Shown: in pieces, positions 1 through 64,000 of the stretch | How positions within the stretch are numbered: the stretch's first letter is position 1 | Layout: each line of letters opens with the position of its first letter | Assembly (NCBI GenBank): GCA_973895155.1 | Contig: OZ316892.1 | Coordinates: 16,606,357 to 16,670,356 of the forward strand | Origin: Marsupella aquatica | Lineage: Eukaryota > Plantae > Marchantiophyta | DNA length: 64,000 bases | Reading direction: 5' to 3' | Notes under the pieces: generated by a model | Database searches by the model: none | Told to the model about the DNA's origin: nothing | What the model saw: the letters and a program-made list of their open reading frames with translations, nothing else | Translations under genes and position numbers: made by a program

Positions 1-206
1 CCGCTAAACCCTTCACTAAGAAACCCCTAAACTAAAAGCATGCGGCACACACATGCTTCTAAAACCCTAAACTAACAATGGGGCCGACGGCGCCCCAACA
101 TTACTCCGTGAACCGTGAAATTGCAAGGAACCCCACAATGGCCGAAACTAGGTGCCCTTCCACTTGCACTTCTGAGTTCACCCCTGGATATCTTTCCTCC
201 TCTTGA

Positions 207-2111
207 TCACGAATCACTCAACCGCTCTCGAAACGGACATCGGACGACCAAGTTATGGTCATTTCCGTATCCCGTAAACACAACTTCGTCGGGCCATAAC
301 CTGCTCATCCTGGCTCCGTTTGAGGAGCGCCGCCTCTTGTTGGAATCAGCTCCGCGAGCTCTTTCCAACAAGCCCGTGAGAGACCCCTCACAAAAAAGTT
401 GGAAAGTCAAGGGGCCATATAACCACGTCCGTACGACCACTCTAATCCTCCTCCTCTTCACTCACGGTGCCCTGGCTTGAGCCCCGTGAGTGGGCCTCCT
501 CATCACTCTCCACTGGAGTGAGTGCCACTTCACTCCTCTTCTTTTTCACCGGGGTACTCCTATACTAGTGCTCCCGTGCTTCCTCAAATTGGCCAAGGCT
601 TGCCATGCCTTAATGTACCCCTCACCAATGGTGTCCTTCCATAAGGCCGCCTCTTCACTGGACCGCAACTCCAACGGTAAAACCTGCCCGGTGGCCATGG
701 GAGTCCCAGGGGTGACAGATCGGGGTGGCATCCCCGGGGTCCCCATGTTGACCTGAGCTTCTCGTAACGATTTACGTACCTCCCTGAGCTTCTTCTCTAA
801 GCTCTTGCTCTTCTCTTGACTCTTCTTGGCTGCATCCAATAGGGGTCCATACTTCCCACTGACTTCCTTCACCACCATCTCAATGGCCCTGGAGACCAAA
901 TCCGGGGGGAGTGTGGAGCTAGGTGTGGAGGGGCTCTTCCGTTTCCCCAAACTCAAGGCCTCACTCCTCTTAGCCCTTGTCTCAAAGATCACCATCTGAC
1001 TCCGTAGTGTTCCCACCTGGGCTCTTAACTCCACCACCTCCCCAGAATTATGCTTCTCTTTGGCCAATGCCTGTTTCAATACTCCAACCTCTTATGCTTC
1101 CTTGGCCTTGGTGGACAAGGCCCACTTCAAGTTGGAGATCTCTACGTGAGCTGCTTGGAGAAGCTTAACCTTCTCATGAATGGCCTCCTCCTTGGCCTTG
1201 ATCACCTCCTTCATAGACAGGGCACTCTGCTCCAAAGTCTCTACTCTGGTGGTGGCCTGCTTGAGAGAATCTCTCAATGCGTGGACTAGCTTGAGTCCCT
1301 CATGGACTCCCTCCTGGAAATCCCGTAACTCCGCCAGGTAGACATCAGGAATGTCGTAGACCAGGGGCTCCTCCGGATTTCCCACAAGTGATTCAAGCCA
1401 CTCCATTGTGGAGTCCTCATCCTGGTTTTCTTCCTCTCTATTATCATCCCCAACCGCCGACGATGATCCCTCCGTTAGTTTCCCCAAGATGGTAGTGGCA
1501 ATACTCCTGATTTCCGTGGTAAGGGATGATCCAATATCTTCCTGTCCTGGGGAAACAATCCACCCTTCTGCTCTGGCTAGCAAAAATGACCCCATCAAAT
1601 GTACAGCCCCACCTGGTTTCACACTCCCGGAATTGGCGTCCAATAGCTTCTTCAACCTGTAGTACCACCATCCGTACACATGGGCTGGATAGTTCTTGAT
1701 GTCCATAGCTACCACGAAATGCTCTCCATTCACCATCCCGGATTGCACGTTACCAAGGACCCGTTGATGAACCTTGGCCAGAAATCCCTTGTGCTCAGCA
1801 TCCTTGACGGCGGAAAGAGGAATGGAAGTAGTGGAGGTGGGATTAATCACCCAACCGACCACCATTGTCAACGTGAGCTCTCCCCTTATGTTCCGAGGTG
1901 TGAATGAGAATTGTTGGTTCTCCAGGAACAAAAGCTTAGCTAACTCCACATGGGGCACTACCCGTTGGAGACATTCAAAGTAGATTCCTTCCGTACGTAA
2001 CTCCATCCTGGCCTCAATGTTCCAACTCTTCCCCGAAGATATTGTAATCTCCACCTTCATGAACTCCGTGAGCCCGGTGACTTGAAAAATATTCCTACAA
2101 TCCTCCATCAC
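207..2111 (-). pseudogene. Degenerate accessory ORF (coiled-coil rich) in the 3' region of an Athila/Tat-like Gypsy remnant
   Basis: ORFs 1092-2111, 546-1079 and 207-461 share one frame, broken by stops. They include a heptad-rich segment (LKQATTRVETLEQSALSMKEVIKAKEE). They lie downstream of, and on the same strand as, the integrase at 21995-23212 once the 2679-21560 insertion is removed. Confidence 0.45.
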
Positions 2112-2678
2112 CTTGGCGGAGGTTTTGGGATAAATTTGACGGAAAACAAAAAAACAAAAAAAACACCCCCGACACCTCCTTTTGCCTTGCGCCCCGGTGC
2201 CTTATTCCCTCCTCGCGGCTGCCCCCTCCTTTTCCTTCCTCGCGGCCCTTCTGCGCCTTCTTCACGGCTGCCTCGCGGGGCGTGTTTAATGGCGCGCGGC
2301 CCTATGCAGGGCGCGTTGCCTTTGGTGCGCCATGGTCCCGGCTTACTCATGGGGGTCCCGGATGCTCCCCTTTAATGGCCCTCCCCAGGCCCCGATGCTC
2401 CCTGCCACTCGCGGGTGGCTCCTCGCCTCGCCCGACTCGCCGGGCCATAACCACCTCGGGCGAGCGGCCCTCCTCACTCACGGGAGCCCTAAATGCCCTG
2501 GGCACGCAGCCCTATGGGCTCGCCGCTGCTTCCTCCCGGCATGTTCTTCCTCTCGGCTGTGCTCTCCTTAGGAGGGCTTTTAAAAGAAACCCCCCCACTT
2601 CCTGTTTCGGTCCTACTCGCGGGAGCACTTAGTGCTCGGCTACTCGCGGGCTCCTAAGGGGCTTTAATCCCCCCCCAC

Positions 2679-2855
2679 TGTCGTGACATATAGTATCGTA
2701 GCCATAGTGTATCGAAAACATACAAGTCACCGGCAAGGCATACGTGCAAGCTGCTAGCAACCAACATCCTGAGAAAAAAGTCCAATCACATTCACAAGTG
2801 CCGAGAAAAAGCAAATGAAGTGGTATGTACGTAGTGGAGGTGTAAACCTCTGTAT
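2679..2855 (-). repeat. Terminal repeat B (177 bp) of the outer copy
   Basis: Homologous to 5402-5578, 5937-6113 and 37259-37434. Adjacent to a C7 run at 2856-2862 (G7 PPT on the sense strand). Confidence 0.9.
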
Positions 2856-2894
2856 CCCCCCCAGACCACAGCCAAAAGGAGGGCTGAAGAAAAT

Positions 2895-5397
2895 TCAGGT
2901 AGCACGTGGAGCACAAGAAGGGCAAAACCATAACCCTTCTGGCACCTGGGTAAGTTCAAGCCGAAGGCAGAAAAGATGGTACCCTCCATTGCAATTGTCA
3001 CACAACAGCATCTAGTCAGCATCATCAATTTGCAAACACACTTTGCAAGGGTAGTCCACAGGTGGAATCCAGGTAGAAGTCACAATGGTGGGATCCAGGT
3101 TAGGCAGATGACAAGGGGCGCAATTCTTGGCATTGTCAGCAATTATGCGCCCATCTGCCCCTTGTAACTCTAGCACTCCAGACGGTCGAATAGCTTTAAC
3201 CCTGAGAATAGTACGACTGGTAGAGGTGTCCAGGGTGTCATTAGCTTGCCGCTGCAAGTACACAAAATCTCCCACATCAAACTTCCTGACCTTGGGCTGA
3301 AAACTGCCCCCTTGTGTGTGTGCATAACGCAATGTGTCCCTGTGTTGTGCAATGGCCAAATTCTCCATGGCCATGGGCATAACCCTCCTGAATAGGGCAG
3401 CCCTCTCAGAGATCACATCAGACCAAGTCACAGCTGAATCCAAGTCCACCACCTGAAGCATGTGAGCAGCAATAGCAGAAGGTGGAACTGGGTGACGACC
3501 AAACAACAAGAAGTAGGGAGAAAAGTTAGACAGTGATGCATGTCTAGACATCCTATACCCCATGGCAATGTAGGGTAAGGCCAGGTCCCAATCCTCCTTG
3601 TTTTTGGTGAGGCAGATCTTCCGAAGGCCCTTCTTGCATGTCTGAACCATGCGCTCTGCCAAGCCATCTGCCTGTGGGTGATCTCGTGATGTCCGGCGAT
3701 GATCAATGAGGGCCTGATCAAGCAGCTCCTGGAACTCTCCTCTAAACTCTGAGCCCTGGTCAGTGAGACATTCTGCACAAGCTCCAAAGCGGCTGAGAAC
3801 TTGTTGCAGGAATGCCTGGCTGGTGCTACGGGAGGTCTTATCCGGCAATGCCACAAGTTCTATCCACTTGGAGAAATGCTCTATCATGATCATGATGTAG
3901 AGATTACCCCGAGATGTGAGGGGTAATTCTCCAGCCAAATCACATGACCAACGATAAAACATGCCCTGAATAGGGAGTGGATGAAGTGTGGGTTGCCGAG
4001 TCGTGAAAGAAGTCCTTACCCTATCACACTGCTCACACCGGGCAATAACATCTCGAACCTGGCCATGCATGCCTCTCCAATGATAATGAGGGACCAAGAG
4101 GCTGTAAGTCCTCTTAACGCCAAAATGACCAAGCTCAGAATGTACCTTACGAATAAGGCCAACCCTCTCATGAATGGGTGGAACCACCACTTCCCTGTCT
4201 GGCAAGCAGCGCACGAGATGATCTCCCTTCCACAAGTAGCGCTTGGACCTTTGCTGAATTCGGTCTCTCTGGGCAGCAGTAACATGTGTGGGGTACTCCC
4301 CATGCTGCAGAAATCTCAGAGTGTCGCTATCCTCCCATATGTCCACCACAGGTTGGTCAACAACATAGCATGGCAGCAAAGCAAGATAGGTCAATGCATG
4401 AAATGTAGGCAGGATGGAAACCTGGTCAAAATCTTGCCGTGCATCTGAGGAATCATCAGAGGTAATCAAAGGGCTGTGGGACATAGTGTCAGCATTCTGA
4501 TGTGTCAAACCAGGCCTATGAATTACCTCAAAGTCATACTCCTGGAGGATGAGTGCCCGACGAGCAAGCTTGCCAGTAACCTTGTCGTTAGTCATCAACC
4601 ACTTCAAGGGCTGGTGGTCGGTGTAGAGAGTAAACCTGGTCCCATAGAGGTAGGGCCTGTAATGTATGACAGCCCACACAACAGCAAGGCATTCACCCTC
4701 ATAAGAAGAATAATGACTCTCTGCCTGATTGTTGCTCCTGGATGCATAGACAATGACGTACTCTTTACGTTCCTCATCATGCTGGCCCAAAATGGCACCA
4801 ATCCCAAGGGCACTCCAATCTATGTGTAGCACAAAGACCTTGTTGAAATCAGGTCTTCTCAGCACCGGGTATTTTGAGAGCTTCTCCTTCAAAGTGGCAA
4901 ATGCTGCCTCAGCATCTGTACTCCATGTCCAAGTCACATTCTTTTTCAACAAAGCATACAATGGGTGTGCAATGGTGCTGAAATCTTTGATGTAGATCCG
5001 GTAGTAATTGCACAACCCAATGAAACTCCTCAAAGTGTGAACATCAGTAGGAGTGGGCATTTCCAAGATGGATACCACCTTGGCCCAGTGAGCCATGGTT
5101 CCATTTGGAAGAATGCGGTGCCCAAGGTATACTACTGATCTGACAGCAAATTCACACTTCTTGGGGTGTATCTTTAGGTTCACCTTCTTAAGCCTCATGA
5201 ATAGCTCCTCAAGGTCAAGTAGATGCTGGTCAAATCCTTTGCTGTGGACCAACACATCATCAATGTAGCATTTTAGAAACTCAGCACCTTGAAGAACCTG
5301 GTCCATGACTCTTTGAAAGAATATGGGCGCATTCTTCAAGCCAAATGGCATCACCAACCACTCCCATAGTTGGTTACTACCATGGAAAGCTGTTTTC
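2895..5397 (-). pseudogene. Outer-copy pol 3' half: RT (YIDD)-RNaseH-integrase-PHD
   Basis: Motifs MPFGLKNAP, YIDDVLV, DWSALGIGAIL, HSELGH..CEQC and WSCDLAG/LTDQGSEF/GLAERMV. The PHD finger is broken by a CAG>TAG stop at 3012-3014. Confidence 0.9.
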
Positions 5398-5401
5398 TGG
5401 C

Positions 5402-6113
5402 TGTCGTGACATATAGTATCGTAGCCATAGTGTATCGAAAACATACAAGTCACCGGCAATGCATATGTGCAAGCTGCTAGCAACCAACATCCTGAGAAAA
5501 AAGTCCAATCACATTCACAAGTGCCAAGAAAAAGCAACTGAGATGGTATGTACGTAGTGGAGGTGTAAACCTCTGTATGGCGTGATAGAAACAAACGTGC
5601 TGAAATCGAATCGAAAACCGGTGAGATGCCAAGGTCGGCCGGGAGCATCTAACGAATCACTATGTGAATTCCGTGTACGGAACCAACGAGCAGCCTCTGA
5701 AAAACCCTGTCTCACAGCGATTCAAGAAGAACTAAAGAACGGCAAAGAAAAACATGCCCTAAGTAGGACCGGGTCCAGGCGTCACACTAACAAACCCCTT
5801 TTGCTTCAAGAATAGCCCAGACTCGCTACAAGAACATGACACTAACTCAAGTAGTACACTAGCCCTAACCATACCTAGCGGGCATGCGAGGGACATGCCG
5901 ATGTGCACAAGCGACACTGTCCCTCGGCATGACAGCTATCGTGACATATAGTATCGTAGCCATAGTGTATCGAAAACATACAAGTCACCGGCAATGCATA
6001 TGTGCAAGCTGCTAGCAACCAACATCCTGAGAAAAAAGTCCAATCACATTCACAAGTGCCAAGAAAAAGCAACTGAGATGGTATGTACGTAGTGGAGGTG
6101 TAAACCTCTGTAT
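5402..6113 (-). repeat. 3' repeat block B1-gc-A2-B2 of the inner copy
   Basis: B1 and B2 (177 bp each) are nearly identical. A2 (356 bp) differs from A1 at about 8 positions, all transitions by eye. Confidence 0.92.
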
Positions 6114-6120
6114 CCCCCCC
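6114..6120 (-). promoter_or_regulatory. Putative polypurine tract (G7) immediately upstream of repeat B
   Basis: C7 on the + strand abuts B1. The same C7 is present at 2856-2862 in the outer copy. Confidence 0.6.
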
Positions 6121-6152
6121 AGACCACAGTCAAAAGGAGGGCTGAAGAAAAT

Positions 6153-9100
6153 TCAGGTAGCACGTGGAGCACAGGAAGGGCAAAACCATAACCCTTCTGG
6201 CACCTGGGTAAGTTCAGGCCAAAGGCAGAAAAGATGGTACCCTCCATTGCAATTGTCACACAGCAGCATCTGGTCAGCATCATCAATTTGCAAACACACT
6301 TTGCAAGGGTAGTCCACAGGTGGAATCCAAGTAGAAGTCACAATGGTGAGATCTAGGTTAGGCAGATGACAAGGGGCGCAATTCTTGGCATTGTCAGCAA
6401 TTGTGCGCCCATTTGCCCCTTGTAACTCTAGCACTCCAGACGGTCGAATAGCTTTGACCCTGAGAATAGTGCGACTGGTAGAGGTGTCCAGGGTGTCATT
6501 AGCTTGCCGCTGCAAGTACACAAAATCTCCCACTTCAAACTTCCTGACCTTGGGCTGAAAACTGCCCCCTCGTGTGTGTGCATAACGCAATGTGTCCCTG
6601 TGTTGTGCAATGGCCAAATTCTCCATGGCCATGGGCATAACCCTCCTGAATAGGGCAGCCCTCTCAGAGATCACATCAGACCAAGTCACAGCTGAATCCA
6701 GGTCCACCACCTGAAGCATGTGAGAAGCAATAGCAGAAGGTGGAACTGGGTGACGACCAAACAACAAGAAGTAGGGAGAAAAGTTAGACAGTGATGCATG
6801 TCTAGACATCCTATACCCCATGGCAATGTAGGGTAAGGCCAGGTCCCAATCCTCCTTGTTTTTGGTGAGGCAGATCTTCCAAAGGCCCTTCTTGCATGTC
6901 TGAACCATGCGCTCTGCCAAGCCATCTGCCTGTGGGTGATCTCGTGATATCCGGCGATGATCAATGAGAGCCTGATCAAGCAGCTCCTGGAACTCCTCTC
7001 TGAACTCAGATCCCTGGTCAGTGAGACATTCTGCACAAGCTCCAAAGCGACTGAGAACTTGTTGTAGGAATTCCTGGCTGGTGCTACGGGAGGTCTTATC
7101 CGGTAATGCCACAAGTTCTATCCACTTGGAGAAATGCTCTATCATGATCATGATGTAGAGATTACCCCGAGACGTGAGGGGTAATTCTCCAGCCAAATCA
7201 CATGACCAACGATAAAACATGCCCTGAATAGGGAGTGGATGAAGTGTGGGTTGCCGAGATGTGAAAGAAGTCCTCACCCTATCACATTGTTCACACCGGG
7301 CAATAACATCTTGAACCTGGCCATGCATGCCTCTCCAATGATAATGAGGGACCAAGAGGCTGTAAGTCCTCTTAACGCCAAAATGACCAAGCTCAGAATG
7401 TACCTTACGGATAAGGCCAACCCTCTCATGAATGGGTGGAACCACCACTTCCCTGTCTGGCAAGCAGCGCACGAGATGATCTCGCTTCCACAAGTAACGC
7501 TTGGACCTTTGCTGAATTCGGTCTCTCTGGGTTGCAGTAACATGTATGGGGTACTCCCCATGCTGCAAAAATCTCAGAGTGTCGCTGTCCTCCCATATGT
7601 CCACCACAGGTTGGTCAACGATGTAGCATGGCAGCAAAGCAAGATAGGTAGATGTATGAAATGTAGGCAGGATGGAAACCTGGTCAAAATCCTGCCGTGC
7701 ATCTGAGGGATCATCAGAGGCAATCAAAGGGCTGCGGGACATAGTGTCAGCATTTTGATGTGTCACACCAGGCCTATGAATTACCTCAAAATCATACTCC
7801 TGAAGTATGAGTGCCCAACGAGCAAGCTTGCCAGTAAGCTTGTCGTTGGTCATCAACCACTTCAAGGGCTGGTGGTCGGTGTAGAGAACAAACCTGGTCC
7901 CATAGAGGTAGGGCCTGTAATGTATTACAGCCCACACAACAGCAAGGCATTCACCCTCATAAGAAGAATAATGACTCTCTGCCTGATTGTTGCTCCTGGA
8001 TGCATAGGCAATGACGTACTCTTTACCTTCCTCATCATGCTGGCCCAGAATGGCACCAATCCCAAGGGCACTCCAATCTGTGTGTAGCACAAAGACCTTG
8101 CTGAAATCAGGTCTTCTCAGCACCGGGTATTTTGAGAGCTTCTCCTTCAAAGTGGCAAATGCTGCCTCAGCATCTGTACTCCATGTCCAAGTCACATTCT
8201 TTTTCAACAAAGCATACAATGGGTGTGCAATGGTACTGAAATCTTTGATGTAGATCCAGTAGTAATTGCACAACCCAATAAAACTCCTCAAAGTGTGAAC
8301 ATCGGTAGGAGTGGGCATTTCCAAGATGGATACCACCTTGGCCCAGTGAGCCATGGTTCCATTTGGAAGAATGCGATGCCCAAGATATACTACTGATCTG
8401 ACAGCAAATTCACACTTCTTGGGGTGTATCTTTAGGTTCACCTTCTTAAGCCTCATGAATAGCTCCTCAAGGTCAAGTAGATGCTGGTCAAATCCTTTGC
8501 TGTGGACCAACACATCATCAATGTAGCATTTTAGAAACTCAGCACCTTGAAGAACCTGGTCCATGACTCTTTGAAAGAATATGGGCGCATTCTTCAAGCC
8601 AAATGGCATCACCAACCACTTCCATAGTTGGTTACTACCATGGAAAGCTGTTTTCTTGCGGTCTTTTGCAAGCAGCAAAATCTGGTTGAAGCCTTGCCTT
8701 AGATCCACAAGAGTGAAGATGTCTGAGTCTCCAATGCTGTCAAATAGCTCCTCTGGCCGCGGCATGGGGTACCTGTCCTGGGGTGTGACCAGGTTCAATG
8801 GCCTATAGTCCCCACACATGCGCTTCTCTGTCCACAATCCACTGGAATCCTTCTTTGCTGGCATCATTATAGCTGCCGCAAAATCTGATGTAGATGGCTG
8901 AATAAGACCAGCTTCATAAAGCTCTTGGCACCTCTCATCCACCAGCTGCCACTCATGCTTACTCAAATGGTGTCTCCGCCTGAAGATAGGTGTTTCATCA
9001 GCCAACTCAATGGAGAACTGCATAGTCTTGCACTTACCCAAGTCCTTCATAGAGAAAGCAAACACATTCTCATGCTTGAGGAGCAAATTCAGTAGCTGGT

Positions 9101-10160
9101 CCTTCTGTCTTTTACTCAGGTGGTTGCCCATGATAAATGTGTAGTTGGCAACACTAGGAATAGGACCTGATGTACTCGTGCTTGAAGAGCCAGAAGTGCC
9201 AGCCTCTCCACTGTCCAAGCTGCTAGCATGCTGCTGATAAGGTGATGAGGCCTCTCTAAGGCCTGTTGTACCTGCTGATCTGAAGTGGTCCACACCATGA
9301 AACTCAGAAATAATGTCAGCCGCATTACAAGGGACCTCCTCCCCCCCAACACTTGGACTGAAGTGGTGAGTGTTGGACAGAGGTAAGTGCACCTGGTCTG
9401 GATGCCATGCAGCAGCACTGTGGAGTGGTAGGGCGGGAGCCCCTAATGCTGGAGGAATGTACATCTGAAAAAGGATGCAAGTGACCAGAAGCCAAGTGAG
9501 AGCATTGAGATCCATTACCCTGCCAAGTAAAGCATTCCTGGCCAGCTTGGTGATTTTGGTGTGACCTGTAGTACCGGGTTGGAAGCCCATAGCCCGTTCT
9601 CTCTCCTCAGGACTAGGTTCATCCCATGTACTGGTAGAATGTCGATAAACCAGACCAGGACCATCACCCTGAAAAGCATGTGCACCTGGAAAGGACACAA
9701 ATGTAGGCCAAGCAGCACGAGGTTGTCCAATGGTATTGGCTGGATACCAAGGTGCTGGCTCTTGCCGTGTAACTGGTTGGCAAGAACTGTCAGGATCCAA
9801 AATCTGGTCCACTGTAAGGTTAGTGTCCCTGGATGTGTGGTGAAGAGCCATCTCCAGCAAGGAAGGTGGTGCAAGGTTAGTCCAAAAGTTACAAAGACGA
9901 TGTGCATAAGAACCACAGTGCACTGCATCAATGGGTGGTCCCAAGTAGTGCTGGACCACACTGAAATCCTCTTTGACCTGTGGACGCTGGTCAAACTGAG
10001 ATGGAGTATTCTCAATGATATAACCAACAGCAGGATAAAGGGATTGAGCCCAGGTGAGAATCTGAACCAATGCTGTGAAAAGGCCAGAACGAGAATCATG
10101 CAGTCCAGCACCGTGACCAGCAGCTGAAAACCCTTGGCATTCCCAACCAGCTATGATCAA
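6153..10160 (-). CDS. Open pol segment: DNMT3-like C-terminal part, RT, RNaseH, integrase, PHD finger (1335 aa)
   Basis: IIAGWECQGF, YIIENT, AHRLCNFWTN, RMCGDYRPLN, YIDDVLV, RNaseH and integrase D,D35E motifs. C-terminal CKVC..CDNC..HLFC..CPSC is a C4HC3 PHD finger. Confidence 0.9.
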   Translation of the reverse strand: MIIAGWECQGFSAAGHGAGLHDSRSGLFTALVQILTWAQSLYPAVGYIIENTPSQFDQRPQVKEDFSVVQHYLGPPIDAVHCGSYAHRLCNFWTNLAPPSLLEMALHHTSRDTNLTVDQILDPDSSCQPVTRQEPAPWYPANTIGQPRAAWPTFVSFPGAHAFQGDGPGLVYRHSTSTWDEPSPEERERAMGFQPGTTGHTKITKLARNALLGRVMDLNALTWLLVTCILFQMYIPPALGAPALPLHSAAAWHPDQVHLPLSNTHHFSPSVGGEEVPCNAADIISEFHGVDHFRSAGTTGLREASSPYQQHASSLDSGEAGTSGSSSTSTSGPIPSVANYTFIMGNHLSKRQKDQLLNLLLKHENVFAFSMKDLGKCKTMQFSIELADETPIFRRRHHLSKHEWQLVDERCQELYEAGLIQPSTSDFAAAIMMPAKKDSSGLWTEKRMCGDYRPLNLVTPQDRYPMPRPEELFDSIGDSDIFTLVDLRQGFNQILLLAKDRKKTAFHGSNQLWKWLVMPFGLKNAPIFFQRVMDQVLQGAEFLKCYIDDVLVHSKGFDQHLLDLEELFMRLKKVNLKIHPKKCEFAVRSVVYLGHRILPNGTMAHWAKVVSILEMPTPTDVHTLRSFIGLCNYYWIYIKDFSTIAHPLYALLKKNVTWTWSTDAEAAFATLKEKLSKYPVLRRPDFSKVFVLHTDWSALGIGAILGQHDEEGKEYVIAYASRSNNQAESHYSSYEGECLAVVWAVIHYRPYLYGTRFVLYTDHQPLKWLMTNDKLTGKLARWALILQEYDFEVIHRPGVTHQNADTMSRSPLIASDDPSDARQDFDQVSILPTFHTSTYLALLPCYIVDQPVVDIWEDSDTLRFLQHGEYPIHVTATQRDRIQQRSKRYLWKRDHLVRCLPDREVVVPPIHERVGLIRKVHSELGHFGVKRTYSLLVPHYHWRGMHGQVQDVIARCEQCDRVRTSFTSRQPTLHPLPIQGMFYRWSCDLAGELPLTSRGNLYIMIMIEHFSKWIELVALPDKTSRSTSQEFLQQVLSRFGACAECLTDQGSEFREEFQELLDQALIDHRRISRDHPQADGLAERMVQTCKKGLWKICLTKNKEDWDLALPYIAMGYRMSRHASLSNFSPYFLLFGRHPVPPSAIASHMLQVVDLDSAVTWSDVISERAALFRRVMPMAMENLAIAQHRDTLRYAHTRGGSFQPKVRKFEVGDFVYLQRQANDTLDTSTSRTILRVKAIRPSGVLELQGANGRTIADNAKNCAPCHLPNLDLTIVTSTWIPPVDYPCKVCLQIDDADQMLLCDNCNGGYHLFCLWPELTQVPEGLWFCPSCAPRAT

Positions 10161-10180
10161 ATCAAGGGAGCCAAGAAGGG

Positions 10181-13100
10181 TTAAGTGCCGGTGCCGGACA
10201 AGCTGGATATCTGGAGGAAAGAAAGAAAATGCAGACTTCCATGCACTATGTGGAAACTGCTGGGGAAATCGCTCTGAAAATTCAGCAGACGGGATTCAGC
10301 CACTTGCCTTGCACTTGGATCAATATCCACATAGATGTACTGCTTCACCACCATGCCAGACTTTAGGAGAGCTTCCAGGCCTGTAGAAATGCCACCAAAA
10401 AGCTCAAGCAATGTAAGGTCATCTGAAGGAGGAGTCCAGGTAACTGGTGCACTCAAGATTGGGGCTATTGGTTGTCCATTATGCTGCCCAAGGTCCTCAA
10501 ATTTGTGCAATGCAGCCACCAAAGGTCCATGGGCTGCTTGGAGCCGTTGTACCACCTCTGGTTGATGATCCACGTTGCTGGAAAGTGCTGCCACACGTGC
10601 AGCAGCATGTGCAGTAGCCACCTCATCCTCATCCTCCTCAATCCAATCCTGCAATGGGTGGTTGACATAGGTAGCTGTGTGCACTGCTTTCAACACACAG
10701 TGGTGAGCCATAGGGGTATGGGCACCATGCAAATCAAGTGGAATGTATCCCAAGTGTGAGCCATCCGTATGCCAATCAACTCTGTAGTATGCATGCTCAT
10801 GCCAGTTGTCAATGGTAAAACCTGGTGGGAACAAAGTCTCCTGGCCAATGAGCACATCATACGTAGTGGCATTGGTAACCAAACATCTGACTGGGAAATG
10901 CAGTTCCTGATCTGTACCTCCATTAAAAGTGAGAGTGAGTAAAGTAGAACTCTCACCCAGCACATCCTCCACAGTGCCACTAGCAGTCGGAATGTGCCAC
11001 CTGGACTGCTGTAAATGATCAATCAGCACTCCCATCTTCTTGGCAAACTGAATGCCCAAGATTACTGGTTGAGCGCCTGTGTCTAGCATGACCACCTGAG
11101 GAGTGTGACCCTCCAACTTGACTGCTGAATTCCTGTTGTCAACAATGGCAATGGTGGTGGAAACTAAAGTCCTGTCACTAGGCACCACTTTTGGCAAATG
11201 ATGAGGTACCTTGTGAAGGGAGTTAGTGTCCATGGTCTTCCCACTCAACAGCATAGCCAGGAAAGATGGAGCAGCATGACCAGAATCAAGTGTAGATCTG
11301 ATCACATAATCTGCAGCAATACTGTCATCTCTACCACTGGAAATCGGTACTGGGATAGCCAAACCAGTGGAAGCATGCAATGGAGAAGAAGAAGGTCCAG
11401 TATTAACATGAGATTGGACCTCCAAAACCGGTGTCACAAGGGCTGATGAAGAATGCAGTGAGCCCTCTAGCGCTCTGATGATAGCTCTAGCATCCAGCTG
11501 TAAATCATGGCAACTGAAAAGTGGAGTGGTAAGAATCCTTTGTGCCATATCGGAGGTGAAATGCTCAAGCAACTCAGGAAAAACAACTCCCTGTGAAATG
11601 TTAGCAGCACCTGGTGGTGGAATGGATGTAGCTGCAGCTCCCTCCCCCCTCGCCAACAAGGTTTAGGGTTTAGGGGACCAGCAGCAAGACCATCAGCTTG
11701 TACAATGTGGCGTGTGGGAGCAATACGGGAGGCAGCACTGGCCTGTTGGTAAGCAAAATAGGAAGGGCAGAATGAATCTGAAAATTCTGCTGTAAGGCCA
11801 GGCTGTGTAGCAGAGGACAGCACACACTCACCCATATGAGCATCAAATGGCAAGCCATAGAAAGAGCGGGGTAGGGGTGCTGAACTGTCAGTGGTGCCTG
11901 GGCCAGGGATGGGTTGCACGTGACCAGCCGGTTGAGAAGGACCAGCAGAGGCAGTGGACTTGCCTTTGATGTTGGCAAGTTGGGCACGTAATGACTCAAC
12001 CTCATGAGTCAGAGACTGGAGTTGAGTGGCCTGTGCGTTGTGAGCCTCCTTCTGAGCGGGTTGCTTCTGTTGCTGCTTGGGCAATTTGTTAGCACTGGAT
12101 GCTTTGCCACTGGAAGGAGGAGCAACTGATGCAGTAGGAGCCCTCCTAGCTGGTGGGGGAGTGGAAATAGGAGCAGGATGAGTGGCCTGCTGTCGTAGCT
12201 GCTTCCTCTCGGGGAATTTGGCAAAACAAACTACCTCCAAGTGGCCCACTTTCTCGCAAAAATCACAAGACAGGTCCTCAGCAACAATATCACATTCATT
12301 AGCCTTGTGATTAGGGTTACCACAGTAGTTGCAAGATGGTAGCATGAAAGCAGCATTTGCTGGCTTGGTCTTGGAACTATACTGTGGCACACGGGAAGGA
12401 GTGGCCAGTGTAGGGGCAGCAGCCTGGTACCTGGATCGCGGTGGACGCGCAATACTGGCCTCATAATATGCACGGGCCAACTCAAGTTTCTCAGCAGTGT
12501 CATAGACATTGAGCAAGGTGTAGCTGTCTCCAAACTCTGAGAATACTTGCTGCAACACTTGTGAATGGAGAGTTGGGGTGCCCTCCAACGCACGAAGATA
12601 GCGATGAGCAGCTTCCAGGTCAGTGATGCTCTGGGTGTCTTCCTTCAGCTTGAGAAGCCGGCGATACAACATCTTCAATGTTTCATCGCGCTGCCTCACA
12701 AATGTGGCCAACTGCATGATTTTGTCAGCACTCTTGATTGGGAATTCCAATTCAAGAACCTGGAAAAACTCAGCCACTGGATCAACAAAGGCAGGGGAAT
12801 CAATGGTGGGAGAAATGCCTGATGTAGCCTATGCCAAGACAGTGGGAGTAACTGGTGCAGTGGTGGGAACTGGAGTAGGAGGGGAAGTGGCAGGAGCAGC
12901 AGCATGGGCTGCAATGGCATTCTGTAATGCCAGTTGTGAGGCAGCCGCAATTGCAGTGGCATAGGCAGGGTTAGGCAATTGTGTGACAACAAGCAGCCGT
13001 TGAGAATGCTGCTCATACACATCCAAAGCCTCGTGGTGCACATACCTGGCTAGCTGCTTAAATGCAAAAGCATTTGTGAAATTGCTGCCATACTTCAACT

Positions 13101-13473
13101 CCAATTCGTAAACGATAGTGTAGAAAGTGGATTTGAACTCACGTAAAGAGACAGTGCCTGGCCGCTCGCTGAAGCGCTCAATGCGGCCAGATGAGTGGCT
13201 GGCATCCATGCTGTATGTTGGTGAAGCTGGAACAATCACCGATGCAGAAGGAGAAAAAGGCAAAGAAGTGATAGCAGGCTTTGGGGTAGAGGTGAAGCGA
13301 CCGCCAAATGTAGCAGAAGGGTTGCGTGGTGTGGGTGTTGCTACTGTCTGCTGACGTCGTCGAAATTGCCGAGACTCCAATGAAATTGGCACCAATGGTC
13401 GTGGATCACTCCGTAAGTGGTACCGGGGTGTTGGTGGCGATGAGCTGCTACCTCCTGGCTCGTCGGCTGACAT
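10181..13473 (-). pseudogene. Inner-copy gag-protease-DNMT N-terminus (frameshifted)
   Basis: Two zinc knuckles (CNYCGNPNHKANEC, CDFCEKVGHLEVVC), protease VMLDTGAQ and DNMT motif I LELFGGISTG. Frameshifts near 10282 and 11665; in-frame TAG at 12829-12831. Confidence 0.85.
11661..11675 (+). repeat. Interstitial telomeric patch (TTTAGGG)x2
   Basis: GTTTAGGGTTTAGGG replaces ~73 bp that are present in the outer copy at 18271-18343. Confidence 0.8.
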
Positions 13474-14906
13474 GCTGCATGCTCACCCAGGGTGCCAATG
13501 GGAAAGAAATTGACAAGAAAAAGGAGTGGCAGCCCCAAGGCTAGGAAATAAACGGTACAAGGCAGCAATGTGTAGAATGTGTAAGCGCTGAGAAACTGTC
13601 AAAGTCTATGCAGATGACATGTGGCGGCAGCAAAGAAATCCGGGAAGAATGGGCCCTTGAAAACATGAATAGGGGCCCCCCTTAAGTCTATACATTGGGC
13701 CCCTTTAAGTGTATACGTCGGGCCCCTATGTGGACCCGAAAAAGGAAGGACCGGCCGGCACGGTGCCCTATGCAAGTAGTCGAGAACAAAGCAAGAGCGA
13801 ACGGAAAGAAATGGGCCCTGCAACACGTGAAAGGGGCCCCTTAAGTGTATACACATCGGCCCAATGTGGACCCGGGAATTGGCAGCAGGTCGATCATCGT
13901 GCAGCGAAAAAGTGAGACAAGCTGAAAAAGGTGAAAAGAAAACGGGAAGAGTGAGGCGAAGAAAAAGAAATGAGCCCTGTGCATAGGGCTTCGCACCCCC
14001 TTCCCTCCTCCTTATGAGCTCCCGAAGCCTCCTTGGGGCTTCGTGCCCTGGCAGGCCTAAGTACTCCCGTGTGAGGGAGTTCGAATTGAACTCCCCTCCC
14101 CTCCTTTAATGCAGCTTAGGGCCTTGTGCCCTCTCCTGGCACTCTCGCTCCCCCTCCTTGCCTCCTTTCATTGCAACATAGGGCCTCGTGCCCACTCCTT
14201 GCACTCTCGCTCCCCTCCTCCTGGCTTTAATTGCTTATTAGGGCCTCGTGCCCTCTCTCCTTGCGCTTGTCTCCCCCTGCTTCAATGCTGCTTCGTGTGC
14301 TGCAGGAGGACTCCCGAGAAGGGAGTCGTATGTACTCCCCCTCCCCCTTTAATGCAGCATAGGGCCTCATGCCCACTCGCTGCTGCCTGCCTCGGCTCTG
14401 TCTCCCCCCTTGCGCTTGTGCTCGCTAGTCGACTCCCTTCCTCCTTAATTAAATGCTGGCAAAAACGAGAGCGCACGATGCCCTATGCGCAGCCTGCCTT
14501 ATGCGATCGGGAGGGAGGCAAAGGGGAGACTATGGCCGAAAACGGCAAAAAAGAGAAAAACGGGGCGCGCGGTCGGAAGGGAAGTGGTCGCGCGGCAGCC
14601 GTGGCCGGGAAAATGCCCATAAAAACTAACAAACAAGGGTCTTAAAAACGCGAGCGAGGCCGCAGCGGCCTATGCAGTCGGCAGCAAGTCGCCGATGTAG
14701 GTCACAAAGAAGGTTGCGGCCGGAAAAGGAAAACCTGGGCCCCGACGGGAGTGTTATGTGTATACACTTAAGTATACACATAACTCCACACTAAACCCAT
14801 AGTTTTGAAGCCTCGTTCCAATGTCTATCAAGGAAATTGCAACGGCTTAACCAAAAATTGTCGAAACTGCCACGAGAAATCTTCTTCCCGTCACCGCTAA
14901 CTCGAG

Positions 14907-15079
14907 AGTTCTTCTTGAATAAAAGGCGTGATAGAAACAAATGTGCTGAAATCGAATCGAAAACCGGCGAGATGCCAAGATCGGCCGGGAGCATCTAACG
15001 AATCACTATGTGAATTCCGTGTACGGAACCGACGAGCAGCCTCTGAAAAACCCTGTCTCACAGCGATTCAAGAAGAACT
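14907..15079 (-). promoter_or_regulatory. Putative self-priming site: 14-bp inverted repeat pairing the sequence just downstream of A1 with a site inside A1
   Basis: AGTTCTTCTTGAAT (14907-14920) is the reverse complement of ATTCAAGAAGAACT (15066-15079). No tRNA-type TGG PBS is present at this position. Confidence 0.55.
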
Positions 15080-15280
15080 GAAGAACGGCAAAGAAAAACA
15101 TGCCCTAAGTAGGACCGGGTCCAGGCGTCACACTAACAAACCCCTTTTGCTTCAAGAACAGCCCAGACTCACTACAAGAACATGACACTAACTCAAGTAG
15201 TACACTAGCCCTAACCATACCTAGCGGGCATGCGAGGGACATGCCGATGTGCACAAGCGGCACTGTCCCTCGGCATGACA
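14925..15280 (-). repeat. 5' terminal repeat A1 (356 bp) of the inner copy
   Basis: Homologous to 5579-5934, 21210-21560, 24698-25051 and 37441-37792. Confidence 0.92.
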
Positions 15281-15284
15281 TGGC

Positions 15285-18200
15285 GGTCCTTTGCAAGCAG
15301 CAAAATCTGGTTAAAGCCTTGCCTTAGATCCACAAGAGTGAAGATGTTTGAGTCTCCAATGCTGTCAAATAACTCCTCTGGCCGTGGCATGGGGTACCTG
15401 TCCTGGGGTGAGACCAGGTTCAGTGGCCTGTAGTCCCCACACATGCGCTTCTCTGTCCACAATCCACTGGAATCCTTCTTTGCTGGCATCACTGTAGCTG
15501 CTGCAAAATCTGATGTAGATGGCTGAATAAGCCCAGCTTCATATAACTCTTGGCATCTCTCATCCACCAGCTACCACTCATGCTTACTCAAACGGTGTCT
15601 CCGCCTGAAGATAGGTGTTTCATCAGCCAACTCAATGGAGAACTGCATAGTCTTGCACTTACCCAAGTCCTTCATAGAGAAAGCAAACACGTTCTCATGC
15701 TTGAGGAGAAAATTCAGCAGCTGGTCCTTCTGTCTTTTACTCAGGTGGTTGCCCATGATGAATGTGTAGTTGGCAACACTGGGAATAGGACGTGATGTAA
15801 TCGTGCTTGAAGAACCAGAAGTGCTAGCCTCTTCACTGTCCAAGCTGCTAGCATGCTGCTGATAAGGTGATGAGGCCTCTCCAAGGCCTGCTATATGTGT
15901 TGCTCGGGTCTGATCCACACCATGAAACTCAGAAATAATATCAGCCACATTACAAGGGACCTCTTCCCCCCCAACACTTGGACTGAAGCGGTGAGTGTTG
16001 AAGAGAGGTAAGTGCACTTGGTCGAGATGCCATGTAACAGCACCATGGAGTGGCAGGGCTGGAACTCCTGATGCTGGATGAATGTACATCTGAAAAAGGA
16101 TGCAAGTGACCAGAAGCCAAGTGAGAGCATGGAGATCCATTACCCTGCCAAGTAAAGCATTCCTGGCCAGCCTGGTGATGTGGGTGTGGGCTGTAGTACC
16201 GGATTGGAAGCCCATAGCCCGTTCTCTCTCCTCAGGACTAGGTTCATCCCATGTACCGGTAGAATGTCAGTAAACCAGGCCAGGACCATCACCCTGAAAA
16301 GCATGTGCACCTGGAAAGGACACAAATGTAGGCCAAGCAGCATGGGGCTGTCTAATGGTATTGGCTGGATACCAAGGTGCTGGCTCTTGCCGTGTAACTG
16401 GTTGGCAAGAACTGTCAGGATCCAAAATCTGGTCCACTGTAAGGTTAGTGTCCCTGGATGTGTGGTGAAGAGCTAACTCCAGCAAGGAAGGTGGTGCAGG
16501 GTTAGTCCAAAAGTTACGAAGACGATGTGCATAAGAACCATAGTGCACTACATCAATGAGAAGGGGTGGTCCCAAGTAGTGCTGGACCACACTAAAGTCC
16601 TCTTTGACCTGTGGACGCTGGTCAAACTGAGATGGAGTATTCTCAATGATATAACCAACAGCAGGATAAAGGGATTGAGCCCAGGTGAGAATCTGAACCA
16701 ATGTTGTGAAAAGGCCAGAACGAGAATCATGCAGTCCAGCACCGTGACCAGCAACTAAAAACCCTTGGCATTCCCAACCAGCTATGATCAAATCAAGGGA
16801 GCCAAGAAGGGTTAAGTGCCGGTGCTGGACAAGCTGGATATCTGGAGGAAAGAAAGAAAATGCAGACTTCCATGCACTGTGTGGAAACTGCTGGGGAAAT
16901 CGCTCTGAAAATTCCAGCAGATGGGATTCAGCCACTTGCCTTGCACCTGGATCAATGTCCACATAGATGTACTGCTTCACCACCATGCCAGACTGTAGGA
17001 GAGTTTCCATGCCTGTAGAAATACCACCAAAAAGCTCAAGCAATGTAAGGCCATCCGGAGGAGGAGTCCATGTAACTGGTGCACTCAAGATTGGGGCTAT
17101 TGGTTGTCCATTATGCTGCCCAAGGTCCTCAAATTTGCGCAATGCAGCCACCAAAGGTCCATGGGCTACTTGGAGCCTTTGTACCACCTCTGGTTGATGA
17201 TCCACGCTGATGGAAAGTGCTGCTATATGTGCAACAACATGTGCAGCAGCCACCTCATCATCATCCTCCTCAATCCAATCCTGCAATGGGTGGTTGACAT
17301 AGGTAGCTGTGTGCACTGCTTTCAACACACAGTGGTGAGCCATAGGTGTATGGGCACCATGCAAATCAAGTGGAATGTAGCCCAAGTGTGAGCCATCCGT
17401 ATGCCAATCAACTCTGTAGTATGCGTGCTCATGCCAGTTGTCAATGGTAAAACCTGGTGGGAACAAAGCCTCCTGGCCAATGAGCACATCATACGTAGTG
17501 GCATTGGTAACCAAACATCTGACTGGGAAATGCAATTCCTGATCTGTACCTCCATTAAAAGTGAGAGTGAGTAAAGTAGAACTCTCACCCAGCACATCCT
17601 CCACAGTGCCACTAGCAGTCCGAATGTGCCACCTGGATTGCTGTAAATGATCAGTCAGCAGTCCCATCTTCTTGGCAAACTGAATGCCCAATATCACTGG
17701 TTGAGCGCCTGTGTCTAGCATGACCACCTGAGGAGTGTGACCCTCCAACTTGACCGCTGAATTCCTGTTGTCAACAATGGCAATGGTGGTGGAAACTAAA
17801 GTCCTGTCACTAGGCACCACTTTTGGCAAATGATAAGGTACCTTGTGAAGGGAGTTAGTGGCCACGGTCTTCCCACTCAACAACATAGCCAGGAAAGATG
17901 GAGCAGCATGACCAGAATCAAGTGTAGCTCTGGTCACACAATCAGCAGCAATAGGTACTAGGGCAGCCAAACCAGTGGAAACATGTAAAGGAGAAGAAGA
18001 AGGTCCAATATGTACATGAGATTGGACCTCCAAAACCGGTGTCACAGGGGCTGATGAAGAATGCAGTGAACCCTCTAGCGCTCTGATGACAGCTCTAGCA
18101 TCCAGCTGTAAATCATGGCAACTGAAAAGTGGAGTTGTAAGAATCCTTTGTGCCATACCGGAGGTGAAATGCTCAAGCAGCTCAGGAGAAACAACTCCCT

Positions 18201-19911
18201 GTGAAATGTCAGCAGCACCTGGTGGTGGAATGGATGTGGCTGCAGCTCCCTCCCCCCTCGCCAACAAGGTGCGCTCTTCAGCAAGTGTGAGGGGCTGAAA
18301 AGATTGGGGCATGACAGCCCGAGCTCCCCTGGCTCTAGTCATAGGACTAGCAGCAAGACCATCAACCTGTACAATGCGGCGTGTGGGAGCAATACGGGAG
18401 GCAGCACTGGCCTGCTGGTAAGCAAAATAGGAAGGGCAGAATGAATCTGAAAATTCTGCTGTAAGGCCAGGCTGTGGAGCAGAGGACAGCACACACTCAC
18501 CCATATGAGCATCAAATGGCAAGCCATAGAAAGAGTGGGGTAGAGATGCTGAACTGTCAGTGGTGCCTGGGCCAGAGATGGGTTGCACGTGACCAGCCGG
18601 TTGAGAAGGACCAGCAGAGGCAGGTGACTTGCCTTTGATGTTGGCAAGTTGGGGCACGTAGGGACTCAACCTCATGAGTCAGAGACTGGAGTTGAGTTGC
18701 CTGGGCATTGTGAGCCTCCTTCGGAGCTGGGTTTAGGGTTTAGGGTTTAGGGTTTAGGGTTCAGGGTTCAGGTTTAGGGTAACATGAAAGCATGAAAGCA
18801 ACATGTGCTGGTTTGGTCTTGGAAGCATACTGTGGCACACGGGAAGGGGTGGCCATTGTAGGGGCAGCAGCCTGGTACCTGGATCGCGGTGGATGCGCAA
18901 TATTGGCCTCATAATGTGCATGGGCCAACTCAAGTTTCTCAGCAATGTCATAGACATTGAGCAAGGTGTAGCTGTCTCCAAACTCTGAGAATACTTGCTC
19001 CAACACTTGCGAATGGAGAGCTGGTGTGCCCTCCAATGCGCGAAGATAGCGATGAGCAGCTTCCAGGTCAGTGATGCTCTGGGTGTCCTCCTTCAGCTTG
19101 AGAAGTCGGCGATACATCATCTTCAATGTTTCATCGCGCTGCCTCACAAAGGTGGCCAAGTGCATAATTTTGTTAGCACTCTTGATTGGGAATTCCAATT
19201 CAAGAACCTGGAAAAACTCAGCCACTGGATCAGCAAAGGCAGGGGAATCAATGGTGGGAGAAATGCCTGATGTAGCCTATGCCAAGATAGTGGCAGTAAC
19301 TGGTGCAGTGGTGGGAACTGGAGTAGGAGGGGAAGTGGTAGGAGCAGCAGTATGGGCTGCAATGGCATTCTGTAATGCCAGTTGTGAGGCAGCCACAATT
19401 GCAGTGGCATAGGCAGGGTTAGGCAATTGTGTGATAGCAAGCAGCCGTTGAGAGTGCTACTCATACACATCCAAAGCCTCGTGGTGCACATACCTGGCTA
19501 GCTGCTTAAATGCAAAATCATTTGTGAAATTGCTGCCATACTTCAACTCCAATTTGTAAACGATAGTGTAGAAAGTGGATTTGAACTCACGCAAAGAAAC
19601 AGTGCCTGGCCGCCCACTGAAGCGTTCAATGCGGCCAGATGAGTGGTTGGCGTCCATGCTGTATGTCGGTGAAGCAGGAACAACCACGGATGCAGAAGGG
19701 GTAAATGGTAATGAAGTGATAGCAGGCTTTGGAGTAGTGGTGAAGCAACCGCCAAATTGAGCAGAAGGATTGCGTGGTGTGGGTGCTGCTGCTATCTGTG
19801 GACGTCGTCGAAATTGCCGAGACTCCAATGAAATTTGCACCAATGGTTGTGGATCACTCCGTAAATGGTACCTGGGTGTCGGTGGCGATGTGCTGCTACC
19901 TCTGCTGACAT
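15285..19911 (-). pseudogene. Outer-copy gag-protease-DNMT3-like-RT N-terminus
   Basis: ORF 16267-18675 carries LDTGA, LELFGGISTG, YIYVDID, LDLIIAGWECQGF, YIIENT and AHRLRNFWTN. 15571-16215 carries RNALLGRVMDL. Several stops and frameshifts; the Gag knuckles are deleted. Confidence 0.88.
18729..18780 (+). repeat. Interstitial telomeric patch, about 7 TTTAGGG/TTCAGGG units
   Basis: Replaces ~275 bp, including both CCHC knuckles, present in the inner copy at ~12063-12337. Confidence 0.9.
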
Positions 19912-21209
19912 GCTGTGGTGTCCTTGCCGGATCGACGGTCTGATGTGTATGCCGGGCCCTCAACCTTACGTAGATGCCATGTGGCGGCAGCAAAGAAATT
20001 GGGAAAATATGGGAAAATATGGGCCCTATTCAGCGGTAGTCGAATATGTGAACCGGGCCCCTCTTAAGTGTATACACATTCGGGCCCCATTGTGGACCCG
20101 GAAACTGCAGCCGGACCGGTCGAGTGTGTATACACACTCGTAGCACACGGCCCTATGCAGCGCTAGTCGGACGGCTATGGAAAAGTCAAGGAGTCACTAT
20201 GGCCGACGAGGGAAAGAAACGGGAGGGCACGATGCCCTATGTACATACTGCGGAGCACAAAAGGTGTAAGGAGGAAAAGGCAAGACGCAGCGTGGCAAGG
20301 GCGAAGTAAAGAGATGGCGAAAAGAAAAGCATCGGGCCCCCATAGAGGGGCTACAAACTCCCCCCTCCTCTCGTGCAATGTAATTTGGGCTCGTGCCCTG
20401 GCAGGAGCACTCCCGAGAAGGGAGTCGACTTAACTCCCCTCCCCCTTTAATGCTTCATAGGGCCTCGTGCCCTCTCCTCTCGCAGGCTCGCTTCAACTCC
20501 TCCCCCTCGTTAATGCTGAATGGGGCCTTGTGCCTGGCAGAAGTGTGAGTCCCAAGAGGAGGGAGTCGAATGTACTCCCTCTCCTCCTTTTAATGCAGCA
20601 TAGGGCCTTGTGCCCTCTCCCTACGCTCCTGCCTTCACTCCCCCTCCCCCTTCTTTAATGCTGCCTAGGGCCTCGTGCCCTCTCCAGGCGCTCCTTCCCC
20701 TTCCTCTGGCTGCTTAGAAATGGGCGAGGCAAGGGCACGATGCCCTATGCACAGCCTGCACACCAAAGCGGAAGGAGGTCGAGAGAAAGAGAAGAAAACG
20801 GGGCCCCCAAAGGCGAAAACGTAAAGAGGAGGTCGGGGTGGAAGCGTGTCGAAACGAGGGCACACGGCCCTATGCAGGCATCTCGCTGCGGCCGAGGCAA
20901 AACTCGCCGGCAGCTGTGGCCGGGAATGCAAAAACAACCCCAAAAGCAGTCGAGGCAGCAAGCGGCAGTAACAGTAAGAAGGAGCAAAGGGGTCGCGGAT
21001 GCAACCAGAAAATGAACTCTGGACCTCCTCGGGAGCACTGATATGTGTATACACTTAAGTATACACATAACAACATAAACCCATAACTTTCAACTCGTCG
21101 CTCCGATGTTCGTCAAAGAAATTGCAATAGCTTCACCAGAAATTGTCGAAATCGTCACGAGCAATCTTCTTCCCCTCACTGCCAACTCGGCAGTTCTTCT
21201 TGAATAAAA

Positions 21210-21560
21210 GGCGTAAGAGAAACAATCGTACTGAAATCGAATCAAAACCGGCAGGATGCCAAGATCAGCCGAGAGCATCTAACGAATCACTGTGTGAATC
21301 CCGTGTACGGAACCGACGAGCACTGTCTGAGCTCTGTCAACAACGATTCAAGAAGAATTGCCAACCCACAAAGAAAGACATGCCCTAAGCAAGCAAAGCC
21401 CTGACGTCACACTAACAAGCACATTTGCTTCAAGAACGGCCCAGACTTGCTACAAGAACATGTCGCTAACTCAGCTAGTACACTAGCCCTAACTACATAC
21501 CTAGCGGGCAGGCGAGGGACATGCCGATGTGCATAAGACGCACTGTCCCTCGGCATGACA
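21210..21560 (-). repeat. 5' terminal repeat A of the outer copy
   Basis: Homologous to A1, ends CATGACA, and has no B sequence next to it. Confidence 0.9.
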
Positions 21561-21994
21561 CCACTTCCTTCTCGCCATGCGCCCCGGCTGCCCTTATGGA
21601 GATGCCAGGTGGCGCCCACCGGGGCTGCCCCTTATGGACTTCTTCACTCCCTTTCCTCAATGCCCCTTTACTCCAAAAAACTTTCAACCTCTCAAAAGAA
21701 CTCATTCTCTTCTTTTGGCCCTTGTTGTGGTTATACCCATTTAACCCCAAAAAGAAAAGTTAACCTCTTGGACTTATAGGGGGAACTTGACAATGGTTCA
21801 AGCGAAATGGCAAGGCCACCTATTTGCCCCCCCCCCTAGGTTGCCGTGGCCGTTTAGAACAATTATGAAAATAAAATAAAATAAAATAAAGTCCTCCTGG
21901 CAGCACCAACTTGAAAGGATGGAATTAACTCAAAAAAAATTTAAAATGGCTTATTTATAGTGGCTATTAACAATGCACAGGCCTCCGCGACCAG

Positions 21995-23212
21995 TTATGT
22001 GTGACTTCCCGTGACGGGGTACCCGTCACATAGCTCCTCTCTTAATTGCGAAGCGCCCCCGCGAGCACCATACTCCTCCTTCGGGTAATACTTCTTTAGA
22101 TGTTCTTGATTGATCCGGGTGTTGAGTAGTTGCCCCTCCAACGTCCTGAGTTGAACCGACCCATTGGAGTAGACCGTATCGACAACGTAGGGCCCCATCC
22201 AACGTGTATGTAACTTCTCGGGGAAATGCATGAAACAACTGTCGTAGAGGAGCACCAAATCCCCCCCTTCAATGGACACACGGCGGAGTCGGGAATTGTA
22301 GTGCAACTTTTGTTTGCCTTGTTGCTGCTCCATGCAAGTCAAAGCCTCCTCTCTTACCTCCGTAAGGTGCTCCAATTGTTGGATCCATGCAGCTACACTA
22401 CTTTCTTCCCCTTCCCTTTCCCGTGTCAAGATTCGAATGGTGGGCACCTCGAATTCCACTGGCACCAAAGAATGTTGACCAAACACAAGGAAATAGGGGC
22501 TGTGGCCAGTGGTGGTCTTATGAGCCAAGTTGTAAGCATACATAGCGGCCAACAACTTGAGATCCTAATCCGTCTTGTGAGCTGACACCGTCTTGTTGAG
22601 AATCTTGCCCATGATCCCGTTCGCTCTCTCAGTGAGCCCGTTGGCTCGAGGATGGTACGGAGTGGTCTTCCTATGTGAGATCAAGTAGTTCTCCGTCAAA
22701 TGTTCAATTGTATGATTGAGAAAGTGAGTACCCCTGTCACTCACAAGCTCCAAGGGTGGACCAAACCGTGTAAAAATCTGCTCGTACAAAAAACGTGCCG
22801 TGGTGTTGACATCATCCTTTGCAGTAGCTCTGGCCTCCACCCACTTGGTGGCATAGTCCGTTGCCAGAATGATGTAACGCTTCCTCCCTCTTCTGGTGAT
22901 GGGAGTGAAAGGGCCAATGAAATCAACTCCCCACTTCTCAAAGGGTGCAAGGGGGAGTATGGGCACCAACGGGTGTCGGGAGGAAGGTCCAGGTTTGCCT
23001 TGCCGTTGGCAGGGATCACATCTCTGAATGTATCTATGTACGTCCCGAAAAAGAGTTGGCCACCAATAGCCAGCATCTAGTATCTTTCTTGCTGTGGTCT
23101 CCCTTGCAAAGTGGCCACCAGCTTCCTCCTCATGTAGTGCCGCCATGACTGTACGTATCTGCGCTTCCTCCAAACAACGACAAAGACGGTGGTGCAATCC
23201 CTGATGTACCAA
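21995..23212 (-). pseudogene. Integrase remnant of a different, Athila/Tat-like Gypsy (target of the outer copy)
   Basis: GGHFARETTARKILDAGYWWPTLFRD, CDPCQ, FEKWGVDFIGP, SDRGTHF, NGLTER and KLHTRWMGPY (GPY/F). Stop at 22565. Confidence 0.85.
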
Positions 23213-23214
23213 AA

Positions 23215-25051
23215 ACGTGCAAAATGTGTAAACACGCTAGAAAAACTGTCACGTAAAAAAACCGTCGGAGAAAAAGGACCCTTCAAAACTCCAATTGTAC
23301 CCGTGTTGTGCTTGTCGGATCAACCGTCTGATGTGTATGCAGGGCTCTCAGCGCTAGGCAGATAAAATGTGGCGACAGCAAAGAAATCCGGGAAGAATAG
23401 GCCCTTAAAAATGTGAATCGCCCCCCCCTTAAGTGTATACACATCCGGGCCCCATTGTGAACCCGAAAACTGCAGCCGAACCGGCCGAGTGTATATACAC
23501 ACTTGTGGCACGCTCCCTATGCAGCGGTAGTTGGAAGGCGTCGAAAAGAGGCGAGGAGTTACTATGGCCGGCGAGGGAAAGAAACATGAGGCAACTCGCG
23601 ATGGCAGCAGCCAAGGCAAGGCAAGGCAAAAAGGAGAGAAGCCGACAGAAAAGAAACAAGCGGGCCCCTCTTAAGTCGAGGGGGAAGGAAGGAAAACGGT
23701 CAAAAAAGGGAAAACCGGGTTTAGGGAGCCCTGTGCACTGACAGTCGATGGTGAAGGGCGAGGATAGGGAAAAAAGTGGGCCTTAATTGCGTGAGCCCTG
23801 CATAGGGCTTTGCGCCACCCCCTCCTTATGAGCTCCCCCCTCCCCTCCTTAATGATTCCTGGTGGGCCTCGTGCCCTCTCCTCTTGCTTCAACTCCCCCT
23901 CCTCTTTAATGCTGAAATGGGGCCTGGCAGAGTGACTCCCAAGAGAGAGGGAGTCGTATGTACTCCCCCCCTCCTTGTAAGGCAGCATAGGGCTGCATGC
24001 CCTCTCCTGGCACTCGCTCCCCCTCCTCCTTGCTTTTGCTTGTGCTTGGCTCCCCTCCTTTAATGCTGTATAGGGATTCGTGCCCTCCTCTCTTGCTTCA
24101 ACTCCCCTCACCCTCCTTTATTCTCCATAGGGCCTCGTGCCCTCGGCTCTCGCTCCCTCTCCCTTGTTTTAATTGCAACGGCAGGAAGCTGGCAGCGGCA
24201 TCGGAAAACATTGAGGCAAAAGAGTGAGGCAAGATGGAACAAAAATGGCCAGGAAGGGGAGAAGTGCCAAGGCGAGGCCACGGCGCAGCGGAAATGGGGA
24301 GAAAATGGGCGTGCGGCCCTATGCAGGCCGCGTTGTAGTCAAAAGAGCAAGGCCGGCTCACCGGCAGCCGTGGTCGGAGAATACGATAAATGGCCCCAAA
24401 ATTAAAGAAATGGCGATGGCGCAACGGCAGCAGGTTGCGGCAGTTGTAAAGAGGTCGCGCGACGGCTAGGAAAAAAATCCAGGATCAAAAGCACGGGCCC
24501 AAACAGAGGCGTTATGTGTATACTTACACATAACACCACATCAAACCCATAACTTTTAACCCTCCATTCCAATCCTGCTTAGAGAAATTGCACCAGCTTT
24601 GACAGAAATTGTATGTACCAATACGAGCAATTGAGAAGCACAATGTCTGCGATCTTCTTCCCCTCACCGCCAACTTGACAATTCTTCTTGAATAAAAGGC
24701 GTAAGAGAAACAAACGTACTGAAATATATTGAATCGGAAACCGGCAGGATGCCAAGATTGGTCGGGAGCATCTAACGAATCACTGTGTGAATCCCGTGTA
24801 CGGAATCGACGAGCATTGTCTGAGCTCTGTCAACAGCAATTCAAGAAAAACTAAAAACCAACAAAAAAAGACATGCCCTAAGTAAGCAAAGTCCTTGTGT
24901 CACACTAACAAGCGCGTTTGCTTCAAGAACACCTGGAATTTGCTATAAGAACATATCGTTAACTCAAGTAGTACACTAGCCCTAACTATACCTAGCGGGC
25001 ATGCGAGGGACATGCCGATGTGCATAAGAGGCACTATCCCTTGGCATGACA
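23215..25051 (-). mobile_element. Third, truncated copy of the DNMT-Gypsy family (repeat A plus 5' leader only)
   Basis: Repeat A at 24698-25051 ends GGCATGACA. The leader resembles 13560-14920 and 19930-21205. The left boundary is approximate. Confidence 0.8.
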
Positions 25052-25522
25052 AATTTGATTTCCCTTAAGTGGGATGTCAGTGATGGCTCGTGTACTGCCT
25101 GCCACAAGAGCATTGAAACAATGGAACACATGTTCTATGACTGCTTGATACTTCGGCGATGGTGGGACCATCTTGAACAGGTTGCTGGGGGCACCAGTCT
25201 CAACAAGGCCGTTGGTTGCTCCTTCTTTGGCAAGATTGATATTGCCATATATACGGTCTCAAAAAATCACCTTGGCTTCCTCCTGCTGATCCATGAGATG
25301 ATTACCAGCATCCGGATTGAAAGGCGTCAATGCACATGTCAGGCTAAAGCTATGAGGTTCCCTCTCCACCTTATTCTCCATGGAGCTACTATGAACATCC
25401 ACGCAACTCTTCATTGGACTAGGAGCATTAAGAAGGGCATAAGACTCAATCAAACTCTCGCTGGAATTACTCAGATGACTGGGCCAATAGGAGTAACAAC
25501 AACACCTATGGAAGTATATTGA
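25052..25522 (+). mobile_element. L1-type LINE ORF2 C-terminal fragment (zf-RVT)
   Basis: DGSCTACHKSIETMEHMFYDC...WW matches the C-x2-C..E..H.F..C zinc-binding motif of plant LINEs. Truncated at the third Gypsy copy. Confidence 0.7.
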
Positions 25523-28500
25523 TGCATGATAGAATCTAGAGCTCGTCAATGTTGTCACCTTTTTGGAGTTAGGAAGTTGAATAGATTGAATGCTTGTTGT
25601 GGTGCTACTTTCTGCTGTGGGCAACATGACAGGGCCCACATCCGTAGCACCCACACTACTACTGAAATTGATCGCTGTAGTGATAGATTTTATAGGCCCT
25701 CTTACTATTGTGCTCCCCTGACTAGGCATTGTACGTCGGGTTGATCACTTCATTGCTAGGCTTTGTTTTTTATCCCTGCCATGCCTGTTTATAGGTGGCT
25801 GACATTGACTCAAGCTCGGCCCAAGTTTTTTTGCGGGTGACCTTGGGGCTGGTTCGGGTGGCTGCCTTCGCTGCGGTGCTTGGTGGTTGTACGTGCTCTC
25901 TGGTTCCTGGTCTGTGCTCTTTTTGTGGCCCACTGGTCTTTGCTGCGGGGTCCCTGGTATACATTGGGCACATTGTCGCCTTTTATTTATAAAAGAGTTG
26001 CCAAGATACTTCCTACTGCCCATTAATTATAGAAAGACTAATTATGTACCTGTATGGAATGTTGAATCTTAACTTTGATTTATATATGAGCAGAGGTTTA
26101 ACAGGGAAACCCCCTTTTAACTTTTAAGGAAAGTAATATATTTATATCTGTAATCACCTCACCCCGTGGTTTTTCTTTAATTCTGCAATATGTGAGGAGA
26201 CCCCTTTTAGTTAATTTGGGTAAAGCATGGTAACAATGAAACAATCAGAAAAATGCATGATGAGTGATTGGAATGCAGACCTCCTCCATGCATGCTAAAG
26301 CCTTAATTTCGAGGTTGCTATATTGCTATATGGTGAATCCACCTTTCAGATTTTGTCTCATTCATATTTTGTGTCAAGTATTTTGATTTTAATGTGCCTT
26401 AACAAGATAAATCATTTGTAATAATTTGATTTTGAATTACTTTAGGACCCCTCTTAAGTTTAGTGAACTTAGAGTATTTTGAATGTATTTGGCTCCCCTC
26501 ATCAAGGCTTAATCTTAGTTTCCTTTTCAATCACTCCTTAGTGAATTCTCTTTCTTCTCATGAGAGTGTAAGAAATGAATTTGATCAATGTGAACATCTG
26601 GTGTATTAAGTTCCCCTCATGGTTTATTTTGCAAAATTTATGGTTTTAATTGAGTTGAATGTCATTACCTAGAAACAAGTGAAAATCTGTACTGTACGTG
26701 CACAACTCAACTCTTTAATATCTTTGTACTTTCTTGATCATAATGTGATTTTATGTGCATGTATTTTACATGTCCTTACTTAAATGAATTACATATCACT
26801 AGAAGACGAAAAAAGAATATATGCAGACCTCTTCCACGCATGCTAAAGCCTTAATTTAGGTTGTCGCCACAGCTCTGTCGGTAAGTTGCCTAATAGTTCA
26901 TCAATTTAAACCTAATATGAGCACCACCTAATTAGTGCTACTTGTGTTTTGGGGGCAGAATCCTGACTCCCCGTACCTTCCCCTCAGCATACAACTCATA
27001 TGACCACAATCAATTATAGTGGTTGTAAGAAAACAGTTCTATTAAAAAGCTCATTAAGATAGAGAGGAAAACTTCTTTTCATTGCTACAAGACAAAAAAC
27101 TTAAGCAGGTTCCAAGATGAGCAGGCTATAATCACCAAGTTACAGGTCGAACAGTTGTTCTCCATTGACTTGTGTAAAATACAATAATATAATCCAAGAA
27201 ACTAGTAAGGGTTTGACGACCCTGTCTGATCGAGCATAGGAATCATATACAAACATACTTTGAATCGTTCCAATTCCTATCAGAGTTTAACATAGGTTCA
27301 TATTGCCACCGCCCACCAGATTTAAGGAAGACAAAATATTCTTTAATGTTTTCTTTTAATGTCCTTAAGAACATTTTTGACTAATTCTGGTAACCTGGAT
27401 CCATCAAGTTTTTCTTTGGGGACAGTGGCAGTTCAAGCTCCCCTGCAATGTGTCCAACCCTTCATGGACAAGGATGGGATAGGTGCCAGTGGTGTGCGGC
27501 AGAGGTCCTGCAGTAGGGCCGGGCTTCCCTTCTTTAAAAAAAAAGAAAAATTTTGGATGATCCAAGGCAAAACTCAATATTTGCTGTCCATAATTACGTG
27601 GTGTATGAAGATATGGGCTCCTATGGTAATTGAGGATTTGGTGCTCCCTTTGGATTGGGACAATCAAGGCATGGAAGATTTATGCACGAGACTCAGGTCT
27701 TGTGGGTCTCACAATATCCCCCCCCCCCCCCTCACATCACCTGCGATGTTTCTAGGGTCACACCCTAAAACTTAAGACAATTTTTTTAATTTTTTAATTT
27801 TTTAATTTTTAATTTTTAATTTTTTTTTTTGGGGGGGGGGGCATTTGTTTTACCCCTATGAATTTGGAGCTTTAGAAATCATATATTTCCTTTTAAGTCT
27901 CAAAATTTAAAAGCCGATAATGGCCTCTTACAAAATTTTAAAGTCTTCCGCAAGAACCAATACAATGACCTGGCCTAAGTTTTATCACATGTGATGTGCT
28001 GTTTTGGTGACCCGGCCTAAGTTTTATCACACGTGATGTGATGTTTTGTGGCATTGAGACCCCCAAGCTCAAGTTGTGACAGTTCATACTCTAAGTCCAA
28101 TTGATGTTTACAATTAAAGGGTTTAATTTGGTGGACACAAAATAGTGTAAGAAAACCCCATTAAGCTTTTTGGAAAGTTTGATCATCACATTACAAGAGT
28201 CACAAAATATCATCAAAGTTAGAAATCCTGCATGGTTGGGAGCAGTGTTTTTTTTCGTGGTGAAAATTTGCTACATTCCACCTCCCCAAAAATCTTTCGC
28301 CACTTTTGGCTAAAATTCACTACTTTTTTGCTGTCTCATTAGCCAGTGTTCCATCCAATCCCAGGCCCCATTAGCCAGAATCTAATGGTCAGCCTTAAAT
28401 CTAGGGAGATCTGATAGTCAAGCAAAAAATTAAATAGAGAATATTTTGAGCATCTTCTCCTTCACACACTTTACATTTGCCACTGGGGCAAAAAAGTGAA

Positions 28501-31500
28501 ATCCTTAAAAAATACACCGGTTGGGAGATCCCATGCAATCTTCAAAAAGTGAAATCCTTAAAAAAATGCACTGGTTGGGAGATCCCATGCAAGCTTAATT
28601 TACACCTCTTTGTATGGATTCCCAAGGTTGTAAACGTAAGAGGGGGTGCATGGGAAAACACTTCACAGTCTCTTGTTTGTTATAAATCAATCCTGCAGGA
28701 TATGTAATAATGGGCAGATAGGTCAAGAGGGGATGAAACTTTTCTTAGCCTATTATTGAGGCTCTGGACCCTGGTTTGCGGCAGTGCTTTGCATTGACTC
28801 TTCTGAAAATTCTTGCATGCTGCAGGGAATGTCAGAAAAGTTTTGCGGGGCTGGGCTAGGGTAACTTGTAACCTTTCCCCAGCGCCCAGTCCGAATCGGC
28901 GCAATGCCGTAATTATTGTCAGGAAGCAAGGTTACCAGTGTGTAACCTTTTCTACTAGGTGCCACCATTTCTATAACCCTCTGCCCAGAAAATGTTCCCG
29001 GTAATCTTTTTTCCGGGCAGGTATTACGTACGATAATGATGCCTTGGGCTGGGGTTACTATCTGAAACCTGTTCCCACAAAGCTCAGAAAAATTTCCCAA
29101 CATTTCCTCACTTTCTGGTCATAAGTTTCCCAACATTTCCTCACTTTCTGGTCACACGGGTTACAGACTAGTAACCCAAGACCAAGCAATCGTTACCCTA
29201 TACATAGTCCTCTGCTAGGAGCACACCTTTGACATGCAACTTAAATTTCAGACCAACTTAAATCCCCACCCCCAGGTGCTGCCAATCTTGTTTTCAGCAA
29301 CTTAAATTTGCACAATACTACACGGAGGTCTTTTACCGAATTACCGTCAACAAGAAGTACCGGAAGTTCAGTTTCTTGGTGAGGTCAGTTGACTACACAA
29401 ATTTGTTCTGAGGAGAAACCGAGGCAGATCACCGGCAGCCCGGCAGGGTCGTAGCTATCAGTCCGGAGGCTCGGGACGACAAGCGTGGGAAGCTGCGACG
29501 GGAGGTTCGACAAGGACGCTCGTTTGAAGAACATATCACAGCAAGTACGGTCATGTCGACATACAACAGTGACGGACTCTTCATACAAGAAAGTGACGGA
29601 CTCGTCATAAGAAAGTGACGGACTGGTCCGAAAGCAACCACCCCGCGCGCCAAATGAAACGCGATAAGCAAGTTAATCTGACTTGAGTCAGCACTCCGGT
29701 TCATCTGCGGAGTTAGTCGCCCCTGCCCCTAAAAGTATCCTAACAAGTGTTCCGTGGTCCCCGAATGTACCTACAGTGACGAGCGTGCAAACGAACGAAT
29801 GGATGCTAAACTGATGCTTCACACACGAGAGTCTCTGCTTTACAGGGAATGTTCAATCCGCCTCCTGACTCTTTTATACGGTAGTCTCCTAACTTGGTTC
29901 ACAAGCTTTCATCGCCGTCATGTCAACTTGCTTCCAAATTTTCACAGGTGACCATTTGAATTTTTCTCACAGACAGCCATTGGAATTTTCCGCAGCCAAA
30001 ATATTTGTGCAATCAATTTTTCAGGTGTTTTGCTGATACCCACCCTCAACATGTGTTCCTCGGCTATTTAAACAGAAAACATGTTTTCCAGGGCATTTGA
30101 ATTTTTGGCAGCCAAAGTTTTCTAGGAGTCTACTCTTTCTGGTCCGGCCCTAATCATAAACCATTGTTGCTCTCTATTTCAACAAATCGTATAGTATTTG
30201 GAGACTTTGGAATAAAATCAACTTTAATCCAAAAGATGAGAGCATACAGTCCATCCAAAAATCAACTGTGGGGGTTGTATGTGTGAGGGGGGAGGGGCGT
30301 TTCACCACTAAAAATGAATAGTCTACTATCATACTCACCATAAGATAACAACCAAAACAATTGTATCTATTCATCAATCCAGGCATTACCTGTAATAAGT
30401 CTCACAAAAGCAATCCCTACTCTTTTCCCCTTGAATTGGAAGTGTATGCTGGATGGGGCCCCTGCCATAACAAGTTTAAGTGTATGGGTACCTACAAAAC
30501 TTTTCTTACAAACCAGGCCCCCTCCAACACTTGTCAGATTTTCTTGTAGCAGTTTCTATAAGATGTTTTAGCTTAATATTATCACCTATAAGAGTTATTG
30601 TGATGTCTAATGTCAACCATGCTGAAATGACAAACTACACAGTTGGGGGGACCGCAAAATAGTGGCAAACGTTCCCCCAATTGCAATGTAACTTACGTGA
30701 AGACAACATTATTCATCTCTTCAGTTTTGAATATATATATATATACTGTACCATCTTTAGGTCACTTTCATGCAAGCTATGCATGGGGTTCTGATCGTCT
30801 CTTTGTGCTTCAACCTGTCTAAACTGTATGGAAGAAGTCCTCTACTTCTGCCTGTTTGCACCTGTTGAAATGTTCAAAAAAATTCTCCAAGTGTGGAACA
30901 AAGATATCATGGATGTTGTCTTATCACAAAATTGTTTAAGTATGAAAGGAAACCAGGTTCCTCTATTTGTGGCCGTTTTCCCTTATTGCAACTTTCAAAA
31001 CCGTTCAAGTGTGTAACAAAGACAACATGGGGTCAATTTCTTGAATGCCTCCACTAAATCCTGCACTAAATGCCAATGCCCCCTCCTTCTACAATCAACA
31101 TTGACAACCTCTCTAAACCGAGCCCCTAAAATCCTCCAACCACAATAAAAAAAATTGAAAACATGAAGAAATCCTTTTGTGATGGAGATTTTTATAAACT
31201 TGCAAGAACTAGATTAGAAATGCTCTACAAAGCTGCTGTCATGCAGCACCAGATTCCTCCAAACCCTATAATCATCTGAAGACAATATCCATTTTGTCGT
31301 CATTCCAAACTTGAATAATTGTGTTTTCTCACAAGCATTAAGCAAGGGTCCACAAACTATGTCTTAAATAGAAGGCAAAGCTTTGTGGTCAAAAATAGAA
31401 CTCTTGGGCCTTGTGGTAAAAAATAAGGCCCCAATCATGCATGAATACAGTTTTTCTGGCAGTTTGTGTTCAATGCAGTCTTTATCTTAGACATGCATTC

Positions 31501-33929
31501 TAAATCTTCATAGACTGTTCAAACATGCAGTCTTTATCCTAGATCTAAGAAGACAATGATGCTTTGATTCAATTAGAAAGCCCTTTCTCAAACACAAGGC
31601 CTATCAGGTTCCTATTGCAAAAACTTGCTTTTCAAAACTCATATATAATGCACATGGCCTTCTATTGAATAGAGCTCCCCTCCAGAACTTGTGTCAGGTG
31701 AAGACAGTACTAGCAAAGAATATTTGTTACTATGTGGAATTAAATCTTAGCAAGGACCCAGGTGCAATCATGGCAAAGTAAAAAAGCTGACTGGGAATCA
31801 AGTTAATCATTCTTAGAACTCAAATTTGGGGTACCATGGAAATACTATTATTAGCACTTTCAGATAACAATGGCTGCTCCCCAAGAAATTAAATCAGCTG
31901 CCAAGTCCAGTGTAAGTGCTGATACAACAAAATAACCTCCTTATCTAGAGAAGTATTGTCTTGCTTCCACTTGACTTGTTATGGGTGGAGCAATGGTACA
32001 AAATTGTCAGACCCCCTTGCACTTTCTGAAATAGTCTTCACCAGATTTTTGTGCTGAGAATATACATGGAAGAGGGATAATGTCAGTCCTAAACTATGTT
32101 GGGAAATTTTCTCAAACATGGGGACTGTTTAAACCGTCATAGTAGAGTGAGGAACCTTTAGGCAGTTATTTTTGTCGCATTTTGGGACAAGCTTAGTGCA
32201 ATTAATGCTTGTCCAACCCATGCCAAGAGAGTCATGGTAATTGTACATCTAAATGTGACAATGTTGGTGCACTCAGTCACTCCATACCATGATAAACCCA
32301 ATTATTCTATTTAGCGACCCCATGGAAAGCTCTTTCCAAAATCCCTGAAAGCATGTGCAGCCACATCAGCACTATTGGTCACAAACAATAACAGTCACTT
32401 ATGCAAGAAGAATCACACATGAATATTTGTGTTTAAGGGAAGACAAAGAAAACTAGTATGTGGGTCCAGCTCAATTCCTTTTTGGGTGTATTGTGCATTC
32501 AATAGAGTGTTGTGTATGGGCTAGATCACATTGTCAAAGTGCATTCAAAAGAGTGTTCTATATATGTAGGCTAGATCAGATTGCCAAAGTGCATTGAAAG
32601 GAGCGATATAAATCTGTTGTTTTAAATTCATGTGCATAAAATTTAATTTTGGTAAGAATGACATCTAAAGCTCATCTATAATAATAAGAGGATGCGACAA
32701 GAAAAATGATGGCTTGGATTGAATCACTAGTTGTAAATATCTATGATATTATCTTGGGCAACTTAGTTTGAAGATTCAATTTGTTAATACATGCTAATAA
32801 AACAAAATTCTCATCAATGTCCTAATGATCATGGCAAGTGGAAACAAAGACAAAAACCATAAGTGTAGAATCATCATAGGTGTTGGAGAGAGAGAGGTCA
32901 TATAGACCAACTTTCATGGGACTATGAACACTTGTTTTCTTGCATGATGTGGTTTATGTAATCAATTGTACTTTATGATGTTATTTTGTCTTATTATTAA
33001 ATGTAGCTTTCCCCATTATGTAGAGATTATAACTAATAAATTGAACAAAAATAGGCTGGATAGGAGATTTAGTGATGTTGTGTTCATTGTTTAGGGACTA
33101 ATTTGTTGTGCTTGTGGAGGCTGATTGGAGGTTGAACTCATGACTCTTTTGGTGTGCCTAGGGTGATCATAGTGGGGTTTAATAGCATACTTCAGGCTAG
33201 GTGGGAGTATGGTTTACTAGACATTCAAGCTTGGAGGCAGACATCAAGTGGTAGAGTATTTTTTGTATGGCTCTCATCATGTGACCCAGGTAGGTTGGTA
33301 GCATTGCATGTTTTGTTTAATAATTACAGTTTGTATGAATTCTATTAGTTGTGAAGTGACCCCCAATGTCCTTTCAATTCAATGGTTGAGCCCCCCTCTT
33401 CACCCTTTCTTGAGATGAACATTTTACTCTTGGTTGCTAGATAAACTTGGGAGAGTTTACAAATTATTTTATAATCAATAGCAAGCTCAATACTTGAAAT
33501 ACAGGTTGGCCTTCTTTCTCTTCTCTCCTTATGGTCCAGAAGTGTGATTGCTAATATATTTTGTGATAAACCTATTTCAAACATTTGTTCAATTCCAAGA
33601 TTTCACCTTCGTCCATTGATCTGTGGTAATTATTTCTAGATAAAAGAAAGTGAAAAGTTCTAATTTGCAACTTCTGATATTCATATCTAAACTTAGTGAA
33701 CTGTTTGACCTGAAAAGTGGAGTTTCATATTTTACTTGTAAATACTTTTTCAAATCTTGACAACTGAAAAGATGTAAATATTGATACTCTATCTAAGGAA
33801 CTGTGCTACAAAGAAAGGCATAATAAGACTTTAGATTGAGATTTATTTCCTTTTGAATTCCTTTTCCAATAGAAATAGCAAGAGCAAGATCAACATTTGA
33901 TACTACTCTTAACATAACATTGTCTTTAC

Positions 33930-34570
33930 GTTAAAAATTAAGAAGATCACAAGTTAAGGCATCTTGGTGCCCACATCCGGAAGGGTGGTGTACTTTTTGA
34001 CCCCAATTATACCTTTAAACTTAATAAGATTACAGGTTAAGGTATTCTGGTGCACACATCCGCAAGGGTCGGTGTATTGTTTGACTCCAATTGTAACTTT
34101 AAAATTAATAAGGTTACAAGTTAAGGCATTCTGGTGCACACATCCGGAAGGGTTGGTGTACTGTTTGACCCCAATTGTAACTTTAAAATTAATAAGGTTA
34201 CAGGTTAAGGCATTCTGGTGCACACATCCGCAAGGGTCGGTGTACTGTTTGACCCCAATTGTAACTTTAAAATTAATAAGGTTACAAGTTAAGGCATTCT
34301 AGTGCACACATCCGCAAGGGTCGGTGTACTGTTTGACCCCAATTGTAACTTTAAAATTAATAAGGTTACAAGTTAAGGCATTCTAGTGCACACATCCGCA
34401 AGGGTCGGTGTACAGTTTGACCCCAATTGTAACTTTAAAATTAATAAGGTTACAAGTTAAGGCATTCTGGTGCACACATCCGCAAGGGTCGGTGTACTGT
34501 TGACCCCAATTGTAACTTTGAACTTGATAAGGTTATGAGTTAAGATATTACTTAGGGTGCACACATCCTT
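33930..34570. repeat. Tandem array, 84-bp unit, ~7.5 copies
   Basis: Unit starts (GTTAAGG..) at 33953, 34036, 34120, 34204, 34288, 34372 and 34456. Confidence 0.95.
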
Positions 34571-37258
34571 AAGTAGGCTTAGCGTAACTGAGATTGGATT
34601 AAGATCGACAAAATTGTCATATCAATTGATATATTTTTAACTCACAATTTGGAGCTAAGTTTGAGCTCCAACTTTAATACTAGATTCCCCCAGCTTTCCT
34701 CTATCCCATAGAGAATGTTCAGCCCATTTGGTTGAGTAATAAAAATGATTTTTTTAGAGATCCATGTTGATTTTGGCTGCAACTTAGTTGACCCACATTA
34801 CTGGCCCATATTTAATAATTACTTTCCCAGTTTTTGAGTGACAACTAGCATAGATTTGGCATGCGTTATACTTCTCACACACATTACTATTCTTGCACGC
34901 ACTTCCATTCTCGCACACATGACAATTTTTACACAAGCAACTTTATTGTGCATCAACCCACGTTGCACAACTCTCATCATTGATCAACAAACATCAATGG
35001 TTAAGATTAGCTTGTTATCTTATTTTATTACCCAAAGTACTATCCAAGTTTTTGTTTAAATTTGGCATCAAAGAATGTGTATCATTCTTGCAAATGAACC
35101 CAACATTTTCTTCACGGTTGCCACATGAGTGTCTTGAATGGTCACACGAGTGATACGACACATTGCGCAATCTCCACCATTGATAAGTAAAATCCAACGG
35201 ATAAGAATGAATGGATGACGTGGAATTTTCTCTGAATTTATAAATTTGCAAGAGTCTCTAACTGGACCCGTAAATAGTTAGCCCCCCTAACTGTCAAAAC
35301 AAAGAAAAACCCCAAAACTAACAATTCAAAAAAATGAACAAACAATGGGCAAAACAAGGGTAAAAGAAATAACAGGCTTTGAATGGATTGTGATTGATAT
35401 ATCAGTGTTTTCCAGTACATTTTTTGGATTTTCTTTTTAATTTTGAAATAACAATGGGTAGAAAAAACTCTTCAACTTCTATGGTAACTCCAAGAAACCT
35501 TTGGCTATTATGGCTAGAGGAATACCAGGGAATTTAAGAAACCCTTTGGTTATCATGGGAATACCAAGGAATAGCAAAAAATCCTTTTGCTACTCTAACA
35601 TTTTACATGGACTGTACCCGGGGTCCTCACTTCTTTTCTCCGACCCATCACGCGCGAATAAGTATAGGGTTTTTTTATTGGGTTTAGTGAAATACTTTTA
35701 AATTTTTGTTGAAGAACATTAGAGTTATTTTAATCCAATTTTGAGAATTATAAGAATCATAGGGTTTTTTTAAATCAAATATTCATAAAAAAACTTTCTT
35801 GACTTAACTTTTAGGGTGTTTATTCCCCCAAAACTTCGAGCGTGATATGGGACACCCATTGGATTGAGGCCCCCAAGGGACTGTATAGAATGTTACATGC
35901 ATGGATATAGGAGTACCAAGGGAATGTTTGAACTGTTACCATGAAAAATGTCCTCCTTTTGCCCTCTCATCTCCATGTTCAAACATATTTCAATATGCAC
36001 CTTTTTATTGCTCCAACTTGTTGAATAACATGAAACTTACATAAGCAAGGGGCCCTTGACCTAATTTAGTTTGCTGGTTAGTACAGTTTTAGTCTGAACA
36101 ACGCTATCATTCTTGATATTCATCTCCTAAAGTATATGATTATCATATACTTTAGGCTATATATATTATCCAAGTGGGTAACTGGCCAAAGGGTTTGGGC
36201 AGGAAGATCCTTGATATTTATTTTGTAAGGTATGTAACTATACTAAATAAGGACTTAGTAGCATGGTCAGTAACCTTTGTAAGAGGTACACTAATGTTGC
36301 GGGTATGGGCATTGGCATGATTTCCGAAATGCACATCAAAAGCCAACAATCAGATACTTAAAATAAGACTCAGTGATTTAATCACTTTTTGACAGCAACT
36401 TGAAAAGCCTATTAGAGTTTGCAAGGAAATCCCATGGGATGGGTTCATGAATTTTTCACCCTAACCACTGGCTCTATCCTACTAAGAATAATGAATGTGT
36501 GAGCCCAGAAAGTCCAAATATAAAGTAGTTTTAGAGTGGTTATCTGAGTTATAATATTTATAATTTATAGGGTTTTCTGAATTAATTCCAGGGCAAAAGA
36601 CTGGAAAGCCCTTCTTGTTTGTCAGTCATCATGGCTAAACTCAAAACCTTGTTTAGGGCACTGTTCCATCAGCCTTCAAACCCAGTCACAACAGTTTCCC
36701 TGTGCTCTCCAACAAGCGTGGACACAATCTCATTGCTTCGGGGTAACCCTCGAGTTCAAAATCAGAGTGGAAGGGCTGCAGGGCCTTCCACTTTCCTTTG
36801 GCAGCCCTCAAGCTTACCGATACCTTTGGGAGATGGTATGTTTTATTCCTTTGGGAGATGGTATGTTTTATTGTCAATAGCCGGTTCTGCTCCCCGCCAC
36901 TGTTCAAAGACTACCTTTGAAAATTTTGCAACATTTCAAAAATTGCAATCAACTGGTGAGAAAGTTTTGAGCAAGGAATTTAATTGACTTGAGTTTGAGC
37001 GTCAATGTTCTTGTCTATGGAGAGAGTATTTGGAGGGATTTGTAGGCTAGATTTACTCATGGATTCATCTTTCAAGCCTGCAGGAGATTCAAGAATGAGG
37101 GATGATGAGTTTGGGACTCTCCATCAGCAAATGCACAATATTGGACCCATAGACTGGTCAAAAGCAGTTTGGGAAGCAGCTGATTGATCTGACAACTACT
37201 GATTGATCAACAGACCAATTCAATCCCCAACACCAGTTGGCCTGCCATTTGTTGACCA

Positions 37259-37792
37259 TGTCGTGACATATAGTATCGTAGCCATAGTGTATCAAAAACA
37301 TACAAGTCACCGGCAAGGCATATGTGCAAGCTGCTAGCAACCAACATGCATAGAAAAAGTCCCATCACATTTACAAGTGCCAAGAAAAAGCACATGAGGT
37401 GGTATGTACGTAGTGGAGGTGTAAGCCTCTGTATATAAAAGGCGTAAGAGAAACAAGCGTACTGACTCGAATAAAAAACCGGCGGGATGCCAAGATCGGC
37501 CGGGAGCATCTAACGAATCACTATGTGAATCCCGTGTACGGAACCGACGAGCACTGTCTAAGCTCTGTCAACAGCGATTCAAGAAGAACTGAAAATCGAC
37601 AAAAAGAAACACGCCCTAAGTAAGTCAAGTCAAGGCGTCACACTAACAAGCACATTTTGCTTCAAGAACGGCCCAGACTTGCTACAAGAACATCACACTA
37701 ACTCAAGTAGTACACTAGTCCTAACTACATACTTAGCGGACATGCGAGGGACATGTCGATGTGCAGAAGAGGCACTGTCCCTCGGCATGACA
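37259..37792 (-). mobile_element. Lone A-B unit (534 bp) of the DNMT-Gypsy family
   Basis: TGTCGTGAC..GGCATGACA with 4-bp TSD ACCA (37255-37258, 37793-37796). B part 37259-37434, A part 37435-37792. Confidence 0.92.
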
Positions 37793-39289
37793 ACCAATAC
37801 AACGCATCGAAAATGGCTAGACAAGGCTGAATTGACAAAGTACCGTACCTTTTGACATTATGCTCCAAAAATCTACCATAAGATTTCAACAAAATTGTTT
37901 CACAATTTATGAAATTTATGTGACAGTTGGGCTTTCTCTGCTACCATATCCTCAGCTATGGTAATCTTCAAGTGAAATTGTCTCAACATCAAATCTAAAA
38001 AATGGTGCAAGCAATTCCTTGTTGATTTTAAAGATTGCAATCAAACATGATTCATTTGGCAATCTTCTGTTGACAACAACTATGTGGCTAGCCTATGGGT
38101 GAGATTGTCTCAGAATCAAATCATTCAGACGTTCCATTGAAATTCAAAATACAGCACTCTCTGATTGAATTGTGAAATCAGTGATAGTATGGACTGGATA
38201 TCATCTTAACAAAAATTGGCTTCTGACTGGCTCAGCCTATGCATTGCTCGGGTTATTAATTGGTCAGCTTTCAACGGTGGACCACTAAGAACAGATCACC
38301 CTACTAGGCAAGAAAAAGTGGTCCAAAGACAAAGAGGTCCAATGAGGACGAACACCAAACAAAGACAAAGAAAAGCAAGTGCAAACCTAAAAACTGAAGA
38401 AAATAAAGGGAAGAGCTTCAAACACTGCAAGAGTGCAAACTCAGGGACTGGTGTCCACATTGGAAAATGTGACAAGAACTAATAGGCCACATCAAATGTA
38501 CTAACTAAATCAGCAAGTGGGACAGGGGGCTAGCGTCTGCAGAGGCACCGTGGCTCCCACTATGAGGGATCGATAATAAATGACGCAAGCTTGGGCACGC
38601 TAAAAGGACACTGAGATGCATTCACAAAAATGTGTGGTCAAGATAGTTAGTGGGGGTTCGAAGGGACCCATCCGCCCGTGGAAGCAGCCTATGGAAGAAG
38701 CCCATCAAACTGATGATGAATGTTGAGCATAGACGCCATTCGCAACGGTAAGCATATGACACATCCAACGCGCAAGTAGTCGACACAAGAGATACGTGGT
38801 TCACCTCCTCGAGGCTACGTCCACGAGAACACACAAGAGAGCTTTATTGAACTCTAAGCCTATCGGCCATACCAAGTCTCCATAGTGTAAGCTCTCCTCA
38901 TCTCTCAAGTGGCTCCATAACAATGAGCCTAAGTTCAACTTATCCAAGCAAACATCGTTTGGCATATAGTGTGCATCCTAGTTAACCTAACCACGTCTCC
39001 GACTATGGTTAGCCTAACTACGGTTACATGTCGTAACCCTAGACCTGGAGTAAATACCTAACAATGAAGTCGCCCAAAATCTCAATAGTGAGGGGGAAGA
39101 AGGAATCGGATGAAGAAAGAAGCTAAGGAGAGAAAGCTTTACCTTCAATTACACATTTGTAGATAGACTTAAACCATAATTTAAAGAGTGCAATGATATA
39201 TGTCACAGTGCTGAAAGGCAAAACACCAAACCATCAGACAGGGTCCCAATGACAAATCAACCCAATAAATGGATGAAAGAAGAGGAAGA

Positions 39290-40800
39290 GGCCACAAGTG
39301 GTGGACCTTGCCACCCAGTGCCCTCACCAATCCCAACACTCACGCCTAAGTGCCCCTGGGGCCCGAACGCCTCCTCGGAATACCTCGAGCAAGCACCCTA
39401 GTGCCCCTTGCACCCCCAGCGGCCCCTCCCATACGAAGCCGCCCTTGCTCACCTATAGGACCGCTACTCAACGGTTCTCACTATCTGCACAAGCAACCAA
39501 GCACCTCGGTAAGTAACCCTTCAGGATCTAGAACTCGCCAAGTCTAGCATCCTAACTCAAAATCAACAGACATTGGTAAATAGGTCAGCGATAGGTCCTC
39601 CCGATGCCATTAGCCGGAACCAAAACCCACGCCCACTGTTCGTCCAGAACAGATCCTTCCTTGGGCGCGGCCCGGGTTCCCCCTCGTACCTATCCATCAC
39701 CAACTAACCGCCCTGACCTTAGGACATGCTCATGGCCCAAATAGCGTAGCTTGTCCTAAAGCTTGTCCCAAGCTTGTCCTAACACGTCGGGACCAGAATG
39801 GCCCCGCCCCTAGCAACCAACTCCCAATTTGCCTCACTGACAGTCTAGGGACCAAGCACTCTTGGAACTCAACCTCCACACCTACTTGGCCTTGCCTCCC
39901 CAACGCAAGCTCCCTTGGGAGACTGAACGCGGCTTGGCTGCTGTTCGGCAAGATTTGGCAAGCGGGCGAGTTAACACCTGCAAACCTCGATAACCCATGG
40001 TGCCCCCAGACCCATCAGAGTTCAGGAGGGCATAGCCCTTCTTGAGAGCTTTCCAACGCACCCAAGAAGTCCTCCAACGGACTTCCCGTTGGGAAGATAT
40101 CGCCGTTTCCGTTTGACGGTTTTCTTTAGTGTCGTGACCACCACGACTCACGATTTCGACTCGCCTTTAGCCCCCAAAGAGACACCACTCCCTCATATAT
40201 GCTTCTGGAGACCTGCCACCCCCGGACCAGCTTGGTCCCTAAACATTTGGCCCCCCACCCGGATTCTATCGCGCACAATGGGCGCGCCACCAACTGGCAA
40301 CGCCCATAACTTTCTCGTCAGGCATCCGCAAGTGGAGTGTCTCATCCCGTTGTGATTGGGCTGACCTAGTGCTCATGCCTAGGCCCTCAGGTCTCATCGC
40401 CGCTCGGGGCCCCCGATTGACCCAACCCGGATCGGGCCATAACTCGCGCCCCAAGCGTCCGTTGCCCATGGCGTCAACTCCATGGGCCTTGGGCCCAAGA
40501 GGAGCTCACCCTCAAGCCCTCAGAACCCAAAGTCCATCCGGAGGTCCGGACGGTCGTCCTTGAGCCCGGCCCATTTCCCCTTGACCCGACCAACTCTCAG
40601 CTAGCCCAAGTCCTTAGTGTTTGTCGCCAGCTTGGCTCCTTGCCTTCGCTAGCGCCATGTCTTGTCGCTCACAAGTCTCCCCATGCTAAGTCCTCCCCGG
40701 ATGGCCTATCCGGGCCTGGACCATAAGGGAGCTCGGCGTTGGAGTCAGCGACGCCGGAGCTAAGTGCTAAGGTAGTCGAGTTCCCCGACTCCACAAGAAG
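39290..40800 (-). mobile_element. Possible highly degenerate gag-like retroelement remnant
   Basis: GC-rich island with fragmentary peptides (LRMPDEKVMGVASWW, SWVRWKALKKGY) but no intact motif. Confidence 0.25.
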
Positions 40801-40959
40801 ACCAATGAGGTCAAAACCAGTCAAGGTGCCCCCCCTTCCCCATCAAAAACAAAGGAACAAACAAAAACAATGAACTAGCAAAGAAACCAAGAAGACTAAT
40901 TGCCTACTAGGCCAAAAGTTGAAAAGCCTTGTAGAGTTTAGAGTAAACCGCATGGGAGG

Positions 40960-41430
40960 GTCATGAAGTGGAATTTGTCTAGAGGCCCTTAAACCAACTG
41001 CCTCGCCCCTAAGAAGGAGAGTGAAAGCCTTGGCCCTTTGTAAGACAATAAACACCCTTTGTTAGAAGGGAGTGAGGACAGAAACAGTTGAGAAAGGCCT
41101 TCATTTAATACAAAAAATTGGACAAACTTGAACAAACCAGTCAAAAGTAGGGTGAAGAGCCCTGTAAACCCCAAGAGCAAACGGGTAGAAAAGATCCCCC
41201 TAAGCAAATTGCATATGTTTCCTCCTTGAGGCAAGCTGCCTTGGCTACAACATGTTCAGGCACATGGGTGGCCACTGCAATATGGCTCCTTCCAGTAGGA
41301 TCGGCCACAACCACATTGTCAAGTGCCCAAACACCAGCTCTAGAAAAGACCAAATAAGCCCGCCATTTATCAGTAACATCATCCCTAGGGGAAGCATATG
41401 TTGTTGTTCCATGGCAACATGGTATCTAGA
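40960..41430 (-). mobile_element. Degenerate restriction-like-endonuclease (CRE-type non-LTR retroelement) C-terminal fragment
   Basis: HVAMEQQHMLP..MVFSRAGVWALDNVVVADPTGRS..AKAACLKEETY resembles the RxD..D..K.Y REL endonuclease motif. Frameshifted. Confidence 0.5.
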
Positions 41431-44400
41431 GTCCAGGGCAAGACAACCACGACAACCACCACTGCCCAAATGTCATTAATGATTGGAAAGAAAAAGAGAT
41501 CTAAAGAGACAAATACTAAACACAAAAAGAGGCGAATGTAACCCGGAAAACCAAATAAATATGTAAAGTAGAATAATGTGATCTCCAAGGTAAGAGAAAC
41601 GAGAGAGAGAGAAGAAAGGAATGTGTATTTGTGTGGGAACGAAAGGAGAGCGTAACGAACCGTCGGAGCGGTTTCTGATTCTTAAAATAACAGTTTTACA
41701 GTTATAATGATTCTCTTGGTTGATTTGTTCTTCCCTCTGTGTCGGAGCGGAAAGAGACGGAATCTTGACTTCCTTCTGTCAGAACCCAAAGAAAACGATG
41801 ATGACTGATGAGCTTAGTACTAACGAATTAAACAAAAGTTCGTCTGCATGACGCGGTTGATTGACCGTGGACTTTACCCATTTTCCCACTCGGCCACAAC
41901 CTACAGTAAAGACATTATGTTGGAGTAAGTTGTCCATGGAGAGTCCACGTTGCAGCCTGGCCGTTTGTTACAGTTTTCCTGTTTTGCAGGAGCATTATTT
42001 AATGAACTCGGGACCACACTATATTTAAAAATTTAGGTTTATCTCTTTATTTGAAAGGCAAACCACTGCCCATCTTGCACGCAGATGAAATCCTTATTTT
42101 CTATTTTGTATTATCTATATAGTGCCTAAAGCTATCTTAGCTTATAGCTCATAACAAATGTGATACCCCTGCAATTATTTGGCATGGAAAAGATATTGTA
42201 GGAATTATATATTTTTTATATAATTCTTACAACTATCACAAGTGCTACTGTAGGTGGTTTGGCGTAGAACTCATATTAAAGGAGCTTTTACAGAACTTGG
42301 AGGCTGGTCTTCTTTTCTTCTCTGTATGGGATGTAATCAAAGCCATTTAAATGTGAAAATAGGCCACATGTACACTTTACATAACTAACAAGCCACACCA
42401 CACTTTACACAACTGGGGGCACAATGTGGCCAAACCATTACCTATCCTAGTCACCTGCTGCTGGCCCCCCTTGTGGATACCTTTCTGTGCTGATGTGTCC
42501 ATGTTTTTTATGTAAAAGGTTAGACAAGGGTCACTATGTAACTTTAGCAAAATTATTCTAGCTTAACTGACTTTGACAAAAGCTGATAGTTTGAAACTCA
42601 CTTTGAAACCCCCTTAGTTTGAAACTCTGCTCCGTGACTGCTAGTGACTTCTTTGACTAGTAGTAACAGATCGGGGTTTCAAACTAAGGGGGAGCAACCA
42701 TGGAGGGGATTGATTAATCCTCAGACATGTTGGGACATACTTGGGCCAGAATCTATGTGTGGGCAAAAATTCTGGGAGCCATTCATTTCGTCCAAAGAGG
42801 CCTGGGGTTTCATGTCAACACAAAAATCTCAGAATTAGTGTCACCCTCCCCAGCACAGAAAGGTCTCCTATAATATGTTGGAAACATCTGACAGTTTCAT
42901 AAGGAATAACTACTCACTTCTATGAGCCACGTGTTTAGCATTTAATGGTGTCCTGTAGCTCAATGAACATTGACTGGAAACAGCTAAAACATGATCCCTC
43001 TGCTGGAATGAAAAGCATTCTCAAGTGCCACTAGCTGATTGTGAACCCCAATTTTTTGGGAGGATGTGTGTAAATGAGCAGGTGGAATTGATCTAATTTC
43101 CAAAGTTTCACTAGAAATGTCTGAACCCCAGTTTGGGGGGGATGTGTATTTAAAAAGGCTATGAATTTGAAGCAAGCAAGGTTTGAACCCAGCACCTCTG
43201 TTGCCCGACTCTCATGCTCTACTGCCAGCCTATGGCCTGCCGGATGATGGTGGCGATAGTTTCTGCACATTTATCTTCATCTGCAGGCAGAAAACCTGCA
43301 CCAACCAACTGCCGGCAGCCACCTCTCACAGATCCGGCAGCATTTGATGCAATTCCCATGACTTATAGAACTAAATGAATAATTACTGTATTTGAAAGAT
43401 CTTGCAAATAAATTGTTGTCAACGACAAAGAGTAATAGTACTTGAAATGCATTATTTTATGGTAATCCTAGTTGAAGATAAAGTTCTTCTCTGCACATTT
43501 GCCCAACTTCACTTCCACAATAGCCAGTTACTAACTGGAATTTTTTTATGTTCAAGATAAGTGAGAGTTGCCTGCTAAAACTGTTTTAAGCTTGGTTGTC
43601 TCATTTACAACTGTGGGATTCTGACCAACAAAAGTCTCATAATAATAATTTTGCCTAATAAGTAGTTTATGACTAGCAAATCTTTAATAAGTTGAGTGAG
43701 CAAGTACATTTCCCCCTTTTGGAATGACATTGCAGTACTCCACATAACTACCAACTGTAACAAAATGGGACTGGAAGTAGATGCATGGTAGCTATGGATT
43801 GATATACACAAGCTCGGAGATTCTCTTATTTTGTCTCTCATATATGATTGTTGCAAGGCTAACTTTGCTTGGAATCTCCTGATTGTTGCCAGGTGTACCA
43901 AAATGATTCAATAGAATGGAAGATAAAATCTGTACGCATATCATATCAAGTAACAGGATGCTAGTAATGTGCAAGAAAGGGTCTGCCAAAATACCCTGGC
44001 CTAGTTGTAAGCGAGATGAGATTCTTTCCTTCTGCCCGTAACCACTTGCCACTGCTTACAAGCTTGTATCTGGTTAAACTATTAATCATATCATTTTAGA
44101 TTAATTAAAGGATACTTTGCTGTAGTTAAAGGATTAAATAGGTTGGGATGATTGGTACATATCGGGTACATTCCCTCCACTTCTTTTTGGTACATAAGTT
44201 TGCTGGCTGAGTGAAGTGGATCCTGTTTCCGGGTTGGGCTTTTTGTTTTTCCACAGTGTGATATGTATTACAACCACAAACAAGACAGACTATTCTGTTG
44301 TTGTTTCTTTACGGACCCCCCATGAAAGGTCCCTTGCAAAATTTGGGACTCCACAGCACGCCATGACATGGCGTGCTGCAAACAAGAACAGATTTGTTCC

Positions 44401-45527
44401 CAAATTAAAATAACTCCTCCTTTCGTGTTTGTGACAAATTTTGGGTAAAATTTGGGGCGCCATGCCGTAAAATAGAATGTAATTTTATTTGACATAACCA
44501 TTTTAGTTACCATTTCTTCTTATTGAGTAAAAACATAAGATAAGTGATAAATAGCTGGATATTTGCAACAATTAAAACGGTGCCAAAATTATGGCAACCG
44601 TAACCAACTCTGCATTTGGTAGTAGGCAAGCAAAGTATCGTGAAAGCTGGTTGTTCCTAGAGTCGTGGACTGAAAGACGGAGAGCAGTATCAAACAGTCC
44701 ACACCACACATTGAAGCATTCTACAAGTAGGTCGTGGGAGAAACTGAAAGCAACAACACAATGATAGACATTAAAGGATTTTGAAGTCCACAAATCTCCA
44801 AGAATCCGGAGGCATGAGCACCAGCTATTACTTAGTCCATCAAACCAGCAAAATCAATCAAATCATGAACAGACTGAGCGATGGAGAGAAACAATCCGGA
44901 GTCAATGCTAAGAGAAAATAGGACAAATTTGAGACAAACTGAAAGGGATTCTAGAACAAAAAAAGCAACAAACTGGGTAATTGATCAAATCATAAACATA
45001 GTGTAGAGTTGTGGCTCAATCAAGAAACTGGTTGAGAGATTGATTTTGAGAGGGAGAGAGAGAGAAGAGAGATGCGGTGCAGAGCTCTATCAAGTAGAAT
45101 TCAATCAGAGTGTCTTGGTCTGGTCAGTGGTCGATCTGGTGTCATTAGCGTATCGAGGCAGCCAGTGGAGAAAAGGAGAGGAGACGGAGGTTACATAGAA
45201 TCAATCCTGATGTAGGCTATGCATTGTCCGAATCCGAGTGAGCTGCGCTGTTGTGTGGATGGGTGGAATTTGTGATGGGATTAATTTTCTGGGTTATCTA
45301 ATTAGAGAGCATCGGTGGTCAAAATGTTAAACAAGATATCTTCTAAGCTGCGAACTAATTGGCAGTAGTCAGGGTTCCACTACCTAATTTGCCAACCAAA
45401 GTGGGTTTTAGTATCATTGTGAGATGTTGTAAAAAGGATGTTGTATCTAAGTAATCTCCAAATAATTGGTAGACAGTTTGGACAACCTTGCTCTGGATCA
45501 CGAAACCACAGGAAGGAAAGAATACAA

Positions 45528-45673
45528 TGTACAAGAAGTTAGTAACGGGTAGTGCCTCGTATAACATTGGATGGGGCCCACTACAGGCTGCCACCTGTAC
45601 ATGTACAAGAAGTTAGTAAAGGGTAGTGCCTAGTATAACAGGGGACGGGACCCACTGCAGGCTGCCACCTGTA
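45528..45673. repeat. Two-copy 73-bp direct duplication
   Basis: ATGTACAAGAAGTTAGTAA..CAGGCTGCCACCTGTA at 45528 and 45601. Confidence 0.85.
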
Positions 45674-48600
45674 TAATTACACCTTGTGATGTTGTACTTT
45701 ATTGTATGATGTGCTTGCTGGGTTCTTGCTTTTAGTCGATGACACATCTGGTGAGACCTGTTTGTGGCATGGCATAACCCCCCGCATAACCCTTTATGTA
45801 TATGGTAAACTCCTGTTTACAGAGCATTGTGTGCTATAATGCCCCCCAAAATGAGAGTTTCATAATGTGCCCATAAATCTCTGGTAACAAGATCTTGATA
45901 CACTTGGTCTAATCTGAGAATTTTCTTTTAATTAACTTTTAGTAAAAGTAGAGAACAATCTCCATAAAGAGTTGATCCAAATCTTGACAATGCATTCTTT
46001 GCAATGAATTCCCCAAAGCATACAAAGAGAGAGATTTCGGGCATTGATGAGTTTGCCAACCAGCAGGCTACTTCATTACTATGAGGTGTAGAGCCAGCTG
46101 TACATTGAGCTGCCTTTTTGTGTGCCTTGCTGCGTGGTGATTGAGCATGATGTCAGATGTCCGCTCTAATCCCCATTATGGTGATGAGCTAGCCCTTTAT
46201 CATCAACTACTATAATAAGGAGGGATTTGCTTGATGCGACCCCAATATGAAATGTGGTACTTGTTAGGACTCCTGAGTGATCCACACCATTAATTGAACT
46301 TGAATCAACGGACCCAAAACTTCAGGGTCTCATCAAGCAAATTCCTCTTATAATAAGTGATCCCGGGAAAGTTTCTTCCTCGTCCCTTTCCAAAATTGAG
46401 AAAGGAGGGAACAGGCCACTACTCTTAGATGTATTTCGGTGTTTTTGACATCCTTGGATTGAATGAAAGGGGGTACCCGATGGATATACTTTCTTCTCCA
46501 GTAAACACTGACAAGATACATGTCCTAGGTAAGTATTTTGTAGCATATTGGTACAAGAGCTTTTTTACTTTTTGCTATGGAGGAGACAGGGATTTTCATT
46601 TTTCTTCAGGATAAGTTTGTTTTACCGTCCCAGTGTTTTTATTCTCATTTTAAATCATGTTGGAGGGTTGGAGAGAGGGAGGCAAGGAGGGAGAGTGGAA
46701 GGGGACAAAGGGAGGGCACAAGAAAGGGGAAGAAAGAAAAAAAAGGGACCACAAAAATACTCTCCCTCCATATCGTGCAGGGCGACCACGCCTGATCCTG
46801 AGACATCCTGGTTGCTGTCCCCCGTCTTGTGCCCCCACCCTCCGAATGACAAAATGGCTGCAATGACAATTGTACAACACTTTGGGCATTGGGTTATATA
46901 GCATGTTAATAATATAAATGGTCATGGTCAAGCACTATAATAAGTAATCCCACCCAAATGATAGGTAACTATGATCTTTTTTAGGAAATGAGTTTTGAGC
47001 AGGACTCTATCCTGAGTTTTTTTATGAGTATTGGATTGGCCAAATTTTAGTGGCAGGCGAGCGGGTTTCCACATTGAATTGTCAAAGCGTTGTCAAAAGA
47101 ATGATTGCGTGCACAACTTTGGGTGCACAAGAATGCCTCAGACTTTAACCAAAGTTTTACTACTCAATGTCTGACTCCAAATATGTACAACACAAAAATT
47201 GCACGACTCAATTTTGTTTCAGAATTGAGTGCGGTTGTACTGAAACAGTGTAATAATTCTGTTTATCCTCTCTGTCACAGTCTTTCTAAGTATGATTGTG
47301 TTTCCGCTTTCTTGAGAGTGACTTTGATGCTAGGATTGGTAATGGTAATGTATTATAAGCCTGGGGACCATGAAAGTCAAAGGAGCTGCACAAAAAAAAA
47401 ATACATGCAAAGAAATGAGCAATCAAAAGAAATTTCTCAAAAGAGTATCAATCTAGCCTCTATCAACTAAGGACCTAAAATGTAATCAAAGATGTTCCAA
47501 ATCTTCTCTCTCTTCTCTATCGATCAATTGTTAAGATAAATCTACCAAGTTGCTGAGGGGGTAGACTAAACAATGCATACATATCTTTCACCAAGATCTG
47601 ACATGCCAATCTTACACACATAAAACTTGCAAGCAATGAAAACATGATATTCATTCTGTATACTAGAACTATCACAGAGTTGACGAACCCTACTTTTCTT
47701 CTCAATACCTTTCCATCTCCCTGGTTCTACTTGAAGATGGTGTGAACTGAGTCCATAGCGAGCATCATATGTCTAAGCTATACTCAAATAGTACTAGATA
47801 GATATTATCGTTCTCCATATTTCTCAAAGCTATACTCAAATAGTACTAGATAGGTATTCTTGTTCTCCATAGGATTCACATCCCTCGTGTAGTATTGCAG
47901 CTAGGATCATGCCAGAGTTTGTGCACAACCCTTTGTTCAAGTGTTAATCTAAAATTTGTTGGGTGTGTTGGGCCATTCATGTTCAGGAAATTCTCGAGGA
48001 GACTGATGAGTGTCCCATAGGAAATCAATCCCCGTCCTCCACCCTGTTGAGAGATTTGAAATCTAGAGACCCTACATTTATATAGCTAACATCGAACCTT
48101 GGTAAATTGCAGGAGATCGGATCTTTGTCCTGTAGGAAAATAGTGTAAACGCGACATCCCATGCCTGATTCCCTAAGAATGGATCCGATGATGGGTAAAG
48201 AGGATACGGGTTACGGACAAAAGGTGGGAAAACTGAGGTGCCAACCCAACAAGCAGACTTGAATTCTAGTAAACTCTTTCATCAGAGAAGGGATCGACGA
48301 CCCGAATGCAAACCTCCAATTGCCTGTGGACAAGGGGATGGCCTCAAAAGCTAGTACAACTGAAAGTACCAGAGCAGAGGAATTTGGCCGAAAGAGGAGG
48401 CCTACAAGCTCCAGCCGTTGTACTCACCTGATCAAGAGGATCTCTGCTCGTCTCCTTGCTTACGTTCAATCAGGTTGTATTATGTATTCAGGTCCCAGAA
48501 TGATATCTCTGAATGTAATCTCGTGAATGAAGTCAATTTGTTGCGAGGTGGGGCCAGGCATCGATAGACTCACCAAAGTCCACTGGCGGAGAAGGCAATC

Positions 48601-50192
48601 GGGGAATATCTTCAGAAGTCATGAACCAACAACATCTATATGGGACGACGGAGTGGGACGGAGAAATATTTGGGTTGGTCGTCGATCTCGAATCGCCTCT
48701 CGTCCTGGCACCTTCGGCAGGGTTAATGAACTCCTCACTGAGGTGGCCTCTGTCATCTTCAATTTCAGGCATGTTTCAACGTTCGTCAGAATGTTACTTG
48801 CTTGGTGAGTGTCCCTTCAGATTTGTAAATGTCCACTCAGAATCTTGTCTAGTCTAGAACTCGACTTCGAATTGATTTCGAGGTCTCTCACCAACGGTGC
48901 GCTTCTAGATTCCTTTACTTTTATGGATGCCTAGCTCCTGGGATGGAGTATTCTCTCAGATTGCCGGGATCTCTTCAGAACAAATCTTCGGCAAATTAGT
49001 TGTATGGAGTTTCAGATCCTCTCAACCCTCACTCTCCAGTATCACAACCGCTTCCATTGCTACTATTTGACTGTTTTAGGTCTCCGATTCCGAAACAGTA
49101 GCATGAATTGCTTTTTCAAGGCATGATCTTTCAACCCCGAGGTTTCCTCGTGTCCTTCCGAGGAGACGCCGCAACACTTGCTTACATGTTCACCTAAAAG
49201 TCTCTGTTTATCATCATCATAATCATTGACTTCCTTTGGCTACTTAGTCCATCGCTCAAAACCCCAATAAAACCCGTTTTTCATGTGAGAGCGGCGGTTT
49301 ACAGGTACGAGGATTACCTACAGTAGGTGGGTCCAGTGACTCGAAAACCAACTTGGCGTTACACTTCAGTGTAAAACGCCCACCTCTTCGCAGGGGGCCA
49401 GATGAGCAGTAAGGAGAAAAGATGACTATCCAGTTCCTTTGTACCAAAGCAGACCTGGAGTCTATTAGACAATTTGACCTAATAAACTCCCTCTCAATTG
49501 CAAAGTGGGCCCTGCCAATGTATCCACCAACATAATAGTTGAAATTGTAACCACACAAGGAGTTGCAGGCATCTTGGGCATTGTTTGCGTTGCAGGCATC
49601 TTGTGCATTGTTTGCGATGAATCAGCAGCAAACCACCTTTATGGTGGTTGCTTTGCAGCTTGGGACATAAACCTCTCATGATCTTTCAGCACTCCTAGTA
49701 GCAATCAACCAATGTGGCAGCAACTTTCAATTCTCACGTTCTGTGTGGACGGCATCGACTAGTTACGCCTAAAACAGCAGTGTCAAGTGGTCGTTCCAGA
49801 ATGCATTGCTGGAAGCGAGTAATGGCCCTCAAGTCACATTGATACAATTATATATGTCGCTTTTCAACTACACTAGGTGCCCACTACAAACACATCTACC
49901 GTAAATAAAATCAACAGCCTTTCTAATTTTCCCGAACCCAAGTCTGAAACCATGGCACTAACATGGCTCTTCCTTAAACCCTAGACCCCAAACCCTTTTC
50001 TCAACCGAGGCCCAGCACCAGCATCCACAGCTCGAATTTGGAGAATGGTCAGAGTAGTTATTTGTAACATCATCAGAAGTGTACGGGCATGGAAATCAGC
50101 TCTCCTTGATTTGGTCTTCAGAAATACTCGTGTTAACAATCAGAATTCTAATTAATTTTAGATCCTAGGAATTGAGATCCTAGGATTTGCTA

Positions 50193-52570
50193 CTACTTGA
50201 TAGCTGCATTCAAAATCTCCAAACTTGACTTGGAAAGTGCTTGCATTTGATCCTTGCTGTATACAGGGGTGGCGAAGACCACTGTCAATGTCAATTCGGG
50301 GCCAGGTATGAGAGTCCCTGCCAAGCAAAAGCATGGTCCAATGCCGTGCATGGATGAACATGGCCCAAAAGTGCCTGCCAAGTCCAACTTGTCGACATTC
50401 TTCCATTGGGCATCCATAGGTCCATCAATGAACACTGAGAATAATGCTATTCGAAGGGACGTCCTTTGTGTTAAGCTTGGACGCTTGAGGACCTGTTCCA
50501 AATGCACAGGTGAGCAGAAGTCAGGATTCCAGACACTTCATGTTTTAAGCAAGTGCTTTTCTATTATTGCATTACACAAGGTACTTGGACGAGATGTTCA
50601 CAAGACAACATGGTTACTTCAAAAGCAACGGATAAACGTTACCTGCCCGAAGAGCATATTGATTACAGGAAAGCTCAGTAAACTGTTTCAGTTTGCCCAG
50701 TTCCTTTTCAGTTGACGGTGAAACACTGCGTGCCAAGTCCCAGAAACTTATATCACTTTTCACTTGCTCATCTTGAGAGATGCCGGCCGTGTAGTTCCTA
50801 AGGCCCAGTGATCCGATTTCCGGCTCAAAGTAAGGTCGGCAATCCATTAAGCTGCTCTTGACAATGTCAACGACGACTACTGTAGTAAGCATTTAGTCCG
50901 AAACACGATTAATGTATGTAAGTCAACTAAAGAAGTTTAGCAGAGACACAAACAGTTTGTCAACCTCCTTGGGACATTAGACAATATCCTCACCATCCAT
51001 TATACTCTAGAGCTGTGATCACTGGACCCAATTTCTAGCGAGAAGCAAAGTCCAGCTACCTCCCATCTAGAATGAGACCTATTGGAATTGACGCAATGTT
51101 ACGCAACTTGCTGTTGACCTCCTCAGTTCTCAAGATGAGATGAGTACGTAGCAGTCTGAGCCTAGCACCCAGCACCCTTGAATATCTACTAATACAAAGC
51201 GTCTACTGTAGAGAACCCTTCTAGCAAGGAAATCCTGACTGATAAAAGGTGGAGTCAGAGAAGTACGTTGTGAAGCCAAACTTGTCCAGCTTTTTGTCTT
51301 TGAGCTCGTTGAGAAAGGCAGCCGACAATGCTGCTCCATAAGTAGATTTCTCCTCCTTGCTGCGCACAAGCAACGCAGCTGTTCCTGATACACAGAGTGG
51401 GAGCAAAGCTTTGTGTGGGAACGACAGATACCAAGAGAAAAAATCAGCTCATAGGTTTCAAGGTGTTGTTACCTCTACCCTGGTTGGACGTTATCTAACT
51501 ATCGCTATTTCATGATAGAAAGATGGCGCAGCACTCCTGATATTGCCTACGAGGACTTCCGATGTCTTTATTGGCACACCGTAATCCATGATCGATCTAT
51601 CGATGGAAATGAGTTCAATTTCTGAAAATGGGCATCCATCTGGGAAAACATGCATGATCCCATAAGATGCTCGCCTTAATAAGTAATCTTTACAATCCAT
51701 TGATGAAATCGGTGAAGGGTCGACGTTGCAGCAGGACACAAGTTTGACACAGTGCGTAGTACTGACCTTCTTTGCCCAGTGTATACGTCAAGATCTCACT
51801 GTTGTAGGCAGGTTGCTTAGGTTCAGCTGAAGGGAAACATCGCGAACTTATTGGCTGACATTGCATACAAGACAGTATCGAGTCCCTTCTGAAAGAAACT
51901 CTTCACAACTTTGCCCTTAGGAATTATGTCCTCGAAAGGTGGAAGGAGCTCGTTCGTTCCTGGGGCCTCTGGCAGGTGAGGAACCTTCCCATTGACGACA
52001 GCATTCAAGGCCGTGATGAAACTCTGCGAAATGTTGGGAACAGAAGGTCTATCCAACGGGCCGCCGTTGAACTTGAGATGATGATGGTTCTTTGCGGCGA
52101 CTCCTGTTCGTTGTAGACGTGAATTCTGAAGATGTTCACTGTCCCACTTATCTTTCCGGACACATTCCGGCGGTGCATTAAGCTCTTGTTTCGCAAGGCT
52201 CACGAGAGTGACGCTGAGCTTATGGTCCGGGCTGTTGTCTCCTGGAAGGACTAGCATACCATCGGTGATACTCGTATGTTCTAGCAATGGCCACGTAAAT
52301 TCTTTGACCGTTGGGGCACTGGGTGTCTGTGGAGCAGTGTATGCAAGCCTGCCTTCCGGAGTCTCCACAATCTGGGTCCTGAGGATGGCGTACTGGCCCT
52401 GCACTTCTCGGGCCGCCTCGGGTACGAGCTTCACTACATTTGTCTTTAGAGTGATGCCGACCAACTGCAGCCCTGTCCCGGCGGCTGCGGCCTTCGTCCA
52501 GTTCTCTTCCGTCGTCCCAAGCACTCTTCCACTCTTGGAATCCACTCCCGGACCAACGCTTGGAGCCAAT
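50193..52570 (-). pseudogene. Decayed multi-exon gene resembling the plant CoA-dependent acyltransferase/condensation-like family (Arabidopsis AT3G52610-like)
   Basis: Colinear pieces GRVLGTTEENWTKAAAAGTG (51823-52569), STYGAALSAAFL (51221-51406), LMDCRPYFEP..FWDLAR (50614-50892) and SLRIALFSVF..SSMHGIGP (50193-50507). No clean ATG and internal frameshifts. Family assignment is from recalled motifs. Confidence 0.65.
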
Positions 52571-54869
52571 ACTATTGCTGGCTAGTCAAAGTGCCTGGAA
52601 ACTACAGGTAATAGGCGGGCAAAGTGGCCAAGGATAAATTCCACCGCAATTCACAGGATAGCTTTGACGAACATGATAGCAGATGGACCTCGAATCAACA
52701 AACGCACCAAGCATCTCAGCGACATCGGCTACTTCGTGGACTTGACAATTATTTATTCAAATTCACCTCATATGACAGTCATCGCCACGAGAGTCTTGGG
52801 ATTTCGTTTACTGAAATTCTCATAAGGCTGGGGGTCTTCATGCTGTTGTACAATGTGGCAGTGAAACGCAAAGGACAACATGGAACATGCAGACCGATTG
52901 AACAAGGTCTACTACAAACTTCCTCCGATCTACGCAGTTGGAAGACGTCATGGAAGACGTCATGAATAGGTGAAAGGGAAAATCTACAAAAGATAGATGA
53001 AATCTTGGGTAAATTAGGTTGGTGGCGACGAATGGATTGGCGAGGACTTCCTTGTTTGAGTAACTTTGGCACAGACCGGATCGAGACTGAGAAGAAGGTC
53101 CATCGACAACTTATGCTATAAACATCCTGAAATTCCAACTAGAAACAAGAAAATGGCACCGAGACACAGTGGAGAGCGTAGACCGTAAGTGAAACAGGTA
53201 CGCTGTCAGTCAACCAATGGGCATGATGCCAGATGACCACAATGGATGCAAGATCACAATACCGCGGTTACTGCCAGTCCCTGCATGCGCAACTAGGAAC
53301 CCAGCGGGTACAATGCTCCATTTATGGCTGTGATGAAACCTTGCTTTTAACGAAGTCTTAAAAATGAGGAGCGCCTGCTTGCGTGTGCACCGCGGATGAC
53401 AAGTACCTCTCCGGCAACCCGATAACCAGAGATTGACAGATAAGCCACAAAAATATGAGCGCCGTAGTTTTCCCCCTCGCACGGGAATCTTGCGGCTCAG
53501 CTGTAGACCCGGCCCTATACTAAATCATCACCAGACCTCGCATTCCAAAAAATCAAGTCTTGGAATTGAAACAGGCGAGCCCGATTGCGTGGCTTCTGCA
53601 AGTCAGATGTCAAATCTCTCCACGGCAACCCAGTCCACAAGAAGAATAAACGAGGAAAGGCAGAGATTTGAGTACCATACTCCATAAATGTTCCATGCAT
53701 CCACACACATCTAATGTTCTCAATAACTCAGCAGTAGCTTGTCAATCGAATACATGAAGGGACGTTCTGATCGGGGCAACATGAACGTATGTTACGGGGA
53801 AGATCTTACTATGAGAGCTCACGCAATTTGGATCACTCCTAAGCTTTGATTATGCGACTGTGTGCACTGCAGGTACTGCGGCCAGGCCTAAAGTAATAAG
53901 GTCGACAGCTTCAGTTGGATTACTAAGGAAAGCGATGCGACACCCTGGCGACGCCGCATTGTACGATGGGCAGTTTAGAGTTAATTCCTAAGATAGATCG
54001 GAGGTGAACTGTCTATTAGCTCAGTTTTGGATGTGCCTCAAAAGATTGTCTTCGACTAAAACTAACCTCTGTGAGAGTAACAGAAGTGGGCGTGGCGTCG
54101 TCAAGCTGCCAAATGCTTCGAATCTAACACTCACCTAAGTGTGACAGTAACAGAAGTTGAGCGTCGTCGAGCTGCCAAACGCTTCGAATCGATTTCCCGG
54201 GATTCTCGTAGGTAACTCTATGTAAGAGATCAGGGAAATAATGTTCACGGATAACTCAGTAGAAAAGAACGGTCTACACATACGAGAGCAGATTTAAGGA
54301 GAAACGTGAGTTTAGGTCATTCATTCCTTCATTGGGTGGTGAGAAATCAAGAGAAGACGAGTGCGCAAGCTAACCAAGATCACAGTTCAGCTGTAGGAGA
54401 AGATTCAATTCACTCAAAAAACACTCAATCCAGTAGGGCAGGGCAGTGTCCTTCGGTCATTTGTCATATGCATGATGATTATAGCATGTTCATCCTAATA
54501 CATGCCTATTTTGACTTGTCCAAAAAAATTTGAAACAACCAATATAAGAGTTCATATGAGGAGACAAATTTGACTAGTTTATGAAACACAAATATTGAAA
54601 GAATGATTATAAGAAAAGTTAATAGAAACATGCAAACCTTTTAGAAAGTGAGAGCAATACCTACTTTTGTTCCTTTTCAATTTTCTGCTCTATTGGGAGG
54701 GGCTCTTTATTTAGTTGACACCAGCCTGTTAAAGCACAAAACTTTATAACCAAGGACATATAAGCTGCATCAAATATTAGAATCCTAGTTGCCTGGTTGA
54801 AGAGTCCAACATTCTCATGCAAGTAAGGAAAAATTCACTTAAAATGATAAATAAAATAGAGGAAATATT

Positions 54870-55242
54870 GAACTTAAAGCTGGGATAGACACAAACGTTT
54901 GAGAAAAAGCCCCGATGGACAAACACAACCTGGATGGACACAGAACAAACTTAAGATGTGCTTGTATAACATGCTTTTCACTTGTGCTCCAATGGTGACC
55001 TGTAAGGAGCTGTCGGGCCGGGAGCAGGAGGTTTTTGGTTGTTTCTTCCCATAGTCTATCCAGGCAGGAGCAACGGAGGAGGTTAGACGTACTTAACTTA
55101 ATGTCAATCTTGGTTAGCTTCCGTTCATAAGACACTTGTAATCCATTTTGGGTGTCATTAGGGATTGGTGTTACAGTGTCAATAGGCTGTGTCCATCCAG
55201 GTTGTCCCTACAAACGTTTGTGTCTATCCTGGCTTTAAGTTC
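54870..55242. mobile_element. Mutator-like MITE (373 bp)
   Basis: TIR GAACTTAAAGC(TG/CA)GGATAGACACAAACGTTTG (~32 bp) with 9-bp TSD GGAAATATT at 54861-54869 and 55243-55251. Confidence 0.88.
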
Positions 55243-56810
55243 GGAAATATTGGAACCTAATAAAAACTAAGGAAATGACAAAATTAAAGGGGCTGGAATA
55301 ATGATTAAACTCTAAGTAATACATGGCAAAAGCACAGGTTAGAGCAGATTGACATAAAAATATATTCATTTGCAAGCAATTTGGATAAGACAAGATAGTG
55401 AAAGAGTGTCCCGCCATATAGCACCCTCAAAAAATGACTAAAGAATACTGCCCTACTGGTCCACTCAATCCCTGCACCCCCAGTAGAGCAGCGGCGCCCT
55501 GTAGAAAGGACCCAACATTGACTGCATTCAAGTAGGTGGTGTAACTGAGTTTAAGAACATTTGGCAGTTCAACATACAGGCCTGGTTAAGTCTACAACTC
55601 ATCATTGGTGTCCAAGATGTCCAGAAAAATACAAGAGGGGCCTGGTTAGGTCCTTTGTTATATTTGCTATAAATTAACCCCACATCTCAACTTGAAGTCT
55701 TCCCCTAGATTTCCATTTGTATTTTGAAAGCACTTTATCTAGCAGAATAAGTGACAAGAGTGCACTTTATCTAGCAGGATACTTCATGAGACTATCAGGG
55801 ATGAATTCTCACTTTGGTCTCACCCTTTTGAAAATTTTGTGTGGGACACAAAGTCCATGAACACCCGCCCTCTTTAGGAGACCTCTCAAATAAAGCCTAC
55901 AGGATCTCTAGTTTGGAGAATAACCTAGTTGGGGGTGTTACCCTGCAGATTTATGTTATGGCAATTGAATTGATGTGTTTGTCTAGATCACCAGCTCAGG
56001 AATTGATAGGTTTAAGTTAAGACAAACACATGGAGTGTTCACATTGTGGAGTCTAGCCTTCACATTGTCTGATTTCATGATTTGGATTGATTAAGTACAT
56101 TTTACACCAAGAAAATTATCATTAGTAACAATCCCTAGCTCCACTCAAGGCCTCCTTTCTAAAGTCCCTCCTGTCTAAAGGGAAGAAGCCTCTAGACCCT
56201 GACTCTCAGCATAACTAAAAGTGTGGGGTCTCTAGACCACTAAAGACCATGACTCTCTAGCATCACTCAAAGTGGGGGTGAAGCTCTAGACCATGAATCT
56301 GGTCATAACTGAAAGTGGGGGTCTCTAAACCTTGACTCTGGGGCATCACTGCAATTGGGGTCTCTGGGGTCTCTAGGCAGGGACTCTACGGCACACCAGA
56401 AAGTGGAGTTTTGGGGGCATACCCGTAAGAGCATCTCCACCGGGACCTGCAAACAGCCCCGTAACCTCCATTCCTGGGAAATAGCGGCTTGGTTTTCCGG
56501 ATACACACTCCACCGCCACCCCGCAACCTCCATTTCATTTACGGTGTCCCCTCAAGTTGCTGACCGCGACCGCCAGATTTGGTCGCGTTGGCGGTCGGGG
56601 CCTGGAACCTCCAAATCGAGACCCAAATGAATCAACGATGGAAACTGCTACACGCGTTGCCATCGTAGGGTGGGTGGCAAAGACTTCCTGCTCGGTCACT
56701 TTCCCGCGGTGGACTGGCATTTGTCGTGCGAAACTGCAAATCCTCGTGCAAAAGCACTGTTGCACGAATCTCGTGTCTAGCAGGATCAACATATAAGAAT
56801 CATTGCTAGC

Positions 56811-57473
56811 ACTCGGGGGAAAAATTACAGTGAAAGCGAGTTGAAGCAGCTGTGCTACAGCGTGCTCCATGTTTCACAAGATCCCGTCGTTGGAACTGGC
56901 CAGAGAGCTGAGAAATTTTGGGATCGAGTAGCAGAGCATTATCATAAAAACAAGGGTCGGGAATTTGAGACGAGGGGCAAGAAATCACTCGAAGGCAAGT
57001 GGTCAGACATCAAGCACGATGTCCAGAAATTTATAGGAGCGTACCAGCAAGTTGATAGCAGACAGGTTTCAGGAACCAATGCCGAAGACACCTTGAAATT
57101 CGCCAAGGAGCTGTACAAGGAGAATCATCCTAAGAACAAAAACTTTGCTTTTGATTGTTGCTATTATATTCTGAGGGATTGCCCAAGGTTTATGAGTCCA
57201 GAGAACGACATGCCAAAAGGGAAGGCCAAGAGACCAGACAGAAATCTGCCCTACAATGACAGTCCCACTCCAGAGGTCGTCGAGCTTGATTCTGATAATT
57301 CGCCAGGCGAAAATGGAGATGAGACAGAGTCCAATCAAGGATCCAGCAAAAAAAGGCCTTCTGGAAATCGGGCTGCAATTTCAATGTTCCACCTCCAATT
57401 CGAGTGGAGACACCTATGCCCCAATCACCACCTCCAACTCCAGTGCCCACCGAGGACCCTTCAGACGATCTAG
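56811..57473 (+). CDS. Harbinger Myb/SANT-like (NAM-associated) DNA-binding protein, main exon, probably frameshifted at the 3' end
   Basis: RGKNYSESELKQLCYSVLHVSQDPVVGTGQRAEKFWDRV..RGKKSLEGKWSDIKHDVQKF..FAFDCCYYILRDCPRF, with a possible splice acceptor AG at ~56810. Confidence 0.8.
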   Translation, partial: TRGKNYSESELKQLCYSVLHVSQDPVVGTGQRAEKFWDRVAEHYHKNKGREFETRGKKSLEGKWSDIKHDVQKFIGAYQQVDSRQVSGTNAEDTLKFAKELYKENHPKNKNFAFDCCYYILRDCPRFMSPENDMPKGKAKRPDRNLPYNDSPTPEVVELDSDNSPGENGDETESNQGSSKKRPSGNRAAISMFHLQFEWRHLCPNHHLQLQCPPRTLQTI

Positions 57474-57989
57474 AAGTAGCATGGCTTGCACAGGAAGTGG
57501 ATCCATTTGTAGGACCACAACCAGCTTTGTAAAATCAGTATGTACGACATAAATAAAATTGGTCTTCATTCAGGTTTTTTTCTTGTATGACAAATCAAAT
57601 TGGTGTTTCTTGCAATTCAACATTGTGCACATGGCAAGTCTTTCTTTCAATATCGTGACAGTCAATTCATACAGATCCAATTCAATACATGTTGTTTCAT
57701 TTCAGTCCACATTCAGAAAATCATCGAGTGGCAAACAAAAGGGCCAAAGAACAGACAGTTGTTCATATGATTCAAAATTCCATTCTCATCAATTGTCAGG
57801 CCAAAAAGCTCACGACATTGAGAATTACAAGCCCTTTCAAGGACCAAAACGTGCAATCCCAAATAAATCTGTGGGTAGCACACTAGAGCTATTCAAAATT
57901 AGGGTTCAGCCTAAAAATAAAAGAAACCTTGCTTCAAATCCATGGCATGAGACCTTGGTCATGTACTAAACTCAGGACTGCCCTAAAAC

Positions 57990-58367
57990 CTAATACCAAT
58001 CCCAACCCCCACCATACTCATCCTCAGAGTCGGACTTTGGCTGAACCCCAGCAGTGTTGGCCTTCTGCGCATCTGTGACAGTCGATTCCTTCTTGGAATC
58101 TGCCACAGCCGAGCCCTTCTTCACCTCGCCAACAGACGAGCCACCCTTTGTGTCCCCCACAGCTGAGCCATTCTTTGGCTCCTCAATTTCATGGCCGTTT
58201 GCATCAAGGCCATTCCTGGACCTCAAAATCAGCAAAGCCAGGTGCTTGAAGCGCACCTCCATCCTGTCGTCATCAGAGTCCCACAATGTGAGCTCTTTGC
58301 TCTTATCATTCTCCTTCTCCACTACAGCTTTTGCTTTACCCTTCTGTGATTTCTTGGTGGGAGGCAT
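57990..58367 (-). CDS. Small accessory ORF inside the Harbinger (125 aa, basic N-terminus, 9-aa repeats, acidic/aromatic tail)
   Basis: MPPTKKSQKGKAK...KNGSAVGDT KGGSSVGEV KKGSAVADS KKESTVTDA...DSEDEYGGGWDWY, with a TTCTGCAG acceptor just upstream of the ATG. Confidence 0.5.
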   Translation of the reverse strand: MPPTKKSQKGKAKAVVEKENDKSKELTLWDSDDDRMEVRFKHLALLILRSRNGLDANGHEIEEPKNGSAVGDTKGGSSVGEVKKGSAVADSKKESTVTDAQKANTAGVQPKSDSEDEYGGGWDWY

Positions 58368-58675
58368 GCTGGCTGCAGAATAGAACAATGCAAATGAGCA
58401 AGCTATGGAAGTTGACGAGAGTGCGAGCTTGGCAAGCTGAAATGCCCGATAACCTGAGTGCAAAACAATGAGGAATTGGGGTGACAAGGTCGAGGTATTT
58501 GCTGGGGTGAAGGTCGAGGTTGGAGAGCCTCGCAAGGTTGCACATCCCGTTGCACATGTCTGGCCTGCATGAAGTAACATGAAACTGAATGAAGCGTGCA
58601 AGGAAGTTGTACAAATTGTACAACGCGTCATATTTCAAAATAAGCATGGAGTGTATGTTAAAACTCACCCAGTTG

Positions 58676-59989
58676 CTAATTTCCATAGCCTGCACCCTTT
58701 GTATTCCATAAATGGTCCACAAGGTCATTCCTGAGCTTGAAATGAGAGCCTTTGTCATGAATTTGCCTGGTAGCTTCCAAGAATTGCAACCATGGCATCA
58801 ACCCTCTTCTCACTGGTGGTGGACGAATCATCAAGTATGGAGTGAAGTTCTCTTCTCTCTCATCCTCCAGGATCATGTTATGCAAGATGACACATGCCAT
58901 TAAAATGTTTGTGAGGTTAGCCACAAACCAAGACCGTGCAGGTCTTTTTACAATTTCAAATCTGGCTTGCAAAACTCCAAAAGCCCTCTCTACATCTTTC
59001 CTAGCACCTTCTTGGCATTTTGCAAAGTGCCTCAATTTTTCAGATTGTGGTACATGCACAGTTGAAATGAACATAGACCATTCAGGGTAAATACCATCCA
59101 CCAACAAATATGCTTGATTGTATTGTACTCCATTGACCTGAAATGAGACCCTGGCAGACTCATTTGCCAACCACTCATTCAAGAGTGGGGATCTGTCTAG
59201 AACATTGATGTCATTGTTCTCTCTAGCCAGCCCAAAAAAGGCGTGCCAAATCCACAACTCCTGATCTGCAATTGCCTCTAAAATCAGGGATTTTGTTTTG
59301 TCCTTGTCTTGGTATTGACCCTGCCAGGCCACAGGGCAATTTTTCCACTCCCAATGCATGCAATCCAAGGACCCAAACATCTCAGGAAACCCTCTTTGTT
59401 CATTTATGGCAAGATTCTTCTTCCAGTGTTCCCCTGTTGGCTTCCTCAAATATACTGGTTCATACAATTGTCTGATTGCCTTGACAAACCTGTATAGAGA
59501 CTCCAAAGCTGTGGTTTCAGCAATTCTACAGTATTCATCTATTGCATCTGCCCCTATACCATATGCTAGTTGTCTGAGAGATGCAGTGATTTTTTGATGA
59601 GGAGAAAGACCAGGCTTTCCTGTTGCATCAAATTTCAATTGAAAATAGCAGTCATGTGCACACACTGCTAGGAGAATCTTATTGAATAACCTAGAACTCA
59701 TACGATACCTCCTTCTGAATTTCAGCTCATCATATGTAGGATTTTCCGAGAAGTAGTCATTCCATAGATCCTCTGCACCTTTGCCTCTCTTCCTGTCCAC
59801 ATTTGGAGCTTTGCCTGGCTTGGACCCTCCGTGCTTTCTCTTTCTTGATGCTCCTTGTACGATGGATTGAATTGACAATTGTCCTGTGGACAAAATCTGC
59901 CCCCAGAAACTTTGCTCCTCCTCCCAAACTTCCTCGTCTTCCTCTATCATCTTCAACAAGTTGCCCCTCCATGAAATTGTGGCAGCCAT
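58676..59989 (-). CDS. PIF/Harbinger DDE transposase (437 aa)
   Basis: FRRRYRMS, FGSLDCMHWEWKNCP, NDINVL, YLLVDGIYP and RKDVERAFGVLQARF in an uninterrupted ORF. Confidence 0.95.
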   Translation of the reverse strand: MAATISWRGNLLKMIEEDEEVWEEEQSFWGQILSTGQLSIQSIVQGASRKRKHGGSKPGKAPNVDRKRGKGAEDLWNDYFSENPTYDELKFRRRYRMSSRLFNKILLAVCAHDCYFQLKFDATGKPGLSPHQKITASLRQLAYGIGADAIDEYCRIAETTALESLYRFVKAIRQLYEPVYLRKPTGEHWKKNLAINEQRGFPEMFGSLDCMHWEWKNCPVAWQGQYQDKDKTKSLILEAIADQELWIWHAFFGLARENNDINVLDRSPLLNEWLANESARVSFQVNGVQYNQAYLLVDGIYPEWSMFISTVHVPQSEKLRHFAKCQEGARKDVERAFGVLQARFEIVKRPARSWFVANLTNILMACVILHNMILEDEREENFTPYLMIRPPPVRRGLMPWLQFLEATRQIHDKGSHFKLRNDLVDHLWNTKGAGYGN

Positions 59990-61434
59990 GGCTATAGAAA
60001 TGAAATCAAGAACCTGTGTTTATGAATGTGCGCAATCTCCAAGCCCCTCTCTTCAATGCACGAGACTTGATGAGTCGAGAAACACAAACCCGATGTTTCT
60101 TGGTGATTTTTTACTTGGGACGAACGTCGGCACAAAAATGCGGGCCCATGTTTGGGGGTGCCGGTGGGGAATTCCATAATTTAAAGTTGGCCCCTAAACT
60201 ATGGGGCCCGCAAATCGCCTGGCAAAATTTGCCGATAGCGGTCACGTGCCGCTAAACTGGTGGAGATGCTCTAAGTGGGGTTTGCCCTCACCTCTAAACA
60301 GGCAGTCAGGCTAGTTTGTATTAATACAAAGAGCTATTTGAATATTAAGTAATATTTCAGAGTTGACTATGCATTACTTCAATTCAATGAAGTAATAATT
60401 TGTCAAATACTATCAACTATGGGAACTTTAACTTACAAAAAATTACAAATCACAGACTTAGATCTTTTCAATGCGAGTCGTTGTTAGACTTCTTGCTTGC
60501 ATTAGAGCTCACTTTCAATACTTTGGAGTAAATTCTGAGAGAGCTACTTTATGGGTTTAGATAGGGGATCTCTAGCCATGATCCTTGAGATTATACATCC
60601 GTTGGGGACCAAGGAGGTCTCCGGAGTAGGTGTGAAGCTATCAAATCTCCAGGACCCAACAATGTAGCATTCAGTGAGAATAAGCTCTACATTGTAGCAA
60701 TCATCTCATGTTGGAATCAAATTGCCCTTGCACGAATATGGAGCGCTTGAAATTCTATTCACGTTGAAAGGTACTAAGACAGGTCAAGCTTGCAGACTTG
60801 CTATCAAGCCTGGTGGGGCACATTCGGCAAGCCTTTACATTGGCTTTATAACCCGCCATTCGAAAACTTGCCTCGACTTGCACTGGTTTACACAGTACTG
60901 AGAACGAATATGATCCAGCAGAGGCATCGGCGGCCATGACTTAATTAAAGGCAACAATCAAGCAACTGACACAGTCCTCTACATTTTCTATAGTAGAGTA
61001 AAGGAAAAGCCGCCACACGAAGTGAAGTTCAAAGTAAAACTCAACGGAGTCGACATGACAGTGGAAAAATCGATTCAGAATATTAAATAAAAGCCTTCAG
61101 TCCCGTGTCAGTAAAAACTTCCTGACCCACACGCGAGATATGTATTTTAGTCTCTGCTGACGGAGACGAGCAAAGGAGCAAAACGGACTGGAACAACTGA
61201 ATGAATGAATGAATGAATAACGTAAAGATTCCATTAGAGAATGACTGACTAGATGATGGGATGAGGGACAAACAGTACAAAAGTGGGCAACAACCGAGCT
61301 CCTGAACCTACAGTGATAGAGGAATCTGTTCAGAACTCACGTGATTTTCACTTGTTCTGGAAGAACAGGTTATGATTTACAATCTCCGCTTCATCAATGA
61401 ATTGGATAACCGTGAAGGAACCAGAGAAGAAGAC

Positions 61435-62853
61435 CTAACCGCGGATGTTGATAGCTTCCCAAAGAAGACTCTTGGACAGATCAGGTACAGGCTTCGACAG
61501 ATCCCGAGCCTCGAGAGCAGCCGTTCTCAACGTTCGAAGTACTCTGAGATTCGCTTCCCACCAGGAGGCCGACTCGTATGGCATTCCATACTTCAGGCAT
61601 AGCTCCCTTACAAATGGGGCAATCTTTCGCAGGTTGTGGCGAGGAAGGGTTGGGAAGAGATGGTGATCAATCTGGAAGTTGAGGCCGCCATGAAACCAAT
61701 CCGTGCAAGGAGAAGAGGAAATATTAAGACTCCCTGTCACCTGTGATTCGAACCAAGACTTGCTCTCAGGCCGCCCCTCATAAACGGGAGATGAAAAGTG
61801 GTTCAACACAAATTGCACGTGTTGAATTCCCGTGACCGCGAAGGCTGTCAACACAAACGCTAGCCTGTGCACAGCGTTAGGCAAGCATGACAGCAACAGA
61901 GAGAACCACAACCAGTAGAAGCCCAACGTAGCGAGTTCCAGAGCCCGAGTGGAAGCACTCATCCTCTTCGTAAATGCCACAATGAAAGTCTGGGCATACA
62001 GGTTGACGCGAGCCACTGCCATAACTAGGTAGAAGGTCCAATGCTGGTAGCTCACGAGAAGACGGGCTGCACTGTCAAACTCCATCGTCCTATCATAGAA
62101 GTGAGAGTAGAGAGAAGCGAAGAATTTAGATGAGATTGCGAAGAGGGGCATGTACTGTATGTCAGGGTCATAATCCACACAATTGCAGGCATAATGGTGG
62201 GCATTGTGGTTCCCTCTCCACCATTCCATACCTATGCCTGTCGAGCAGTTTCCAATGAAAAGTTTCACATACTTGTCTGCACGAGTCTTGAACATGCCAG
62301 AATGGGCTACATCGTGCCCCATGAATCCTGTTTGTATCCAAACCAGCCCTAGAAGAGCTCCGCATCCGATATGGACCAACAGGTTCTGAGAATACAGTAC
62401 ACCCAGCACACACAGGACGAACATTGGGATCATGATCGCAGCGTACTGTCCATACACATGGACTGGATTCTTATACAAGCCCGCCTTCTTCAGATTGATA
62501 AGAAGCTTTCGGTAATCCGCTTGGATTGGAGACACATTGTAATCCGTCAAATTCCCTATTTGGAATTGAGGAAGAAGAGCCCAGGTCGTTCCTGGATGGA
62601 AGGCGAGAAAAGCATCCGTGACGTCTTGGCCTGCGAAGCTCAGAATCGGGTTGCCACCACCTGGGTGCTTTCCAAGCCAGTCTGTAACGTCATACACCTT
62701 ACCCTCGATAGAGATCCAAAGGTCTCCTTCCTTTGCATGGTTTGAAAGCTCATCACTACTGATGTTCCTCAATGGAGGCCTTTCAGTTGAGCGAGTTCTA
62801 GATCCAGTCTGAATGGATGCTGTTGTCGATCTTGCATTTGAATCAGAAGCCAT
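61435..62853 (-). CDS. SLD: Cytochrome b5-fused front-end desaturase, delta-8 sphingolipid desaturase type (intronless; alternative in-frame ATG at 63021)
   Basis: WISIEGKVYDVT..HPGG cytochrome b5 domain and His boxes HDVAH, HNAHH and QIDHH. C-terminal LLWEAINIRG is typical of plant SLD. Confidence 0.9.
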   Translation of the reverse strand: MASDSNARSTTASIQTGSRTRSTERPPLRNISSDELSNHAKEGDLWISIEGKVYDVTDWLGKHPGGGNPILSFAGQDVTDAFLAFHPGTTWALLPQFQIGNLTDYNVSPIQADYRKLLINLKKAGLYKNPVHVYGQYAAIMIPMFVLCVLGVLYSQNLLVHIGCGALLGLVWIQTGFMGHDVAHSGMFKTRADKYVKLFIGNCSTGIGMEWWRGNHNAHHYACNCVDYDPDIQYMPLFAISSKFFASLYSHFYDRTMEFDSAARLLVSYQHWTFYLVMAVARVNLYAQTFIVAFTKRMSASTRALELATLGFYWLWFSLLLSCLPNAVHRLAFVLTAFAVTGIQHVQFVLNHFSSPVYEGRPESKSWFESQVTGSLNISSSPCTDWFHGGLNFQIDHHLFPTLPRHNLRKIAPFVRELCLKYGMPYESASWWEANLRVLRTLRTAALEARDLSKPVPDLSKSLLWEAINIRG

Positions 62854-64000
62854 TCTGCGCCTCCTGTTGATATCACCTGAATTGCATTCATCCGCTAGCA
62901 GATGTTCCACTGATTTGAGGTCGACTGGCGAGCTAAACACTGACTCACCACAAATGCATCCCTGATTTCTTTCTGCTAAAAATGAAGACCAGGTTTTCTC
63001 ACCTCCCTTTGCGCATACCATCACAACAATGTCTCCATGTCGTTTAAAGCATATGTGTCTACATCAAACATGACGATTTCTTTGAAATTAGGTCAGAGTA
63101 TTAAACGGGGCACTGAACTCTAGGCTCAATGTTTTAGCAATGTGAGTAAATGCGATACTTCTTGCCTCCGATGCAGTCTCACCTCTACCCGTAACGAGAA
63201 AAACGCTTCCCTCTCTGCCTCTCTCTTGCCATCTCTCTGCCATTAATGCCGAAGCTATTGGCTGAGGTTAAAGATACAGTTAGGAGACACGATGAGACTT
63301 GGAATATCAACCTTGTGAAATACCTGGACTATTCGCTTCGCTTGTTGTGACCGGATGAGCCCATGCCCTGCTATGCCTTTCGTCCCTGCGACCCCATATC
63401 AATCTGCCAGACAAAAACAATCAGCTCTCATAGGGAGGCCGAATGTTGCCTCGTCTGCAAGCTCTAATCAAACACTTCTAGATCTACTGCTGCACTCTTG
63501 CATTTTCTTTTCAAAACATACCTCCTTACTGAGGTTGTTGACGTCCCTCTAGCTCGGTCACCGAATAGTCTGCCAGTCGGAGAAGTGACTTCAATATCAC
63601 ACCATTTTGCCAGCTCCTCTGCCACAATCGTTAGGGGCCGCCAGCTCAGGAGCTCTCTCTGTCACAATGCACAACATTCACCATTCCGCTGTTCAAGAGC
63701 TCGCTCCAGTCCTTAAGAAGTCCGTCCGTCCACCATTGTTCCGACTCTGTTGGGCGAACGTGCAGCTTAAAGGCTCCTTCTATCCCAATCCTGAACTTGT
63801 TCCGAAATGAACCAATCCGCTACAACAGCACTGCCGCCTTCATCGTTCTCATAAACATACCAAAGGATTCAGACCAGATGTTTAGGAATGGGGTACGCAT
63901 CGACTAATGCGTTATGTGCCGAGTGTGCTTGTGGACTCGGGTACAACGCACTCATTTCGCGTCTCCAGGATCTTCGCTGAAGTAAAACAACAACTATATA

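Follow-up and report, generated by a model that had tools for sequence, protein, structure and literature searches.

How does a retrotransposon of the Gypsy type integrate when the ends on which its integrase should act meet in the middle of its own LTR? The accepted view is that LTR retrotransposons and retroviruses integrate via the termini of their linear cDNA, with 2-LTR circles regarded as a side route. The question is raised by an element in a 64,000-nucleotide stretch of the liverwort Marsupella aquatica (contig OZ316892.1, positions 16,606,357 to 16,670,356), which we call the window.

Layout of the element

The family reads in sense on the minus strand of the window, and all orders are given in this direction. 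The inner copy has the order A1-ORFs-B1-GC-A2/B2 (the slash marks a joint). It lies within an outer copy with the order A-ORFs-B, and a solo A/B is found elsewhere in the window. The original prediction had described these three arrangements, and we confirm them together with their coordinates, TG..CA ends and 4-bp TSDs (Table 1). All three TSDs are exact, and none (0 of 3) extends to 5 bp. A homologous empty site within the inner copy contains the TSD 4-mer once.

Table 1. Features of the retroelement family in the window
Feature	Position	Strand	Remarks
Outer-copy TSD CCAC	2675-2678 and 21561-21564		exact, 4 bp
Outer copy, short form A-ORFs-PPT-B	2679..21560	-	interrupted by the inner copy; A 21560-21210, B 2855-2679
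TSD TGGC of the inner copy	5398..5401	+	second copy 15281-15284
B2, right end of the inner copy	5402..5578	-	ends ACGACA
A2	5579..5934	-	3' end stops 7 nt before the commonest joint of the family
GC spacer between abutted B and A ends	5935..5936	.	centre of the near-palindromic junction
B1	5937..6113	-	begins with ATACAG at the PPT boundary; 3' end ACGATA in this copy, ACGACA as the family state
PPT, G7	6114..6120	-	directly before B1
pol: remainder of Dnmt3-like methyltransferase, RT, RNase H, integrase, PHD finger	6153..10295	-	
Aspartic protease and start of cytosine methyltransferase domain	10181..11662	-	frame break before the next ORF in the inner copy
gag-like frame with weak CCHC zinc knuckle	11467..13482	-	one internal stop in the inner copy; zf-CCHC E 0.014, below cut-off
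PBS	14907..14920	-	directly after A1
A1, left end of the inner copy	14925..15280	-	starts TGTCATG
Self-primer site inside A1	15066..15079	-	14 nt complementary to PBS; maximum 9 in 200 shuffles
Third family member, host of the outer copy	21565..25051	-	A (25051-24698), PBS, UTR, integrase fragment; its B outside the window
Solo A/B	37259..37792	-	TSD ACCA/ACCA; joint with 6 more nt of A than that of the inner copy

A1 and A2 differ from each other at 8 of 356 sites and from the outer A at 54-58 of 349; for B, the corresponding values are 1 of 177 and 6-7 of 177. Hence, A2 and B2 share diagnostic bases with A1 and B1 of their own copy and not with the outer copy, as had been claimed. The sequence of the junction had to be corrected by one base: instead of ATGACA-GC-TGTCGT, the plus strand of the window reads ATGACA-GC-TATCGT, and B1 thus ends in TA instead of CA. 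The public contigs have G at position 5938 (98-100% of depth in 4 of 4 public runs), indicating that the TA end is a change private to the window's inner copy. In public contigs of two runs the B-GC-A junction is bridged with more than 31 letters on either side.

Coding region and enzyme class

Which enzyme could act on this junction? The domain order is PR-RT-RH-INT with a Ty3-like RT (top PDB match Ty3 Gag-Pol, E 8e-89). The integrase contains an H2C2 motif and the residues D1033-D1093-E1128 in a D-x34-E arrangement. The D-to-E spacing of integrases is usually 35. Of 122 proteins, 89 matched the search pattern, all 89 with a spacing of 34, and 33 did not match; the spacing was 35 in the unrelated locus L088. 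No chromodomain match was obtained at the integrase C terminus, where there is a PHD finger instead. All 17 of 17 PDB matches of the methyltransferase domain were to DNMT3A/3C, albeit weak (best E 4e-4), and Pfam DNA_methylase also matched; in the outer copy, the protease-methyltransferase region (18678-16267) stays in one frame. The nearest named homologs among the matches listed come from green algae and a liverwort. The nine longer frames of the inner copy that were scanned had no Pfam match to a tyrosine recombinase, and no recombinase domain occurred among the 120 homologs listed. Judged by its sequence, the element is of the Ty3/Gypsy type with a DDE integrase and without a tyrosine recombinase, in agreement with the original prediction.

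Reverse-transcription landmarks

The predicted G7 PPT lies directly before B1. The primer-like site noted after A is also present, and we can now add its identity as a self-priming site, with a 14-nt complement in A1. In 10 of 12 copies, the primer/PBS complementarity exceeded that of each of 200 shuffles, and the sequences differ between four families; no primer/PBS pair of at least 10 nt was found in L084, and no TATA upstream of the primer in the window copies. An 11-nt primer at the PBS would put the cDNA end at 14918, in agreement with the commonest A/B joint in the public contigs. We therefore predict self-priming of the Tf1 type, with transcription presumably starting at the self-primer site and A1 presumably holding the promoter-proximal half of U3, R and U5.

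Because the PPT sets the start of B and the self-primer/PBS pair sets the end of A, the LTR made by RT would be B-GC-A with the attachment sites inside, as originally proposed. B begins with ATAC after the PPT, A stops without CA before the PBS, and TG and CA come together on either side of the GC spacer, which is the predicted integrase cut site. Hence, the attachment sites do not lie at the PPT and PBS boundaries, the cDNA termini, where Ty3/Gypsy elements have them. Nor are integrated copies flanked by two complete identical LTRs; every 5' end seen consists of A followed by the PBS, with no B.

Recurrence in other families

The original prediction had named three outcomes that would speak against it, and none of them occurred. 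Most copies do not have identical AB LTRs: in a second family, 29 of 68 de-duplicated loci end in B-xx-A-B, 30 end in B only and 9 are cut or uninformative (12 same-site duplicates were dropped and 9 loci set by hand). These loci are metagenome assemblies of repeats, of which a few look chimeric (L014, L020 and L056), and the 29 include L056/L058, in which B2 stops after about 14 nt and which, with its rearranged 5' end, was excluded from the count of copies with both ends. The B-GC-A-B end is not confined to this locus but occurs at 29 sites and in five families. Finally, the length of the spacer is not random, being 2 nt in 30 of 30 cases in the second family; the spacer is GC or its deamination products AC, GT and AT in 28 of the 30, and in 2 of 8 same-site pairs the two contigs disagree, one having GC and the other AC. 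The LTRs of the second family are unalignable to those of the window (blastn of the window A and B against 80 loci gave no alignment). Sixteen of its copies have both ends, with a 4-bp TSD that is exact in 8, has one mismatch in 6 and is missing in 2 (L014 and L020). Among old copies of the second family, no more than 8 of 25 have a B2 whose closest relative is the B1 of the same copy; for A2 and A1, this holds in 5 of 8.

Three further families with 47-55% integrase identity retain the palindrome ACA-GC-TGT; of the 7 distant loci from these families, 4 have it downstream of a PPT that is a run of G. The palindromes of L083 and L084 are perfect over 16 and 20 bp, respectively, and L082 has a complete PPT-B-GC-A/B end; L087 has no junction within 1.9 kb past the PHD match, and L085 and L086 end too early to show one. 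Viral contigs yielded no relative when searched with the window's integrase, and one distant D-x35-E element plus seven PHD-only matches when searched with the alignment; genome contigs searched with a Pleodorina protein gave no match. Scanning for the junction pattern produced nine matches in genome contigs (L083 and L084 again, and seven without Pol) and three in viral contigs, all without Pol; we attribute the matches without Pol to chance.

Joints, short forms and the missing mirror form

The A/B joints fall into 11 classes in 29 copies, the commonest with 13 of 29. They are centred on the PBS and PPT boundaries and include microhomology joins and deletions. In a tree test of low power (star-like tree, many singleton joint classes), the joint classes were unclustered, with 16 changes versus 15.45 after shuffling; an inherited control on the same tree had 15 changes versus 19.75 (P 0.018). 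Joints of the window family also differ, with 0 extra nt of A in the inner copy and 6 in the solo A/B, and with 7 or 5 extra nt, plus two A-truncated joints, in public contigs. In sequence, the A/B joint varies like end-joined cDNA termini, and the inner copy's joint at 5579/5578 can be read in this way.

The mirror form, A/B-GC-A-ORFs-B, was not found, whereas nine full copies could be seen at both ends (two-sided P 0.004), and there was no B upstream in any of the 16 5' ends examined by script; the contigs of the public runs are too short to reveal mirror forms. The lack of the mirror product suggests that cutting favours the left junction. The original prediction derived the inner form from a single cut in a 2-LTR circle; with both junctions equally open to the cut, mirror and full forms should appear in equal numbers, and this part is not supported in the form given.

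Terminal branches of short and full copies are not significantly different in length (medians 0.084 versus 0.065, P 0.13), and short forms thus occur among the youngest copies; two of the three shortest terminal branches belong to short copies. Short copies are dispersed across the tree (21 changes versus 19.95 shuffled) and trend older.

A model for integration and its alternatives

We consider it likely that this Gypsy-type element carries its attachment ends abutted inside B-GC-A, that its integrase cuts the internal palindrome, and that its cDNA termini are end-joined to form the A/B joint. The primer/PBS pair and the TATA position suggest an RNA that would start about 200 nt into A1, continue through B1-GC and end in A2. 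By standard LTR logic and the observed PPT and PBS positions, self-primed reverse transcription would convert it into a linear B-GC-A-ORFs-B-GC-A. The integrase would make a 2-nt staggered cut at CA^GC-TG, producing two CA-3' ends with 2-nt 5' overhangs, and would insert these with a 4-bp duplication, consistent with the TG..CA ends, the lack of terminal GC and the 4-bp TSDs. From the pattern observed, the single-cut product would always come from the left junction. Once the second strand transfer has taken place, about 0.5 kb of synthesis would complete the left LTR as opposed to about 9 kb for the right LTR, so that the left junction would become double-stranded first; whether this timing causes the left bias is a tentative suggestion, to which we give slightly less than even weight. 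Host repair would join the cDNA termini either before integration, in a 2-LTR circle, or afterwards. The free circle required by the original prediction is not needed, because the A/B joint could form after strand transfer. The full form alone has two R copies and would be able to seed a new cycle, and A-ORFs-B and A/B are predicted dead ends. About half of the copies have the predicted sterile short form, which counts against the model, as do the missing mirror form, the two second-family copies lacking a TSD, the old second-family copies whose repeats are not closest to their own partners, the loci L087 (no junction) and L084 (no primer/PBS pair), and the window copies without a TATA upstream of the primer.

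Where do the short forms come from? One explanation, for which the chances appear evenly balanced, is that only the full form is inserted and that A-ORFs-B and A/B are formed afterwards, as solo LTRs are, through B1xB2 and A1xA2 recombination. Its scope is limited to the short forms, and it can hold together with the internal-junction model. Both recombination products would retain the TSD, as observed, and the scatter of short copies with their trend to older age agrees with it; however, half of the copies are short although B measures no more than about 177 bp, and the short copies on the shortest terminal branches also argue against it. Short forms would be produced directly, by double cuts or from 1-LTR circles, if a covalently closed 2-LTR circle were obligate and either of its junctions could be cut. 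Such a circle would fit the composition of the A/B joint, which is that of a 2-LTR circle junction, and the short forms among the youngest copies, but it is unlikely given the missing mirror copies and the 5' ends without upstream B.

The remaining explanations concern the layout itself. Transcription of the whole A1..B2 unit in the manner of PAT/Ngaro, with an inherited A/B joint and with end closure recreating one B-GC-A junction, would account for the missing mirror form and for the dominance of one joint class, and the repeat order is that of PAT, Ngaro and VIPER as far as the available parts of their descriptions go (PMC4157794, PMC6681497). We nevertheless regard it as improbable: the PPT before B1 and the self-primer/PBS pair around the 3' part of A put the RNA start inside A, the joints are heterogeneous and do not cluster on the tree, and, GC being absent from the inserted ends, a whole-unit copy would have no template for GC there. 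It is more doubtful still that another element supplies a tyrosine recombinase in trans for integration at the palindrome. The layout is indeed that of tyrosine-recombinase elements, but the variable 4-bp TSDs, the TG..CA ends lacking GC, the conserved DDE triad and the absence of a recombinase domain from the scanned frames and listed homologs all speak against it. A chance adjacent solo-LTR insertion or an assembly error, which the chimeric-looking assemblies in the second family might suggest, is refuted by recurrence at 29 independent sites in five families with a fixed spacer, and the junction bridged in public contigs also leaves this explanation with virtually no credibility.

Relation to known systems and implications

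The legend of Fig. 4c in de Mendoza et al. 2018 (PMC5890265) describes KnitGypsy-Dnmt3 of Klebsormidium nitens as having DIRS-like repeats (A-coding-B-A-B) and Gypsy domains. The original prediction was right that the repeat order matches PAT/Ngaro, but the layout was already in print for a Gypsy element. By this description, KnitGypsy-Dnmt3 and the window element share a Gypsy Pol with a Dnmt3-like domain and a DIRS-like repeat order, and they probably belong to one clade. Neither the available text nor three supplements of PMC5890265 give a mechanism, a priming mode, a spacer, a TSD, a short form or the sequence of the junction, and the main text does not mention PHD. According to partial descriptions, PAT, TOC, Kangaroo, Ngaro and VIPER share the split direct repeats A1-ORFs-B1-A2-B2 with the window element, and the free A2-B2 derivative of VIPER, SIRE, is comparable to the solo A/B. 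The PAT/Ngaro group integrates by tyrosine recombinase, whereas in the window element a DDE integrase occurs together with TG..CA ends and 4-bp TSDs.

Closer parallels to the proposed reaction come from other systems, here as given in the accessible parts of the sources. In HIV-1, the integrase cleaves both strands of the 2-LTR palindrome after CA, for which it needs the DDE triad (PMC1905944), and integrase also cleaves foamy virus 2-LTR circle junctions (PMC4372172). The reaction proposed here would be the same DDE cut of an abutted-end palindrome after CA, with a product that can integrate. However, the HIV-1 and foamy virus palindromes consist of joined cDNA termini and serve a side route, with 4 central bases in HIV-1, whereas the palindrome of the window element is RNA-templated, internal to the LTR and built around 2 central bases, and would provide the only route. 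At the minicircle junctions of the IS3, IS30, IS21 and IS256 families (PMC3299598), a DDE enzyme likewise attacks the target from abutted left and right ends in continuous DNA, but IS3-type elements are DNA transposons whose junction is made by transposase via a figure-of-eight and not by RT. Tf1/sushi and Tcn1 use the 5' end of their own RNA as primer, 11 nt in Tf1 (PMC7175516, PMC6317226), as predicted for the window element; unlike it, Tf1/sushi, Tcn1 and Chlamyvir have two complete LTRs and mostly a chromodomain, where its integrase ends in a PHD finger.

Integration of a retrotransposon through an internal junction appears to be undescribed, and the odd layout itself was noted once, in 2018. 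Our literature search, with Repbase, theses and most subscription journals outside its scope, found no paper giving such a mechanism; the accessible parts of 10.1101/2022.05.23.493040 contain nothing on mechanism or layout, and those of 10.64898/2026.05.21.726589 no repeat layout. Catalogues that recognise elements by a 5'/3' LTR pair, TG..CA and a TSD, such as REXdb as described in part, would miss such elements or set wrong bounds for them, and the "solo LTRs" of such elements would be A/B joints, not LTRs.

In summary, the genome sequences point to a lineage in nature in which integration invariably proceeds through abutted ends joined within the LTR. A single enzyme and a 16-bp substrate would then suffice for a direct test of the circle-junction question, and retroviral integrases would be linked to the circle-junction chemistry of IS3-type elements. 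Ordinary LTR reverse transcription is suggested as the origin of split direct repeats. If the view of the whole clade given next is correct, the A-B-A-B layout of PAT/Ngaro might be accounted for along the same lines, and programs that search for LTR pairs would overlook most of the clade. On balance, we favour the view that the PHD/Dnmt3 Gypsy clade, from chlorophyte algae to bryophytes, has uncoupled its attachment sites from the cDNA termini, with a D,D(34)E integrase that obligately cuts an RNA-templated LTR palindrome, prefers the left one and leaves the termini to host end joining, which, beside terminal processing and tyrosine recombination, would constitute a third route of retroelement integration.

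RESULTS

Self-comparison of the window identified two minus-strand repeat units of a Gypsy element, A (~356 bp, starting TGTCATG) and B (177 bp, ending ACGACA), and reproduced the three layouts of the original prediction: an inner copy of full form (A1-ORFs-B1-GC-A2-B2), an outer copy of short form (A-ORFs-B) and a solo A-B joint. Their TSDs (TGGC, CCAC and ACCA, respectively) are exact at 4 bp, none at 5. Because A2 and B2 show far fewer differences to A1 and B1 (8/356 and 1/177) than to the outer copy (54-58/349 and 6-7/177), they are parts of the inner copy and arrived with it, as proposed; the A1/A2 and B1/B2 rates show no significant contrast (Fisher P 0.28). The predicted GC lies between the abutted ends, but the predicted CA end of B1 reads TA here, with CA at 98-100% of the depth in all four public runs.

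Features of the window
Feature	Position	Strand	Remarks
Inner copy	A1 15280-14925, ORFs, PPT, B1 6113-5937, GC, A2 5934-5579, B2 5578-5402	-	self-comparison
Integrase core	6156-10295	-	D-to-E spacing 34 residues
Dnmt3-like domain	10181-10295 and 16267-17100	-	catalytic motif ECQ in place of PCQ
Outer copy	21560-2679	-	A-ORFs-PPT-B; self-comparison
Solo A-B	37792-37259	-	self-comparison
Third family member	21565-25051 and 546-2674	-	hosts outer copy; A, PBS, UTR, then integrase fragment
Degenerate 60-65 bp repeats	14033-14408, 20384-20715, 23837-24176		5' UTR of all three members
Tandem array	33927-34568		84-bp unit, ~7.5 copies
PIF/Harbinger-like pair	56781-60019		Plant_tran/DDE_Tnp_4 ORF 60019-58676 (-); NAM-associated ORF 56781-57473 (+)
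Cytochrome b5 fatty-acid desaturase ORF	61435-63063	-	542 aa, intronless-looking

Three family members are nested here. The third may be a non-autonomous or extra-ORF derivative; short segments of its integrase fragment are 29-52% identical to the inner copy, and on the far side of the outer copy it has a 552-codon coiled-coil frame carrying a single stop. The 5' UTR varies fast, since its depth in public contigs is far below that of the ORFs.

The element encodes gag-like, protease, cytosine methyltransferase, RT, RNase H, H2C2/rve integrase and PHD domains, in this order, and no tyrosine recombinase was found in nine frames of the inner copy. Ty3 Gag-Pol was the best match among solved structures, and all 17 PDB matches of the methyltransferase were to DNMT3A/3C, every one weak; among 60 homolog matches, 33 had ECQ and 9 PCQ. 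Its named homologs are from green algae and a liverwort, Calypogeia, and the host is presumably a bryophyte. The inner copy is probably dead because of a stop within gag and a frame break within the methyltransferase. Integrases usually space the D and E of the triad (here D1033, D1093 and E1128) by 35 residues, one more than here; the shorter spacing occurred in 89/89 pattern-matched proteins (of 122 compared), with 35 in an unrelated element, and may be related to the 2-nt junction substrate.

As predicted, a G7 tract lies directly 5' of B and a primer-like site follows A: over 14 nt, the sequence 3' of A is complementary to a site 202 nt inside A, where 200 shuffles reached at most 9 nt. 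By standard logic an LTR runs from PPT to PBS, so the repeat made by RT would be B-GC-A, as proposed, with TG and CA meeting mid-repeat. The primer/PBS pair recurs with different letters in a second family and in two distant contigs (L081 and L083), and its complementarity exceeded all shuffles in 10/12 copies. A TATA lies 29-34 nt upstream of the primer in 8 of these 12 and was found in neither the window's three copies nor L083. Tf1 is primed by its own first 11 bases (PMC7175516, in the text available); an 11-nt primer here would place the cDNA end 7 nt past the A2 end of the inner copy, exactly the commonest A-B joint in public contigs of two of four runs.

In the second family, the 29 A-B joints fall into 11 classes: +3 nt (13), +1 with 2-nt microhomology (5), +4 (3) and eight classes seen once each, among them a large deletion and a trimmed B. 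Joint classes showed no clustering on the tree (16 changes, 15.45 when shuffled), a weak test on a star-like tree, on which an inherited marker does cluster (15 changes versus 19.75, P 0.018).

The second family comprises the best 80 of at least 596 relatives from a metagenome scan, and none of the 80 loci has LTRs aligning to the window's A or B. Of the 68 left once 12 same-site duplicates were dropped, 29 have a B-xx-A-B end and 30 terminate with B alone; one is cut off behind A, and the other eight are uninformative. The B-xx-A-B arrangement is not confined to the inner copy, being found at these 29 loci and in L082, nor is the spacer random in length: it is 2 nt in 30/30 loci (GC 10, AC 8, GT 6, AT 4, AA 1, TC 1). 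In two of eight same-site pairs one contig has GC where its partner has AC, so spacer variation is mostly decay after insertion, presumably by deamination of methylated CAG/CTG. TSDs in 16 both-ended copies were exact at 4 bp in 8, had one mismatch in 6 and were absent in 2; locus L049 holds a solo A-B with an exact TSD. Against expectation, only 8/25 B2 units in these old copies had their own B1 as closest match (mean distance 0.093 to own, 0.126 to other), and 5/8 A2 units their own A1. L056 (2900-3500) and L058, in which an inverted A joins a partial forward A at the 5' end and B2 ends after about 14 nt, are a rearranged or auto-integrated copy.

Seven further relatives (L081-L087), eukaryote-type retrotransposon contigs filed under prokaryote genome assemblies, were taken as misplaced eukaryote DNA; in L083-L087 the reading frame runs on past the PHD finger. 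PPT-B-ACA-GC-TGTCAC occurs in four: L081 and L082 (one family, 55% integrase identity), L083 (49%) and L084 (47%). L082 has the entire B-GC-A-B end, and L083 and L084, with B only ~55-60 bp, have perfect palindromes of 16 and 20 bp. No junction was seen in L087, and L085 and L086 end too early to show one. In a 50-row integrase tree, one branch of 27 rows (SH-aLRT 99) holds the window together with Calypogeia, and another of 15 rows (SH-aLRT 85) contains Haematococcus and Chlamydomonas eustigma; that both include junction-bearing loci suggests that the internal junction is an old trait.

DISCUSSION

We consider it probable that these elements integrate by integrase cleavage of the internal palindrome of abutted ends. 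How would such a cut yield the observed forms? Because the two junctions of a 2-LTR circle are identical, random single cuts predict the mirror form (A-B-GC-A-ORFs-B) as often as the full form. Both-ended copies, window included, comprise 9 full, 9 short and 0 mirror forms (two-sided P 0.004), and B is absent upstream of A at 16/16 computationally examined 5' ends; the symmetric cutting first proposed therefore fails. We propose that the left-junction bias reflects timing: minus-strand synthesis would have to cover only ~0.5 kb to complete the left LTR, whereas the right LTR would have to wait for ~9 kb of plus-strand synthesis. If a linear molecule is cut at its left junction and its termini are joined after strand transfer, the sequence is identical to that from a cut circle, so a free circle is only a candidate intermediate of the proposed cleavage. 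Candidate sources of the short forms are 1-LTR circles, paired cuts and later recombination; the terminal branches of short copies do not differ significantly from those of full copies (P 0.13).

Each chemical step has precedent in the published text available: the DDE triad of HIV-1 integrase cleaves the 2-LTR palindrome 3' of CA on both strands (PMC1905944), 2-LTR circles can feed integration (PMC4372172), and IS3-type transposases integrate from the abutted ends of minicircles (PMC3299598). PAT, Ngaro and VIPER have their repeats in the order found here but rely on a tyrosine recombinase (PMC4157794, PMC6681497, as far as available). The layout is already in print in one figure legend: KnitGypsy-Dnmt3, like this element, combines DIRS-type repeats with Gypsy domains (Fig. 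4c of De Mendoza et al. 2018, PMC5890265). The available text and supplements of that paper offered no mechanism, and the name appeared there alone in our literature search. REXdb was built on predicted LTR pairs, and the available text of its paper does not mention PHD (PMC6317226). The search, outside Repbase and most subscription journals and with most hits viewed as listings, found no account of a DDE retrotransposon whose attachment junction is internal.

In summary, the feature is genuine and is conserved in five families or more. The strongest sign that the junction motif is the enzyme's site, as predicted from sequence, is that it alone is kept as other parts of the LTR change. The combination of layout and steps, and the left-junction bias, appear to be new. 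The element is Gypsy by its enzymes, yet it lacks two structural features that define the group.

Follow-up and report, generated by a model that had tools for sequence, protein, structure and literature searches.

A liverwort Gypsy retrotransposon with a DNMT3-like domain in Pol, very probably a land-plant member of the KnitGypsy-Dnmt3 lineage

RESULTS

Two nested Gypsy copies carry a DNMT3-like domain

Within a 64,000-nt stretch of the Marsupella aquatica genome (hereafter, the window), two nested Gypsy retrotransposon copies carry a DNMT3-like methyltransferase domain inside Pol, and their domain order, split repeats and reverse transcriptase (RT) clade make it almost certain that the element belongs to the KnitGypsy-Dnmt3 lineage, as a member from a land plant. 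A first-pass annotation of the window had placed such a domain between protease and RT in both copies, which is borne out by a PF00145 match, a match to DNMT3A and the order of the ORFs; the motif strings it had listed do lie at the positions given, on the minus strand, between the aspartic protease and RT. The features used below are as follows (PR, protease; RH, RNase H; INT, integrase).

2679..21560, minus strand: outer element, A1-[ORFs]-B1 only
16135..17049, minus strand: outer-copy DNMT3-like domain, with the protease in the same frame
5402..15280, minus strand: inner element, A1-[gag-PR-DNMT-RT-RH-INT-PHD]-B1-A2-B2, with ends TG...CA
14925..15280, minus strand: repeat A1, left end TGTCATG, containing the predicted self-primer 15066-15079
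14907..14920, minus strand: predicted primer-binding site for self-priming, complementary at 14/14 positions to 15066-15079
11467..13482, minus strand: gag region with a weak zinc knuckle
10832..11122, minus strand: aspartic protease, VMLDTGA
9505..10417, minus strand: inner-copy DNMT3-like domain, from PF00145 and ORF reading
7794..8831, minus strand: RT core and RNase H
6936..7436, minus strand: integrase zinc-binding and core domains
6171..6305, minus strand: C-terminal PHD finger
6114..6120, minus strand: G-run polypurine tract, immediately before B1
5937..6113, minus strand: repeat B1; a 2-nt spacer (5935-5936) separates it from A2, which comes next
5579..5934, minus strand: repeat A2, 98% identity to A1
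5402..5578, minus strand: repeat B2, right end ...TCACGACA
23303..25051, minus strand: third 5' end (A1 and leader), truncated, of a related subfamily
37259..37792, minus strand: solo A-B unit with the 4-bp target duplication ACCA

The inner element, flanked by the 4-bp target duplication TGGC (5398-5401 and 15281-15284), sits inside the RT of the outer copy, which has a 4-bp duplication of its own, CCAC (2675-2678 and 21561-21564). An in-frame gag stop at 12829-12831 is common to both copies. Damage to the inner domain comprises a 1-bp frameshift near 10283-10290, a 6-bp in-frame gap near 9932 and the replacement of the second motif VIII Arg by Cys, while the outer domain has a single in-frame stop at 16267-16269 and has lost the conserved Ser following the catalytic Cys. 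The initial description of both copies as frameshifted thus applies to the inner copy only, the outer domain having a stop instead, and the motif VIII string AHRLRNFWTN, attributed to both, is found in the outer copy and reads AHRLCNFWTN in the inner one. For the PHD finger, the best solved matches were CHD4, WSTF, KDM5 PHD1, ATXR5 and BAZ2; the fingers of CHD4, BAZ, KDM5 PHD1 and ATXR5 are readers of the unmodified H3 tail.

The domain is of the DNMT3 type

The PF00145 match that the first-pass annotation had anticipated was found for the inner pol ORF (24.8 bits; cut-off 22); the outer ORF alone scored 20.5 bits, and the outer domain gave 22.4 when read through with X. A family profile matched DNMT3A at E 6e-19 (71 bits), compared with E 4e-9 to 1e-6 (31-39 bits) for DRM-type enzymes and E 2e-7 (33 bits) for M.HhaI, and no DNMT2 chain was among its hits at E 0.01. 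By both sequence and fold, human DNMT3A/B were the best solved relatives: the predicted model of the outer-copy domain (pLDDT 87) aligned with DNMT3A over 269 residues at Z 27.3, compared with Z 22-23 for bacterial enzymes. Motifs I to X are in unpermuted order, and the closest type of the domain is DNMT3, over DRM-type and bacterial enzymes. A search of the ESM Atlas returned generic phage PF00145 clusters only. The domain shares fold, motif order and catalytic residues with moss PpDNMT3b and human DNMT3A/B but differs from host DNMT3s in its ~25% identity to DNMT3A and in lacking a following DUF3444, none being found after it in a profile search of the element.

In the 207-domain family set, the catalytic Cys is kept in 203 of 204 domains and the motif VI Glu in 205 of 206; the motif VIII Arg residues are present in 198/204 and 196/204. 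Cys (motif IV), Glu (VI) and Arg-x-Arg (VIII) are complete in the outer copy, whereas the inner copy lacks the second Arg. This last change is private to the inner copy, since runs X2 and X3 show the family-typical base at that site in all listed depth; in addition, high-depth contigs in related runs span the whole domain without it. (For run X1 the RNA type is a guess, and its eight contigs, at no more than 95% likeness, have no bearing on expression.) Motif IV, in which the Cys had been said to be kept while PC changed to EC, indeed reads Glu-Cys instead of Pro-Cys in both window copies. Across the family, the preceding residue is Glu in 131/204 domains and Pro in 61/204, with both forms interleaved across both halves of the DNMT tree; EC in the window copies is the majority state of the family and not damage. 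The glycines of motif I, which binds SAM, are retained.

Relatives extend across streptophytes and chlorophytes

All 36 DNMT-bearing elements tested formed a single RT clade against 12 outgroup sequences (UFBoot 100; IQ-TREE sets of 18 pre-RT and 18 of the 63 post-RNase H elements), and the grouping of the RT with a Klebsormidium DNMT-bearing Gypsy received a FastTree support of 1.0, all support values being read from unrooted trees. Sixteen tandem animal Gypsy proteins were excluded from the RT tree. The clade includes Klebsormidium KFL_009030040, two Marchantia genes (annotated as Mp2g26090 and MARPO_0091s0058), Closterium, Haematococcus and Scenedesmus. Klebsormidium had rightly been named as the precedent for a plant retroelement with a DNMT3-like domain; by its RT clade, the window element actually belongs to that lineage. 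Named relatives occur in Calypogeia, Marchantia, Sphagnum, Closterium and chlorophytes, to which cluster look-ups added no names but Coleochaete, Sphagnum jensenii, Closterium and Scenedesmus.

Chlorophyte elements have the domain in a different slot, between RNase H and integrase and directly before the latter. The trees attach the post-RNase H group differently: the DNMT tree puts it beside the window clade (UFBoot 96), the FastTree RT analysis beside a clade from Klebsormidium (0.94), and IQ-TREE makes it the sister of a pre-RT group with weak support (55). With an attachment this unstable, either slot may be ancestral, and the second may stem from relocation or from re-capture. As to whether the domain might be missing from most family members, a search that chose proteins by their RT found it in 18 of 18 in-clade, non-post-RNase H proteins starting 270-1431 residues before the RT, with one unscorable exception, the truncated post-RNase H relative P0234. 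DNMT was not seen in 46 of the 82 in-clade proteins, 44 of which start at most 160 residues before the RT and are too short to score, so that DNMT-less sublineages may exist.

KnitGypsy-Dnmt3 has been described as an acquisition in the Klebsormidium nitens lineage (de Mendoza et al. 2018, PMC5890265). Like the window element, it has an unpermuted Dnmt3 domain in a Gypsy Pol ORF and DIRS-like split repeats; KFL_009030040, which we infer to be one of its copies, has the same PR-DNMT-RT-RH-INT order and falls in the same RT clade. The differences are that one is from an alga and the other from a land plant, that KFL_009030040 reads GWPC and the window copies GWEC, that a PHD finger, present here, is absent from the main text of PMC5890265, and that the passages of that paper on the repeats propose no mechanism, whereas one is proposed below. 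SymbioDIRS-Dnmt3 of Symbiodinium also has a DNMT3-type domain in Pol but is DIRS-class and, according to the authors, an independent capture (PMC5890265). DAM-LTR retrotransposons are likewise of the Gypsy kind and encode a DNA methyltransferase within Pol (bioRxiv 10.64898/2026.05.21.726589), but theirs is an adenine and not a cytosine enzyme, and their PHD finger precedes the integrase instead of following it; in the RT sister group of the window lineage, the same slot between PR and RT holds Dam, and a PHD finger is present too (UFBoot 87). Passages of that preprint name 'streptophytes (Gypsy-DNMT3)' without species.

In the literature searched, we found no land-plant or chlorophyte Gypsy-DNMT3 beyond the papers cited, the supplementary trees of 2018, 2025 and 2026 possibly including land-plant copies, and, with subscription papers mostly uncovered, no further PHD-bearing bryophyte Gypsy or split-repeat Gypsy. 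Relative to these papers, the relatives in liverworts, Sphagnum, Closterium and chlorophytes, the RNase H-integrase slot in chlorophytes and the family-wide EC motif appear to be new.

Split repeats suggest integration through a circle

The inner copy has DIRS-like split direct repeats, whose full form was seen in 5 of 21 loci of at least 10 kb, and a B-A-B arrangement follows pol in 16/38 loci (duplicates included). A complete mirror arrangement, A-B-A-ORF-B, was not seen among the loci inspected. In all ten of ten elements, a G-run directly precedes B1. B and A are separated by a 2-nt spacer in 12 of 13 loci (pattern search, duplicates included), and in the inner element the B1-spacer-A2 junction is the internal integrase-site joint; compared with the inner copy, the solo A-B unit has 6 extra bases at its A-B joint. 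No tRNA-type primer site was seen by eye after A1. A primer helix exceeded the control maximum in all three window A1 copies, in one of them barely, and in 5/8 loci, the other three not rising above control; it shows two paired changes between the two families. Target duplications, read by eye from the flanks, accompany 3/3 window insertions and 4/5 full loci, with no match in the flanks of locus L019. Upstream of A1, locus L037 still has ~30 nt of B, with the joint uncut.

PAT/Ngaro-type split-repeat retrotransposons carry a tyrosine recombinase in place of a DDE integrase. We considered this class and rejected it: an rve integrase is present, no recombinase family was hit and the target duplications are 4 bp long. 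Instead, the polypurine tract, the self-priming site, the internal integrase sites and the 4-bp duplications make integration through a circle a likely route. Reverse transcription would be self-primed next to A1 and the plus strand primed at the G-run before B1, in which case B+A is the true LTR and no integrase sites lie at the ends of the linear cDNA. Joining of these ends would yield a circle, in which integrase would cut the internal CA-NN-TG joint to insert A1-ORF-B1-A2-B2. Foamy-virus integrase is known to cut palindromic 2-LTR joints (PMC1180852), and the self-priming Gypsy elements Tcn1 and Tf1-sushi similarly have a primer-binding site complementary to their own repeat, not to a tRNA (PMC6317226), but these are chromodomain elements, and the terms 'PHD' and 'methyltransferase' are absent from the main text of that paper. 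Such ends would explain, in concrete terms, why an element with a DDE integrase has split repeats.

Constraint on the domain

Between the window and related loci, the domain has a pS of 0.70, with synonymous sites near saturation, and a pN of 0.23, a sign of strong conservation over long times; RT evolves more slowly still (pN 0.14). Median dN/dS over 24 distinct loci was 0.43 for the domain, 0.40 for RT and 0.50 for integrase, values that discriminate poorly on dead loci, the linker after the domain also giving 0.43 and the pairs being non-independent. Comparison of the inner and outer copies revealed 25 non-synonymous and 9 synonymous changes in the domain (dN/dS about 0.75) versus 27 and 39 in PR, RT, RH and INT, i.e., a less constrained domain (p=0.003), with most differences private to one copy. 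Constraint on the domain thus looks locally relaxed, between the two window copies; in K. nitens, the domain is reported to be under purifying selection, with Ka/Ks < 0.2 (PMC5890265). We also considered CG depletion as a footprint of self-methylation and rejected it, the CG observed/expected ratio being 0.27 in the element versus 0.13 in a DNMT-free Harbinger transposase.

DISCUSSION

What might a retrotransposon do with a DNMT3-type domain? Our preferred reading, to which we give roughly even chances, is that this Pol-borne domain of the KnitGypsy-Dnmt3 lineage is, where intact, packaged with RT and methylates the element's own new cDNA. The domain is probably catalytically active in intact members and, given activity, cDNA would probably be its main substrate. 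As part of Pol, it would enter the particle, in which the DNA within reach is cDNA, and the RNase H-integrase slot of the relatives would likewise keep it within Pol. The PHD finger, similar to fingers that read unmethylated H3K4, may then steer insertion to silent chromatin. A new copy would thus arrive pre-methylated, resembling old heterochromatin. The methylation context would probably be CG and/or CHH, as with other DNMT3s; moss PpDNMT3b makes both (PMC6453930). A fuller scenario, in which one DNMT3 capture preceded the chlorophyte/streptophyte split, the domain was retained from green algae through to mosses and liverworts and came to occupy two Pol slots, and an active Glu-Cys enzyme works on circular cDNA that integrase then opens at a site concealed within the LTR for PHD-aimed insertion, is possible rather than probable.

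An active domain might instead act on the chromatin of the host, at the time of integration or later, with the PHD finger of the integrase as its tether, to remodel the site or silence competitors. The likeness of this finger to those of CHD4, BAZ, KDM5 PHD1 and ATXR5 would fit, as would the binding of H3K4me0 by animal DNMT3s (PMC6453930) and the position of the chlorophyte domain directly before integrase; yet RT and RNase H lie between the two in the streptophyte form, and the Klebsormidium methylome is described as not unusual (PMC5890265), leaving this rather unlikely. We consider it just as unlikely that the domain serves as a decoy, shielding cDNA or occupying partners of host DNMTs as a non-catalytic or weak DNA-binding module. 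While motif IV Pro is replaced by Glu in most members and the KnitGypsy-Dnmt3 domain produced no DNA methylation in yeast, a result its authors call inconclusive because DNMT3B failed too (PMC5890265), there is almost no variation at the catalytic Cys, the Glu or either Arg, the PC and EC forms mix in the tree and the SAM-binding glycines persist.

The non-synonymous excess between the window copies, the broken domain in both and their common gag stop could also indicate a domain that was important in an ancestor and that the family in this host no longer needs and is letting decay. However, that comparison involves two copies only, whose differences are mostly private to one of them, the high-depth contigs of related runs cover the whole domain without the inner motif VIII change, and the domain outpaces RT even over the long term; decay is, in our view, quite improbable. 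Least of all do we expect the substrate to be the element's RNA, methylated to m5C. RNA is packaged together with Pol, and RNA methylation was raised by de Mendoza et al. for a LINE-borne DNMT, but sequence and fold indicate DNMT3, with DNMT2 absent from the profile hits at E 0.01, and the DNMT3 of a DIRS-class retrotransposon, SymbioDIRS-Dnmt3, methylates DNA, adding CG methylation de novo in yeast (PMC5890265).

If methylation of its own cDNA is indeed what the domain does, the element would be marking itself for silencing ahead of its own insertion. For annotation, tools seeking paired terminal LTRs would miss such elements, and element-borne domains can inflate DNMT3 gene counts in bryophytes and algae. 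The Glu-Cys active site, in turn, provides a test of how necessary the motif IV proline is. So far, Gypsy-DNMT3 elements have been characterised in a single alga, and the test of the enzyme from it failed; with copies in Marchantia, Sphagnum and chlorophytes, the question of why a transposon carries a transposon-silencing class of enzyme becomes testable in genetic models.

Two nested retroelement copies carry a DNMT3-like domain

On the minus strand of the window, one copy of a retroelement lies nested within another of the same kind, and both carry a DNMT3-like cytosine methyltransferase domain inserted in Pol. The annotated features, in window positions, are as follows:

546-2201, two coiled-coil-like ORFs next to the outer insertion site
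2679-21560, minus strand, outer copy, its RT interrupted by the inner copy
5402-15280, minus strand, inner copy, in the order gag, protease, 305-codon insert, RT, RNase H, integrase, PHD finger
21995-23236, fragment of another integrase
33903-34574, 84-bp tandem array
37259-37792, solo A-B unit of the element's repeats
56781-57473, NAM-associated ORF, probably the partner gene of the Harbinger-type transposase
58676-60019, Harbinger-type transposase (PF04827)
61435-62853, host gene for a fatty acid desaturase fused to cytochrome b5, in a single ORF

The methyltransferase motifs quoted in the first-pass annotation are indeed present in the 305-codon insert, and PF00145 matches both the inner ORF (24.8 bits) and the outer read-through domain (22.4 bits, with X at the stop) above the cut-off of 22. 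Searching solved structures with a family profile placed DNMT3A on top (71 bits), followed by DNMT3C and DNMT3B; DRM-type enzymes scored 31-39 bits and M.HhaI 33 bits. The predicted domain model (pLDDT 87, pTM 0.89) aligns better to DNMT3A (Z 27.3, rmsd 2.7, 269 residues) than to bacterial enzymes (Z 22-23). Both copies had been described as frameshifted, which holds for the inner domain, with its one-base frameshift and 6-bp gap, but not for the outer one, where a single in-frame stop leaves the domain's frame intact.

An in-frame gag stop common to both copies (12829-12831 and 19277-19279) may mean that their common parent was already defective and moved in trans, or that the stop is read through. 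Plant-type telomere repeats (TTTAGGG) occupy one deletion joint per copy, at different sites (11660-11676 and about 18722-18780), which looks like breaks patched with telomere sequence. Between the copies, C-to-T differences per site (CG 0.096, CHG 0.057, CHH about 0.02) fit the pattern that host methylation would leave. The two copies share 93-97% identity in their coding parts but only about 72-83% in A1 plus leader, hinting that the outer copy may be a recombinant.

The element family spans land plants and green algae in two architectures

Searches with the domain returned 151 relatives of about its own length and another 30 that are longer, and a profile search 566 cluster representatives at E 1e-30. 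Named carriers from the domain searches were Calypogeia fissa (the closest, 76%), Sphagnum, Closterium, Chromochloris and Monoraphidium, to which an RT-chosen search added Marchantia polymorpha, Klebsormidium nitens and Haematococcus; Scenedesmus is a further named carrier. Judged by these relatives, the host is probably a land plant without flowers, perhaps a liverwort. Among 38 loci fetched by domain, many of them duplicates, a protease lies upstream in 30 and RT downstream in 32, the loci without one or the other ending early or being internally deleted. Named streptophytes show the order PR-DNMT-RT-RH-INT-PHD, named chlorophytes RT-RH-DNMT-INT-PHD. Some members of this post-RNase H group (proteins P0131 and P0138) have a G-patch domain between DNMT and integrase. 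Two genes annotated in Marchantia polymorpha, Mp2g26090 and MARPO_0091s0058 (P0199, P0220), are PR-DNMT(GWPC)-RT-RH fragments of such elements.

The RT-RNase H tree placed 36 DNMT-bearing elements beside 12 outgroup sequences, which comprise only those returned by our own searches; all 36 fell into a single clade (UFBoot 100), and the post-RNase H group was also a clade (support 100). DNMT trees split the same two groups, pre-RT and post-RNase H (UFBoot 100; FastTree 0.998), and the branching order of the two was unstable between trees. The simplest reading is a single ancient capture of the DNMT by this lineage; horizontal transfer or re-capture is a possible alternative. The RT sister group (proteins P0245, P0252, P0257 and P0263) carries Dam between protease and RT, a methyltransferase slot common to both groups; three of these four proteins also have a PHD finger ahead of integrase.

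Maintenance of the domain

Across 207 near-complete family domains, conservation is 203/204 for the catalytic Cys, 205/206 for the motif VI Glu, and 198/204 and 196/204 for the motif VIII arginines. Of 204 domains, 131 have Glu and 61 have Pro just before the catalytic Cys, the two forms being interleaved across both halves of the tree, so that the Glu-Cys of the window copies is a family trait and not decay. Compared with related loci, the window domain shows pN 0.23 at pS 0.70. The median dN/dS of 0.43 for the domain (24 distinct loci among 37 examined; RT 0.40, integrase 0.50) is a blunt test, because the linker also gives 0.43.

A rival reading is local decay of the domain. Between the inner and outer copies, the domain has accumulated 25 non-synonymous and 9 synonymous changes, whereas the remaining Pol domains have 27 and 39 (p=0.003), which counts against its maintenance. 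In public sequencing runs X2, X3 and X6, contigs span the whole domain, and the motif VIII change of the inner copy is absent from all listed depth in X2 and X3. Among 82 RT-chosen in-clade proteins, the domain was found in 36 and none was shown in 46; 44 of the latter start <160 residues from RT, one starts 242 before RT, and the last ends shortly after RNase H. Since some of these 46 may be natural separate pol ORFs, loss in sublineages is possible.

Element ends suggest a circular replication route

The inner copy has the layout A1-ORF-B1-A2-B2, with split direct repeats A and B, and the outer copy A1-ORF-B1. Five of 21 long loci share the full layout, and their repeats gave no blastn match to those of the window. 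Inner copy, outer copy and solo A-B unit (3/3) all start with TG and end with CA, flanked by 4-bp target duplications; the same holds for four of the five full loci, the duplications being read by eye throughout. A G-run immediately precedes B1 in all 10 elements examined. Just after A1, a 14-bp stretch of the inner copy is complementary to a segment within A; such stretches measure 11-16 bp in 5/8 loci (control maxima 7-10), the two families differ by two paired changes, and in the loci the A segment begins about 30 nt downstream of a TATA box. The B|A joint reads CA-NN-TG, with two spacer bases, in 12/13 loci by pattern; A|B joints are ragged, that of the solo unit being six bases longer than the inner copy's.

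From these features we infer self-primed reverse transcription that would produce LTRs of composition B+A. The cDNA ends would join into a circle, which integrase would open at the internal B|A joint. Palindromic 2-LTR joints are reported to be cut by foamy-virus integrase (PMC1180852). A 2-LTR circle would yield the A1-ORF-B1-A2-B2 form, and a 1-LTR circle, or B1-B2 recombination afterwards, the outer form. The related locus L037, internally deleted and with a single B at its end, carries, ahead of A1 (700-740), an uncut B|A joint together with about 30 nt from the end of B.

Putative role of the methyltransferase and PHD finger

The element's PHD finger best matches those of CHD4, WSTF, KDM5 PHD1, ATXR5 and BAZ2, which read the unmodified H3 tail, and is without the Trp characteristic of H3K4me3 readers. 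Because both architectures keep the methyltransferase inside Pol, packaging would bring it to the site of cDNA synthesis. Its likeliest role would be de novo methylation of the element's cDNA, a function that de Mendoza et al. put forward for DIRS elements (PMC5890265); together with the PHD finger, this would let an already methylated copy land in silent chromatin. Alternatively, the domain might methylate target chromatin, act on RNA or serve as a non-catalytic decoy. The base composition of the element shows no self-methylation footprint, and the domain from Klebsormidium showed no activity in yeast, an inconclusive outcome (PMC5890265).

As described, KnitGypsy-Dnmt3, the Klebsormidium element, has an unpermuted Dnmt3 in a Gypsy Pol and DIRS-like repeats, and was reported as acquired in the K. 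nitens lineage (PMC5890265). The window element shows the tested features of membership, with mixed signals on purifying selection. In the parts available, later papers name "streptophytes" and give no species (PMC12344493; bioRxiv 10.64898/2026.05.21.726589), the REXdb survey text mentions neither PHD nor methyltransferase (PMC6317226), and PMC11982613 adds nothing on these elements. Within the literature searched, whose supplements may contain them, land-plant or chlorophyte members, the second DNMT position and the Glu-Cys motif are unreported. Beyond KnitGypsy-Dnmt3 as described, the family gains a wider host range and a proposed, testable replication route.

Follow-up and report, generated by a model that had tools for sequence, protein, structure and literature searches.

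The window (the whole stretch of 64,000 nucleotides analysed here) harbours a Ty3/Gypsy element with a DNA methylase, a DDE integrase and a PHD finger, built as A-internal-B-A-B. The element is predicted to prime reverse transcription with its own RNA, and to integrate via a palindrome inside its LTR after its cDNA ends have been joined. For these two properties together, the sequence comparisons presented here suggest a probability of about 0.6.

Structure, coding regions and relatives of the element

The copies of the element found in the window, and the parts of the inner copy, are organised as follows.

5402..15280, minus strand: inner element, A-internal-B-A-B, with the 4-bp duplication GCCA, inserted in the reverse transcriptase (RT) gene of the outer copy
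2679..21560, minus strand: outer element, A-internal-B, with the 4-bp duplication GTGG
23303..25051, minus strand: third copy, repeat A and leader only
37259..37792, minus strand: solo A-B, with the 4-bp duplication TGGT; its A/B joint retains AT from the side on which the primer-binding site (PBS) lies
14921..15280, minus strand: repeat A1, starting with TG at the integrated left end, 348/356 identical to A2; predicted part of U3, R and U5
11467..13482, minus strand: gag region, interrupted by a stop codon, with a weak zinc knuckle
10181..11662, minus strand: aspartic protease and start of the DNA methylase, frameshifted versus its neighbours
6153..10295, minus strand: pol frame with part of the C5 DNA methylase, RT, RNase H, zinc-binding and DDE integrase, and PHD finger
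6114..6120, minus strand: G7 run of the polypurine tract (PPT), directly before B1, at an identical position in all relatives examined
5937..6113, minus strand: repeat B1, 176/177 identical to B2; predicted first part of U3
5925..5946, no strand assigned: B1/A2 boundary with the palindrome CA-GC-TG (one C>T here), predicted internal integrase site
5579..5934, minus strand: repeat A2, stopping 4-6 nt short at the A/B joint
5402..5578, minus strand: repeat B2, with CA at the integrated right end

The inner, outer and solo elements all have TG...CA ends, and 4-bp duplications were present in the three of them. These target duplications led to the rejection of a tandem duplication as the source of inner and outer copy. 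The window copies are decayed, with stop codons and frameshifts, and the window family is present at high depth in the sequencing runs. Diverged repeats of about 60 bp were found in the leader of all three copies (14060-14420, 20380-20715 and 23840-24180). The outer element apparently lies in the downstream repeat of an unrelated Ty3/Gypsy element, whose integrase and 3′ end, including a G10 run, occupy 21561-23300. The insertion target of the third A copy is a LINE-like zf-RVT fragment (25028-25522).

Within the pol frame, the catalytic residues of the integrase are D1033, D1093 and E1128, and the C5 DNA methylase corresponds to PF00145 of Pfam. The domain order PR-RT-RH-IN with a D,D(35)E integrase is that of Ty3/Gypsy elements, as is the combination of TG...CA ends with a short target duplication. 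Pfam analysis detected no chromodomain or SH3_Tf2-1 in the element proteins at E up to 5, the PHD finger being located at the C-terminus, and no tyrosine recombinase domain among the element ORFs scanned.

The protein search revealed at least 200 matches at E 1e-50 or better. Among the 120 matches listed were Calypogeia fissa (62%), Klebsormidium nitens, Closterium, Pleodorina and Chlamydomonas reinhardtii. An RT tree was built with 47 of the 120 listed matches, five loci and the window, and named sequences of Tf1 or Tcn1 are absent from it. A clade of 30 rows (SH-aLRT 99), separate from the chromodomain-bearing matches, unites the window with K. nitens and the algal matches. Within the tree, the window RT groups with K. 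nitens KFL_009030040, which, judging by its domains, would be a copy of KnitGypsy-Dnmt3. A non-seed plant is the probable host.

Relatives were also obtained by a metagenome scan, from the best 80 of 392 confirmed loci; seventy loci with a match to B and one more with a match to A constitute family M. Loci L083 to L088 are eukaryotic retrotransposon contigs within prokaryotic genome bins, likely contamination. No DNA match at E 1e-3 was found between A and B of the window and the fetched loci, and the alignment of the window A with the A of family M scored 23, no better than chance (shuffle maximum 28, 200 shuffles). The search for the palindrome in four genomes returned only already known loci, with one match for the control pattern. 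In the viral collection there was no match to the single protein query or to query alignment A2, and query alignment A1 recovered two distant integrases.

The self-complementary pair

The sequence-only reading had proposed that the 14 nt right after repeat A are complementary to an upstream site within A, and all six coordinates that it gave are correct. Segments 14907-14920 and 15066-15079 are perfect reverse complements, paired at 14/14 positions on the element (minus) strand, with 159 nt from start to start. The pair, its counterparts in the other copies and the adjoining leader segment are listed here.

15066..15079, minus strand: predicted self-primer of 12-14 nt and predicted RNA 5′ end, with a 14/14 complement and compensatory changes in relatives
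14907..14920, minus strand: PBS, beginning exactly where repeat A stops
21346-21359 / 21192-21205, minus strand: primer / PBS of the outer copy, a near-pair with one A-C mismatch
24839-24852 / 24680-24693, minus strand: primer / PBS of the third copy, a near-pair with two G-U wobbles
14884..14898, minus strand: leader segment that, by constrained folds of the three window copies, is predicted to base-pair with the A end (about 14925-14937) and thereby enclose the PBS

The recurrence of the pair in the outer and third copies with one or two mismatches, reported earlier from the sequence, was thus confirmed. The primer 14-mer recurs at 5720-5733, within the 3′ copy of A, and at 37577-37590, within the solo A-B. 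In the outer and third copies, each mismatch is due to one G>A or C>T substitution, and the mismatches therefore represent decay; covariation among the window copies was rejected.

Each window copy was compared with 5000 dinucleotide shuffles, the complement being required to start 0-5 nt after repeat A and its partner to lie within repeat A. The longest perfect complement is 14 nt in the inner copy (equalled by 0/5000 shuffles), 12 nt in the outer copy (2/5000) and 9 nt in the third copy (70/5000). None of the 29 variant rows (2% or more) from the four sequencing runs falls in either 14-mer. Only the PBS is informative in this respect, since there are no variant rows at all across 15053 to 15110, which makes the variant-free primer 14-mer weak evidence.

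Family M possesses AGTTTTTCTAGAAT within A and its complement directly after A. The primer of family M differs from that of the window at 2/13 positions, both compensated. Among the eight M 5′ ends, three pair at 14/14, one has a single wobble and four have 2 to 4 mismatches, L076 having four. A third primer sequence is present in L083 (58% identity), where 10/13 positions are changed and all are paired (1/300 shuffles). Covariation, which had been suggested as a check on the pair, was therefore found across families (M and L083), the window copies showing decay only. The paired G>A and C>T changes of L070 were not counted as covariation, since A2 of L070 is unchanged and both changes are of the deamination type. 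L086 carries a 12-nt pair (2/300 shuffles), which is not attributable to an A end. L085 has the palindrome and the G-run, but its self-complement is at chance level (9 nt, 102/300 shuffles). Among 25 A2 copies of family M the primer is conserved (0.013, versus 0.08-0.13 in its flanks), with several other 12-nt blocks at least as conserved.

A TATA box is located 31-34 nt upstream of the primer in all eight M 5′ ends, and L083 has TATAGC 29 nt upstream of its primer. In the window family, TACTTAGG, which is not a canonical TATA, lies at -32 of the primer. The PBS region contains no TGG. This, together with the compensatory changes across families, supports the earlier claim of a self-priming signal instead of a tRNA primer site, and it is likely that the element primes reverse transcription with the 5′ bases of its own RNA.

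Priming with its own RNA is established for Tf1 (PMC7175516, PMC4600332), where two stems flank the PBS in a three-duplex pretzel structure (10.1101/2022.12.06.519325). Of these flanking stems, one was predicted in all three window copies and no consistent second one was found; in family M they are variable. Under free folding from 15079, the primer of the inner copy favours a rival partner at 14885, and the outer and third copies favour other pairings.

Similar to the Tf1/sushi elements (Tf1, Tf2, Tj1, Tosmo) and the plant Tcn1, the 5′ segment of the LTR transcript is complementary to a site after the LTR, and as in Tf1/sushi there is no tRNA site. The PBS starts with AT, as in Tf1 (PMC11042837). 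However, the primer is 12-14 nt here and 11 in Tf1/sushi, a PHD finger is present instead of a chromodomain, pol includes a DNA methylase, and the repeats are split, whereas Tf1/sushi elements have complete direct LTRs at both ends, with CA closing the 5′ LTR ahead of the PBS. The term Tf1-like thus applies to the priming and does not extend to the element, which lacks a chromodomain and two complete terminal LTRs, A being half an LTR. Judged by its lack of a chromodomain and by its LTR structure, the element is outside Tf1/sushi, and the likeness is one of priming.

The internal palindrome, the integrated ends and the A/B joint

In the window, family M, L083/84, L085 and L086, B starts directly after the G-run. 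Since B starts at the polypurine tract and the PBS follows A, the functional LTR would be B+A (B-GC-A). The B/A boundary, located within this LTR, is CA-nn-TG inside a conserved palindrome, GACA-GC-TGTC. The spacer at the boundary is 2 nt in 30/32 cases, and it is GC or a C>T/G>A derivative in 29/32. The palindrome is conserved in L083-L086, down to 39% RT identity.

Integrated copies stop at the CA of the palindrome and start at its TG. Among the M elements with both ends, six out of seven have 4-bp duplications, and the seventh agrees at 3/4 bases; the flanks of L067 give a matching ACAA. In contrast to the integrated ends of Ty3/Gypsy elements, those found here are not the cDNA ends defined by PPT and PBS: in the M loci, 0/98 B starts and 0/17 A ends adjoin host DNA (pattern search, duplicates included). 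At the B end, two or three ACGACA-like sub-repeats follow each other at intervals of about 16 nt (L003, about 925-962; window, 5402-5425), possibly extra integrase binding sites. At 1805-1928 of L005, the inside of an inverted A is fused to a B end, corresponding to a nested insertion or to auto-integration.

The integrase likely acts at the palindrome inside the LTR. If both strands were cut after CA, the CA ends would be recessed and the overhangs 2 nt long, which is the geometry of processed retroviral ends. In the IS3 family of insertion sequences (IS911, IS3) a DDE enzyme acts on abutted ends separated by a short spacer in a circle, and this is paralleled by the predicted cut. The origin of the junction differs, the IS3 family being DNA transposons whose junction is made by the transposase and not by reverse transcription. 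The integrases of HIV-1 and foamy virus can cleave palindromic junctions of 2-LTR circles, where, as predicted here, an internally cut palindrome gives processed ends (PMC1905944, PMC1180852, PMC4372172). In those viruses, however, cleavage takes place where the two ends abut, and the route is an accessory one, whereas here the site lies within the LTR, the actual junction is ragged and all insertions seen were of this one kind.

After removal of 16 duplicates and four loci without flank, 50 of the 70 M loci with B remained, comprising 26 with B-A-B, 20 with B only and four incomplete. The B-A-B layout is thus present in 26 distinct M insertions, and it also occurs in L084. The A/B joint of this layout is ragged, resembling joined cDNA ends. 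Twenty-seven B-A-B joints were labelled by eye: 11 are of the CA-AT-ACA type, nine have further AT and seven have other indels. At least four joint forms, one of them retaining three PBS bases, were found in the window family. The window A ends in TTTT or TTTTAT, while CA is present instead in M and L083. We infer from these sequences that the A/B joint is the meeting point of two cDNA ends.

Tf1 cDNA often retains PBS sequence at its end (PMC11042837). In many A/B joints AT, the first 2 nt of the 14-nt site, is retained; this extra AT may belong to the LTR or be retained PBS, so that the primer actually used may measure 12 to 14 nt. In each family, the final two bases on the A side match the two that open B (AT, AT and CA; window 14921/6113, L083 7415/6947), an identity that could help end joining. 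The joint types are scattered on the tree, with 15 changes compared with a shuffled mean of 12.8, the tree being star-like with 3/24 inner branches starred. The identity of B1 and B2 in M copies is 0.917 within a copy versus 0.881 across copies, and in only 7/25 M copies does B2 find its best match in the B1 of its own copy.

Proposed life cycle and alternative explanations

In the proposed life cycle, transcription would start at about 15079, and the first 12-14 bases of the RNA, complementary to the site just after A, would pair with it and serve as primer. RNase H would release this primer, as in Tf1. With B right after the G-run, ordinary LTR logic would produce the linear cDNA [B-GC-A]-PBS-internal-PPT-[B-GC-A], and imprecise joining of its two ends would create the A/B joint. 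At the CA-GC-TG of the left LTR, the DDE integrase would then cleave each strand after CA, yielding ends identical to those of normal 3′ processing, which would be inserted. The products found have TG...CA ends, lack the 2-nt spacer and are flanked by 4-bp duplications. Copies with A-internal-B might derive from one-LTR circles, from a double cut or from B-B recombination, and the solo A-B from A-A recombination.

Six elements with both ends are A-internal-B-A-B, three are A-internal-B, and none has the mirror layout A-B-A-internal-B (6 vs 0, p=0.016). A symmetric two-LTR circle has two sites, so the mirror layout would also be expected from it. Preferential use of the left site in cis, a quicker collapse of A-B-A, assembly bias or post-integration joining could account for the asymmetry. 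It is unexpected from a freely symmetric circle and in this respect speaks for a self-primed cycle without a free circle, which we consider rather unlikely and yet the most serious of the alternatives. In such a cycle, the host would join the cDNA ends after integration, or B-A-B would be inherited via read-through RNA, as in PAT/Ngaro-like elements. If the integrase cut the left internal site of linear cDNA and inserted the new ends, and the host later joined the original ends, the final sequence would be identical. The low proportion of M copies in which B1 best matches its own B2 also favours a cycle of this kind. Nevertheless, the variant with post-integration joining fails to explain the asymmetry as well, and inheritance of the joint is at odds with the mixture of joint types found within the starred pair and within each of the two multi-row starred clades, in a tree that is weak.

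The other alternatives concern the complement itself. It might be a structural element, either for DIRS-like end-pairing in circle formation or as a packaging signal, with priming by something else. In its repeat layout the element resembles DIRS (PMC5890265), an internal complementary region is required by DIRS-1, whose primer is described as unknown (PMC7192593), and L085 is without the pair. However, the site adjoins the end of A exactly as a minus-strand primer requires, its partner lies 31-34 nt after the TATA in family M, and this partner is not at the element terminus, so a structural role appears improbable. Even less probable is priming by a host tRNA or tRNA half with an incidental LTR complement. 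About 2% of plant elements use half tRNAs (PMC6317226), and the ARAGORN search covered the window and 912 kb of loci, neither containing a tRNA; against this explanation stand the missing TGG, three different PBS sequences each matched in cis, and an Rfam search with no tRNA-like match and two chance matches only. The primer is rich in pyrimidines, and nesting and decay are seen in the window copies, as a chance inverted repeat or an artefact of assembly or nesting would allow. Such an origin is refuted by the shuffles of the inner copy, the repeated layout in the M insertions and L084, and the exact target duplications, and we give it next to no weight.

Among known elements, KnitGypsy-Dnmt3 of Klebsormidium nitens is similar in the DNA methylase in a Gypsy pol, the DIRS-type A-coding-B-A-B repeats, noted there in a figure legend, and the RT grouping (de Mendoza et al. 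2018, PMC5890265). The part of that description available to us mentions no primer, polypurine tract, target duplication, internal palindrome or replication model, and the lineage is extended here to a land-plant-like host and chlorophyte-like relatives. Gypsy-DNMT3 is mentioned once in the accessible text of a 2026 preprint (10.64898/2026.05.21.726589), and Gypsy-7a_cRei has a PHD finger but ordinary-looking LTRs (10.1101/2022.06.16.496473). Split direct repeats of the form A1-ORFs-B1-A2-B2 are shared with PAT-like elements, Ngaro and VIPER (PMC6681497), and a circular intermediate has been proposed for the DIRS order (PMC7192593). Split repeats otherwise accompany tyrosine recombinases (PMC6681497, PMC7192593); unlike those elements, which encode such a recombinase, the one described here has a DDE integrase, TG...CA ends and 4-bp duplications. 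Self-priming has been predicted for 12% of the plant elements surveyed, there only for Tcn1 and TAR (PMC6317226). New in this regard are a separate lineage without chromodomain and covariation as support.

With odds slightly better than even, the attachment site of the integrase has shifted, in an old green-lineage Ty3/Gypsy clade, away from the cDNA ends and to a palindrome within the LTR. What defines LTR elements is an integrase that acts on linear cDNA ends, and circles are mostly seen as dead ends. With the attachment site inside the LTR, every productive copy would first have to join its cDNA ends. If this is true, the clade would be an LTR retroelement whose normal route is the two-LTR circle, a side product elsewhere, and a structural bridge between Gypsy and the split-repeat DIRS elements. 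It would also allow the old question of two-LTR circles as true integration precursors to be studied in a natural system. The move was perhaps favoured by self-priming, since cDNA ends of the Tf1 type often retain primer-derived tails. All insertions seen end at the internal palindrome, which would account for the layout noted in 2018 without a mechanism. Such elements would be missed, or misfiled as DIRS, by LTR-finding programs. No description of an LTR element with an internal integrase site emerged from the literature searches; one may be contained in theses, Repbase, subscription papers, figures or bioRxiv supplements.

The window also contains features outside the element copies. A PIF/Harbinger-type transposon was found at 56781-60019, with a DDE_Tnp_4/Plant_tran ORF on the minus strand and a NAM-associated ORF on the plus strand. 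An uninterrupted frame of 542 aa (61435-63063) encodes a cytochrome b5-fused fatty acid desaturase. An 84-bp unit is arranged in a tandem array at 33903-34574, and two consecutive minus-strand frames of coiled-coil character and no clear family are present at 546-2201.
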